DNA of 64,000 nucleotides from assembly GCA_013239625.1 (NCBI GenBank), contig MU053334.1:445190-509189 (forward strand). Direction: 5' to 3'. Made by a program: the position numbers and the translations under genes. The stretch is from Lama guanicoe. Its lineage: Eukaryota. Each line of letters starts with the position of its first letter. Position 1 is the stretch's first letter. Below the pieces are notes generated by a model. That model did not search any database. It had not been told where the DNA came from and saw only the letters and a list, made by a program, of their open reading frames with translations. Shown piece by piece: positions 1 to 64,000 of the stretch.

Positions 1-745
1 GGCTGGCTGGATTCTGCTAAACCGAACTTTACCAAAGAAGGTGGAGACGTTGAATCCGTTGAGAATGTCTGTAATTTAGGCTCAGTAGCCAGGATCTCCT
101 GCAGAGCCACCATGTTTCCCAGCGTTCCCCTGCAAGAGCTTGGACAAACTGTGGTGTGCGACACTTCTGTAGGGCTTGTGTGCAAAAACCGAGACCAGAA
201 TCCAGGGGGAGCCACCCCCATGCCTTACTGCCTCAACTATGAGATCAATGTCTACTGCTGTGTTCCTCGCCCTGAATGCCTCACAACGTATCCCACCAGC
301 ACCTCGCAGATCACAACCACGACACCCACCACCACCTCAACAGAGCCCCCAACTTCGACCTCCCCCACCACGGAGACCACAACCCCCAGCACGACCACCA
401 GCACCGGGACCACAACCCCCAGCACGGCCACCACCACGGAGACCACAACCCCCAGCACCACCATCACCACGGAGACCACAGCCCCAACACCTACCATCAG
501 CACCACCTCCACAGGGACTCCTACTCCGACACACACCACCAGCTCCACAGTGACCCCAACCCCAACACTCACCACCTCAACAGAGCTTCCAACTTCGACC
601 TCCCCCACCACGGAGACCTCAACTCTCAGCACAACCACCCCGACGGAGACCCTGATCACCTCTCCCCTCCGCACCTCCATAACCGGCCCTAGTGCCGCCA
701 CCATAGAGAAATGCTGCGAGTTGAATGGAGAATTCTACAGCCCAG
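1..745 (+). CDS. MUC2: MUC2 central exon end: CysD (1-~279), PTS (~280-711), CCELNGEFYSPG
   Basis: Frame 1 is open from base 1 (GWLDSAKPNFTKEGGDVE...SCRATMFP...). Donor CAG|GTATG at 745/746. Confidence 0.93.
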
Positions 746-3700
746 GTATGTGTCCAGGCTTGTCGCCCTGAACTCCCAGGTTGTGGCTGTGTCTGTCGTG
801 CTTGTGGTCAGGGTAGCGTCCTGGCGAAGCCGGCCCCTCGTACTGCAGCTTGGCTGTTGAGAAAGTGTGGCATGGGCAGCCCTCTCGCGGCCACCGGGCG
901 ACCCACCTGTGTCCTCTCGTGGCCACCCTGTGTGGATGGTGTAGGACTGTTGTCTCCCTTGCAGGCGAAGTGACGTACAACGTCACCGAAGGAGGCATGT
1001 GCCATTACGCGCACTGTTTGCAGTCTTGTGAACTCAAGTTCTTCAATTGGTCGTGCCCGTCCACACCCTCTACAACGCTCAGCCCGCTCCCCACCACCAC
1101 GGCCCCATCATCCACAGCCTCAAGCGTGTCCACCACCACCCACCCTCCTGGGTGCCTGGACTTCAACCCTCCCAGAAAGGTCTGTGGTTTCTGTGCAGCT
1201 TTCTCCCCAAGCACCGGGCGCATGCCCCCACCACCAGGTCTTGCAAAGCCCCAGGCGCTGCCTTTCTGCTGGTCGCCCAGGGCACCCTGCCCCCTGTGCC
1301 CCGCACCACCTGCAGTCAGGGCACAGGGTCTGCCGGAGCCCTTCCAAGTCCCCACCACATCCCCATTGCCGTGGGGCCGTGCTGGCGTCCCTCCTCTGGG
1401 GCCGGGCTGCAGACTGGGCCCGGCTGATCCTGTGCCTGGCCTGCCCGCAGGAGAACGAGACGTGGTGGCTGTTTAACTGCACGATGGCCGTCTGCAAGCA
1501 CGACAGCACCGTGGAGCTGGTGGAGGTGGAGTGCAACCCCCCCCCGATGCCCACCTGCTCCAACGGCCTCACGCCTGTGCGCGTCAAGGACCCGGACGGG
1601 TGCTGCTGGCACTGGGAGTGCGACTGTAAGCCCCCCGCGCCAGCTCCCTTCTGTGTGTGTGCTGGGGGGCGGGGTGCACACCGCAGGTGGGACAGGCTGG
1701 CTGTAATGGCTGAGGGCCGGGCACACGTCTGGAGGGACTTGACTTGCCTCCAGCTTACTGCCCTCCTCAGGCAGGGGTCCGGGAGAGGGAGGGGCTTTCC
1801 TGGTGGGGCGCGGCCACATAGAAGGGCTGCGGCCTGGGGCAGCTGGGGTTGGGAGTGAAGTCAGGCCCTGCCCTTCGGAGGGAACACACTCGTGGGGCCC
1901 TGATGCCCCACGCGCCCTGGGCACCAGGCTTATGGGGCCTTCCTCAGTTTCCACTTGCTCTTCCCCCTTGTGCCTTGTCCCCTGACTGTGTCCTGTCCCC
2001 GCCCCCGGGGCTGGGCGCCGGCCCACCTCGGCCGCTCCGCAGGCTACTGCACCGGCTGGGGGGACCCGCACTTCGTCACCTTCGACGGGCTGTACTACAG
2101 CCACCAGGGTGCGTGCACGTACGTGCTGGTGGAGGAGGCCGTGCCCACCGTGGACGGCTTTGGGGTCTACGTCGACAACTACCACTGCGACCCCCGCGAC
2201 CGGGTGTCCTGCCCCCGCACGCTCATCGTGCGCCACGAGACGCAGGAGGTGCGGCTCGAGACCGTGCAGATGGCGCCCATGACGGTGCAGGTAGGCCGGC
2301 GGCGGGGCCGAGCGTCCGAATGGGGTGGGCTGGCAGGGCCGGTGTCAGCTCCCTCGCTGGGGGGGGCCTTGCCCCAGGGCTGCGCGGGGGCAGCACTCAG
2401 TGGACATGTCAGCTCTCCTCACAGGCCCTCCGGGGCATTCAGGGACCCCGTGACCCGCCACCCCTGCTCCTGCCAGGCACCCTGGGCACAGGTCTGTGTG
2501 GCAGAAGCCCCCTCCCTGAGCACAGGGGCTCTGTGCGCCCCGCGTGGAGTTGTCATTTCCCATGGCGTGGAGAGCCCCGCCCCCTGCGCGGTTCCCCCCA
2601 AGTCTCCGGGGGCTCAGAGGACAGCGCCCTGGCTACCTGGCCCCTGGGACTAGTCAGGATGAAGGTCCGGCCCAATGCGGTGGGAAGGAAGAGGGAAGGA
2701 AGAGGGAAGGCAGAGGGGCGCGGGCACAGTGTGAGGGTGGGGGGACCCGGGTACTTTCCAAAGGCACCGCACGCTCCGGTCAGACCCATGAGGCTCCCGC
2801 CGGCCCTCCCTGACCCGGTGTGGCGGCCACAGGTGCAGGTGAACAGGCAGGCCGTGGCGCTGCCCTACAAGAAGTACGGGCTGCAGGTGTACGAGTCGGG
2901 CATCAACCTCGTGGTGGCCATCCCCGAGCTGGGCGCCCTCGTCTCCTACAACGGCCTCGCCTTCTCCATCCGGCTGCCCTACCGCCTGTTCGGGAACAAC
3001 ACAAAGGGCCAGTGTGGTGAGCCCTTGACCTCGGCCCCCGTGCCTGCGCTGGGGAGGGCGGCTGGGCAGAGGCTGTCTGTGGGCCCCGCCAGCCCCGCTG
3101 TGGTTCTCTGCTCTGCTCAGGGTCCCCACAGCCATCCTCCCGGGTTTGGGCCCAGCGGGAAGCCAGCGGGAGTGCAGTCTAGCCTGTGCCCTGGGCCCTG
3201 GGCAGCTGGGCACCAGGGGACCTGGGCTGGAGGAGGGGCGGTGTCTCAGGGGCTTGCTGGGTCTGCTGGACGAACTGGGCGGGCCCGGGCACACGGGGAC
3301 CTTCTCCCCCACCCAGGCACGTGCACCAACACCACCGTGGACGACTGCGTGCTGCCCAGTGGGGAGGTCGTCGACAACTGCGAGGTGGCGGCTGACCAGT
3401 GGGCGGTGAACGACCCCTCCAAGCCGCAATGTCCCCACACCAGCTTCACCACCCAGCGCCCGGCCACCTCGCCGTCTGCGGGCAGCACCACCGTGGGCGA
3501 GGCCTGCGCGTCTCCTCTCTGCGAGCTCATCAAGGACAGGTGACCCTGACCCCCGGCCGGCTGCTGCCTCGATCAGTCGTGGGCTGCAGGCTCCCCGAGA
3601 GCGGCCTCCCCCCTCTGTGACCCCACCTCATGGACAGAGAGGAGGTGGCAGGGGCCGAGCGTGGGGCTGGGAAGGCAGGTGTCAGGGCACCACGGGCAGG

Positions 3701-6700
3701 TGCCGGTTCACAGAGGGGCCCAGTAATCGGGCTCCAGGTTTCCACGGGGCTGAGTGGCCTTGTTTGACATCCGTGTGCCCTTTGCAACCCCCCGAACCTC
3801 ACCTGCCTCCTGGATGGTGCAGGGGCCGCTGAGCTTGCAGCCTGGGGTAGACCAGTTGACGGGGCAGAGCAGCACCCGGTACCTATAAAGGGAGGCAGAT
3901 GTGGGCTTAGACATACAAGGGGTGCTCCCAGAGCTGGCCTCATGGAGCGAGCGCCTGGTCCCCGGGGGTGTGCGCCACAGGGCTGGGAGAACCCCGCAGT
4001 GTTGTGGGAGGGGGCATCTTGGCACCCAGCGAACATGGAGATGCGGGGATTCCATCTCCGGGAGCCAGATTGCCCAAGGCCTCGTCCTCGGGCCACAGCG
4101 AGGGCCCCCCTTCCCCAGGGCCTGCCCTGCTCCCTCTGCTCCCACCGTCAGCCTGCCTGTGTCTGCCTGGTTGGAAGCAACCTGAGCCTGGCTCTAGGAG
4201 GGCAGCCCGGGTAGAGGTGGTGGGTAGGGGGAGTGTCGGAGAGGCGGGGCCCCGAGCAGACCCTGACAGGCCCCGCCCCCACAGCCTGTTCGCGCAGTGC
4301 CACGCCCTGGCGCCCCCGCAGCACTACTACGACGCCTGCGTGTTCGACAGCTGCTTGGTGCCCGACTCGGGCCTGGAGTGTGCCAGCCTGCAGACCTACG
4401 CCGCCCTGTGTGCCCAGGAGGGCATCTGTGTCGACTGGCGGAACCACACCCGCGGGGCCTGCCGTGAGTGCCCGCCTGCCCCGCCCAGGCTGGGGTCCTG
4501 CAGGCCAGGGGGCTCTCCGGGCTCTGCCTGAAGCCAGACTGGGGTGGGGCGGCCTGGCACGCACAGAGACCAGCTTTGCTGAGCACAGCGGGGCTGGGGA
4601 CGGCGTGGGGGTCTGGGGCGGGCAGCACCGGGCACCTGGCCTCCCGCAGCCTGGGTGGGAGGATGGGGCCCTTCGTGGCAGGGGCTGGGCAGGACAGTCA
4701 GTAGCGGGGCAGGCACAGGCTGCTCCCTCTGACTCTGGCCCCTCGGACGCCTGCCTCCTCCCGCAGAGGTGAAGTGCCCGGCTCATCGGGAGTACCGTGC
4801 CTGTGGTCCCGCAGAAGAGCCCACCTGTCAGTCCAGGTGAGGCGCCCGTGGAGGCGCTGGGAGGGCAGGCTCTCCCCTCTGGCGGTGCTTCCGGGTGGCC
4901 CCGTGTGGGCCTGGGGGTCCGGCCTGTCCCCACCGCCCATCTCATCGCGCCCTCCCGCCCCCAGCCCTTCCCAGGAGAACAGCACCCAGCTGGTGGAAGG
5001 CTGCTTCTGTCCCGAGGGCACGGTGAACTTTGGTCCCGGCTTCGACGTCTGCGTGGACTCGTGCGGTACGCTGCCCCCCGGTGCCCCCCGCCCCCGCTGA
5101 GGCTGAGCCCTGCCCGTGCCGCACCAGGGCTGTGCTCACAGCGGCTGCTGCCTCTCTTTCCTAGGCTGCGTGGGGCCCGACAACGTGCCCAGAGAGGTAA
5201 GCCAACCCCTGGGTGCCGGGGCCGCCTTCTCCCACAAAGGCCAAATTTTGGGGTGTAGGAAGGGCTGGACATGAGAGCCGGGGACCCTCAAAGACTGAGT
5301 CCTGAGTCATTTAATTCCCGGACGGCTGGGCTAGGAGGGGTAGCCACCCCCGCACCCCTCCCTGGTCCACCCAGCTCCGCGTCCACCCCCCGCTCCGCGC
5401 CTCCGCCCGCTGGTCTTTTGTTGCTGTGCACACCTGCGGAGGCGGCGTCTTGGCCACTGCAGAGCTGTGCGCGTCTCCTGCACGCGGTTGATTCTTGAGC
5501 TCTAGTCTGCTCGAGCCCCGCAGACACACGTGGTTTCTGCCGGGTGCGTGCTGTGTAGGTGGACGGTGGTGAGCAGGTCAAGGTTGTGGTCTCAGTGACC
5601 TGGCCCTGAGGGGAGCCCCTGTCCTGGCCCAGAACCTGCCCTGAGGGCTTGAGGTGGCAGGTGCCTAGGCGGGGAGGCGATGGGAGGGGGACGGGGAGGT
5701 GGGGCGGGGGTGGGGAGGAGGCGCGGGTAGGGCACAGGCTTTCCCGCAGGCAGCTCGAGGGGGTGGGCTGGAGGCGCGGGTAGGGCACAGGCTTTCCCGC
5801 AGGCAGCTCGGTGGGCTTCCAGGCGTGGTGCCTTGTCTCCCGGGGACCCCAGACCAGCTGCACGGAGGCCGAGGCCCAGGGCCAGGTGGGCCGGCGCCCC
5901 CTCCCTCCCCACTCACCCCTTCCTCCCTGCAGTTTGGGGAGCACTTCCAGTTCGACTGCAAGGACTGCATCTGCCTGGAGGGGGGCAGCGGCATCAGCTG
6001 TCAGCCCAGGGCGTGCAGCCAGGCCCCCCGCCCTGAGTGCAGGGAGGACGGCACCTACCTGGTCACCGAGGTGGACCCCGCCGACCCCTGCTGCAGCATC
6101 ACCTCCTGCAGTAAGGCGCCCCTGGGGGCAGGGAGTGGCCTGGGCCGCGGGCCGTCCCCTCCTGGGCCCCCAGGGTCCCCGAGCGTGTCCCCGCTACACG
6201 GTTTCACCTCCTGGCTGAGCCGGGAGCCCTGACTTCGCGGCCCGTTGGAGGCCGGGGCCACAGGGCGCGTCCCCGGGACGGTAGGGCTTGAGGAGGCCGT
6301 GTGCCCAGGGCTGGAGGGGTTCCTGCTGCAGGGCCCGGCTGGGGGGCTCGGCCTGGAGGAGCCGTGCTCACCGGCGCGTCTCCGCCGCTCTTCAGAGTGC
6401 AACGCCAGCCTGTGCAGGGAGAAGCCCCTGCTGTGCCCGCTGGGATTTGAAGTGAAGAGCGAGATGGTCCCCGGGAGATGCTGCCCCTTGCACTCGTGTG
6501 GTAGGTGTGCCGGGGCCAGGGAGGCCGAGCAGTGGGCGCCCGCTCCCTCCCCGGGGCTGGGCGGTGCTGGGAGTGTGGGTTGGGGGGAGGGGCTCCCCCC
6601 TGGGGGCTCCCTGCCCCTCGCGTGTCCACCGGCTGTGCGTCCGCCGCCGGGTCAGGAGGACTGTCTGACCCTCGCCCCGTTGTTCTTCGTCCCAAGTGCC

Positions 6701-8788
6701 CAAGGGCGTGTGTGTTGTGGAGAACGCCGAGTACCAGGTGAGGCCTGGCTGGCTGCAGGGGGAGGGCGGGGTGCAGATGCGGCTTGGGAGTGGGGTCTCA
6801 GCAGGCTCTCGGGTGGCCGGGGGCTCCGTTGGTGCCTGCACCAGGGTGCCCAGCCCTCTGCAGGCAATGGGGGGCCGGCGTCTGTCCGGGAGGGGGGTGA
6901 AAGGTGCCACGGCGGCCCCCCTCACCCGCCCTTCCCTGTGCCCCAAGCCCGGTTCTCCAGTCTATTCCTCCAAGTGCCAGAACTGCGTGTGCACCACCAG
7001 CAGGGACAGCGCCACGCAGCTCAACACCATCTCCTGCAGCCACGTGCCCTGCAACACCTCCTGCAACCCCGTAAGCGCCCCTGCCCCGGCCGAGTGTGCT
7101 GCCGCCCGCGGTCGGTCGCTCGGAGCCCTTCTCTCTCGACGCCAACCGGCCCGTGGGTGTCCTGCAGGGCTTCGAGCTGGTGGACGTCCCCGGGGAGTGC
7201 TGCAAGAAGTGTCAGCAGACGCACTGCATCATCCAGCAGCCCAGCGACCAGCACCTCGTTCTGAAGGTACGCACACCCCTCCTTCCCCAGGGCGAGGCTG
7301 GCCCTCCCGGCGCCGCCCGGCTGTCCGGTGCCCTGTCTCTCCTCGGGACAGCGGTCCTAGGGCTTTGCCCCCGCCCACTGGGTTGTCCAGGGTGACCTTA
7401 TCTCGAGGTCCGTAACTGAGTCACGTCTGCAAGGCACCTTTTCCAAATAAGGTCACCTCTGCAGGTTGTGGGGGTTAGAATGCGGACACGTGGGTGGACT
7501 ACATACAGGTGGTGGCTGTCCGTGCGTCCCGGTGGTTCTGGGCCTGTGGGCTGGACCTCCGGTCCCAGAAGCCGCACTTGGCAGGGTGGTCGGGGAGCTG
7601 CAAGGTGTCGGGGTGGTGCCCCCGCCAGCCTCACCCGGCCTCTCTCTGCCCCACAGCCCGGTGACATGAAGAATGACCCCCTGGACAACTGTACCCTCTT
7701 CAGCTGCGTGAAGTTACACAACCAGCTCATCTCGTCCGTCTCCAAGATCACCTGCCCCGACTTTGATCCCAGCACCTGCCTCCCGGTGAGCCGGCCGGTC
7801 TCTGCAGGAGCGTGGGGCCTCGGTCTTCCCGGAGGGCTGGGTTGCAGCTGCCCTGGGAGGCTCTGCTCTGGGCCCCTTCTGCAGGAGCTGCCCCTCGCCA
7901 TCCCCGTCGCAAGAAGGGGGTCTCACTGTTGGGGGACCTGGGGGTCTCAACTCATTCCCCTCCCCTCCAGGGCTCCATCAGTCTCATGTCCAATGGCTGC
8001 TGCAGGAAGTGTGAGTACAGGCCAGGGGGCGGCGCTCCCGGGTAGGGGTTGGGCTGGGCAGGGGGCTCCCTGGGCCCCCTTGAGGCACAGGGGGATGGTC
8101 CTCCGTGAGCTGCGTCCCCTCTGTGACACTCTGGCTGGACGCTGAGTTGGAGGTCATCACCTGGGGTGCCCAGGAAGCCTGAATCCCCTCCCAGGGAGGA
8201 GCCGGACAGAACCCAGCTTGCTTCAGGGCAGGGAGGTGGGGCGCTTGGGGAGGGGAGAGGAAGTGGGCAGGGAGAGCCCAGGGCTCTGGAAGGTGGAGCC
8301 CCCGCCCTGAGCCTCGGCCCCTCCCCGCAGGCATCCCTCGCAATGAGACTGGGATCCCCTGCTCCATGGTCTCCGTCATCAGGGAGATTTCCCACAACGG
8401 CTGCACCGAGTTGGTCAGCATGAACGATTGCTCTGGGTCTTGCGGGACCTTTGCCATGTGAGTCCCGCGTGGGGAGTGGCCCTGAGGGGCCGCGGAGGGG
8501 AGGCAGCAGCCGCCCGAGCAGGAGCAGGCAGTGGCCCCTCACTGCGGCCTTCCTTCCCCCAGGTACTCAGCCCAGGCCCAGGCCCTGGACCACAGATGCT
8601 CCTGCTGCAAGGAGCAGCGCACCAGCCAGCGGCAGGTGGCGCTGCAGTGCCCGGGCGGTGGCACACTCAGCCACACCTACACCCACATTGAGAGCTGTGG
8701 GTGCCAGGACACCACGTGCGAGCTCCTGTCCCCCCAGGACAGGGCTCGGCGCTCCATCCCCAGGCTGCTGGCCCCAGGGAGGAGGTGA
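1..8788 (+). CDS. MUC2: Mucin-2, 3' portion (5'-partial; 19 exons in window)
   Basis: Exons 1-745, 965-1179, 1451-1625, 2043-2290, 2833-3016, 3317-3539, 4285-4463, 4767-4836, 4965-5065, 5165-5196, 5933-6110, 6396-6500, 6697-6737, 6948-7070, 7168-7266, 7657-7785, 7971-8010, 8331-8457, 8563-8788. All introns are GT-AG with matching phases. The spliced protein runs GWLDSAKPNF...CLNYEINVYCC (CysD), PTS, CYCTGWGDPH (D4), ...HTYTHIESCGC...RARRS, colinear with the MUC2 C-terminus as I recall it. Confidence 0.97.
965..1179 (+). CDS. MUC2: MUC2 exon (EVTYNVTEGG...FNWSCP...DFNPPRK)
   Basis: Acceptor ttgcag| and donor AAG|GTCTGT; Cys pattern as in MUC2. Confidence 0.92.
1451..1625 (+). CDS. MUC2: MUC2 exon (ENETWWLFNC...CCWHWECD)
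   Basis: Acceptor cgcag| and donor T|GTAAG. Confidence 0.95.
2043..2290 (+). CDS. MUC2: MUC2 exon, start of VWD4 with GDPH autocleavage motif (2060-2071)
   Basis: CYCTGWGDPHFVTFDGLYYS; donor CAG|GTAGG. Confidence 0.96.
2833..3016 (+). CDS. MUC2: MUC2 exon (VQVNRQAVALPY...GNNTKGQC)
   Basis: cacag| ... G|GTGAG; VWD4 translation. Confidence 0.95.
3317..3539 (+). CDS. MUC2: MUC2 exon (TCTNTTVDDC...LCELIKD)
   Basis: cccag| ... AG|GTGAC. Confidence 0.94.
4285..4463 (+). CDS. MUC2: MUC2 exon, C8 domain (LFAQCHAL...DWRNHTRGAC)
   Basis: cacag| ... C|GTGAG. Confidence 0.95.
4767..4836 (+). CDS. MUC2: MUC2 exon, TIL (VKCPAHREYRACGPAEEPTCQS)
   Basis: cgcag| ... AG|GTGAG. Confidence 0.93.
4965..5065 (+). 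CDS. MUC2: MUC2 exon (PSQENSTQLVEGCFCPEG...CVDSC)
   Basis: cccag| ... G|GTACG; phase compatible with both neighbours. Confidence 0.9.
5165..5196 (+). CDS. MUC2: MUC2 micro-exon (CVGPDNVPRE)
   Basis: tttcctag| ... GAG|GTAAG. Confidence 0.93.
5717..5810. repeat. Intronic tandem duplication, period 53 bp
   Basis: GGAGGCGCGGGTAGGGCACAGGCTTTCCCGCAGGCAGCTCG is identical at 5717-5757 and 5770-5810. Confidence 0.95.
5933..6110 (+). CDS. MUC2: MUC2 exon, VWC (FGEHFQFDCKDC...CCSITSC)
   Basis: ctgcag| ... A|GTAAG. Confidence 0.95.
6396..6500 (+). CDS. MUC2: MUC2 exon (CNASLCREKP...CCPLHSC)
   Basis: ttcag| ... G|GTAGG. Confidence 0.94.
6697..6737 (+). CDS. MUC2: MUC2 exon (PKGVCVVENAEYQ)
   Basis: AAG acceptor (cccaag|), donor CAG|GTGAG; the frame requires this acceptor. 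Confidence 0.88.
6948..7070 (+). CDS. MUC2: MUC2 exon (PGSPVYSSKC...CNTSCNP)
   Basis: AAG acceptor (ccccaag|), donor CCC|GTAAG. Confidence 0.9.
7168..7266 (+). CDS. MUC2: MUC2 exon (GFELVDVPGECCKKC...HLVLK)
   Basis: ctgcag| ... AAG|GTACG. Confidence 0.94.
7355..7500 (-). mobile_element. MLT1 (MaLR) LTR fragment in a MUC2 intron
   Basis: tcacgtctgcaaggcaccttttccaaataaggtcac...ggggttagaatgcggacac resembles the MLT1 5' end in reverse (recalled consensus). Confidence 0.7.
7657..7785 (+). CDS. MUC2: MUC2 exon (PGDMKNDP...DPSTCLP)
   Basis: cacag| ... CCG|GTGAG. Confidence 0.94.
7971..8010 (+). CDS. MUC2: MUC2 exon (GSISLMSNGCCRK)
   Basis: ctccag| ... T|GTGAG. Confidence 0.93.
8331..8457 (+). 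CDS. MUC2: MUC2 exon, cystine knot first half (IPRNETGIPC...CSGSCGTFA)
   Basis: cgcag| ... AT|GTGAG; CxGxC knot motif. Confidence 0.94.
8563..8788 (+). CDS. MUC2: MUC2 last coding exon, cystine knot second half, RARR motif (8741-8752), TGA stop
   Basis: cccag|; YSAQAQALDHRCSCCKE...HIESCGCQDTTC...RARRSIPRLLAPGRR*. Confidence 0.95.
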
Positions 8789-8939
8789 GCGGGGAGGGCG
8801 CGCAGCCCCGTCCCTCCGCCCCTCCGCAGTCTTGCGCATCCCCTTCCCACCGACCCTCTGAGCTTCCTCGCCCCCTAAGCTGACTTTCTCTCTGCGGCTA
8901 TTTATTTTCCAAGTCTTTGCTCAGTCCTTTGCTTTGCAG

Positions 8940-8945
8940 AATAAA
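8940..8945 (+). terminator. MUC2 polyadenylation signal
   Basis: AATAAA ~150 nt after the stop, with a GT-rich element ~15-40 nt downstream; one ATTTA at 8900-8904. Confidence 0.88.
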
Positions 8946-9274
8946 CCTGGTCAGAGATGCCGTGTGGGGGTGCTTCTGTGGGTGCTGAGGGGCTGGGGGG
9001 CGAGTTGGGCTCGGTCAGTAGGCTCTGCACACGGCATCCGGGGGACACCATGCACATGTGGCTGGCCTGGCCTTGGGAAACCTCGTGTACAAAATGCCAC
9101 CTCCAGGGACCACCATCCTTGGGGCTCCCCTGGAAGGCTGCCCCCTGCCCTGTCCTGCTCTTGGCACGTGTGAAGCCCTGGCCGGGCCATCAGGATGCAG
9201 GCGGCTCCTTCCAGGAAGCCCTCTGAGCCTGAATCTGTTGAAAAGGCCTCTCTGTCCATTTTGCAGCCATTAAG

Positions 9275-9356
9275 CACGCGTGTGCACACTGTGTTCATTT
9301 GCACGTGTGGCTGCTGTGGATGTGTGCACATTTGTGTCTGTGTGTGTGGCACACGC
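9275..9356. repeat. Degenerate (TG/CA)n tract
   Basis: gcacgcgtgtgcacactgtg...tgtgtgtggcacacg. Confidence 0.6.
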
Positions 9357-9992
9357 CTCACCCCGGGGAGAGCAGTAAAAGTGCTGGTCTGTAGACTCGG
9401 GGGCAGGACGCTGGCTCCTGCTGCGAGAAACAAGTGACCACTGAGCAGCAGCCGGCCGAGCCGCGGGACCTGATACGGTGGCACGTGTGTTTGAGAGCTG
9501 CTTTGTGAGCTGGCTGAGCCACCAGGACGGGGATTCTGGGGAAGGGACGCTCTGGTCCTCTTACAGCAGAGAGCAAGGCTGGGCCGTGGAGACCCACCAG
9601 GCTGAAATCGTGCCAGGCTTCTCCTCTCTGAGCAGGTGGTGGGGAGTGGGAGCCCTGGGTCCCTCAGCCGAGCACCCCCTGCCTGCAAGTCCAGTTACCC
9701 AACCTGAGAGCGTCCTGGGAGCTCCAAGGGGCGGTGCCGCTGTGGTCCCCCCAGAGCCGGAGTTTGCTCTGCTCTCAGGGCATCCGCCACATTCCCACCT
9801 GACTGACGGGGGACTGTGGCCCTGCCCACAGGCCAGAGGGGCTTCCCCAGTGTGGACCCAGAACCCCTCCTGTCCATTCGTTGACTCCTTCAGGCCTAGG
9901 CTGAGGCCACTGCCCCTGCCCCCTGTAGCCAGCTGACTCCCTCCCCCACCTGGTCCTCCCACCCCGGAAGAGACCAGGTCAGGACCTGCCAG

Positions 9993-10602
9993 TGAGACAG
10001 GAAGGGGGCAGGGCACAGCCATTCAAGGAATGCCGCAGCAATTATCACCAAAATGGCGAAAGATTCAGCCCCAGCAGGCCTTGAGGCTCAGGATGATGGG
10101 AGATTTAAGTTCCAGCAGATCTTGATCTTCATTGTATGCCCATCGTAATTCATTAATGTGGGGAAGGACACGCCCGCAGGCGCCATGGCAGTCCCGAGGT
10201 CAGCCACAAAAGGTCAAGAGTGGGAGACGGCCAACCTCCTGGGAACCCCAGCCCCTTCCCCTCGACTGGTCCTTCTAATTATTAGCATAGGAAGCCACCA
10301 GGCCCATAAAAACAGCAGCAAGGCGCCTCGCAGCCGCCCCGTCTCTGTGCAGAGAAGGCCCGCACCCTGTCTGTGGAGTGTGCACCTACTAGTAATCTGA
10401 GCACCCAACCCCCACACCTCCTGGCCTGTCCCTTGCCTTTCATGGTATCTCTGTGAATAAATCTACCCTTACTCAACCGTGGCTCCCTCTTGAATTCTTT
10501 CCTGCGCGAGGCCAAGGACCCACACTTGGCGGGGCACGTCCCGGGGGCCCAACCGAAGCCTGGGACACGGCCCTCCTCACGCCCCACTTCTCCAACACAT
10601 CA
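9993..10602 (+). mobile_element. ERV1 solo LTR, MER41-like
   Basis: TG...CA ends, TATA-like CATAAAAA 10305-10312, AATAAA 10456-10461. Blocks ggcgccatggcagtcccgagg, gcccgcaccctgtctgtggagtgtg and gaattctttcctgcgcga resemble cetartiodactyl MER41 (recalled). No clean TSD. Confidence 0.75.
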
Positions 10603-11359
10603 GTGCCACCCTGAGTCCTGGGCTATGCTCCTGCCCAGCCCCCTCTGCTGACTTTAGGAACTCCTGCGATCCTTGTCCAGACCTGTGGATGTGGTCAGTT
10701 GGCCTGGGCTGGCCTCGGAGTCTCCAAGTCCCCTCCTAGAGCAGAAGGTTTGTTGAGGGGACACGGTGGCTGCCCACCTCGGCTGGGTGGCCAAGTCCAG
10801 CTCCTGATGCCTCAGAACCAGCCCTGCAGGGCGGCGGTCAGTGTACCTGCCCAGGCCCTCAGCTGTCCCTACGTCCCTTCCTGGGCCTTGAGCTTGAGGG
10901 CTGTTCTCTCAGCGAGGGTCCTGTTGCCTTGGCCTAAATTCCAGCACAGGCTTGGGGACCTGCAGGACAGGAGTGGCGGGGGGCCGGGGGGGCGGTGTTC
11001 TGTGACCTGCACCCCGGTCAGGAGGAGGGGTCAGGCTCTGGCCCGTGGCCTCAGCCGCCTCCCAGGGTCCCGCCTGTGAAGTGGGGGCTTCCAGGTGACC
11101 AGGGGTGGGCCAGGGTGGAGCGGCGCCCACAGACCTGCTCCTTTAAGCAGAACGGCCCTGGGTTTCCTCTCCTGGACACCCGGTTTCCCCAAGATTTTCC
11201 TTGGCTTAAAAATAGTATGACAACCATGCGCGGATGGTCTCCAGGCCGCTGCCCCGCTCCTCCAGAGGCATCAGTGGGAGCCCTCCTTCCGCCCCCCACC
11301 TGCCCGGTCACCCCCAGGGAGCAGGTCCCCACAGGCTGGGAAAGGATGAACCAGTGAGC

Positions 11360-11515
11360 GATCCGGAGGGCCCCGCCCCGCCCCCTGCCGCGGCCCCGCC
11401 TCCCCCGCGGCCCCGCCCCCTGCGAGTCCCAGGCGGGGCTGTGGGTGGGCGATGGCTGCTGTCTCCTTTCGTGCTTGTCTCAGGCCACCGTCCCACCCGC
11501 ACTTATAGGTGAGGT
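11360..11515 (+). promoter_or_regulatory. CpG-rich GC-box cluster followed by a 5' splice-site match
   Basis: Several CCCCGCC(C) Sp/KLF boxes at 11371-11420, and TAG|GTGAGG at 11508/11509. Confidence 0.4.
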
Positions 11516-12717
11516 CTCGGGGCCTGCTGTCTGCCGGGACCCTGGTGCTGCGGGCTGCGACCCTGCCCCTCCGCTCAACGGGGCTCTGCCTTGCCGCGGG
11601 CCTCCATCAGCGCCCCTCCCAGCCCAGCCCCTCTCCCACCAGGGCCTTCGGTCCGGATCCCGGGTCCCGGTCCCGAGGGCCCTCAGCAGCGAGGCCCGAG
11701 TCTGCTCCCGGCGTGCTCCTGGTTCCCAGCTGGGGAGGGGTCCCCACGGAGACCCCGGGGCCAGGCCCGCAGGGCCGGTGGGCGCACAGCGGGGTGGCAG
11801 GCAGGGTCCTGCTCCCCAGTCCGGGGCCCCCAGCCTGGTCTGGGTCGCTGGGGTGAGCCCCACTTCCCACGGACAACCCGGGGGCCAGTGGGAGATGCAG
11901 TCTCTCCTCCTACCAAGGCAGAGCGGCCTCCGCCTGCCTCCACCTCTGCCCCAGCCCCCAGGCTTTCAGGCACAGCTGGCGGCGACAGGGGACAGCCCTC
12001 AGAGGTTCCCAATCACAGGTTGTGAAATGGGGCCTTCCCAGCAGGAGTTTGGCAGAGCAGGTGCTGCTGGCGCCCCCACCCTTGGCCCACCCAGGAGGGG
12101 GATGTTGGAGAGTGGGGGGTTGCTTCTTCAAAGGGAGGGGCGTCAGTGTGGCAGAGGGGTCAGAGGAGGGAGGGGGGAGGGAGGGGTGGTTGGCTGGAGC
12201 CCCTCCAGTCTGCAGCAGCTCCCTCTGCTTCCCCACCTGCCTCTGGACCCTGAGCTGCGTCTCCCGAGGGGTGCGCCCCTGAGCCAGGGCCTTCACTTCT
12301 CCTGGACCACCCTGGAGGGCTTTCCCCTGTCCCTGGGTGCCCCCCAGGCCAGAGGGGAGGAGGAACGGGCCAGCCAGGTGGGCAGCCGCCCCTGTGGACC
12401 CGATGCTGGGCCATGTCCTTGGCGCTGTCTTTGGGTGCCCTGGGAATGGGGACAGGGGCCAGGCCCTGGACAGAGCAACTGCCCCTCCCCCCATGGCCCG
12501 CCACAGACCCCCCAGCAGCCCTGGGGCATCGGGGTCCTCCCCCCTTCACCAGGCCCGGGAGGGAGGTTTCCGCTCTACCCCACCCCTCTGCTCCCCTGGT
12601 GAGTAAGGAGGTCTTCTTGTGTGTAAACGGCAGGGTTCCCTGATGGTTCGGTGTCTGTTCTCTCCTGCTGCCCCGTGGACCCTCAGCCTCCAAGGGCCTT
12701 GCCGCACGGTTCAGTCC

Positions 12718-12775
12718 AGCCCCGTTTTCATTTGGGAAACTGAGGCCTGGAGGGTGGGGTCTCCCCAGGCCACCA
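12718..12775 (-). mobile_element. MIR fragment
   Basis: cccgttttcatttgggaaactgaggc resembles the MIR core. Confidence 0.5.
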
Positions 12776-13934
12776 AGGAGGCAGAGCTGGCCCGGCCATG
12801 GGTCCCTCTGGTGCATGTCCCTCCTCCTCAGGCCCCACTCCAGCAGGTGCCCTGACTGCATCCCCCTTGAGCTCCCTATGGTGGGCAGCTCTAAAAGTGC
12901 CCACCAAGGCCCCTGGGCTGGTGCATACCCCACATGTGTCTGGGGCAGTGGGCCGTGGGCTTCCTCTCCCCACGGGTTCAGCGCAGGTGGACACTCTCAG
13001 GAGTTGGTCCTTATGGGCCCCTGTCAGGCTCCAGCTGTGCAGGCCACCTGGGTCCAGCTGGGGCAGGGGATGCCCTGTTAGCCCACCTCTTTGCAGCGGG
13101 ATCGTGACCATAAGCACAGAAGTGTAGAGCTCGGCCGTTTGCCCACCCAGGCCTTCATTTTCGGGGAAGGCAGCAGAGCCAGGACCCGTGCCTGGGCCCA
13201 GAGAGGACTGGGCCCTCTGGGCACCCTGGGGTGACGACAGGTCCCGTTGACCCTTTGCTACTCTTCTTGGGCTCCACCCATGAGCAGAGCTCCCACTGTC
13301 TGGCCCTTGGTCGCCCATGGAGACACCAGTGATGAGGACACAGGTGTTCTCAGCAGCCGCCCAGGCGCCTCACGGGTGACGACCTTGCTCAGAGCTCAGA
13401 GTCTGGGCTGGGCTTCGGCTTCCCTCCTGGCTTTCGCTGAAGCACCTTTTAAAGCCACCACTCAGAGTCGAGCCCGTGAAAGTCAGTGATCTCGGCCCCA
13501 ACCACCTTGCAAGTAGTAGGTGCTCGCTGTGACCTGGGATGGAGGATGCTGCCCACCACCCCACCCCCTCATTTTTGGGATCTGTAAGCAATATATCTGG
13601 TGACTTTACTTCTCTAGTGTGAGTGTGTTGAAACTGCGCCTGCAGTCGGAATGCCCTGGGCTTCTCCCCTCCCCAGAGCGGGACTTGGATGCAAGGGAGT
13701 AGAGTCGTGTGTGCCCCCTCGTTCAGCAGGTGTGATCTGAGCAGTCTTAACACACTAGCCCGGCTTCTGACACAACACAGCCCCAGAGAAGAGCCTTCCC
13801 TGAGAAGCGGTTCTGGGCCGGCAGGGTGGGCCCGGGGAGGGGTGTTCCTTCTGAGGGACGCCCGCTTCCCTCCATGCCTGCCTCCTCACTTCCCTTTCCT
13901 GAGGAAACACTTGCCAGTGTCTTAAAATCGGAAC

Positions 13935-16900
13935 TGGGCCCAAATGTCATAGAATATTCCGCCGGATGCAGCAGAATCACATTCTTTATAAGTGCACATG
14001 GATCATTCACAAAGATGGGCCATAATTTAGTCAGAAAACAAAAGTCAACATATTTAAAACGGCAAAAAAATCATGCAAAGCAAGTTAGGAAACCACATGG
14101 AATTAAACTAAAAGTCAACGACAGAGGGCTGTATATGTGGAAAATTCCAAGTATTTAGACATAAAGACATGCTCCTAACCAACCCATGAACCACAGAGGA
14201 GGCCACAAGAGGCATTAGGAAATATTTAAAATAGAATAAAAATGAAAGCAAAACCTGTCAAAACTTGTGAACTGCAGCTAAAGCATTTTCTTAGATGGAC
14301 TTTTCCACATTTAATATTAAGGAAAAGGAAAGTCAAAGCAAACAGAAAGAAGCAAACAGTAAAGAGCAGAAATAAATAACGTTTGAAAGAAAACCAATGA
14401 GCACAACAAGGAGCCAATGGAGATTGTCAGTGGAACAAACAAGCAAAACTGTCTCCGTGAAGAGATTAAAAACAATATTGACAAACCCTGCTAAGGTGGA
14501 TCGTGAAAAAAAGGGCAAATACATCAACGATTAATATCAAGATGAAAAGGGGGCATAACTGCAAATCCTACAGACATTAAACGGATAGTAAGGGGATTTT
14601 ATGAGCAACTTTAGACCGAGACATTTGAGAACTTAGATGAAGTAGGCAAATCTGAAGGAAACAAATACATAAAACTTGCTCAAGAAGAAACTGACAACTT
14701 GAGCAGCTGTCTGTTGAGTCTAGAAACCTGACGCATAATTCAAAAACCTTCCCACAAAGGAAACTCCAGGTTCAGGGGGCTTCGCTGGTAAATTCTATCA
14801 GATGTTTAAAGAAAAAGTAATAACAATCTTACATAAATTCTTTCAGGAAATAAAGAAGCAGGGGACACGTCTCAACTCATTTTATGGGGCTGGTGTTTAT
14901 GTTGATTCCAGAACCAAAGACGTCACAAGTAAAGCAAACTGCAGATCAATCCCTCTCAAGAAAATAGGTGCAAAAATCCATAACAAAATATTAGGAGGTC
15001 AAACTCAACACTTTATACACAGGCTAACACCCAGTAAGGTTTACACCAAGAATGCAAGATTGGTATAACATGAAAATCAACCAGTGTAACTCACTATACT
15101 CGTAAAATAAAGGAGGAAAGCAAATGATCATATTACAAGCAGAAAAAGCATTTGAAAAAACACGTGACCCTCCAGTGATAAGAATTCTCAGAAAGCTAGG
15201 GATGAAAAAGAACATCTTCAACCTGATTAGGGACATTTACAAAGACCCTGACACTAACATCACACTCAGAGGTAAAAGTCTGTTCCAGGATTGGGAAGGA
15301 GAGTAGGCTGTCTGCTCTCGCCGCTTCTAGTTAACATTGTACCAGAGGACCTTGCCAATGCAATAAGACAAGTAAAAGAAATGAAAGACACTCATGTTGG
15401 AAAGATCTGAGTGGTGCATTTCATAGAGATGTCTGTATTTGCAGATGAAATACTTACATACGTAGAGAACCTTAAGGAACCTACAAAATATCTACTAGAA
15501 ATGATCAAGATTGCAGCATATAAGGTAAAGCACAAAACCAATGGTTCTCTACACAGTAGAAATGCACAGTTAGAAATTAAAGGAGACAGCTCCATTTACA
15601 ATAGTATCATAAATAAAATACCGAGGAACACATTTTAACAAAAGTTGTACAAGATGTGCATGCTAAAAACTACAGAGCATTACAAAGCAGAGTGCAGAGG
15701 CCGAAGTAAGCGGAAACCTACTCCACCTTCGCGGCAGGGGATTCAACGCTGCCAGCGCGGCTGCCTTCCTCAAACTGAGCCAAAGATTCAGTGCAACACC
15801 CCTCGAAGTCCTAACAGGCCTTGCTGAAGAAACCGACAAACCGCTTTCAAATTCGTATGGGAAGGCCAGGGACCCAGGAGAGACAAAAGGTTCTGAAGAA
15901 CCAAGATAGAGTGGGAGGGCTCGCACTACCTGATTTCAGGAAAGTTACACGCACACACACATACATAATTTGTATTATATTTTTTATTTATATTGTCATA
16001 AAGGTATAGTCTGTATGATTACTAGCATGCTGTTGGCATAAAGACAGACGTGCAGACCAACGCAGCAGGGCAGAGTCCAGGACAAGACCATTACTTTCAT
16101 GGTGACTTGGTTTTCAAAAAGGTGCCAAAGTAATTAGCAGGATAAAGGCAGTCTTTTAAGCAGATAATGCCAAGTGGCTGTCTTTCTGTATGAAAACGAA
16201 ATGAACCTTGACCCTTGGCTAACACCATATACAAATATCATAACCTAATTGCAAGAGCAAAAGCTATTATATTTATAGAAGAAAATATTTATGACATTGT
16301 TATAGGCAAAATTTTCTTAAACCAGACACAAAAAGCACAAAATAAAAAAGAAAAACACCTATAAAATAGGCTTTATTAAGATTAAAAACTTTTATTCTTT
16401 GAAAGACATGGCTACCAAAATGGCAAGCCACAATCTGGGGGAAAATTTTGCAAAACATAGCTGAAAAGGAACTTATATCCAGAATATATACACAGAGCTC
16501 TCATGGCTCAATAAAAATAAGGTAAACAACTCAGTTAAAAATAGGAAAAGAGTTACAGGCACCCTCACAAAGTACGGTAAAGTGTTTGTCAGTAGGCATA
16601 TGAGAGGACGTTCAACATTGCTTGCCCTCAATAAACACACATTCAAACTGCAAAGATATGCCAGTCTCCACACACGGACAACACCAAGTGTTGACAAGAA
16701 TGTGGAGCGACTGGAACTCTCAGATGTTGCTGGGAAGAAGGTGAAATTGTGCAGCCACTTTGGAAAACAAAACATTACCAAGTTAAATGTGTACTTACCA
16801 TGCAACCCAGCAGGTTCACCTGTAGGCATTTACCAAAGACAGAGAAAACCACGTGGCCACAAAAAAGACATAGGAGAATGTTTAAAGCATCATCCTTCAA

Positions 16901-17320
16901 GAGTTCTGAAGACTGGAGCTGGTGTGTGTGCCCGTCCACTGGCCAATGGACAGACAAGCTGCAACAGAGTCGCACACTGAGAAGCTCCCCTCCAACAAAC
17001 ATGAACGTGTTGCTGTGTGCAGCATGGCTGGGTACTGAAAGCATCCTATTGACTGAAAGCAGTCAAATACAGAGGACTGCAGGACTCCACCAGCGAGCTC
17101 TGAGAATGCCAGCCCCGGGGGAGCAGCACAGCCGCGGCTTCCGGGCCCGGATGGGGAGGCGCCAGCCGGAGACCGGCTCGGGCGCCCCCCGCCCCCGCCC
17201 CGTTTCCGCGTCCTGACTGCGGTGGTGGGTGCGCGGCTGCATGCAGTTACTGAAACTTACCGGGCTGTACACTTAAAACGATGCGTTTTAGTGCATGTCA
17301 ATGGCCCTGTAATGAACAAA
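13935..17320 (+). mobile_element. Old L1 (L1M-type): decayed ORF2 and 3' UTR
   Basis: A-rich. ORF2 relics FFISAHGSFTKMGH, AEKAFEK and VFADEILTYVEN (FADD region, ~15435). The 3' end tgtacacttaaaa...catgtcaa is typical of L1ME/MC. Many stops and frameshifts. Confidence 0.9.
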
Positions 17321-17329
17321 GAAATGAAC

Positions 17330-17600
17330 CCACTGCTTCAGACAGCTGTCGTTTGCTTAGCTCATGGTTTTGCAGTTTGCGTCTGGGCTCCTTGCCGTGC
17401 GTCTGCGGTCAGCGGGCGGGTCTGCAGGACCGGCCGCGGCCGGAGTAGCTGGGATCATTGGCGCCTGTCTCCAACGAGCCCTCGCTTTTCCGGAAGAAGG
17501 CGGCTGTTCACATGGTGGGCACGCTGCTTTCAAGAGCTTCAGGAGACCCCAGGGCGCGAGCTCTTGTGTCACATCTGCTGCTGTCCCGGTGGCCACCCTG
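17330..17600 (-). mobile_element. Degraded MLT1-like LTR
   Basis: gctcatggttttgcag...ttcacatgg...ttcaagag...tgtgtcacatctgctgctgtcccggtggcca. Confidence 0.5.
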
Positions 17601-18479
17601 AGGAATACGTTAGCGCAGCAAGTTCGGAGGGAGAAATGAGGAGCCACTGTGGGGCGTGCCTTCTTCTGCGGGGCCATGTCTCTTCCCCTTCTGTCCCCTC
17701 AGCTCCTGCCGCCTCATCCTTCACTTCCTCCATCTCAGGGACCGTGCAGTGGCTTAAGGGCTTAGCCAGATTTGAAAAGAAAAGCTGGGCGTGGGCATCC
17801 CCCGTCTCCCCTCTCCCTTCCTCTGGGGGCTGGCCTTGCTTCTGCAAGCAGGGGGCTTGTCTGGGCCGGTGCTGCTGGCGGTTGGAGGGTGTCCATTCCT
17901 CTCTAGGGGCCAGAGTCAGCAGGCACACTTACCCGCAAGCACGATTCTGGGCCTCCAGCCCAGAGGTTATAACGGACAAAACCAGGGTTGGCCCCGCACG
18001 CACCAGCTGCCCTTCCTTCTTCCCGGCTGGTTCCAGCATTCAGCTGGGGAGGGTGCTGTGAACGAAGCTCCGCCACCACCCGAGGACCCCAGCAAAATAA
18101 GCGAGAAGCTTTACCGAGCATTTCAAGCAAGGCTCAGCCACAAAGAACCCCCTGACTCAGTGGCGTCTCAGTCAGGGCCGCGCTGCTGTGCGGCAGTGAC
18201 ACGAGCCCCTGTCTTGGTGCCTTGAGGCAACAAAGCTTTTGTCCCATGCCCACGTCACGTCTGTTTCCCTCGGTGGGTGCCCTGTTCCCCTTTTCTCGCT
18301 CCAGGACCCATGGTGATGGGGCAGCTATCGCATCAGAGATCATGCCTGCCTGCCAGGTGGCAGGTCCGGCCTGGTGTCTAAATCCTTGGAACGAAGGGCG
18401 ACCTGGCTGCCGGCAGCCACCAGGGTCAGGATGTGAGATACTGCTGTGTGAACAGGGTGGGGAGCTGGCCATGGTGACT

Positions 18480-19600
18480 TCCATGGCAGATTTAAAGAGG
18501 AAAACCTTTAACAGCTGCAGAAAGAAAACACCTGATGAAAGTAAACAGCTTGTGTTGATTTTTTCTTTTTAAAGCAAACTAAGACTAGAAGGAAACACTC
18601 CTAATCTGTTAGGGAGTATCGGTCAAAAAATGGCAGCAAACACCAGATTTAGTGCTGCAACTTTAGAATCGTTTCCATGGAAGTCGGGAAAACAGAGGCT
18701 GGCTACAGTGACCGCTTTCAGTCCACGGGGTCTGGAGCTTCTTGCCAAAGCAACGAAACAAGAAAAAAAAAATCAGGATTTGAAAAAAACAGAACAAAAC
18801 CGTCCTGATTTAAAGACAGTGATTATCAAGACGAAAAAGCCAATTAGAATTCAGTAACGTTGTTGGATACAAGGCTAATGGAAAAAAACACACAAACCGA
18901 TAGCATTTATTTAAGCTCATAAAAACCAAGTGGAAAATACAATAGAGAATTATCTCATTAACACGGCCACAAAGCCCACGCAAATTCCTGAGAATAAATC
19001 AAACAGAACATGTCTCAGTCCATTAAGAGAAAATGGCTCTATGTCCTGGAAGGGCACGTGGGGGAGGTCTTACGAAGCAGAGAGAGGTATGCCCTGCTCA
19101 TGGATGGGAAGATGCGATTTTGAAAAATGACACCAATTATTGGCAAATAGCTGAATAAAACCCAAGAAAGTAGCTTTCACAACCCCGACAGAGTTCTTCA
19201 CGGGTTGTGGCAGGCGGCCCTGACGTGAAGGTCAAAGAACAGAGAAGAACCAAGGGTTCTCAAAGAAGCACCAGGTGGGAAGGCTGTCTCCAGAGGCAGC
19301 ATGGCCGTGGTGCGGGGATAGGCAAGAGGACCGTGGAACAGACTGCACGCAGGATACTGGCTGCCGTGGGGACGGCCTCCACAGCTGCAGGGAGCGTGGG
19401 CCTTTAGTACCTGCTGCTGGGGCAGTTTCCCTCTGTGGGGAAGTTGGAAAGAGGTCTCCACTTCACGCCCCAAACTAAAATCAGACACCAAGTGGCTTAA
19501 AGAACTAGGTGTGAAGAGCCAAATGTTTAAACTCTTAGGAGAAAATGAAGCCTCTGACGTCAGGGCAGGGAAGGGCTTCTTAACCAAGGCACTAAAAGCC
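18480..19600 (+). mobile_element. Old L1 ORF2 fragment
   Basis: LESFPWKSG..., LELLAKATKQEK and MPCSWMGR relics; A-rich. Confidence 0.8.
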
Positions 19601-20552
19601 ACCTGCGGGCTCTCCTGGGCGGGCCTACCTTCCAGACACAAGTGACAAAACAAGCAACAAGCAGACACTTGGCCTCTGGGCTCCAGGAAATGCAAGGGAA
19701 CCAACCTTGGGACCCGCATTCACCCGCCAGACCTTCTGTCCCGGCTGGCCTGCCGAGAGGCCGGGCTGGTGAGAGGGAGTGGGACCCCGAGGCAGGCTGC
19801 GTGCCCGCCCCCCAAGACGGCACGTGCCTGTCCTGGCGCCAGATGCGGCGGTGAGCCCAGACCTGTGTGCGCAGCCCGCACGCACCGCAAACAGTGCTGA
19901 GCGAGAACAGACGGCTGGCTCCTTGGACACCGACCCACCTCTGTGGATTTCCGACGTCACCCGGGGTCTGTAACACGCACATTTACAAACGTGGTAAAAT
20001 TATAAAAGAAACTTTGAGAACCATGGAATTCTGGGGCTGGAGAGGTACCAGTTCTATCTATAATATTTTATTTCTTGACGGAAAAATATTGAAGCAAAAA
20101 TGTCAACTGACCAACATTGGCTGAGGCTGGATGGCTTGTTCTGGACAATGTGTTTGAAGCCTCTCCGAGGGAGGAGGAGACGGGGGCTGGTGGGCGTGCC
20201 CGGCCCCGTCCAGAGCCAACCCGGGCCCGGCAGCAGCGCGGAGCACACGCCGCAGGGGAGCCGCAGGTCCGGGCCTGAGCCACTTGTCCACGGTGCGGCC
20301 AGCCCCTCCCCGCATAAGCCGGCCGGCCGAGCCCACAGCCTGTGACCAGGAGGCCAGAGCCGGGGCCCTCGGCGTGATGGGGCCCTGAGAACCGCATGGC
20401 GCCTGGTGGCCCTTGAAGGAACCTCTGCCAGCGTTTGCTGGTGGTGTCGAGTCAGATCCCGTCCGTTTAGGGTTCTGCGGCCACTTCCTGCCCCCGAACA
20501 GCCTGCTGAGGATTCTCTCCCCGTGCACTTCTCCCGGTTTGTTCTTGCAGGT

Positions 20553-20855
20553 TGTCGTGGGCTGGACTGTGTTCCCCAGTTTGTATGTGGGGGTCCTGAG
20601 CCCACAGCCCACAATGTGACTGTGTTTGGAGGTGAGGGCTTCAAAGAGGTGATTAGGTGACATGAGGTCCCTGGGGTGGGTCCTGAGCCCACAGGCCTGG
20701 TGTCCTTACAGGAAGAGGAGATCAGGACACAGACACACGCAGAGGGACACCACGTGAGGACGCGGGAGAAGACGGCCCCACCCACGCCCGGCCCTCGGAC
20801 TCCCGCCCCCAGGACGGGGGACAGTAAACAACCAACAGTGCTGTTTAAGTGGCCT
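20553..20855 (+). mobile_element. MLT1A-like LTR
   Basis: aatgtgactgtgtttggaggtgagggcttcaaagaggtgattagg...ggtgtccttacaggaagagg...gctgtttaag. Confidence 0.85.
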
Positions 20856-23447
20856 CAGGAAGCACTCCCTGATCAGCCCTGTGACTGCACTGGGAGGGGG
20901 ACCAGGAGCCCTGGGCCGAGGCTCAGAGAGGGCCATGGGGCTTCGGGCCATCCCCTCCGGCGTCCCCACCAAGAGGCCACGCCCTGCACAGCTGGGGAGG
21001 GACGCTCGGCGCCCCAGGCCGGGGGTGAGGCGGCTTCATCCAGGATACAGTCTTGAGGTGGCAGAGAAGGGCCAGCGACCTTGGGGGTCATGCGGCTGGG
21101 GCAGGCACCCCAGGACACAGAGCCCCAGAGACCGTGACCCCTGGAGGCAAGGCCAGGGCCTCCCCCTCGCTGCCCGGCTTCCCTGGGAGGCCCTGGCCCC
21201 GACAGCCCTCCTGGCACGGCTATGCTGCAGAAAGCGCCTGCCCTGTCCCAGCCAGAAGCGCTTCCCAGGCCCCAAGCTCCCGTTGTTCCCGGTGCTGACC
21301 GCCAGGCCCACAAACACCCTCCACAGTCTTTCTGCCACGTGGCTGGAGAATGGGGTCACGGCTCCCTGCAACCAAGCCGCCGTCCCCACACCATTAGCGG
21401 TGGGCATTTTCCATCCCCAGGCCCCTTGGGGTCCGCAGGTCTATTTAACCAGGAGCTGGGGAGATCAGGCTGTCGCCAGCTGGCACCAGAGGGGTCCCCC
21501 GGTAGCCAGGGGCCAGTGGTGTCCTCTCACCTTGTTACGGAAACGACAGGCCAGCCAGGAAGCAAGCACCACTCGGAGGGCTGGAGTACTCAGATGTATT
21601 ACGCCGGCGGGCTCAGAGGGGCTTCTGCTCCGAAGCTCTGAGCACCTCCAAGACGTGCACATGAGGTTTTATAGGGTTAAGTACAAGCTTGGGGTGTTTG
21701 GCCAATAGGCATGGAACAGCTTTAGCAACATCATTATCACAAAAGTAGAGGCAGTGAGGCAGCAAACCAACATTTCAAGGCCAGATATGTCTCTTTGAAA
21801 ATCCAGCTGGCCAGCAAAGCATGAACAGGGAATCAGCAAACCGACACTTACTAACTTAGATTTACGAGTTAGCCCAGCAGAAGTCAGATCAGTAATGTGA
21901 CACTTGTTACACTTAGACTTGTGACTTAGCTCGTTGGCCCAGCTGGGCTTTTCCTTCGCAACCTGGGGCCGTCCCTGGGCTGCCCCGAGGACCGGGAAGC
22001 GGCTGCTGTCTGTGAGTCAGCATCCTGGGACAGCGAATCACCTTCCTGCTTCCTGCACGGGGCGCATGGGGGGCTGGGCTGCACCTGTGCCCAGCGCACG
22101 GCCTGGGGCCGGGAGACCGCCTCCCCGCCACCGCGGCGCCGAGCTTGGCCAGACCCCTCCCCGGGGAGCCTGGGTGCTGCCCCTCTGCCGTCTGGGCCCT
22201 CTGGCGCCTGCCCACCCAACACTGCCGAACTGGCCCCTCGACGCTCTGCTTGAAGACGGAGGCCCCGGCACCGGAAACTTGCAGAGGTAGCCCCCACCCC
22301 TGCGTGACCCCTGCTTCGTGCCAGCTCTCACCAATGCTCGGGCAGGGGTCTCTGGGTGGGGGCACCCTGTACCAGGACACCGGCTTCTGTGAAATCAGGG
22401 CTCAGACAAGGCCAGCCCCCAGCAGCAGCTCTTGGCCAAACAACAAGCATCTCAAAGCCCTTTTTGGCCTGTTGGCCTGAAATGGGCCGGGCTCCAGGCC
22501 ATGGAAGTTTACCCAACACTGCTCCCATCTCTCCTACCCTCCCTTTGCGGGGCCAAGCGTTGGCATCGTTTAAAGAGCCAGACCGAGGCTCGCCGGGAGG
22601 GCAGAGGTACCAGCCGCCCCTTGGAACCCGAGGGATCTTGCTTGGTTGGATGGAGGGCTGCTGTCTCCTCTGTGGCGTCTCCCAAGGTGGCTGTGCCAGG
22701 GCGGCTTCAGCCACTGCCGGGAGCCCGTAGGTGCCTGTGGCACAGGGAGGCCCATGTCCCTGCACCGACGTGGGGACAGGTGGGTGGGATGCGGATGTGC
22801 TCCTGGTGGCCGCTGACTCCCTCTGCCACAAAGCCCCAGGTCTGGAGGTCGGACCCTGGCTCATGAGGGTGTAGCTCTGACCATCCCCAAGCCACCGTGT
22901 TTCCAGGACGCAGCACAGCCTCCTGCCTCTCAGTCCCTTCTCCACACATCTGTCTTGCAGGTCGGGCTCTCTAAGGACCCGCAAAGCCTAGGGTCGTTTT
23001 ATGTCCTCGAGCTGGAGCCACAGTTTGGCTTAAATATAAAATAAAATTCAGAGTTCTTGTCTTTCTGCACTTACAAAATACCACTCCTGGGTCCCGCAGC
23101 CAGTGCGCGCATGGAGAGGTCAGAGGCCGACCCCGTCTCTCCCCTCCTCTCTGAGGCTGCGGTGTGACGCCGGCCAGGCAATGCGGGCCAAGGGATCCGC
23201 TGCCACGGGCCGGGCCCAGGGCGCCGCGGGCACCTGCCGGGTCCCCCCACCCCCGTTTCTGTCCCTGTTGGTTCGCTCCCCTGTTCTTACGGTTCGCACC
23301 GACAGAATCCTACGTAGGAACCCCCGCCTGTGAGATTCACGCTTGTGGTGGGTGTCAGACGCTCACGCTCATTACCGAGTGGTGCTGCGAGCCGCCGCAG
23401 CTCCGCGCGCGCCCTGCTGTTGGTGGGTGTTCGGTTACTCCCAGCGC

Positions 23448-23810
23448 TGTGGGGTGAGCTGTGTCCCCCACAGACCCGTGTACTGGAGCCCGAACACCAC
23501 GCACCTCAGCCTGTGACCTTCTTTGGAAACACGGTCAGGTGGTGATTGAGTGAAAGTGAGGCCGTTGGGCTGGGCCCTGACCCTACGTGACTGGTGTTTC
23601 TAGGAAGGGGGATGTGGAGGCCGACACGCACACAGGGAGGACGGACGCCGCGCGAGGATGAAGGCAGAGAGCCAGGTGACGCCGCCGAATGCTGCGGGTG
23701 CCCAGACGGCAGCAACCCCGGAGCTGGGGGGCTCGGACAGACCCTCCCTCAGAGCCTCAAGGGAGCCAGCCTCGCTGGAACCTCGAGCTGGGGCTCCCGG
23801 CCTCCAGGAA
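23448..23810 (+). mobile_element. MLT1B/C-like LTR
   Basis: tgtgaccttctttggaaac...gactggtgtttctaggaag...ccctcagagcctc...ggcctccagg. Confidence 0.8.
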
Positions 23811-23814
23811 GGTC

Positions 23815-24120
23815 CGTGGCGTTAAGCACGTTCACACTGTTGTGTGACCAGCACACCATCATCTCCAGAACTTGTCCCTCTCCCCAAACTGACGCTCTGT
23901 CCCCATTAAACACGTGCTCCCCTCCCCCCCCCCCCCCCCCCCCACCCCCCTAGGGCCGGAATGCCCTTCCTTCTTATGGCTGAGTAGTGGCCCATCGTGT
24001 GGATGGACCGCGCTGTGTGTCCACTCACTGTGCTGTGTGGACACTCGGGCCCCCTCCACCTCTTGGCTGCTGTGAGGAGCCCCGCGTGAATGTGGGTGCG
24101 AACGCGTGAGTTCCTGCTGT
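23815..24120 (-). mobile_element. L1MB-type 3' UTR fragment with poly-C tract (~23919-23950)
   Basis: ttaagcacgttcacactgttgtg...ctccagaac...ccattaaac...ttcttatggctgagtagt. Confidence 0.82.
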
Positions 24121-24539
24121 CGGTGACCCTGGGGCTCCTCCAGGGTCTTCCTGAGGAGAAAGGAAGGCTGAGCTCCGGCCCTCAGACCCCCCAGACCAGA
24201 CCCGTCCCGGCCAGGCCCTCACCTGACCCCTGGAGAGATGGGGAGCCTCCGTGGGTTTGACCCACCTGCCCAGGTGCTTGGAGGGGAAGGCGGGGGAGAA
24301 ATTCTGAGAGCGCTGGTGCATGGCCCTGCCTGGCTACTCCACCAGGACACGCGTCTTTCCCCTTGGCTGCCGGGAAGACCGCTGCCAGCCTCTGACCTCT
24401 GACCTCACGACCCAGGAGTCTGTGGAGGGCTGAGACCAGACGGAGGCTGGAAGGCCTTCCTCCAGCCCACCTCCCCGCAGCCTCCCACGGCCCCTCCCTG
24501 CCCAGCCCTGCCCGCCCTCTCAGCACACTGGCCTGGAGC

Positions 24540-24625
24540 TCTCTCTCAGCATCTCTGTCTCTGTCTCTCCCGGTCTCTCTCATTCCCTCTATCCCTGTCT
24601 CCCTATCTCTCTGTCTCTGTCTCTC
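24540..24625. repeat. (CT/CTCTGT)n low-complexity tract
   Basis: ctctctcagcatctctgtctctgtctctcc...ctctgtctctgtctctc. Confidence 0.7.
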
Positions 24626-27339
24626 AGACCACTCCCCACTCAGGGGGCTGACCAGAGACTGCGTCATTAGACAGGGCTTACTTAAAACCCCGTAAATCTT
24701 ATAACTAAATAAGGCAGCTGGGCCAGCCCTGTGTACAAACAGGAAGCGTCCGTGCGGCCTCCGCCCCAGTGCTGGGAAAGGCAGGCAGTCCCCCAGCGTC
24801 TGGTACTTCCCCTCCAAGTGGCAGGAATCTCCTTTCAAGGTGCTCAGCGTCCTTCCAAGGTGGAAGGGGGCAGCGCTGGCGGCTGTGGGTGATTCACAGA
24901 GAAAACGGTGGACCGTGGCCTGGGAGCTTGCGGGGCAGTGAGTCTGGGGAGCCGCTGGGGGTCCCAGGCACGGTTCAGAGCAGCCAGGCACTCAGGTTCA
25001 GGCTGGATTCTGGGTCATGTTTGACGCTGGGCCCTGGCCATCCTGCTCCCACTAGGGTGTGTGCATGCGGACTGCTGCTCGGGACGCCGGCTGGCGGAGT
25101 AGCCGGTCTCTGTGGGGCAGCCACGGTTACAGGACGAGCAAGAGGAGGATCAGGTGCCTGGTCGTCACCCCGCTCGGCGTCTGACTCCAAGTCCAGGGTC
25201 TCACGTGCCAAGTCCTGTGCCCTGGACCTGCCCCTTTGGGGAGCCCTTCCTGGGGGAAAGAGGCCACGTGGCCTGTGCTGACCCTCGGGGGACGTCCGTG
25301 TGTTTTCCTAGCTTCCCTTCACTGTGTCTTTTAGAGAAAATCACGGACACTTCTCAGAGGCAAGAAGCCACCGCGTTTCCAGCCACGGGGAGCTGGCCGT
25401 CGCCCGCCAGGGCGTTGGGCCGTGGGCACGTCCACATCCACCCACGTCGGCCCTCCCTGTCCTTGCACACCTGGGTGGGATGTGTTCGGGCCGCTGGGAA
25501 TGGGGGCTTCCTTTCAACCTTGACCCCCTGCAAATTGTCCTCCCTCACCCGATGGGCCCTGCTCTGGGGCGGCTCAGCCTCACGGTTTGCCAGGCCGGGT
25601 CCGCCACCCCGGCTGCTGCCTTGGGAGCCCCTGCTGCATGGCTGCAAGGCCAGGAGGGGTGTAGACAGGAGGGCTGTACCTCGGATCGGGCCTCCCAGCT
25701 CCTGCGGGTCTGGCTGGAGGCAAGGCTGCTCGGGCCGCCGCCTGGGGCCCTGACGCGGTGACCTGACCTCGGAGGGTGCTCAGCTCGTTGGACCTGCAGT
25801 GTTCCCCATGGGGCCAGGCACAGCCAGGGCTCCATGCAGACTTGGCTGGGCCTACCAACCCTTCCCTTAGCCCTGACGCAAACCCCAGACCTCATTCTTG
25901 CAACCACCAGCTTCCCCGCGTCGCACAGTCCCGCCAACGCCGTGCTCTGTCCTTGAGGGTGGGGGAGAGGCCTGCCCTCCGAGGGCCCGCCTGCAGGCCT
26001 TGTCTTGGGAGGCCCTGGGAGGGGAGGCGTGAGGCCTGCAGGGTGGGCCAATGGCCACCCTCCTCCCGTGGGTGCCCCGAAGGCACAGAGGGGGCAACGC
26101 CCCCCACCGCCACCCGCTCCACAGGCGCCCGCTCCGGGCAGGCCAGCCCAGGCGGCATTGAAGGTGCTTGTCTGTCTCTGTCCCTCAGACCACTCCCCAC
26201 TCAGGAGGCTGTAGGACAACTGTCCTGGGCCCGGAAGCTAAGGTTCTATGCTGACTGTGCGGATCACCACCTGTTTGGCGTGAGGTCCCGGGGGGCAGGC
26301 TGTGTCCTCCCCACTCCCCCTGCGCCCTGCCCCCAGGCATGTGTTGGTGGGACAAGGAAGGAGATGTCTCCTCGGGGCAGCTGGCCAGGCACAGGCCCTC
26401 AGAAGTGGGGGCACTCAGGCAGCTTGAGGACGGCCCCACCCCGGCCTGCAGGCGGCTGTCACCCTGTCCTCCCGTGCCTCCGCCAGCACGGCTACGTGGT
26501 GGGGCCCGGAGGCGGCCTTGGAATCCTGGTGAGTGCCCTGGGCTGGTGTGCAGTGCTGTGTGAGGAGCAGCCCCGCCGCCGGGGAGCCTGGCCTCCGCTC
26601 TCGACAGGAGGCTGCTGCCCAGGTCTGGTTTGCCGAGGGAAGTGCCCACCCTGGCGTCATCGTGGACGGGTCTCTCAGAGCAGGGCATCAGGAGCCCCAG
26701 CCCAGCCTCGGCCAAGCCGGAGCCCTGGGTGCAGAGAAGTCAGGTCAAACCCGCTGCCTGGTGTTTGGCCCTTCCCTCTCCTCCCCGGGGGCGTTCCCAC
26801 GTGAAAGCTCTGGTAGACCCGGCCTTTGCTCTGTGAGCGGGGAGGGACAGGGAGGGTGCCTTCCTCTCCTGTGAATAGACCTGCCCTCCAGGGCCCCCAG
26901 CCAAGGGCTCCCAGCTCGTGGCTCAGGCTCCCCAGGGAACCGGAACCACCGCCGAGGGCGGGAAGGCATCCTGGATCAACCCCGTGGGCAGGCGCGCCGC
27001 CTTAGTCATCTGCCCTCAAGCTCCCCTTCGGGGAAGCAGCACCCCGCTAATCCCCGCTGCCGCGGCCACAAGGCCCCGGGGGCAGGGCCTCTCTGCCGCG
27101 TGTGCCCGCCGGGGCCCCCGCCCCGGGCGGCCGCTTGGTCGGTCAGGAGGCTTCGGGCAGACGCGGTGGTACACGTCCACCGGGGCCAGGCTGCGTGAGC
27201 TCTGCCGGGCCCAGGGCCAGGGGCCCAGGGCCTCCTTCCCTTCTCCCTCAGTCCCTCCTGTCCTCGGCCAGGGGGGTGCTGCGGCCTCGCCTTTCGTGGG
27301 CGAGGCTGCCCTGGAAGCGCTGGTTTATCTTTAACACTA

Positions 27340-27780
27340 CTATTTTTAATTGCGGTAAAATGTACAGGACGTGCAAGCTGCCATCTGGGCCGCTTGTGAG
27401 AGCAGGTCTGGTAGCACTGAGCACTCTGCCGTGCGGCCGCCCCCAGGACTCGGCCCCTTCCCAGACTGGCCGGGCCCCAGCACGCACGCAGCCCCGCCCC
27501 GGCCCGGCCCTCTCCCGGCTTCCGGCCTCCATGGGTGTGGCCCCTCGGGACCACACCGAGTGGAGCGCTCCAGGATGCCCTTCGGCGTCGGCTGACTGCA
27601 CTGAGCGCCACGCCCCCAGGGCCATCCGTGTTGTAGCCGTGCCGGGACGTGCCCCCTCTGAAGGCTGGGTCACATCCCGCTGTGGGGAAGGTCCGCATTC
27701 TGTGCGCCCGCTGGGTTGCCTCCGCCTCCTGGTGACTGAGTAACGCTGCTGTGAACACAGGTGTGCAGGGGGCTGACTTC
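27340..27780 (-). mobile_element. L1MB-type 3' UTR, strongly GC-shifted
   Basis: tttttaattgcggtaaaat...ccatccgtgttgtagc...taacgctgctgtgaacacaggtgtgca. Confidence 0.75.
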
Positions 27781-29439
27781 TGAGGCCACACACGAACAGG
27801 AAAGTCCCACTGCAGCCGGCCCGCCCCCCTACATGTGCTGCGTCCCCGCAGGGGGGGCCCAGCTGGAGCTGACTGGGGGTGGGAGACCCTGCCCCTGCCA
27901 CGTGCTCACCCCTGGAGGTGTCCCCTCGCCAGAAGCTGCCACGGAAGTGGGGCACGGCCACTTGCAGAGGGTCAAGTCCCCGAGATGTCTTGCCGGTTTG
28001 GGGAGAGGGTCCAGGGACCCCTGCCCTGTGAAGGTGCCGCTGTCAGGCACAGCAGCCCCGTCTGCCGAGGGTTTGGGGACGGGTTTGGGGGCCCCGAGAA
28101 CCCTGAGATCTGCTCTCAGGTCAGCAGGGGGCCTCGGCCTGATTCCGGGCAAGGAGAGCAGGGGGGCCACAGGCGGCCGAGGCCCAGAGCTGCCCAGAGG
28201 GTGAGGGGCCACGTGCAAGTCTCTGCGTCCCCAGAGCTCACCGTCTGCCCAGCTGGGGTGGGGAGACGCCCCTGCCCTCTCTCTGGCCCCCGCATCCTCC
28301 AGCCCCCAGCTGGCCGACCCCACCCCGGGAGCTCAAATCTCAGCTCTAACCCTCCAGGTCATCCTCAGTTTCCACAAAACCGGCTAGTGGGGTTGATGAG
28401 GAAGTTCGAGTCCTGCTGGACACTTCCCCTCTGCTTGTCCTTGGGTTGGAATTCCCCCAATCTTGAGCAGAGATGCCCAGGTGAGGGGGCAGAGGGGCTG
28501 GTGAGGCCTGCAGGGGCTGCTTGGTGCAGATGAGAGGAGCAGGCCACGTCCCCTCCGGTCTCTGCCTCTGACCGTGCCCCACTGGGCTGGGCTGGTGGTG
28601 TCCTCACGGCTTCCTGGAGGACAGCCAGGACATACCTGCCCCTGGGAGGGGGTCCCATCTGCTCCAGGGATGGAGAACTCACCTGCCCAGGCACAGAGGG
28701 TACACTTATCCCAGGGATGGGGGACCCACCTGCCCCAGGGACAGAGGACGTCACAGCCCTGGAGACCCAAAGTTGCTGTATTGGAGCGGAGGTGTGAGCC
28801 CCTGCTCTCTGGCCCCGTGGGGTCTGGAACTTGGGCTCGAGCCTCCTGAGAACTCAGCTGGGCTGGGGTCCCCACTACCCCCAGGGCTGGCCCCACATCC
28901 CCCCTTCACACTGCTGCCACTGCCTGTGGACAGCCTGTCCCCCGAATCTCAGTGAGCTCCAAAGGGCTGGGACCTCTTCAGCCCCAGGAGGGCCTCGTGG
29001 ACACCGTGGAAGGAACGAGCAAGTGGCGGTGAGCGCAGGTGAGCGCGTGGGCCTGACCAGCAGGAGAACTGGGCGCAGGAGCACAGCCTGGTTTCCTGTG
29101 GGGCCTCCGGTGGGAGGCGGCCTGTCAGCCACGGGGGCTGCGGCAGGAGCATCTCGGGCTCTGCCCGGCCACGCCTGCCGGCCCCCAGCGATGCGGCCCC
29201 CCTGGTGCTGCCCTGTGGTCACGCACGTTGGCTGCAATGAGGGGGGCAGCAGGGCTGGGGGACCATGGCTGGTTTCCTCGCTGTGTGGCCTTCTGTGGCT
29301 TGTCCCCTGTTAGGGGGCCTGTCGCTGCTTCGCTCAGGCCACGACCCTCCGGGGCCTGTGTGCCTGGTGGACGTGTGAGCATCCCCGAGGGGCGGGGGCC
29401 CAGGGGAGCCACGGATACCCTCCCGGAGGTGCGTGGCAG

Positions 29440-29828
29440 TGCCCTGGCCACTGTAACCAACGACTACAGGCCAGGGGCGAAAAAAACCACAGGATGTCTC
29501 TGGCAGGAGCCAGAGTAACAGTTGCTCCTGCCTGTCTCCCAGCCCAGGGGCTCTGACGTTGCTGGGCTCATGGCCGCGTCCCTCCCATCTCTGCCCCTGT
29601 CTTGACGGCTGTGCCCCCTGTGTGGTCTCTGCTTCTAAATCTCACCCTCTGTCTCTCACCAGGACCCTCACCATTGGCGTCGGGACCCAGCAGGGACCCC
29701 ACATGACGGCCCCTGGGGACACTTGACTTGGTAACAGCTGTGGAGACTCCTTTCCCAAACACACAGCAGTCGTGGCTTCTGGGGCCGGGGTGTGGGCAGG
29801 ACTTTGGGGCCACCATTCACCCGGCTTC
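29440..29828 (-). mobile_element. MLT1C-like LTR
   Basis: ctgtaaccaac...atctctgcccctgtc...tttcccaaac...ggggccaccattcacc. Confidence 0.7.
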
Positions 29829-32800
29829 ACCTCCTCCAGTCCTCGAGGCTGCCGAGGACTCACAGCTCAGACAGAACCGTGCCGGGGCAGACAGGGCGCG
29901 TTGCCTATCCACCCAGGGACGGGATGGGAGGGAGCGCCGCCTGGAGCTCGGCCTCTCGGACAGCCAGGCCCGCGCAGGCAGCTCACACCGATGACCCGCA
30001 GGCTCTGCTCCGAGCGGTTCAGGGTACCGCCCGCCAGTGCCCGGTGCCATGGGGCGCCCTGGACTCCCAGGTGAGGGCTCTCGGGCTCCCCAAGGCTGCC
30101 GTGTGATGAAAGCAGAGGCTGGTCCCGAGCTGGGCCCTGCCCTGTGCCTGACTCAGGCGGAAACGCCACCCTGGGAGAGCGCCCCACACGGGCTGGTGTG
30201 GACGGAGGCCCCTCCGAGGGCCAGACCCCACCAGGCCACTGTCGAAGCTTCCCAGGCCCTGCCCCTCGGGGATGAAGCCCCGGCTGGTGGGTGTTGAGCT
30301 GGGGCAGGCCCTTCAAGCCCTGGAGCCTCTGCTCCTGCCCCCTCCCCTCCGGGCACGCCCAGGCTCAGGGACGTCACCTGTGGACACACGTGAGAAGGAC
30401 TCGGTGAGCCGTGTTATCGTCCAAGGCTCTGCCCGGGGGACTGTGGGCCCCACGTGCTCCATGGCCAGTCACATCTGTCGTCTGAGGTCTGGCCGCCCTG
30501 GGGTGTGTGCGGGGCAGGTGGGGCTCTGGGAGCACCTCTGGGCTGAGCTGCGAGGCCGCCCGCGCCCAGGAGCTCTGGCACTAGGCGGCCTTGGGGACTT
30601 TGAGCTGGGACGTGGGAATGTGGAGCTGCCTGGGGTGGGGGGCACTGCAGCCTTGGGCCAGAAGGCTGTCTGAGTGGGCGGTTCCCAGGGAGGGTCAGTG
30701 AGGCCATGCAGCCAACGCTCCCAGTGGCTGGAGGCCAGGAGACAGCACATGTCCCAAGTGACACCCCATCAGCCTCCCACGCAGGCAGGCCTCCTGGGGG
30801 CCACGGAGATCCACCTTCTCATCGTCCTCTCTTGTCCACTGGCACGTAACCGTCGGGTGTGGCCCTGCTGCCCCTCGAACCACGTCCTGCCCCACTGTCC
30901 TGCTGTGCCCCTCGGGAGGGGTGGGCCTCAGCCTCCCGTCTCCTCCATGCTGCAGGCAGCCCCTACTGCCCTTTCTCTGGGGGCCCAGTGCTCGCAGTCA
31001 GGCCCGGCCAGGTGGAGGGGACGGCTCAGGTGCACCTGCCCCGACGCTCTGCCTGTGCAGCCGGGGCCTGAGGCCGGAGTCGCCCCGCGACCGCGCCCTG
31101 CCCAGAGCTGCCCGATGGGGAGGGTGCAAGCCCAGGGTGTGTGGACACCGTCCAGCCACCCAAGTCGGGCTGTCCCAAGCCTTCCTACCCACAGATGGGG
31201 GCCCCCCGGCCTGGGGCTTGGCCACTGCATGGACGGAGGTCACTTCCTGGCCCAGCTTCCTGCAGGTGGGCATGGCTCCAAGGTGACCCCTGCAGGTGTA
31301 GGGCACAAGGGAGGTGGCGGAGGGGAGCTCTAGTTTTTGCAGGGCAGGACAGCCGAGCCGGGGCGGTGGCCTCCCCTTGGGTGTGGTCTGGCCGGCCCTG
31401 CAGGTAAGCAGATTAGCGCTGTCCGCACAGCTGTGTGAAATCAGCCTTACAGGCGGGACTGTTGTCTCAGGCGAGGCGGGGCGGAGGGCGTTCCCAGCTC
31501 CCGCCCCACAGCCGGGGGTCTGAGAGACTGGATCAGGGTCCTTTCCACTTGCCTGCTGGCCACTGCACCCGGGAGGGCCAGGTGTGGGGGACAGCCGGGC
31601 GTCCGCTGCTGGGCGCTCTGGCCTGGTCTCCTGAGCGTCTGTGTGTGGGGCTGTGGGGCGGGGGCGGCCCTGGCAGGCTCAGGCGCCCGGGGGGAGGGTC
31701 CTCGGGCATCAGCTGGGCAGTGTCTGCAGTGGTGCTGGGGGCCCAAGAGTGCCCACAAGCCATCTGGCTCGGTTCTCGAGAGGGAAACAGTCAGGCTCTC
31801 GGCTGCGGCATTTGAGGCCCCCAGCTGGTGGCTTCGGTCTTTACAGTCAGAGCTTAGGTTACCCCGCAGGGCTGGGCACCTCACAGCATGGGAAATGGAA
31901 CAAACCCAGCGAGGAGACCGGGTGAGAGACTCACATGCGGGGAATCAGGCCGAGCCAGGCCGGTGGCTGGACCGTCGTGCCGCTCAGGCGGGCCCTGCTC
32001 ATGGGCGGCGGGGGGCGGCACCCAGGTTTCTGTCCGCTCTGTCTGGGCGTGCGATGTGGGGCTGTGGAGAGCGGGAGGCAGCCAGGCCGGCTCGGAGGGC
32101 CCAGGGGCCGGCTGCCTGGGAGAGGGGCCGAGCCCTGGAGGGTTTGGAGAAGAGGAAACTGGGGAGCGGGAAGAGGAGGCCGGGGTGGGCGCAGACCCAC
32201 AGCTGCTGGGGCCCTGATGGCCTCCTGCACCCAGCCTCATCCCGGCTTGTCCGAGGCCCACTGGGCCAGTCTCCCACGTCCTCGCCCCCAGATGTCCTTT
32301 TCTGACTCTGCCCCCGGACCCCTGCCCACTCCCAGCCCCATGTCCACATGCTGAAGACCCGCCCTGTGTCTGAGGCTCGCTGGACACAGCCTCCACGAAG
32401 CCCTCATGTGTCCTCACAGGCAGGGAGCCCCCGAGTCTGTCCTCGCCCCGCCCCGCCCCTTGTCCACAGATGGGGCAACAGGCTCTGAGGTCAGGCTCCC
32501 GGGTCAGGCCCTCCGGCTGAGCCCCGAGCCGCCGTGCGTCCCAGGAGCCTGATGGGGCCACCTGCCTCCCTAGGAGGGCGGGCCTGGGGCCTGGGGCTGG
32601 CCCGGAGCCAGAGTTGGGTCTCCAGCAAGAGAGAAAAGCAAACACCCCTTTTTCTGCAGCCTTGGCTTCTGCTTGAGGGGCTCCGGGGACAGAAGCCAGG
32701 TGGGCTGGGGAGCCTGCGGTCTAGACAAGCCCCTCCTGCGGGCAGTGGGGGAGCGCAGAGGCACAGAGGCTGTGGGAGCCTGGAATCTGCTTAGGGGCCA

Positions 32801-34169
32801 GAGGAAGGACAGCAGAGGGTGTGGTCCTGCCCTGCTGCCCTCTTCCCTCCTCTGCTTGGTCCGTCCTTCCCTCGTGGCACCTCCTTCAGGAAGCCTGCAG
32901 GATGTGGTCCCCCTCCTGGGGCCCTTGTCACAACTACCTCGAGCCACCTCCTCCCACCCCCTACTAGCCTCAGAGCTCCCCCAGTGGGACCGTGTCGGGG
33001 AGCCCCCTGTGGGGCCAGAGCGAAGGGACTGGGCCTGTGGGGTGGCCCAGTGTGGCCCGGCTTCTGCCACATGCAAGTCCAGTCCCCTGGCCTCCAGGAA
33101 CCAGTGTGGGCGTCACACCAGCCTCTGGGCCTCCTCCTTGCGTGGCCTCACCTCCTCTGCGTCCCAGCCACCCGGCAGCTTGCCACCAGCCTCCTGTCCT
33201 CACTGTGCTGGCATCCTCTTGGCCCTGCACAGGGAGCACCCTGCACGCTGTCCTCGCCTCGGGTGTGCGTGCGCCTGTTGGGAAACTCTGTGGCCCTCCA
33301 GCCGCGGCTGCTTCCTCCACAGGGCGTCTTGTTTCCCTTCCATCTTGACTGTGCTGGCTGCGTGTCTCCAGACATTTTGGAGGCCCGTGTCATTATCACC
33401 CACACTCCTACCAGTCAGGGCTTAAGCCTCGAGGGCCACTTCCTGCCTGGCACCCCAGCCTTCTCATTCATGCACCCAGCTCTCCACTTGTTCAGGATTA
33501 TTCTGCAGCCCTGGGGAATAAAGACATGGAAAAATGAACATCTTTAGCAACACTCTTGGACCGGGACCTTGCCCTCTGCCACAGCACGTGGCAGCTCGCA
33601 ATCAGCCTGGGTCCGGCGGGGAGGACGACACCCTGGAGGCCCCAGCCAGCCCACAGCAGACATGCTGCGTGGGGCCCCAGCGAAGCTTTACTAGTTTAAG
33701 CCTCAGACTGTTGGGTAACCGATTGGTACACTAACCGGCCAGCGAGCCCAGGAACCCACTGAGCCCACGGTCCCCTCAGCAAGTACCAGAGGCCCTGGAG
33801 AAGCCGCTTCATTGCAAACAAACAAGTAAAACCAACACAAGTGGAGCTTTGAGAAGAGCCATCAGCTGTTATGTAAGAAACACTTCTGCTGAGCAGCAGA
33901 GGGACACTTAGTTTTGTCAGAAAAACATCATGACAGGGAAAGAGAGCATGTTTAGCAAGTGTCTCTTAATTCAGGAAAACACTGACTCGGTGAAACTAGA
34001 AGTGAAAGACGGATGAGGAAAGGCAGCTAGAAAGGACCCTCTTCCAGATCAAAGGACCCACCAATAATGCAGCCACCCGCCAGCCCAGAGAGGAACACTT
34101 CCCAGAGGGTAAGGATGGAGTCTAGAGTCTTGGCCGTGTGTCTTCCACAAGGTCCCGTGTGTAATAAAA

Positions 34170-35580
34170 AGCCCCTGGGAATGGTGATGTGACCTCAGCC
34201 AAGAGGAAGAAGGCTGTCAAAAAGGCGCCCTCACAGACACCCAGGTGCTGGAGTTGGCACAGAAACATTTTAAAGTAACTGTTATAAAAATGCTGAACAA
34301 CGTACGGTGGGGGGGGCTGATGTAACGGAGAAGGGGTGGGGGAACCTTACACCAAGAATGAAGAGAAAATAAATAGTTGCTTTAAGAAACCTCAGTGACC
34401 TGTGAGAAATTATGTAAAATACCAAGTTGTCTGAGAAGAAGAAGAATGAGAAAAAAATTCTGAAGCACAAAAAATGGCCAAATGTTTTTAAATTTGGCTG
34501 AAAACATGAACTCTGTGTTCCAAGAAACAAAGCGCAGGGCGAATAAATACCAGGAAAGTCACGTCTATGCACAGGAGCGTCCAACTGCCCAAAGGGAAAG
34601 ACGGAAGGAGACCTGCAGAGCAGCCGGGACAAAAGGACGTGCAGCACACGGAGGAGGCAAATAGTAATAGTAATAGTAATAAAACATACAGGAAAACTAA
34701 ACAATGTGCAATGAACTGTTTACATGTATTTACACGCAATGTAATGTGTACGTGCAGTCGGACTGTAATGATTCTACATCATAAAACTGGAAAAAATTAA
34801 TAGTGGTAGTAAATATAATCCATCCATATAAAACTTACACTAAATATAAGTGGACTAAACCCTCCACTTACAAGGCAAATACTTTCAGACTGAACATGAA
34901 AAAGCCCAAAGCAAGTGTGTGCTGCTTACAAGCTTCCAAGAGACACATTACGAATGTGAAGACCAGGACAGGTTCGAAGTGAAAGCACGGGAAGATACAC
35001 GCTGTGCAATCAGTAATCTTAACGAAACCAGAGTGACCATATTAAAATGCATCAGAGAAAGTAAACTTCAAGGCAAGCAGTGTTAGCAGAGCTGGAAAGG
35101 GACATTTTATAACAATAAAAAGGTCCATTCACCAGAAAGCATAACAAAAGTAAGTGTGCATGTAACGAGTAACGAAACGTCAACATAGACGCAGTAAAAA
35201 TGGGCAGAGTTAAGAAGCAGACACACCTACAAGATTTGGGGATTTTAAGGCCTTTCCTCAGTAAGTGGTAAATCAAACAAGCAAGCCTCAGTAAGGTTGC
35301 AGAAGATCTGACAAACACTGCAAGAGACGTGGGCTACTGGGCGTTTTAAACGCTACCCCGTAACTCCAGAACGTGCATCCTCCACGTGTCCGCCTGGGCT
35401 GTTCACCAAGGGAGGACCGGCCATAAAGCAAACCTCAATAAACTTCTGAAGATCGGAAGCATCAAAGTATGTCTTCTCACTAAAATAGGAATAAACCAAA
35501 AAAAAATTAACTGAAAATCAGTAACTATAAGTTAGCAAGAATACCCTTAAGTACCTGAAACTCAGCAGCATAATACTAGC
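34170..35580 (+). mobile_element. Old L1 (ORF1 remnant and ORF2 endonuclease region)
   Basis: aaatggccaaatgttttt...; aaatataagtggactaaaccctccac; gacattttataacaataaaaaggtccattcaccagaaag. Confidence 0.8.
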
Positions 35581-35950
35581 CTACGGGTCTAAGATGGCCC
35601 AGTAGGAGTGGCAGTGACGCCCATCAGACAGAGCAGTGGTTGAAAGCGCTGGGAAGTCATCGTCACAGCAGCGGAAGAGGGAGCAACCGTCGGCCAGCAC
35701 TGACCTGCGGCTCACGGGAGGGAATGAAGCGTCGTTCGAGGAGCAGTGAATGGGGGGTAACTATAAATCAAAGAAGCTTTAATGTCCTTACTTTCCTGAA
35801 AGAATTATTAACTGTTTAAAGCAAACAAAATTGGGTATGAGAGTGTGACACGTGGTAATAAAATACAAACCTCTGATAACATCACTTGCAGAGGACATGA
35901 CACTGGGCTGTTGTGAAGTGTCCACATGCCACACTGAGCTCTGTGATGCT

Positions 35951-36083
35951 TTTTTGGGAGGGGAGGTAACTAGATTTACTTATTGTTGTCATTTTTTAAT
36001 TTACTGGAGGTGCTGGGGATTGAACTCACCAGGCCCCTGTACGCGCTGAGCACGCGCTCTACCACCGAGCTGTACTCTCCCCC
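35951..36083 (-). mobile_element. tRNA-derived SINE resembling camelid Vic-1
   Basis: Minus strand reads GGGGGAGAGTACAGCTCGGTGGTAGAGCGCGTGCTCAGC...GAGTTCAATCCCCAGCACCTCC...AAATCTAGTTACCTCCCCTCCCAAAAA, with A and B boxes. Degenerate 15-bp TSD at 35936-35950 and 36084-36098 (11/15 identical). Confidence 0.85.
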
Positions 36084-36234
36084 GAGCTGTTTAATGTTAA
36101 TTTGAGATGGACTTTCATAGGTTAAGTAGGCATACTATAATCTTTAGAGATACCACTAGAATTATAAAAGTGTACAGGTAAAAAGCCCACAGAGGTGATA
36201 AAACTAAATATTGGAAAATGCTTAACCACCCACA

Positions 36235-36870
36235 CTAAGTGTTGGCAAGAATGTGGAGCAACCGCAGGTGAGCTGCCAAGTGGCAAAGTCTCTCTTGGAA
36301 ACTGCCTGGCATTTTCTCAAAAACGAAACGTGTGCTGAACATAAGACCCAGCAATTATACAAGGCAAATGCTCAAAAGAAATTTAGAAGTGTGTCTACAA
36401 AAATGCTTGTGCAACAACATTAATGGCAGCTTTAGTGATAATCACCGAAGACCAGAAGTGGCTAAAGTATTCACCGGGAGATGAGAGAAGTAAGCAAATT
36501 GCAGCCTGTCTGTACCGTGGAATACCATCCAAGACTGAAACAAACCGTGGAGACACACCACAGCACAGGTGAATCCCAAGCATCTGGAAACAAAGGCGTT
36601 CATCATCGTGACTCCACTTGAACGCCTTTCCAGAACAGACATAAATCAGGTGCAGTGGCAGAGCTCAGACCAGCGCTCGCCCGGATCAGGAGTAAGGGTG
36701 GGTTTAGCTAGAAAGAGGCACGAAGCACCTTTTTTGAGGTGATGCAAGTGTTGTATCTGGATCATGGTGATAGTTCCTTGCGTGTAAACATTTGCTAAAG
36801 CTCACTGACTATGAACTTGACGTGAATTAATCTTATTGTATGTAAATTCCATCTCAATCAAGTTTACTTT
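36235..36870 (+). mobile_element. L1ME-type 3' UTR
   Basis: aagtgttggcaagaatgtggagcaac...gacccagcaatt...ttattgtatgtaaattccatctcaat. Confidence 0.85.
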
Positions 36871-37049
36871 AAAGGAAAAGAAAAAAAATGATTAGCTGAA
36901 AAGAAGTCAGGAAAGAGGAACAAAGAACAGGGGGGTAAAACATAAAGCAAATTGAAAACGGCAGACTTAAACCCAACCACACCAGTAACATAACAAGATT
37001 GAGGAGGTGCTAAGATAAAAACTTTCTGAGTCAAAGCAAGACTTCAGTT

Positions 37050-37300
37050 TTGCTCATTTATTTAGCTACTCAAGAATGTCTTTTTCACTGACCAAGGTTC
37101 ACAAAAATAGACCAAATCCTTGCTTTCATGGAAATTAGAGTTTAGTGGGATCATCAATTTTTTTGGCTATATAATCCCATTAATCAGTGTGTAATTGCCA
37201 AAAAGGAACGTAATTCTATGGGAACATTCATCCTGGGGAGGTGAGCCCACCTGGAGCAGGGTATTGCCAAAGAAGGTGCCCCTCAACAGCTGATGGGAGG
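37050..37300 (-). mobile_element. Probable L2 3'-end remnant
   Basis: tcatttattt...aaatagaccaaatccttgctttcatggaaattagagtttagtggga. Confidence 0.5.
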
Positions 37301-37320
37301 TCGGCAGGGAATGGACAGGT

Positions 37321-38197
37321 GTTCAGACACAGGTGTCAGTCGCAGGGGTCAGTCACAGGGGTCAGTCGCAGGGGTCAGTCACAGGGTCAGTCATGGGGTC
37401 AGTCACAGGTGTCAGTCACGGGGTCAGTCACAGGTGTCAGTCACAGGGGCAAGCAANNNNNNNNNNNNNNNNNNNNNNNNNNNNNNNNNNNNNNNNNNNN
37501 NNNNNNNNNNNNNNNNNNNNNNNNNNNNNNNNNNNNNNNNNNNNNNNNNNNNNNNNNNNNNNNNNNNNNNNNNNNNNNNNNNNNNNNNNNNNNNNNNNNN
37601 NNNNNNNNNNNNNNNNNNNNNNNNNNNNNNNNNNNNNNNNNNNNNNNNNNNNNNNNNNNNNNNNNNNNNNNNNNNNNNNNNNNNNNNNNNNNNNNNNNNN
37701 NNNNNNNNNNNNNNNNNNNNNNNNNNNNNNNNNNNNNNNNNNNNNNNNNNNNNNNNNNNNNNNCACGGGGTCAGTCACAGGTGTCAGTCACGGGGTCAGT
37801 CACCGGTGTCAGTCATGGGGTCGGTCACAGGTGTCAGTCACAGGGTCAGTCACAGGGTCAGTAACGGGGTCAGTCACAGGGTCGGTCACAAGTGTCAGTC
37901 ACAGGGGTCAGTCACGGGGTCAGTCACAGGGGTCAGTCACAGGGGCCAGTCACAGGGGTCAGTCACGGGGTCAGTCACAGGTGTCAGTCACGGGGTCAGT
38001 CACAGGGGTCAGTCACAGGGGTCAGTCACGGGGTCAGTCACAGGTGTCAGTCACAGGGTCAGTCACGGGGTCAGTCACGGGGTCAGTCACAGGTGTCAGT
38101 CACAGGGGTCACTCACAGAGGTCAGTCGCAGGGGTCAGATGCAGGTGTCAGTCACGGGGTCAGTCGCAGGGGTCAGTCGCAGGTTCAGACACAGGTG
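37321..38197. repeat. Minisatellite of 12-13 bp units (GGGGTCAGTCAC[A] and variants), interrupted by an assembly gap
   Basis: Dozens of GTCAGTCAC units on both sides of the N run; bounded by GTTCAGACACAGGTG at 37321-37335 and 38183-38197. Confidence 0.95.
37457..37762. other. Assembly gap (306 N)
   Basis: Run of N. Confidence 1.
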
Positions 38198-38559
38198 CTG
38201 CATGTGGAGCCTGGAGTGGGAGGGGCAGGCCCTCTGAACACTGAGTCTACAGATTAGAAAGAGGAGCTCCCATATACTTGTCCTGGAAACTAAAAGGACT
38301 TGAAGACATACTTGGAGGTGATACAACCAGGATGCAGTCTCAGTAGGACGCTCAAGGGCGGGGCAGTCGTGCCTAAAGAAGCCTGAGGAGAGCCCGGGAG
38401 CGGCGAGCCTGAGGGCGGCTGTGTGCTGTGGCAATGGCACCGAGTGTAAAGATCACAGAGCATCCTTGGAAGGCTGACACCAGCACGGCATTTCTATCAC
38501 AACCCAGGGCGGACATTCCAGCACACGTCCTGGGAGGGCGGGCGGGGCGGCGACCTCTC

Positions 38560-41500
38560 TGCCATCCGCAGCAGTGACTCAGTGTTGCTGGTAGCAAAGA
38601 TATTCTCTATGGCGACTTACAGTCACAGAGTGAGTGTCCTCGGGAGGGACACGCCAAGGAAAACATGGGCTGAACTGGAGAAGAACTGAAGACCGGAGAA
38701 AGGAGGGAGGCGCCGGGCAGAGTGCCCGGAGAGCCGGCTCTCACCGGGGATGATACAGGCGCATGTGGTTTCCCGTGAGCGTGAGGCTGCAGCCTGGGCT
38801 ACCGGGAGGAAACACACCCACGGACTGAGAGCACGTTACTCACCGAAACACCTAGAAGCCACGTCGCGGGGGAGTTGGGAGTCAAAGCTGACACGGCGCC
38901 CCCCGAGCTGAGCAGACACCGAGCCCTGGCCGTGGCTCCAGTAAACCAGAAAGTAGAAGTGAGACGAGGGGTCCAACGGGACAAAGGGGATGTTCAGTCC
39001 AAATAAATGTCCCAAGTGTGATTTACAGAACAGAGTAAGGAGACTGAGAGGCGGAGAGAAGCAGGCAGGTGGGCAGGGGCCCTGGGGCCCGAGGCGAAGC
39101 CTGGCGGCGAGTCCCCTGGTTTTGCCTTTGCTTGTAGTGTACCCTGGACTTGGAGTGAAGAGGCTGGCGATGTGGAGACATCGACAGAGGCACGAGAACA
39201 AAGCCCCCCCGAAACGTGCTCTCTTGAGTGAAGAAGACCACAAAAGGGGCGCTCTTGAAAAACAGAAAACTTTAGCTACCTTAATAGCTGCCCTCCTGCA
39301 GGCAGACAGGAAGGCCCCGCTCCCCAGCGCCCTGCAAAGGCCAAGTCGGCAGCCCCCACCCCCGCCTGGCAAAGGCAAGGCACCGGCGTGCTCGAGGTCT
39401 TCCCCACAGGGCGGTGCCTGGGAGGCGGGGCAGGGAGCTGGGGTTTCACTCCTGCTGGCGGTGGAGACCCTCCTGCCCCTTGGAGCCAGCGGGGACCACG
39501 TTGAGGGGGCCAGAAGTGAAGCACTTCTCCCCATCCCCTCCTGGGGGCAGGGCAGTCAGAGGTCTGGAGGAGAGTCAGGACTTCTCATGGCACACTGGTA
39601 ATGAGGCCACATTCCCCAGAATCTCAGTGAAGGTACGTGGGGAGCAGTGACAAGGAACGCTTGCTCCCCTGAGACAGGGGTGCACTGGTGGGCCTCGTGG
39701 GGAGCCAGGACTCCCAGCCCACCCAGCAGCAACGAGAAGCCTCTTGGGTCTCATCAGAGGGCTAAGCCGCCATCTGGCGCTCTCCTTCCCTTGATTAATC
39801 TGCGCTAGAGGAAGCCAGCTAAGCAGGCTTAAGGAGGGCCCGGAATCCCATTGCCGTACCCAGAGCGTCCAGGTTTCAGTAAAAGAATTGCTCATCCCAA
39901 TAAGAACCAGGAAGATCTCAAACTGAATGAAAACGGACCGTCCGCAGAGGCCGGCACCGATGGTGCCGATGTTAGATCATCCAGCAGAGATGTTTAAGCA
40001 TCTGCCAAAAAAATGCTTCAATTGTGAACACATTGAAACAAAAAATATAAAGTCCCAGCAAAGAAATAGGAAATGTAAGGGAGAGCCAATGGAAACTTTG
40101 GAACCCAAAATCACGATAAATGAAATAAAAGCACAAAAACAAACCAAAAAACCTCTCAATGGTTGTGCTTACCAGCAAAAGGGAGGGGAAAAATCAGTGT
40201 ACTGGATGGCAGACCAACGGAAATGATCCAACCTGACAAACAGACAGAAAACAGAGTGGGAAAAAAAGGGAACAAAGCCTCAGAAACCTGTGGGGTCGTC
40301 ACAGAAAGTCCAACATCAGTGTCATGGGGGACTTGGAAAAGCACTCAAAGAAATAATGTTTTAAAACATCCCAAATTTGGCAAAAGACCTACAGATTAAA
40401 AAATCTGACTGAATCCAAATAGGTCAAACCCAAAGAAAGCCACACCAAGACGTATCATAGTCAGACTTCTGAAACGTACAGACAAGGGGAAAAAAAAGGA
40501 AGCAGTGAGAGAAACAGCTCCGTACCTTTAGGGGAACAACCAATTTGAATGACAGCAAATTTCTCATCAGAAAACATGAAGGCCAAAAAAGCAGGGCATT
40601 TTTCAAATGCTGGAAGGAAAAAAACAAAGAACCGCCAGCCCAGAACGCTCTTCCCAGGAAGGAAGGGAGGACGAGTCACTGTCAGATGAAGGAAAGGCAG
40701 GGAGTCTGTCACCATAAGATACACCCTGAAAGCTGCAAAGCATGTGAACTGAAAACGGACAAAGTTGAAAGGAGAAATACACAAATCTACAGTTACAGCT
40801 GGAGTTGTCAACGTTCATCTCTCAACAACCCACAGGACGACTCCAGAAGATCCACAGGACGCGGAAGAACTTGACGCTGACAAACAGCAGGGTCTAGTCA
40901 GCATCTGATCTGCAGACGCTCCACCCTGCGGCAGAGCACACACGCCTCTCGACGGGCCTCAGAGCAGGTATGAAGACAGACCAGGTCTTGGGACGTAAAG
41001 CCAATCGCAATACATTTAACATAATCGAAACCATGCCAAGTTTGTTCTTTGATAACAATGGAATCAACTTAGAAACCAGTAACAGAAAGTTAACAAGAAA
41101 ATCTTCACGTCCTCGAAAGCACACTGCTAAATAAGTTACGGGCCAGTGAGGAAGTCTTAAGGGAACCACAGAGAGACGCTGAACTGAACTTCAACGAAAA
41201 CACGACTTACCAAAACTTGAGGGACAAACCCACCAGTGCAGGGGAAGGGCTGCATCGGTGAGCGTGCGTCCTAGAGACGGGGGGCGGGGGGTCTCCGGCC
41301 AGGAAACACAGCTCCCAGCTCAAGAACCTGGAAGCAGAAGAGCGAGATGAACTCAAAGCGCAAGCAAGGGGCAGCAAAGGCAGCAACAGAAACCAGTGGA
41401 GCGGAAAACAGGAGAATGGCTTTGAATTCATTCAAATGAAAGAAATGAAATGAAAGGAAGGAAGATGCCAATAAAATCGACAAAATTCTAGAACGGCTGC

Positions 41501-44500
41501 GAAGGAAAAAGAGAGGAGGAGCCAGTCGCCAGCATCAGGAACAGAACGGACGCCACAGGCATCAGAAGGACCCCGAGCGGGCGCCGCGGACGCCCCTGCC
41601 TGCAGACAGACAAGGCGGGCAGAGCGCACCAGCGCCTCAGAGCGCGCACGCCACCGCAGCTCACTCGGCGCGGGCACCTTGTGCAGGCTCGTGTCCATCA
41701 AGGAAAGCGGGTTCGTAATTTTAAACCCCAGAAGAAGCATCAGGGCTCGGATGGTTTCAGTGAGAAATTCCAGCAAACTTTTACAGAAGAAGTAACACCA
41801 GGCCCGCACAATTTCTTCCAGAAAGGAGAAGAGGAGGGGATACTTCCCGATCCATGTTATGAAGCTAGTGTTACCCAGACGCCATAACCATATGGACAGC
41901 ACAAAAAATTAACAACCAAAACCAAACCTACAGATCAACATTCCTTGTAAATACAGATACAACGATCTCCAACAAAGCAGCAACACACACGGTCCATCAG
42001 TATGTGAAGAGAGCGATACATTCTCGCCCAGTGGGGCCTGTTCCAGGGGTGCAAGGCTGGTTCAACATTCAAAGCCTAATGAATTCAACCATCCTAACCG
42101 GCCAAAGAGGAAAACGCACGTGAGCGTGTAACTGATGCAGAAAAAGCACTTGACAGAGGTCTCCTCCATTCGTGACAGAAACCCTCAGAAAAGTAACAGC
42201 AGGACTGGGGGCCTCTTCAACTGGATGGAGAGCATCTGCAGGAGACCCCACTGCCAGCCCTGGGCTCCGCGGTACAACGTGAACGCGGGGACCCGGCAAG
42301 GACGCCCACGCCCACCACGCTTACTCAACAGGGCGGGAGGTTCTAGGCAGTGCAGGGAGACAAGAAAAGGAGGTGAAAGCTCCCAGTTTGGAAGAAACGG
42401 AGGTGTCCCTATTTGCACGTGACGCCGTTGTCTATACAGAAAATCCAAATAATCTATTACAAATTCCAGGAACTAAGAAGCCAATTTCTCAAGCTTCAAG
42501 GATACGGGGATACAATGAATTGCATTTCTATGTTCTAGCAATGACCATGTGGTCACCGACCGCTGTGTTCAGAATACAGTACTGTTTGCAATTGCTCAAA
42601 TAAAACAAAAACCTTCAGTTTAGCTCTGACAAGGTACATCTAGGAAGTGTGTGCTGAAAAATACAAGACACTGGTGGAGGAAACCAAAGCGGATGTGAAT
42701 GAACGGAACTGTTGCCGTACTCGGTCTGGGCTGCTCGTTGCTCAAGAATCGACTGAGAGACGTGTTGGGTACAAGGAAAGGCATCTTTATTGAAGAAGCT
42801 GGCAATCCCGGGGAGAAGGTGGACTCATGTCCCAGAGGACCAGCTCCCCAGTTGCCAGTCAGAGGGCAAGAGCTTTCACAGGGGGTCCAGGGGTGCGCAG
42901 GTTGGGGTGGGCATGTGCGGAACAGCACAGGCAGCCCCAGCTATCATCCTGAAGCTGGCCGTGCAGGCGCCGCCTTAATTGCTTTAAGTTAATCTTCAGC
43001 CCCAGGGTCAGTCTGCTCCCACTTCCCTGGGGCCGGTTCTTGGGATTGTGCAAGATGGAGCAGCTGATGTCAGGCCACAGCCTGGTCGTCATGAAGTTAG
43101 CTTTTCTCCCTTGGTGGGGTTTCAGTACCTGCAAAACAGCTCCAAGGATGTGGCTCAGAATATGAGCTACAGCCCTTGAGGAGGAGCCAAAGGCCCTTGA
43201 CTTTGTTTAACGGCTCAACTATTATTATTCTGTCTTGCTTGACTGTTTCCCTTTGCCTCCTCTGGTTGAATTTGTTCTTTGGAACTCAGAGAAGACCTCG
43301 GAGGCTGAAGGTTTCCTTCAGAGACGAGGCGGAGGACGTGGGGGAGGGGTCTGTCCCAGGAAGACCCCACAGGGCCCTGCTACGTTCGCATGCTGGAGGG
43401 CTTGACGCAGGAAAGATGCCAGTCCTCCCCAGATGAACACACAAGTGCCACAGTTCCTAACAAAACGCCAGCAAGAACTTCCCTGGATGCACGCAAGACT
43501 GTTCTGAGATCCGTGTGGAGACGTGAAGGGACGAAGGAGCCAGAGCAGCCAGAGCAGCTGCGAGGAGAGGGTGGAGTGGGAGGAATCAGTGCCCCGACGC
43601 CAAGCCTGTCACGGCGGGGTGGCCAGAGCTTCGTGGTGCTGGCAGAGGAGGAGAGGCAGAGCACTGGGGCGGACAAGAGAACCAGAAGCAGACCCCACGA
43701 GTAGGTCCGAAGGTGCCCGAGCCGTTCAGCGGAGGAGGGGCTGCCTTCAAGCTGCTGGAGCCATTGGACATTCATAGCCAAAAAGAAAAAGAAAAAGAGT
43801 GTGGTCCTAACGCACTTTAGGCAAAAGTTATCTCAAGACGGATCACATGAAGGCATGCTTAAAGGTAAAGGTAAACCTCCAAAACTTTTAGGGGAAATAG
43901 GAGAAGACCCTCAAGACGCAGGGTTTGACCGAGGGTTCTTAGACGTGACACTGAAAGCATGACGCACTGAAGGGGGGAAAGGAAAGCTGGGCTTCATCAA
44001 AATCAAAGCTTCTGCGAAAGGCCCGGGCGGGGGCGGGGAGAGAGGGCACTGACCGGGAGAACGCGTGTGAAACCGCACGCTCAGCAAAGGGCTAGTGTCT
44101 AGAAGTGAAGTGAAGTGCTAGGAAGGAGGCGTTAGCGACCTTGGTCGTGGCGGTGGTTTCCCAGGTGTGCGCGCACAGCAGACTCCATCAAACTGCGCGT
44201 CTGAGACGGGCGTCGTTTGCTGTATGCCACAACAACGGTGCTAAAAAGTTTTAAAAATTGAAACAACCCAACTAGAAATTGAGAAGAAGACTGGGAGAAC
44301 CAGTTTTCTAAAGAGGACAAAAAGACAGCAAGAAAGCACGTGGGAAGATGTCCAGCACCGTCAGCCTGGAGGGAAGTGGAAACGGAACCTGTGATGAGAC
44401 ACCCAGAGGCCGCGAAGTCAGGACGGCGAAGGCAGAGCCACGGCGCCAGCTGCGCCAGAGGAGGAACCGGCACGCCGCTCACGGCTGATGGGAATGTAAA

Positions 44501-44890
44501 TAACACAGTCACTCCGGCTCATCGTTTGTCAGGTTCTTAAAAATCAAAACCTGCACCTACTGTGTAACCAGCGGTTACACCCCAGCACCTGCTTATCCCA
44601 GAGAAACGAGAGCGGGTGTTCACGCCAGAGCCCAGGGCGCACGCTCACAGCAGCGTCGTGTGCAACAGCCGCAGCCTGGGCATGACCCAGACGGCCTCCA
44701 GCAGGTGCACAGGTGAGCAAACTGTGCTCCATCCACACCGCGGAGCCCCACTCGGCAGTAAAAGTAACGGCCTACGGCAGACAAAACCGTCCGAGCGAGT
44801 CCGCAGAGAATCATGCTGCGTGAAAAAGCCATTCATCCAGGGTTATACACGGTTCCAGAAACAGCACAATTACAGAACTCAAAGATTTCT
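38560..44890 (+). mobile_element. Long decayed L1 (5' region, ORF1 ~39900-40640, ORF2 ~40740-44300, 3' UTR), interrupted by an LTR; 5' boundary approximate
   Basis: ORF1 relic aaagccacaccaagacgtatcatagtcagactt; ORF2 relics tgcaaggctggttcaacattc (QGWFNI), gatgcagaaaaagcacttgac (DAEKA.D) and tcttccagaaa...tatgaagctagtgttacc. Confidence 0.85.
42710..43381 (-). mobile_element. ERV1 solo LTR (MER34/LTR39-like) nested in L1 ORF2
   Basis: Starts tgttgccg; TTTATT at 42787-42792 (AATAAA on minus); ends ccccacagggccctgct; L1 ORF2 sequence resumes on both sides. Confidence 0.75.
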
Positions 44891-45551
44891 TTAAATATAT
44901 AAAATTTTTTAAATAATTAATAAAAAACATTAAAAAATGTATGAAAAGTTGATGTCAGAAGAGCCCAGAGAAATTGAGCAGAGGCAGCTGTAGTCTCCTG
45001 CCCTGCGACAGGTGCACGATGCACGGACAGACAGACAGACACAGAGCAAAGATTTGAGTTATGTGCTTAATAAGATTTATTTATTCACATGTTTCAAACT
45101 TTATTCTCTAATACAGGTGATACTCATTCATTTTTAGGCATCCAGAGGATAGCCCCCAAATTAAATTTACATGCGACCCCAGGGGAAACTGCAGCTAATT
45201 CCACAGACAAGATGCGAAACACGTGTGTGAAAAGTTAGCCATGGTCTGGCAAAAATACAGCTGAGGATTGAAACCAAAACCTCAGACAAAGCCAAACAGT
45301 GCAATTGGTCAGTTAGTGGTGTGGTTGGCCCCCAGCCTCCCTCCCCTCCCTCCCCTCCTGTCCCCCTCTTCCCCTCCTCTCTGCCCTCCACTTCCCAGGC
45401 AGACTGTGTGTCAGGGCTCAGGCCCGCTGGGGAGATGTCACTTTGCATCAGGTGTTTACCTAGATTTTCTACACGGGACGCTGATTGGTCAGGTGTCATC
45501 GAGGTGCAGATTCTCAGGATTTGCTCTGTGTCATCATGACCAGGGCAGTTG

Positions 45552-46037
45552 TGACGGAGTTAGCTTCCTGTCACTGCTGTAACAAATTACTGCAAACTGA
45601 GTGGCTTACGGTAACACACATTTAGTGTCTTACAGTCCTGGAGGCCAGAAGTCTGAACTGGTCAGGCTGGACTCCTCCTGGAGGCTCTGGGGGGATCTGT
45701 TCCTGCCTTTTCCAGCTTCTGCAGGCGCCCGGGCTCCACGGCTCACGGCCCCCTCCCTCAGCACAGCCGCTGGGAGAGCGTCTTCCTGGCTCTGGCTGCT
45801 CCCCTGCTTCCCTCGTCTTCCTTCAGTTTGTCCGCTTTCTCTGGTCCTGCCTCCCTTTTGTAGGGACCCTTGTGAGGACACTGGGCCCACCAGACAGTCC
45901 AGGGAGAGTTCACCTCAAGATGCTTAAGTCAGTCACACCCCAAAGTCCCTTCTGTCACGTAAGGTGACATTCACACGTTCCAGGGATGAAGACCTGGACA
46001 TCCTGGGGCGGTGGGTGCGTCACTGAGCTTAATACAG
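45552..46037 (-). mobile_element. MLT1D-like LTR
   Basis: ctgctgtaacaaattactgcaaactgagtggctt...tcttacagtcctggaggccagaagtctgaa...taaggtgacattcacacgttccaggg. Confidence 0.88.
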
Positions 46038-46079
46038 TCAGTCTGCAAAAACACGCATTTCTGTGGGTAAGCGTGTGGC

Positions 46080-46760
46080 GGATTGCTGGGGAGCCGCATC
46101 GCAACGCCGTGTACTTGGAAAAAACGGAACAAAAGGTAGACGAAACCTCACTGAAGACTGCAAAGAAGTGCTGAAGGAACAGCAGGAGGGCGAAGCACGC
46201 GAAGCCGCAGACAAGACTGAAAGAACAGACGATTCAGCACCAAGACGTCAGTTCTCAGTCTGCTCTGTGCTCAAGCCCAGTCAAAATCCCGGGGCTTCTA
46301 GACATTGACGAGCTCACTCTAAAGTGCGTGCGGCCACGCGGACCCCTGGGACGGCGTGCCCGTCCTGAAGAGGGGCCGGGCCTGGAGACTCCATCCCTCC
46401 GGTTACCCAAGACTGAGTGGCTCTTTTGGGAGCGCAGACACCCAGGCCAACGGGCAGAGCGGGGGGCCCAGGAAGAGACGCGCCCACCGGCCTCGTGTGG
46501 GGCGGCAAACAGTGAAGCTTCTGGAGGAAAGCAGGGAAGCGTGTCCTCAGGACTCTGAGACAGGCCCAGATGACTTAGAACCCAAAGATATCAACTACGA
46601 AAGAAAAAGCGAGCAAGCGGGCGCCGTCAAAACTAAGAGCTTCATCAAAAGCCACTGTTCAAAAAGAGACCGCACAGACGCCTGCCGAGGCACGTGTGCC
46701 AAGCGTGTTGCAAGCTCTGTCACAGATCAGAGAGGGAAGGAGACAACCTACGGCGGGGCG
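46080..46760 (+). mobile_element. Highly eroded L1 ORF2 fragment
   Basis: aagacgtcagttctc...cccagtcaaaatccc...cattgacgagctcactctaaag...gtcaaaactaagagcttc. Confidence 0.65.
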
Positions 46761-47929
46761 GGCGCCACGCAGCAGAGGTGCTCGGCTTGGTGGTCTGCAC
46801 CCCCTCACGCCCCCCAGAAAGGGCCACGTGGGGGCCGCTGGCGGGAGCACCCCTCAGACCCGGGGGCAGGCGCTGTGCGCCAGCCGGCCCGACGCAGCCG
46901 GCTGGGACCAGTGGCCGCTCCAGCTGGGTCCTGGCCGGCCGCAGCCAGGGCCGAGGGCTCTTCCTGTCGCTGCCCAAGACCCCTCCCTGCGCCCGTCCCG
47001 TGCCTTCCTGAGTGGTCGGCGCGGGTCCCGCTGGCAGGGCGGGGTGACCGGCCGTCCTGGTTCCCGGGGCCTGAAGGGTTTCTTGGGACGTGGGACTTTC
47101 AGCTTTAAAACCAGGATGGTCTTGGCAAACTGGGACTGCCGGTCATCCTGGGTGGAGCCGAAGCCCGGGGGACAAGGGAGCTAGGGTCTGGCCCAGGCTG
47201 TCTGTGGCCGGGGGATGCACACTGAATCCAGTTTACAGCTGGGGCCTCCCAGAGTTGGGCGGACACACCTCGTGCCCCGAGGGGGCCCTTCTGCTCCCTC
47301 AGTCGGGTTCACTTGTCAGGAGCTGGGATGGAGAGAGGGGTCCTGGGACAGAGGCATGTGGAAGAGTTGAGGGGCCTGAGAGGGAGTGGGGTCGTCCAGC
47401 GGGGAGCAGCCTGGGGACGACTTCCCAAGGGACTGTGGCCCGTGGGTGAAGGGCTGTAAGTGGCTCCATGTCTCTACTGGCTGAATCTCCTCGTCTCGAA
47501 GGCATGTGGTCCCCGGTGCCTGCCACAGCCCTGGCCACAGGAGCGGGGCTTCTGGCCTGGTCAGAGCCCCCAGCCCGGCCCTTGGTGGGGTCCCTGCATC
47601 TGTGCTGCCTCAGCCTTCGCCCAAGGGCTCCGAGTGGGTGTCTGGCCTTGGGTGTGGAGCCTGGAGGCGCCAGGGGCCGCTGCTGCACTGGGGCTCCCCT
47701 CTCCAGGCTCGGCCCAGGGCGGGTGTCGGGGCCCGTCTGCAGGCCCGGGGGCTGAGGGGAGAGAGGCAGCCGATTCGAGGAACGGCCGGGGCGGCCGGGC
47801 CCCATGCCCGAGGAGCCACTGCCTCCCGTTCCTGCTGGGCGGCTAAGGCTCCACGGTTTGCAGCACCTGGGCGTGTGTGCGCGTGTGCGCGTGGGAGGGT
47901 ATATTTGCACGTGTGTTCTTGCATGTTTC

Positions 47930-48350
47930 TGTCGGCTGAAAAAAATGCCCAACCTAAAGTTGAGACTGATGTTTTATTCGGCGGACTTTCTGAGGACTTC
48001 AAGCCTGGGAGACAGGCTCCCGGAATCCTCCTCCAGAGGGGTGGGGGAGGAGCCAGGAGACACAGGAGGTTTTGCAACAAAGACCAGGCAGTCAGAACGT
48101 CAAAAAGTACTGTTAATTAAAGAACGCCGACGTCCAAGGTAAGGAATGTAGCGCTTTTCTGTGTCTGGGGAGAGCCCGGTGTCTGGGCTCCTTGGAACCC
48201 TCCCTGTGATGTGCACCTGAGCTCCTAGGGCCAGTGTCCTGGGCTTCCCACCCTGAGACCCTCAGGGAGCCCCGCGGGGGGCGGCCGCCGTGGCTCCATG
48301 GCTGCAACATCCTTTGTTTACTGACAGGCAGGCAACGTTTTCCATCCGCA
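47930..48350 (-). mobile_element. ERV1 solo LTR (MER31-like)
   Basis: tgtcggctgaaaaaaatgcccaacctaaagttgag...ttttatt...gcaacatcctttgtttactga...tccgca, with TG...CA ends. Confidence 0.75.
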
Positions 48351-48460
48351 TTCCCTTGGGTGTGTATGACTGAGTGGCTAGTTACTGCAGCTAGGTTTCT
48401 GTTTCAGCTGTGACGTTTCAGTTCTACCGTTTGTGCACTTGTTTTCAGAAGGAATAGCGA

Positions 48461-48566
48461 CCCACGGCCCTGCTCCCACAGCCCTGTCCCCACGGCCGTG
48501 CGGCCCATGGCCATGTCCCCACGGCCCTGCCACCCACGGCCCTGTCCCCACGGCCCTGCCCCCACA
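48461..48566. repeat. ~14-bp minisatellite (CCCACGGCCCTGTC), ~7.5 copies
   Basis: cccacggccctgctcccacagccctgtccccacggccgtg... Confidence 0.85.
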
Positions 48567-49309
48567 CCAGGCAGTTGCTGCAGGGATCTCCTTGGGCAGA
48601 TCTGGGCTTGTGTCTGACACCAGTGTGATGCCTGGTGAGCATTTCTCGCCAGATTCCTGCGTGGTGGCCTCGGCTCCCGGCTGCTGTGTCCCTGGTCCCT
48701 CTGGGGCACTGTCTCTGCCCCGCTCTGGGTCGAGCGTGTTGGGGTCTGGGTCCCGCCTCTGTTCCCAGGGGCTGGGGTGGGGGAGGTGGGCGTGGGGTCC
48801 AGGCTCTGATTCACAGCAGGTGTGCCCAGGGCACCTCAGTCCCCAGCTCTTCCAGGCAGGAGTGAGTGGACGCTCACTGTCCCGTTTCTCATGGGCCAAG
48901 TGGGAACTCCAAGGGTGGTTCCCCAGCACCTCTGGGTTTCCAGCCCCCAAAGTGGGTGCCAGGCACATGCCAGGCATGTGTGCTCTTAGTGCTGGGACCC
49001 CACCAGCCCTGGGAAGGCTCAGATCAACCAGCATTTCAAGGAGGCCGGCCTTCCCTCACAGCCATTGTCTCATTGACTGTCCCTGGAGATGCGGCCAATC
49101 TATCTGGATTTTATACAAACCAGGAAAAAAGGGATGGGAAGAGGTCCTTTGGAGTGAGAAGGGGCCAGGTCACAGGATGGGGAGGGTGCCTGAGGTGCTG
49201 CCACCAATGGAAAGTGTGATCTGAAATGCCTGCCTCTAAGATCTGCAAAGACAGACACCAAACTCTTGAGGGGTATTTTCTCAAGGTAAGAGTGGCAACT
49301 GTTTATCTC

Positions 49310-50262
49310 TCCTGTTAAACAAGACGCATCATCTTAATCATGTCTAAGTGGACAGTTCGGGGGCCTTGAGCACACTCACGCTGTCGTGCAGCCATCACCA
49401 CCATCCGTCTCCAGAAATTTCCCAAGCTGACTCTCTGTCTCCCCCNNNNNNNNNNNNNNNNNNNNNNNNNNNNNNNNNNNNNNNNNNNNNNNNNNNNNNN
49501 NNNNNNNNNNNNNNNNNNNNNNNNNNNNNNNNNNNNNNNNNNNNNNNNNNNNNNNNNNNNNNNNNNNNNNNNNNNNNNNNNNNNNNNNNNNNNNNNNNNN
49601 NNNNNNNNNNNNNNNNNNNNNNNNNNNNNNNNNNNNNNNNNNNNNNNNNNNNNNNNNNNNNNNNNNNNNNNNNNNNNNNNNNNNNNNNNNNNNNNNNNNN
49701 NNNNNNNNNNNNNNNNNNNNNNNNNNNNNNNNNNNNNNNNNNNNNNNNNNNNNNNNNNNNNNNNNNNNNNNNNNNNNNNNNNNNNNNNNNNNNNNNNNNN
49801 NNNNNNNNNNNNNNNNNNNNNNNNNNNNNNNNNNNNNNNNNNNNNNNNNNNNNNNNNNNNNNNNNNNNNNNNNNNNNNNNNNNNNNNNNNNNNNNNNNNN
49901 NNNNNNNNNNNNNNNNNNNCCCGGCCCCCGGCCCCACCATCTACTTTGTGTCTCTGAGTCTGCCTTCTCCAGGCACCACGTGTGAGGGGAATCAGACAGT
50001 GTCTGTCCTTCTGTGTCTGGCTTATTTCACTGAGCAGCACGTCCCCAGGGTCCATCCACATTGTAGCTGTGTCAGGACTTCCCCCTTTTATGGCTGAATA
50101 ATGCTCCACTGTGTGGATGGCCCACATGTCGCGTGCCCACTCATCCGTCGATGGACACTGGGTTGCCTGCTTGGCTATGTCAGTAACCACTATGGACACA
50201 GGTGTGCAAATATCTCTTTGAAAACCTGCTGTCAGTTCTTTTGGGGACACACCCAGAAGTTA
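49310..50262 (-). mobile_element. L1MB-type 3' UTR spanning an assembly gap
   Basis: tctaagtggacagttc...ccatccgtctccagaa | N | ccaccatctactttgtgtctct...ggcttatttcactgagc...acacccagaagt. Confidence 0.88.
49446..49919. other. Assembly gap (474 N)
   Basis: Run of N. Confidence 1.
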
Positions 50263-52059
50263 TGAGAATGATTTTACACTGTGAAAAACCCCTTTAAAAT
50301 GTGCTGATGGTTTTAGACAGGCGCCCCCTCCCCCACCCCAGCCCCTAGTGAGGATGCTCTGGTCCTGGGGTCAGGGGACTGGTCTGTGCCCTGGCTCTGG
50401 TGCCCTGGGGAGCCTCGGTGAGAAACGTCTGGATGGCGGTGCACTCGGGCCCTGTGCTGCCCTCTCCCTAGAGGCTGACAGGACAGCGATGGGTGACTTT
50501 TCTTCCTCCTAATGTAGGCAAGTGGCCTGGCAGCTCCCTGTCCCATGAATGGCGGTGCTTGGCACAGTGGCCTTCGGGCAGAGGAGGGGGGATTCCTGAG
50601 TAGCATCAGCTGCTCCCTGACCCCGGGGCACCCAGGCTGCTGGGAGCCATGAGGGACACAGACATGCTTGTCTCTGGGGAACAGCACCAACAGAGTCCCT
50701 CAGGGCTATTGGGGTCAGGGTGAGGAGGACCAAGGAAACTGGCCCACCCTGGGGGGGATCTGGGTCAGCAGATCTGCCTGGAGTCTGTGAACACTCCCAG
50801 CGCCAAAATTACTGGCAGATTAGTGGGCACGTGGTGGGGGTGGGCGAGGGGGGGGGGTGCTGTGGCCTCCCTTGGCTTTCCTGAAGGCATCTGGGGCCAG
50901 GGAGGTGGGCGTGGGACCGTCGGGTGGGGGAGGGGGCTGAGCGGCCTTTGCATTTCTGGCACAGGAGGAGGGAGGAGGCTGGCAGGGGCTCCCAGGAGCT
51001 GAGCTGGGCCCAGGGAGACGAGGACCCCAGGCCTGGGCAGAGAGGGGCTTGGCTGGCGGGAACCGGGGGCCTCACTGTGGATATGGGCCGCGGGAAGCTG
51101 GCCCCTCAGCCAAATCGGTGTGTCTTGGGGGCCTGGCTTCAGCGGCCAGGCCAGGTCTCAGGAAGAATTCTGTCTGCCCGGTGATTCAGATAAACACACG
51201 CAGGAAGGCTACAAATCAGGGCAGCCCCACCAGAAAACCAAATTTACTCTCCACTCCCATTCTCTCAGCTCAGAGAGCATCCCCACCCCTCTGTCCTCCG
51301 CCCCGGGGGGGTCTGGGCCGCCTCGCCCAGGGAGGCTGACCCCACCCTGGGGCATCTCCCGCGGCCCTCTCCCCCTGGCCCCCAGCAAAGCAGGAGGGGT
51401 TAGGGCACCACCCTCCTTATCAAGGAAGTTCCCGGCTTGGAGAAAACCCGTGGTCACCCTGCCCTTTCTGTCAACAGCAGCGATAAGTCCTGCTGCTGGA
51501 GGTTCCCAGCGCCTCCCTGCCAAGGTGGCCCCGCTTCCTCTTCACGGGCCAGAGGGCTTCGCCTTGTCTTTGCCCTGAAGTCGTTCTCTGTGTCATGCAA
51601 CCCGTCCCAGGCTGCTGGTTTCTGCGTCGGTGATGTCAGCCATCACAGCACTGCTTGCTGGTGGGTGGCCGGCGGGGCCGCACCCCAGACCCTCACAGTG
51701 TCCCCTGCGTCCGGCGTGACTGCCGCTCATGGATGCTAATCCCCCATCAGTCAGAGACTGTGCCACAGGTCCAGGTGCCACTGGAAGAGAAGGGTGCTGC
51801 TCATTTACCTGTGTCATGGAGCAGACAGGCCCGGGGCACACTGCACTTCCAGATACGTCAAGATGTGCAAAAAGTCAAAGGAATGACGCAGCTCGGCGGC
51901 GTCACCTGCTGCAGGGTGAGAAGGCCGGGGCTACATGAGGCCTCTCAACTCACCCAAGTCTCACATGGCTGGGTGCTGCAAGGGCGGTGGGGGCCCTTCC
52001 TGGGGGCCAGACGAAGCTCAGAGGGTGCTTCCCTGATGCATCAACACGCTTGGTCCCTG

Positions 52060-52185
52060 GGGCAACCATCCTCTGAGCGTCCTGTCCTCTGATCACCATT
52101 TTCCAGATGAGGAGCCCAAGGCACAGAGAGGGAGGTGTGCTGGCCCAGGGCCACACAGCTGATGGGAGCCGGGGCCTGGGTGTCA
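52060..52185 (-). mobile_element. MIR
   Basis: ccattttccagatgaggagcccaaggcacagagag...cccagggccacacagct. Confidence 0.8.
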
Positions 52186-52209
52186 CCTTCTCCCAGCGTC
52201 TGGAGCCCC

Positions 52210-52385
52210 TGGCCCCAGGTTCAAATTCCAGCTGGCCCCTCTGCGGTCATGTACCTCCCACCTGTGTCATCCGAAAATGGGTGTAACCACAGTTCCTACC
52301 ACTCATGGGTTTTTGGTTTTCCAAGGACCAGATTAAATAGCAAAGGCTCCAAACAGTGTGCCCGGCCCACCAGAGCGCCCACCGG
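52210..52385 (+). mobile_element. MIR, head-to-head with the previous copy
   Basis: ggttcaaattccagct...tcatccgaaaatggg...cctaccactcatggg...aacagtgtgcccggc. Confidence 0.65.
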
Positions 52386-53724
52386 GCTGCCACTCCTGTG
52401 TCGGAGCTGCTGGCCCTATACTGAGACGAGGCTGGAGGGGCCTGGAGACGGCTGTCCACCCCACCATGCAGGCGGAAACAGGGGTCACCACTGATTGTCT
52501 GCTCTGAGATGCATGGCTGGTGCAGGCCCAGTGTTTCCCCAGGGGGAGCCGGTTGGAGGGCCCTGGTGTTTGTGGTGTGGGTGTTGACCTCTGGGTTGGA
52601 GATGTGCCCCAGGTGGGAGGGTGGAATTCAAGTCTCTCCCCGCTGCAGCCCCTCGAGGGCACCAGCCTCTGCGGGAGGGAGGCCTGGGTCCCAGCCACCC
52701 GGCCACTCCAGCAGGACCGTCTGGGCAGCTGTCCGGACCTCCCTGTGCTCACGTCCTGGCCCTGGAGGGGAGAAGGCCGTCCCCACGCAGTCTGGCATGG
52801 GAAGGGCCATGAAGCTGCCCGCTGACCCAGGATAGAGCACCCGCCCTGCAGCCTGCCAGCTCGGCTGCCCAGCTCCCTCAGCCACAGCAGAGTGACCCTG
52901 TAGCCCTGGGGTTCGCCTGCCCGGACCTCGGCCGTGCCTAGAAGCTGGAATGGAAATGGCAGGTGTCAGGGAGGAGTCCCAGTGCTGGGCGGGCAGTGCT
53001 GAAGCTAGTGTCCCCTGCCTTGGTCACCGTGGCCAGTGACAGCTGGAGGCCGGGCCAGGCCAGGGTCAGGATCAGGTTTGGGGGTCAGGCAGCCATGTTC
53101 CTGGTGGCTCAGGGTCCTAAGGGACCTGGGGCTGCTTCTCTGTCACGTCACACACCTGGGGAGAGAGCTGTGAGGAGCATGCTGCCCTGGGGACCAGGGC
53201 ACTCCCCCACCCCACGAGGAAATTTCTGGACTCACAGTCCCGCCTGCGGGGCCCTCCCTGCTCACGGCTGGATCCTGGGTTGAAGGGCGTTTGGTCCTCA
53301 ATGTTGACGACAAACAGGGGCTATCTGATGCCCACTTCCTGTCCCAGATCAGAGCTGCTGGGTGAGTCAGCGGCCGGGCGATAGCTGGGAAAGCACGAGA
53401 GGCCAAGGCCTGCGTCCCGTCCCCACGGCCTCCGCTGGTGTCCAGCCGCCACGGCCACGCCGCGCAGCTCCCGCCAAAGCTGGGCCCGACCCTCTGTCCA
53501 AACGAGCCCCACCTCTCCAACTCTGGTAAACCCACTGGTTTATCAGGTGTGGGCAAGGGGCTGGCTGCAGCCCATGCGCAGGCCGTGTGGCCCCTGGGGA
53601 CCCCAGGGGAGCAAAGGCTTCTGGGGCCGCCACCCTGGGCCCGCATGTCCCCGTTTCTGGCTCTGGCTCCCTGTGCAGAGCACCTTCCTAAGCCCCGGCC
53701 CCGTACCCTTCTTCTGCAGAGTTT

Positions 53725-53765
53725 TCATGGACCCACTTCTCAGATGAGGAAACTGGCGGAGGCAG
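53725..53765 (-). mobile_element. MIR core fragment
   Basis: cccacttctcagatgaggaaactg. Confidence 0.5.
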
Positions 53766-54484
53766 CCTTGCCCTTCCCATGGGCTGCCCCCCACTCAACA
53801 CGAAGCCCCCTGAGAGCGGGAGGGGAGAGTCACTGCAGGCTGCTGTAAGGGACCCCCTCTAGCCCCCGACACCTCCACAGCCCCCTCTAGGCTCGGGGAG
53901 GTCCCAGGGAGTAACAAGCCGACGTTCGAGGCTGGGTCACTGGCCCCACACCCGCCCCGACTCCAGACACCCTCCCCATGGTCCCTCTTACGGGGCTTCC
54001 CCTGACAAGAGACGGTACCCCCAGGGCAGGGTGTGCCCCCCTCAAGGCCAGGCTGCTGGCGCAGGTGGGTCAGGAGGCGTGGGGCGGGCTCAGGTCTAGG
54101 CCCCGTGCCGGGAGCAGACACTGGTTAACCTGCCGCCTCCCTGCCTTCCTGGGGGTGTGAGGAGGGCTGGCCCACGTCACTCAGGCTCTCCTTCGCCTGG
54201 GTCCCGGCCTGAGCGGCAGACCCTCGAGCCTCCCCCCGGCACTGATTCCGGATGCCCGCTCTCACAAGCACTAAGGCCACATGGCCTTTGGAGCCAGACC
54301 TGTCCCCTCAGCCTGCCCCGGGGCCCCGCCCTACTCAGCACCAGGGGCCTTGCTGTCCAGCTCTAGGGCCCAGCAGCTGTGCTGGGAGGGGGAGGACGTG
54401 GAGCGCCAGCCTGCGGAGGGGAGGACTGCCTACCCCCGAGCCCAGGCCCTGCCCTGCAGCGAAGTCACCCTCATTCTCTCCCCT

Positions 54485-54600
54485 GCTCATTCACTCCCCC
54501 ACCCATTCACTCCCCCATTCACTCCGGCCCTCATTCACTCACTCCTCATCCCCTGTCCCCTACACTCCTGCTGTGTGCCAGGTGCTCTTTCTCCCAGGTA
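54485..54600 (-). mobile_element. L2 3' tail remnant
   Basis: (CATTCACT)n-like tract followed by ctgctgtgtgccaggtgct. Confidence 0.55.
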
Positions 54601-55399
54601 CCAGGGTCGGTTTGAGGCATGAGGAGTGGACGGCATTGGGGCTGAAAACCAGGTGACCAGAAGGAACTCGGGACAGGCCCCAGGAGAGCCAGAGCAAATG
54701 CTCAGATCAGCCCCAGGGCGCCCCTGTGAGCCCAGCCCCCTCCCCAGCACGGCGGGGCCCAGCCCAGCAGCCCCTGACGACTCTACTGCGAGTCCTGGGG
54801 CAGTGGGGCCCCCAGCCGTGATGGGGGCGTGGACCCCCAGGAGGAAGTTCCAGCCCCAGTGCCCCACACCCTGACAGGGTCCGAGGCTCACAGACCTGGA
54901 GTCTGCAGCCCTGTGTCCAATGCACTCTGGGGCTTTGCCAGCTGGAGCCCACTGGGGCCAAGACCACTGGAACAGTTTTTGGGCTGGTCCATTTGGCATC
55001 TCCCCAGCTCGGTGGCTGCAGCCAGCCCTGCCTCTCAAGGCCCCGGGCACACGTGTGACTCAAGCTGCCCTGGGGCTGCCCACTGCCCACCTGGGGCCAG
55101 AGGCTTGAAGCCCAGCCAGGGTCCCAGGCAGTGCTGGACTGGGGGCTGCGCTGCGGGGAGGCGCCCTGTCACTAAGGGTGCCGCCCCCGAGCCCTACCCC
55201 GGCCAGGGTGAGGCCAGCCCCTGCAGTAGCCTCTCTGGCCACCAGGAACTCAGGGGTCCGGTGGCACGGAAGTGCACCCGGGGAAGGTCCCAGGGCAAGG
55301 GCATATCAAGAGGATGCCTGAAGGCCGGGACTTGGGGATCCTCAGGCCACCCCGTCCCACTGGGAAGACACGCCCATCTCTGCCTGTCATCAGCTGCCG

Positions 55400-55570
55400 G
55401 CCAGCCCAAAGTGAGTGTCCACTGTTTACCTGGGCGAGGGGAACCACAGCCCCTGCCCCGCCCTCCCACGTGAAGCTGCCGGGGCTGGAGCCAGCTCTGG
55501 GACTACAAAAGGCTGCTGGCGGCTCCGAGCCCTCCTCAGAGGCTGCCCTGGGCTTCCCGCCTCACACACC
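55400..55570 (+). promoter_or_regulatory. MUC5AC proximal promoter and 5' UTR
   Basis: Forkhead TGTTTAC 55423-55429, RUNX-like AACCACA 55442-55448, GC box 55456-55463, E-box/HRE CACGTG 55467-55472, TATA-like TACAAAA 55504-55510, and ACCATGG Kozak at 55571. Confidence 0.8.
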
Positions 55571-55643
55571 ATGGGTGTCGGCCGGAGGAGGCTGGCCGCG
55601 CTCTGGGCACTGGCTCTGGCCGTGGCCTGCACCCAGCACACAG
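55571..55643 (+). CDS. MUC5AC: MUC5AC exon 1 (signal peptide)
   Basis: accATGG; donor CAG|GTGAG. Confidence 0.95.
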
Positions 55644-58600
55644 GTGAGGCTCACGCCGGCTCTCCCGGGCCGGCCCGGACCGTGGCCTGGAGACCCTGGG
55701 GCTCCCTGAAGTCCTAGGGTGGCCCCGGTCTTGGGGGGAGCGGGCGGCTTAGAGGCCTTGTCCTGGGCTCTGGTCAAGCCGTGACTGGCTCTTCCAGCTC
55801 GGCCCCTGCCCCAGCAGGTTCCAGCTTGTGGGGTCGGGGAGGGGCCTTTGGGGGCTGCAGGGGTCCCCGTGGGGGTTAGGGGCTTCTGAGGCCGGGCTGC
55901 TCCCCCGAGCTGGGTCTGGTCCCCGTGTGCTTCTCTGCTGCTCACTGCCCTCTGCACCCTGCCACCCTGAGCAGACCCTCGGCCCTCTGAGTGTCCCACC
56001 AGCCCCTGGGACCACCCCTCCAACACCCCGTTTACTAGCTCACTTTCCCTGTGGGGGCCTCCGTGAGGGGCTCCTGGGGCCTCAGCCTTGGGTGGAGGGA
56101 GTAACAGTGAGGCTCGCAGGGCGATGGGGGTGATGGGGGCGGCCTATGGTCCCCGTGGCCCTCTGAGGCCCCCTCCTACTTGGGCCTGCACCTCCCAGCC
56201 TCTGCTCCCCAGGAGAGGGCCGGCCCCGGACTGGGGTTGGGTGGCTCCCAGGCTTGAACATCAGGGCAGGCCCCGAGCACTCGGCAGCTTGGGGACCATG
56301 ACGTGGTCTGCCAAGGTCCCCATGGCCCCATGTGGCTCCCACACGACGACCCCCAGCCTCCCCCTGCTCCTGGACAGTCCCAGAACCAGGAGGCTCTCCC
56401 TCTGGCCCCCTGGGTGTCCCCTTGGCTTCAGGGATGAGGCCAGGTTGTCCCTGGGCGGGGGGGAGGGGGATGGAACACCTATGAGTGAAGATCGGCTCCC
56501 CCTCCTCCCCCTCCTCCAGAGGAGGGTCTGGTCCTCCCCTGCAGGGCCTGGGGCTGGGCTGGGCGCCGTCTGGCCAGCTCTGGTGGCATTTTGCACCTTT
56601 GGAAAGGCCTCTGAGGACCCCAGAATTCAGCTTCCTTTGGTGGCCTCCACCGCGCTGAGCCCCTCCCCGTGGCCCAGAGCACCCCATTTCGGGAGCAGCT
56701 TTGTCCCCACTCTTGGTCCCAGGTCCCTATCCTGCTCGGAGTTTCCCACCAGAGCCCTGGCTCTCTTTGGACAAGTGGCGTCCTCGACTCTCTGCTCCCT
56801 CGGGGGGCCAGCTGCTGCCCAGGGCGGTGCCGCCTTCTGTCCCTCCACGTGCCTGGCAAGGGCCCAGGGCCCAGCCCGGGTGGACGCTCAGTGAGCACGA
56901 ACGAGCAGTGAATGAAGGAAGGGCCCCAGAGAAACCCGCTCAGGGCCCAGGACGCCCCAAGTGCTCACGGGGTCCGCCTGCGGGGGTGGTCAAGGGAGTT
57001 TGGCTCAGCGGAGAGCCGGGGCAAACTCAGATGTGTGTGTGCGTGGATGAGATGCCCCAGCACCCCAGTCGGCGCAGAGAGCCCCACTGTCCCTCTGTGC
57101 ACTCCCTCTGAGGCGACGTAACTGCCCTTTGGCCGGCTCCAGCCCAGCGCCCTCTCCTCTTCCCGCAGGCCAGGCCCACGACGGCTCTGAGAACCGGGAC
57201 CTCCCTCGTGCCCGCCACGGGCCTGGCGGTGAGTCTCCTCCCCACGTGTCAGGGCCCCCGCCCCGGCCCACAGAGAGCCCTTGAGGGGTCACCGCTTTGG
57301 GTGCCTCCCAATAGCTATCATCTGGGGGGTCAGAACTTGGGGACACGGGGCCCGTCGGTCGCCTGGCGGCCCCCTGCAGGCTGCTTGCTGTCTCCCCACC
57401 GAGGCTGCCGGCAGAGCTCACAGCGAGTCCTCCTCGCTCCCCCATTAGCTCCTGATGCTTCCTGAGAGGCCAGCTGGGCGAGGCACAGCCCCGCATGGCC
57501 GCCAGACGCCCTGAACAAGGGGAGGCCTCGGGGACAGACCCAGCCAGTCTCACTTTGCATTTCCCCAAAGGGGCTCACCTGTGCCTGATCTTGGCACCCA
57601 AGGGCTTGTCTGGAGCTGCTGACGCTGATTCAGACATTTTTAAGACTTCGGGAGCAAGGAACCCCCAGCGCAAAGAGTGCTCCGGGCCACGGGGGTGTGA
57701 GAGCGCCAGCCGCCAGGGTCCCCCACTGCATGGGCTGCACAGGCCTCCACGGCTCTGTGTTCACACTGGCAGGGAGGTGGCTCACGCGGCAGAATCCGGA
57801 GCTGCCTGGGGACCCAGCAGTCTTGGAACGGCCAATCCAAGGCGTCGGGCGTGGGGCCGACCTGTGCGTGGGCGGTAGGGTTGGGGCTGTGCATCACTGC
57901 ACCCCTGTTTCCACAGGAGACCCCCTCGGCATGGTGACTGTCCACCCGCCTCTGAGGACCACCCCCGTGGTGCGAGGTGAGACCACGCGAGGCTGGGCGG
58001 GGGGGCCTGTGCTGGCCGAGCTCTCTCTCCGTCAGACCTCAGGGCCGGCAGGGGGGCAGCTTTCTGGGTGGACAAGGGCCTGAGTTCCAGGACGGCCGGG
58101 GCTCTGGGGTGTCCTGGGCCACGGGCAGCAGGGTGTCCCAGACTCGGGCGCCCCTAGAAAGGCCCTGCTTTGTTTGACCCGCAGCCCTGAATGCGGCGCA
58201 CGGCGGGCGGGTGTGCAGCACCTGGGGCGACTTCCACTACAAGACCTTCGACGGCGATGTCTTCCGCTTCCCCGGCCTGTGCAACTACGTGTTCTCCGCA
58301 CACTGTGGGGCCGCCTACGAGGACTTCAACATCCAGCTCCGCCGCGGCCCAGGGCCCAATGACACCGCGCCCAGCAGGGTCACCATGAAGCTGGACGGCC
58401 TGGTGGTCGAGCTGAGCAAGAGCTCTGTCCTGGTCAACGGCCGCCCGTGAGTCTGCGCCTGGGGTGGGAGGGCGCTTCTGGGCGGTCGGGGGAGGGGCTT
58501 GGGGTTGTCCCTGAGAGGGTGGGGCGTGGTGCCCCCGGCCCCTGTGCTCAGCCACCTGCCCCCACGGGGGCCAGACTCTCACCCACCGCGTGCCCGCTGG

Positions 58601-61600
58601 CGTCGTCTATGAGCATGGTGACCGCATCACGAGTGTGACTGAGGGGCCCTCCCTGCCTGGGGTCCTGACTTTGTTGTCCATCCTCTGGTGCCCTCGGAGC
58701 CTCAGCGGGGCCCTCTCTCCACAGGGTCCAGCTGCCCTTCGGCCAGTCGGGTGTCCTCATTGACCAGAGCAGCAGCTACGTGAAGGTGGCAGCCAGGCTG
58801 GGCCTGGTCTTCATGTGGAACCTGGACGACAGCCTCCTGGTGAGGCCAGGGACGGGGGGCAGGGGGCGGGGGACGGGAGCACACCTCCAGCGCGGCAGCT
58901 TCCCCTGGGAGGGGAGGCCACGACCCGCCCCCACGGTGGCAGTGAGGGTGGGGCCCCAGATGCTAACGGAGCCCCAGGGTCCACATCCCCAGATGGAGAC
59001 CCTGCGTCTGTGGGGCTTATCCTCCAAGATGACCCTGCTTGGGTTCATACCTTTGTGGAGCCAGGGGGGGGTCCTCTGTGGGGCGCCCCAGCCCCTCTCT
59101 CCTTGGGACCCTCTTCCCCCTGCGCATCCTTGCCCTGCTGGAGTCTGACTCATGCTCTTATTGTAGCTGGAGCTGGACGCCAAGTACGCCAACCAGACCT
59201 GTGGGCTCTGCGGAGACTTCAATGGCGTCCCAGTCGTCAACGAGCTCTTCTCCCACAGTAAGCCCTGCGGCACGCCGCCCCGCCTGCCCCAGGCTCCCTC
59301 TGCAGCGCTCCTGGAAGGCTGCCTTCCAGGACCCCAAGCCAAATGGCCGAATCCTAACACACGTGCACGCACCCGCACACTCGCGGTCTAGCATGCACAC
59401 CCACACACGCACACACAGGTACACAGACTCCTGCACGCCCCAGCACACACAGCGTGCACACACGTGCACACACCCACACCCCATCCTGCCACTGTCTGCT
59501 CTCAGCAGGGCAGCGGCCTCCACTGGGTCCTCCTGTTCTCAGTGCCTGTCCACACCCTCTCCTGACACTGACCTGCTCCAACAAGACCCTGCCACTGCTT
59601 CTTGGTTCTCGAAACTTTGCCACCAAGCAGTGACCTTTCATGGGACCCACACCTGCCACAGCCCCGATCCCGGGGTCCCCTCTGCCAGGCCCATGAGCCC
59701 CACACAAAGCCCACCCATAGGAGCTGCCTTACGGGAAGCCTGCCAAGCACCCAGTGGCCAGGGGCGGGGTCACTCCCCAGCCCACTAGGCTGCGTGCCGG
59801 CCCCGAGCGTCAGGTAGCAGGTCCCAGAGCGCTGCCTTGGCCCCGAACACCTGGGGGTTCCTCCTGTCATCTCCAGGCTCCGCTACTGTCCTGCACAGCC
59901 GCTGCTCCCCCCGGCGGTGTGGATGGGGGGGGCGTGGCGAGGGGCACTGGGATCTGCAAACAGCCCGGCGTTGTGCTTCTGGCAGATGTCAAGCTGACGC
60001 CCATCGAGTTTGGAAACCTCCAGAAGGTGGATGGCCCAGTGGAGCAGTGTCAGGACACTGTCCCTGAGCCCCCGACGAACTGCTTGACCGGCTCTGTAAG
60101 TCCCAGAGCGAACAGGGGTCGTGGTGGGGGGTCCTGCTCCCACAGCCCAGGCCGAGGTGGCCGTGAACCGGGGGACGTCCCCGAGCCTGGGCTGAGCCTG
60201 CGCCCTGGCTTTGCTCCAGGACGTCTGCGAGGAGATGCTGAGCGGCGGGCTGCTCTCGGGCTGCAGCGCCCTGGTCAACGCCAGCGGCTACCTGGACGCC
60301 TGCCGGCACGACCTCTGCCACTGTCAGCAGGCCAACCCGACCAGCTGCGCCTGCCACACCCTCGCCGAGTACTCCCGCCAGTGCGCCCATGCCGGGGGGC
60401 TGCCCCTGGACTGGCGGGGCCCCCTCCTCTGCCGTGAGTGCCCCAGGGTCCTGGCACCGCCGTGCTGTCCTGCCTGGGGCTGGAAGCAAGGGCTGGGTGT
60501 GACGGGGACCCCGACCTCCTCCCTGCAGCCCAGACGTGCCCCCTGAACATGCAGTACCACGAGTGTGGCTCGCCCTGCATGGACACCTGCTCCAACCTGG
60601 AACACTCCCGGCTCTGCGAGGACCACTGCATTGCTGGCTGCTTCTGCCCCAAGGGTGAGCACCCCCCCCCCGTGAATCACACAGATGTGTTCTGAGTGCT
60701 CGAGAAGGAAGGCCCCTCTGTGCCCGCCGGAGATGTCCCTGGGCCCCTGGGTCTGAGGAACCCCTGTAGGGCAGGGCCACCATGGGCAGAGGGCCGGTCC
60801 CCTCCACAGTCACGCAGTGGACACAGCCCGGCACCTGCCACATGCTTGCCTGCCTCTGCAGGGATGGTGCTGGATGACATCGGCCACACTGGCTGCATCC
60901 CGGTGTCCCAGTGCTCCTGTGTATACAATGGGGCCACCTATGCCCCAGGGACTGGCTACTCCACAGACTGTGCCAACTGGTAGGACCCTGGGCCCCTGCC
61001 CTCCGGTCCTCGTGGGCGCGCCCTGGGATGGCCCCTGCCCTCCGGTCCTCGTGGACGTGCCCTGGGATGGCCCCTGCCCTCCGGTCCTCGTGGACGTGCC
61101 CTGGGACAGCCCTCAGGGACTGTGGCCCAGGTGCTGCCCACCCTCTCCCACTGAGGGCGCCGGGCAGGGGCCAGCAGCTCCCCAGGCAGGCGCTGATGGG
61201 CTCCAGTCCTATGTGGTGATGTGGGGCGGGGCGCTGGTGAGACGCCCATCTGCCTGCCCTCTCGGAGTGGGGGTGGGTTGCTCCGGGGGCTGGCACACAC
61301 GCGGCCCCTCCTTGCTCTCAGCACCTGCTCTGGAGGCCGGTGGAGCTGCCGGGAGGTGCCATGCCCTGGCACTTGCTCGGTGCTGGGAGGCGCTCACTTC
61401 TCCACCTTTGACGAGAGGCAGTACACGGTTCACGGGGACTGCAGCTACGTGCTGACCAAGGTATGCGCCCTGGCCTCACCCTGGACAGGGTGGCCTTCAG
61501 GCGGCGTCCAGCCGTGGGTCCATGCGTCCTCCCTGGACCTGGGCTGCATGTTGGTGCCGCGCCTGGGGGTCCCTATGCTGAGTCCCCCAAGAAACCACCC

Positions 61601-63805
61601 CCGCTCTGGGCGTGGCCTGCGGGGTTTACAGGTGGGTGGAGTAGGCGGAGGAAGGCCGGAGTGGGGCTGAGCATTAAGGGAGGACCTGTGTTCCCAGCCC
61701 TGTGACAGCAGCGCCTTCACCGTGCTGGCCGAGCTGCGCAGATGCGGACTGACCGACAATGAGAACTGCCTGAAAAGCCTGACGCTGAGCCTGGGCTCGG
61801 GGCACACGGTGAGTGCAGACCCCGGGGCTGGAGTGACCTTCGCCCAAGCCCCCGGTCCGCCATGGGCAGCAGGTGGCCCGGGCACGGCCCAAGGACCCTC
61901 CCACCAACTCCCGCCTCCACCTCTTGCGGGTCCTCTGCGCGACTGTCCCCAACAGGGAGCAGTGCAGGGACGGGCACTGGGCCTCCACCCGCCCCGGGGG
62001 GCCCAGGACACCTCTCCGCTGCAGTCGACGTCTTTATTTTAGTAAATCTTTGTTTTGTTCACATGATCAGTGGGTGTCCAGTGCCTGCAGAAAGTGCAGA
62101 CAAGCAGGCTGAGCCGGCGGCTGGGCCGTCAGCCCTCCTCTGTAGAGCCCAGGCCTGGGTACGGCCCTGGGGGGCCTGTCCTGACCCCCACTGTGTGCTT
62201 CTCCAGGTCATCGTGGTCAAGGCCAGCGGGGAGGTGTTTGTGAACCAGATCTACACCCAGCTGCCCGTCTCCGCAGGTGAGCCCGCCTGCCCTGGTCACC
62301 CCTCGAGGGTCTGGCCCCTCGCACCCCGCTGACACCTGGTCCTGTGTCCGCAGCCAACGTCACGCTCTTCAGACCCTCCACTTTCTTCATCATCGCCCAG
62401 ACCCAGCTGGGCCTGCAGCTGGACATCCAGCTGGTGCCCCTCATGCAGGTGTACGTGAGGCTGGCGCCCGAGCTCCGGGGGCAGACCTGCGGTAAGAGGG
62501 CCACTGCCCTGGCCACCAGAGCCCGCCCTCCGTGGCTGGGGCACACAGGGGCCTCATACTGCCTTCCCGTCCCCAGGCCTGTGTGGGAACTTCAACCAGA
62601 ACCAGGCGGACGACTTCCGGACCATCAGCGGCGTGGTGGAGGGCACAGCCGCCGCCTTCGCCAACACCTGGAAGACCCAGGCCGCCTGCCGCAACGTCAA
62701 GAACAGCTTCGAGGACCCCTGCTCCCTCAGCGTGGACAACGGTACGTGTGTCCGCAAGCCCCGCTGGCCCGCCTGGGCCAGAGGTCTGGGTGTGGGCTCT
62801 GGCTGTCCACCCCAGCCCGAAGGGGGAGGTTAGGTGGTAAACCAGCAGGCCCGCCAACACGCAGCGACCTGGCCAGGTGGGTCTCGGAGGTGCAGGGTGC
62901 TGGGGGGTCGGGGAGTGAGGCCCACCCCCCCCGTGCCTGCCACCAGGCTGGGGGCGCTCGGGAAGGAGCCTCAGAGCTGCTCACGCCTGGCCTAGTGCTT
63001 TAGATGGACCACCAGGGACGCGGGGTGAAAGGAAGTCTGCTCACCCGCAGGGAGCGCCCGTCTAACACGACTGTCCAGCCCCGCTGACCGTCCCTCCTCC
63101 TCTGTCCACAGAGAAATACGCTCAGCACTGGTGCTCGCAGCTGACCGACCCCCACGGCCCCTTCGCCCGGTGCCACGCCTCTGTGAACCCCAGCACTTAC
63201 TACTCGGTAATGCCACTCACCTGCCCCCTCCCTGGGCCATGCGGCCACCCTCAGGGTCCCCAGGGCTGTGGCAGCAGGGTCTGGGCTATTTGGTCTCTCT
63301 GGCTCTGTTCCCCCCACCCCCATTCACTCACTCACTCGCTGGCTCACGGCGAGGCTCCTGCAGCCGGCCTGAGGGTCCCCCAGAGAGCGCATAGCCCACC
63401 GGCCCGGGGCGTAAGTGAGAAACCAGTGGCAGCTGCGATGTTCTTGTGTCCGAGGCTGAACATAGAGGGCCGGACCGTTGGGTCACAGAGATGAGGGGCC
63501 CGGGTCCTCCCAGCACCTCTGCCCAGCAGGGGGCTTGGCTCCAAGACGCGCTGTGCGATTTCTGCAGAGGGACGTTCAGGGAGGGGTCCTGGAGAGGCAG
63601 GAGCTCCGGCAGATCAGGGGCTGCTCACCCTTGGGGGGCTGGGCTCCCTGACGTCCCGACCCCCTGACATCCCCGCAGAACTGCATGTTCGACACGTGCA
63701 ACTGTGAGAAGAGTGAGGACTGCATGTGCGCCGCCCTTTCCTCCTACGTGCGGGCCTGCGCCGCCAAGGGCGTGCTGCTGAGCGGCTGGCGGGACGGCGT
63801 GTGCA
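55571..63805 (+). CDS. MUC5AC: Mucin-5AC, 5' portion (exons 1-17; 3'-partial)
   Basis: Exons 55571-55643, 57169-57228, 57917-57976, 58185-58446, 58725-58839, 59167-59257, 59986-60095, 60220-60433, 60529-60654, 60862-60979, 61322-61460, 61698-61808, 62207-62276, 62354-62491, 62577-62741, 63112-63206, 63679-63805. All introns are GT-AG and in phase. Signal peptide [25 protein letters not shown] and LRTTPVVRA match MUC5AC; D1 and D2 carry CGLCG; the gene lies directly downstream of MUC2. Confidence 0.95.
57169..57228 (+). CDS. MUC5AC: MUC5AC exon 2 ([19 protein letters not shown])
   Basis: tcccgcag| ... G|GTGAGT; 60 bp, phase 1-1. Confidence 0.85.
57917..57976 (+). CDS. MUC5AC: MUC5AC exon 3 ([19 protein letters not shown])
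   Basis: ccacag| ... AG|GTGAG. Confidence 0.9.
58185..58446 (+). CDS. MUC5AC: MUC5AC exon 4, VWD1 start ([14 protein letters not shown])
   Basis: cgcag| ... CC|GTGAG. Confidence 0.95.
58725..58839 (+). CDS. MUC5AC: MUC5AC exon 5
   Basis: VQLPFGQSG...MWNLDDSLL; cacag| ... CTG|GTGAG. Confidence 0.95.
59167..59257 (+). CDS. MUC5AC: MUC5AC exon 6 ([13 protein letters not shown])
   Basis: tgtag| ... A|GTAAG. Confidence 0.95.
59355..59480. repeat. Degenerate (CA)n tract in MUC5AC intron 6
   Basis: acacacgtgcacgcacccgcacac...gcacacacccacac. Confidence 0.7.
59986..60095 (+). CDS. MUC5AC: MUC5AC exon 7
   Basis: [17 protein letters not shown]; ggcag| ... TCT|GTAAG. Confidence 0.94.
60220..60433 (+). 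CDS. MUC5AC: MUC5AC exon 8 (C8-1)
   Basis: DVCEEML...[16 protein letters not shown]; tccag| ... C|GTGAG. Confidence 0.95.
60529..60654 (+). CDS. MUC5AC: MUC5AC exon 9 (TIL1)
   Basis: [16 protein letters not shown]...GCFCPK; ctgcag| ... G|GTGAG. Confidence 0.95.
60862..60979 (+). CDS. MUC5AC: MUC5AC exon 10
   Basis: [11 protein letters not shown]...YSTDCAN; ctgcag| ... TG|GTAGG. Confidence 0.94.
60991..61107. repeat. 39-bp unit x3 in MUC5AC intron 10
   Basis: GGCCCCTGCCCTCCGGTCCTCGTGG(G/A)CG(C/T)GCCCTGGGA(T/C) three times in tandem. Confidence 0.95.
61322..61460 (+). CDS. MUC5AC: MUC5AC exon 11, VWD2 start ([13 protein letters not shown])
   Basis: ctcag| ... AAG|GTATG. Confidence 0.95.
61698..61808 (+). 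CDS. MUC5AC: MUC5AC exon 12
   Basis: [19 protein letters not shown]; cccag| ... ACG|GTGAG. Confidence 0.94.
62207..62276 (+). CDS. MUC5AC: MUC5AC exon 13
   Basis: [23 protein letters not shown]; tccag| ... AG|GTGAG. Confidence 0.95.
62354..62491 (+). CDS. MUC5AC: MUC5AC exon 14
   Basis: [16 protein letters not shown]...GQTC; cgcag| ... G|GTAAG. Confidence 0.95.
62577..62741 (+). CDS. MUC5AC: MUC5AC exon 15
   Basis: [13 protein letters not shown]...[11 protein letters not shown]; cccag| ... G|GTACG. Confidence 0.95.
63112..63206 (+). CDS. MUC5AC: MUC5AC exon 16
   Basis: [12 protein letters not shown]...YYS; cacag| ... TCG|GTAAT. Confidence 0.95.
63679..63805 (+). CDS. MUC5AC: MUC5AC exon 17
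   Basis: [17 protein letters not shown]...WRDGVC; cgcag| ... A|GTGAG. Confidence 0.95.
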
Positions 63806-64000
63806 GTGAGTGCGCGGGGAGCGGGGCGGGCCCTGCAGTGGATGCTCCAGGGGCCCCTGTCCTCACAGTCAAGCTCACAGTCCACGGAGCGCCCAGGCCA
63901 GGGTCCCCAGGACTCCAGCTAGGACCATGGGCCTGGCGGGGACAGGGGAGCCAGGGTCCTGGGCGATGGCCGCTGGCTCTGTCCTGAGTGCTGCCTCTTC

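What the first reader, a model, noticed from the sequence alone, without database searches (positions are those of the whole stretch)
1472..1474. MUC2 appears to lack the cysteine of the MUC2-specific inter-chain disulfide (Cys>Phe)
Seen: the exon reads ENETWWL-F-NCTMAVC, with codon TTT one base from TGT; the other expected Cys in this exon are present. Known (recalled): human reads ENETWWL-C-DC, and mouse also has WWLCNC. Cryo-EM of the human MUC2 C-terminal dimer found an extra homotypic disulfide (Cys4379-Cys4379') absent from VWF and other gel-forming mucins, proposed to stop the dimer unzipping. This position is 58 residues before the Asp of GDPH, which by my count is that cysteine. Inference: this animal's intestinal mucin dimer would be held only by the cystine knot, VWF-style, a natural loss of a mucus-stabilising bond.
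Basis: partly seen in the sequence, partly recalled or inferred. Interest (0 to 1): 0.75.

Follow-up and report, generated by a model that had tools for sequence, protein, structure and literature searches.

The report
Camelid MUC2 bridging cysteine reads phenylalanine
In this camelid genome assembly the gut mucin MUC2 has phenylalanine where every other animal checked has the cysteine that ties two mucin chains together a second time, but this rests on one base that could not be checked against reads and may be one allele or an assembly error.

Summary
Codon 1472-1474 is TTT, inside a cleanly spliced MUC2 exon (1451-1625). It aligns without gaps to human MUC2 Cys4379, the cysteine of the homotypic VWCN-VWCN' disulfide: it lies 58 residues before Asp4437 of GDPH.

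All 170 of 170 orthologue sequences that cover the site have Cys. These include alpaca, Bactrian, wild Bactrian and dromedary camel, birds, reptiles and Xenopus. So this is not a camelid trait. It is private to this assembly's haplotype. No compensating cysteine appears, and the rest of the C-terminus, including the cystine knot, is intact.

The wider inference, that this animal's dimer is held by the knot alone, is not shown. The exon lies in the only stretch (1338-1705) that has no second copy in the assembly. It is flanked by unplaced contigs, one of which is a 6.4% divergent, alpaca-identical second haplotype. No llama, guanaco or vicuña protein was in the survey.

My odds: a real missense allele of unknown zygosity 0.45, consensus error 0.35, species-wide loss 0.10, unresolved duplicate copy 0.07. 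Interest is moderate and depends on read confirmation.

The parts
1472..1474 (+). Codon TTT (Phe) at the position of human MUC2 Cys4379
   Evidence: sequence. (gap-free alignment to 7qcl/7qcu/7qcn). (58 residues before Asp4437 of GDPH). (Cys in 170 of 170 orthologue sequences covering the site).
1451..1625 (+). Exon encoding most of the VWCN domain, including the dimer-interface residues (human L4378, F4382, T4391-E4393, I4394)
   Evidence: Splice sites. tblastn of camelid and human-like MUC2 proteins. Interface residues named (passage).
964..1179 (+). Preceding exon (...GCLDFNPPRK), which carries the start of VWCN. It lies inside the stretch where a second haplotype exists.
530..1337 (+). Stretch duplicated by unplaced contig C11201 (L003) with 52 substitutions in 808 bases and no gaps. 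The coding part of the contig is identical to the alpaca MUC2 model.
1338..1705 (+). The only part of the region with a single representation in the assembly. It is bracketed by the ends of C11201 (1337), C44631 (1327) and C51815 (1706).
2043..2293 (+). First VWD4 exon. GDPH is at 2060-2071 and is followed by Phe (TTC, 2072-2074), where the four camelid models have Tyr.
8333..8785 (+). Cystine-knot exons (8333-8458 and about 8564-8785, with an intron between). They are intact and all Cys match the orthologues.
   Evidence: Cys_knot Pfam match of the camel model P0004 that maps here.

Best explanation
The window holds the 3' end of the MUC2 gene of a camelid on the llama/alpaca side, followed by paralogous mucin genes. 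On the haplotype that the scaffold represents, a single G-to-T change turned the codon of the VWCN bridging cysteine (human Cys4379) into Phe. Shown: the codon, its exact equivalence, its uniqueness among the orthologues, and the intact remainder of the C-terminus. Inferred: the base is real and belongs to an unusually divergent MUC2 haplotype carried by the sequenced animal, at unknown frequency and zygosity. Also inferred: chains from this allele can still dimerise covalently through the cystine knot in the ER, and they can still pack VWCN against VWCN' through the conserved hydrophobic and beta-strand contacts. They cannot form the second covalent link. Phe/Phe dimers would therefore be VWF- or MUC5B-like and able to open at the VWCN end. 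Cys/Phe heterodimers would leave one free thiol.
For: The codon and exon structure are. The gap-free alignment to solved human MUC2 is, and the numbering is.

The interface residues are kept. L4378 is Leu, T4391-V4392-E4393 are identical, and I4394 is Leu. F4382 is Thr, as in 128 of 170 orthologue sequences, which read C-N-C-T.

Nothing suggests an error-ridden or decaying gene. Of 261 columns that are at least 95% conserved outside camelids, the window departs at 4. Only this one is private to the window. The counts for the other camelid models are alpaca 3, C. ferus 4, Bactrian 2 and dromedary 1. All C-terminal exons are open and the cystine knot is complete.

The scaffold haplotype is strongly divergent just upstream. 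It differs from the alpaca-identical contig C11201 at 52 of 808 bases, and in exon 964-1179 by 12 synonymous and 6 non-synonymous codon differences. The exon with TTT also differs from alpaca at a second residue, Ser for Asn. A real extra substitution on this long branch is therefore plausible.

The change hits the one conserved cysteine whose loss should not misfold a domain, since the paralogues manage without it.
Against: None of the 14 DNA runs of four coded organisms holds more than 0.80 of the 45 sampled words of 1250-1750, so the exact sequence was not seen whole anywhere.

The site is Cys in 170 of 170 sequences spanning amphibians to mammals, so a real change is a priori rare.

The stretch is 68-70% G+C. 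It lies exactly between the ends of three unplaced contigs, which marks a hard-to-assemble spot. The change is a single G-to-T difference.

The link between TTT and the divergent haplotype is an inference. The second haplotype's copy of this exon is not in the assembly.
Confidence: 0.45

Rival explanations
1. Assembly or consensus error. The true codon is TGT, as in alpaca and camels, and T at 1473 comes from a thinly covered or gap-filled G+C-rich stretch.
For: It is a single-base difference at a site invariant in 170 of 170 orthologue sequences. The exon lies in the 368-base stretch between contig ends at 1327/1337 and 1706. The region is 68-70% G+C. The assembly has 55,231 contigs, and many unplaced pieces duplicate this gene at 100% identity: C51976, C47510, C43627, C36236 and C20032. 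This suggests a patchwork build. No run holds all sampled words.
Against: The reading frame, the nine-C run and all other Cys of the exon are correct. The window shows no excess of odd residues at conserved columns compared with chromosome-level camelid models. The neighbouring differences from alpaca form a coherent haplotype, with states shared with Camelus, and are not noise.
Confidence: 0.35
2. Species-wide loss. The species behind this assembly has fixed Phe, so its intestinal mucus network relies on the cystine knot alone at the C-terminus.
For: The survey holds only one llama-side species, alpaca, and no llama, guanaco or vicuña protein. Across the gene, the window's MUC2 differs from the alpaca model by about 3% of residues: 30 mismatches in about 945 aligned N-terminal residues and 17 in 468 C-terminal residues. 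Some of these mismatches are exon-edge artefacts. Distances within Camelus are about 1%. The scaffold copy could therefore be a different species' normal gene.
Against: The same assembly holds an alpaca-identical second version of the adjacent exon, which points to heterozygosity rather than fixation. The site is invariant from Xenopus to mammals.
Confidence: 0.1
3. The exon belongs to, or is a collapse with, an extra partial copy of the MUC2 3' region, so the Phe need not sit in the expressed MUC2.
For: The assembly holds three versions of the sequence just upstream (1091-1327): the window, C11201 and C44631. Two dromedary 'Mucin-2' models on one contig overlap over 325 residues with 3 differences, which indicates either a true or a false duplication in a relative.
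Against: Only one MUC2-type VWCN exon is found in the genome, by DNA and by protein. C44631 has the architecture of an internal repeat, with the PTS run joined straight to GCLDFNPPRK as in the Bactrian and dromedary models. It may belong in the N run just before the window. The window copy is collinear with a complete, open C-terminus and with the paralogous mucin genes downstream.
Confidence: 0.07

Closest known systems
Human MUC2 C-terminal dimer (PDB 7QCL, 7QCN, 7QCU; Gallego et al. 2023, PMC10082768)
   Same: It has the same domain and exon. Over the 58 residues the match to 7qcl_A has E 9.8e-29 with no gaps. The interface residues L4378 and T4391-E4393 are identical, I4394 is Leu, GDPH is present and the cystine knot is present.
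   Different: Cys4379 is Phe. F4382 is Thr within an N-C-T sequon, as in most non-primate orthologues.
Alpaca and Camelus MUC2 models (P0067, P0064, P0065, P0066)
   Same: The VWCN exon matches at 56 of 58 residues (97%). The exon structure is the same. The window shares several states with alpaca against the camels: N at 1535, TVGE at the end of exon 3316-3537, and Q in exon 7168-7266.
   Different: All four models have Cys at the site and Tyr after GDPH. The window also has further private residues: H, Q and K in exon 964-1179, A and R in 5930-6109, and T in 8333-8458.
VWF, MUC5B and MUC5AC C-terminal dimers
   Same: None has a cysteine at this position. The paper states this. The animal's own two downstream paralogue exons read Pro and Glu. 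Calling them MUC5AC and MUC5B rests on recalled gene order, not on a tool. The expected behaviour is the same: a covalent link at the cystine knot only, and non-covalent contact at the VWCN end.
   Different: The window gene is a MUC2 orthologue by sequence and position. The residue is Phe, not Pro or Glu, so gene conversion from the paralogues does not explain it.

Membership tests
MUC2 orthologue | Best matches are MUC2 proteins, with the domain order VWCN-VWD4-C8-TIL-VWC...-cystine knot | tested here: met
   (top hits are Mucin-2 of camelids and other mammals). (exon-by-exon mapping). (VWD, C8, VWC and Cys_knot in the camel model that maps here).
MUC2 orthologue | GDPH autocleavage motif in VWD4 | tested here: met
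   GGG GAC CCG CAC at 2060-2071.
MUC2 orthologue | Position in the mucin gene cluster, followed by paralogous gel-forming mucin genes | tested here: met
   VWCN-like exons 72 kb and 115 kb downstream on the same contig. VWD-like hits at window 58.2-61 kb. The gene names are recalled.
MUC2-type doubly cross-linked C-terminal dimer (Gallego et al. 2023) | Cysteine at position 4379 of VWCN, forming the homotypic disulfide | tested here: not met
   Phe. All 170 orthologue sequences covering the site have Cys.
MUC2-type doubly cross-linked C-terminal dimer (Gallego et al. 2023) | Non-covalent VWCN interface residues (L4378, F4382, V4392, I4394; strand T4391-E4393) | tested here: inconclusive
   L, T, V and L, with the strand identical. 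They are conserved or conservative except F4382T, which is the majority state. Whether Phe4379 fits the two-fold axis was not resolved.
MUC2-type doubly cross-linked C-terminal dimer (Gallego et al. 2023) | Cystine-knot domain with its cysteines | tested here: met
   blocks 8333-8785: no Cys differs from the orthologues.
VWF/MUC5B-type dimer, covalent at the cystine knot only (a way of working, not a gene family) | No cysteine available for a VWCN-VWCN' bond, and none gained nearby | tested here: met
   no new Cys in exons 964-1179 or 1451-1625. This holds for the assembled sequence only.
VWF/MUC5B-type dimer, covalent at the cystine knot only (a way of working, not a gene family) | A CK-less C-terminal fragment is monomeric on a non-reducing gel | not testable with these tools
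   This needs recombinant protein. The human CK-less MUC2C-N is described as a dimer of about 250 kDa in gels run under non-reducing conditions (passages only).

The most novel reading that the evidence does not exclude
A natural knock-out of the MUC2-specific second inter-chain disulfide exists in South American camelids. It is carried, perhaps at appreciable frequency or fixed in one species, on an old MUC2 haplotype that is about half as far from the alpaca reference as camels are. That would suggest long-maintained functional diversity in the architecture of the gut mucus network.
Probability: 0.1. Interest if true: 0.7.

Novelty: new variant of a known kind. Interest (0 to 1): 0.35.

Why it matters
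Gallego et al. proposed that the Cys4379 bond is 'probably vital' for keeping the MUC2 network covalent in the protease-rich gut (passage). A word search of that paper's main text found no mention of mutants or reducing/non-reducing gels. Only 5 papers in the held library contain both MUC2 and VWCN.

An animal that lives with Phe at this site, especially a homozygote, would be a ready-made test of that idea. It would also show that a site invariant from frogs to mammals can be lost. As it stands, the case rests on one base in one draft assembly, so its value is that of a cheap, well-defined lead.

Tried and rejected

Metagenome host DNA. An exact scan for the codon context with G or T found 0 matches. 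A protein-guided scan matched 397 stretches, none of them a relative.

Short database proteins of 31-102 aa. Six hits, none camelid.

Earlier notes of this scan. Nothing on this genome or on look-alike stretches, and the word search gave only unrelated phage and bacterial mucin-like proteins.

Complex prediction. Two copies of the 58-residue exon product gave 'no answer' (score 0.02, mark 0.32, alignment not used). This is no evidence either way.

Gene conversion from the paralogues is rejected, because they read Pro and Glu, not Phe.

A compensating cysteine is rejected.

General decay or relaxed constraint of the gene is rejected.

The N-C-T sequon next to the site looked special at first, but it is the majority state, in 128 of 170 sequences.

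It was replaced by fetching the upstream 60 kb and running tblastn in a script.

Full report
**1. What is in the sequence**

Window 1451-1625 (+) is an exon. It has an acceptor ...ccgcag|GAG and a donor GAC T|gtaagc. Its split last codon is completed by GC at 2043-2044.

The exon reads ENETWWLFNCTMAVCKHDSTVELVEVECNPPPMPTCSNGLTPVRVKDPDGCCWHWECD(C), and codon 1472-1474 is TTT. The next exon continues YCTGWGDPHF, with GDPH at 2060-2071. The Phe is therefore 58 residues before the Asp of GDPH.

**2. Which residue it is**

The exon product aligns without gaps to the solved human Mucin-2 chains 7qcl_A, 7qcu_A and 7qcn_A (E 9.8e-29 to 3.4e-27). In those chains the aligned residue is Cys: ENETWWLCDCFMATC.

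In Gallego et al. 2023 (PMC10082768; I read passages, not the whole text or the supplements) GDPH is at 4436-4439.

The interface residues named in the paper are L4378, F4382, V4392, I4394 and the strand T4391-E4393. In the window they read L, T, V, L and an identical strand.

**3. How unusual it is**

Three database searches gave 183 cluster representatives:
- 57 of 60 candidates of 103-2000 aa.
- 6 of 6 candidates of 31-102 aa.
- The best 120 of 176 hits among 270 candidates of 1982-5000 aa.

Of these 183, 13 start after the site. The other 170 all have Cys. They are sequences, not species, and several species appear more than once.

They include Vicugna pacos (P0067), Camelus bactrianus, C. 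dromedarius and C. ferus (P0064-66). All four read WWLCNCTMAVC. They also include birds, a gecko, a turtle and Xenopus laevis.

The animal's own two downstream paralogue exons read Pro and Glu at the site. This agrees with the paper and excludes gene conversion as the source of Phe.

No new cysteine appears in this exon or the preceding one.

**4. Is the gene otherwise healthy?**

Yes. All C-terminal exons map in frame, and the cystine-knot cysteines are unchanged.

Of 261 columns that are at least 95% conserved outside camelids, the window departs at 4. Two of these sit at columns where other camelids also depart, and one is shared by all camelids. Only C>F is private to the window. The counts for the other models are alpaca 3, C. 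ferus 4, Bactrian 2 and dromedary 1.

So there is no sign of pseudogene decay or of a generally error-ridden sequence.

**5. What animal and what haplotype**

The exon is 97% identical to the camel and alpaca models and at most 91% to anything else.

Downstream of the exon the window shares several states with alpaca against the camels. Yet across the gene it differs from the alpaca model by about 3% of residues:
- 17 of 468 residues in the C-terminal exons.
- 30 mismatches in about 945 residues in the N-terminal exons fetched from the same contig.

Some of these mismatches are exon-edge artefacts of tblastn.

For scale, alpaca against camels is 5% (N-terminal) and 2.7-2.9% (C-terminal), and camels among themselves are about 1%. 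The scaffold copy is thus a llama/alpaca-side MUC2 that sits unexpectedly far from the alpaca reference.

**6. The assembly around the codon**

The genome has 2.05 Gb in 55,231 contigs, and the window is C650:445190-509189. Several things in it bear on the codon:

- **C11201 (808 b).** This unplaced contig aligns to window 530-1337 without a gap but with 52 substitutions (6.4%; 28 transitions and 24 transversions). In exon 964-1179 the two versions differ at 12 synonymous and 6 non-synonymous codons. The contig's version is identical over 72 residues to the alpaca protein. The window version has three states shared with C. ferus and three private ones.
- **C51815 (994 b).** This contig equals window 1706-2699 but for one base.
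- **C44631 (472 b).** This third contig ends at 1327. It joins a PTS run directly to ...GCLDFNPPRK, as in the Bactrian and dromedary models. It is probably an internal repeat of the gene.
- **Further unplaced contigs.** Several repeat window 2700-5677 at 100% identity. A 314-base contig is 95% identical to an upstream intron.
- **The exon itself.** The stretch 1338-1705, which holds the exon, is the only part with no second representation, whether searched by DNA or by protein.

The whole region is 68-70% G+C.

I read this as an animal that carries two very different MUC2 haplotypes. The scaffold follows one of them, in a locus that assembled badly. Which haplotype carries T at 1473, and whether the other carries G, cannot be told from the assembly.

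**7. Reads**

Fourteen DNA runs of four coded organisms hold 0.58-0.80 of the 45 sampled words of 1250-1750, and none holds all.

Scans of metagenome contigs found nothing.

The decisive check was therefore not made.

**8. Weighing real against error**

For a real change:
- The scaffold haplotype has a long private branch.
- The exon has a second difference from alpaca.
- Frame, homopolymer run and all structural cysteines are right.
- The one cysteine hit is the one a mucin can fold without.

For an error:
- It is one G-to-T base at a site that is invariant in 170 sequences.
- It sits in a G+C-rich stretch between contig breaks.
- No run holds the stretch whole.

My rough reckoning is an estimate, not a computation. 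It sets the rate of private departures at conserved columns in the other camelid models (about one per 261) against plausible draft error rates of 1e-4 to 1e-3 per base. This gives odds near even, somewhat in favour of real. My final odds are:
- 0.45 for a real allele of unknown zygosity.
- 0.35 for an error.
- 0.10 for fixation in the species.
- 0.07 for an unresolved extra copy.

**9. Mechanism if real (inferred)**

MUC2 chains would still dimerise through the cystine knot. They would still be able to pack VWCN against VWCN' through the retained hydrophobic and strand contacts, but without the covalent staple.

Phe/Phe dimers would then behave like the MUC5B and VWF C-termini described in the paper. 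They would be covalent at one end only and could be pulled open, and after any cut between VWCN and the knot they would no longer bridge two PTS domains. In a heterozygote, half of the dimers would pair Cys with Phe and leave a free thiol.

Whether two Phe side chains fit on the two-fold axis is open. The complex prediction gave no answer.

Published support that the human bond forms without the knot comes from PMC12775068 (passages only). There the CK-less MUC2C-N is referred to as a dimer of about 250 kDa, and its gels were run under non-reducing conditions.

A word search of the main text of PMC10082768 found no mention of mutants or gels. A review notes that it is unclear whether the bond forms in full-length MUC2 (PMC11207715, passage).

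**10. Novelty**

A search for MUC2 with VWCN returned 5 papers. Of these I opened passages of three, and those passages mention no natural loss of Cys4379. The listing for MUC2/alpaca/llama/camel terms showed none on camelid MUC2.

If real, this is a new natural variant of a known protein feature. If it is an error, it is nothing.

The deep second haplotype is the more solid oddity. It is recorded separately under things noticed in passing.

Noticed in passing
window 530-1337 versus L003 (G000:C11201:1-808): A second version in the same genome is gap-free but 6.4% different (52 of 808 bases; exon 964-1179 has 12 synonymous and 6 non-synonymous codon differences). The unplaced version encodes exactly the alpaca protein. 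The divergence is about half the alpaca-camel distance at this exon (6 against 11 residue differences). It could be an old balanced haplotype, a species difference plus admixture, or a mixed assembly. This was not resolved.
   Followed up: partly
L006 (G000:C44631:1-472), matching window 436-632 and 1091-1327: A third version, 87-92% identical, runs a PTS tract straight into ...TTTQTPGCLDFNPPRK plus the intron start and skips the Cys-containing block EVTYNVTEGGMC...NWSC. The Bactrian and dromedary gene models have the same architecture, while alpaca, C. ferus and the window have the block. It is probably an internal repeat lying in the N run C650:441397-445189.
   Followed up: partly
window 1706-5677 and unplaced contigs C51815, C47510, C20032, C36236, C43627, C51976: Six small unplaced contigs repeat the scaffold sequence at 99.9-100% identity and abut or nearly abut one another. 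One example is 2699|2700. The assembly is redundant and patchy across MUC2.
   Followed up: partly
window 2072-2074: GDPH is followed by Phe (TTC), where alpaca and all three Camelus models have Tyr. Contig C51815 carries the same Phe. Mus caroli also has GDPHF, so this is probably harmless.
   Followed up: partly
window 1475-1483 (N-C-T): The residue after the bridging site starts an N-x-T sequon in 128 of 170 orthologue sequences. Human and other primates read C-D-C-F and lack it. Whether a glycan sits next to the disulfide in most mammals is not addressed in the passages I read.
   Followed up: no
proteins P0003 and P0037 (both 'Mucin-2 [Camelus dromedarius]', same 8.5-Mb contig): Two gene models overlap over 325 residues (VWCN to C8) with 3 differences, at sites that also vary among Camelus models. 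This is either a tandem duplication of the MUC2 3' part or two haplotypes laid side by side in that assembly.
   Followed up: partly
G000:C650:518990-519163 and 561476-561643 (L027, L028); window about 58.2-61 kb: Two paralogous gel-forming mucin genes follow MUC2 on the contig. Their VWCN-like exons read EGETWAMPNCSQATC and ANESWILENCTVAWC. The start of the first paralogue lies inside the window. The names MUC5AC and MUC5B come from recalled gene order only.
   Followed up: partly
window 18303-25758: The last 294 residues of the database model P0004 map here in pieces at 48-97% identity. They have no Pfam domain and read like non-coding read-through. This is probably a spurious fusion in that model rather than a gene.
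   Followed up: no
window 37457-37763 and 49446-49919: Two runs of N (307 and 474 bases) lie between MUC2 and the next mucin gene.
   Followed up: no
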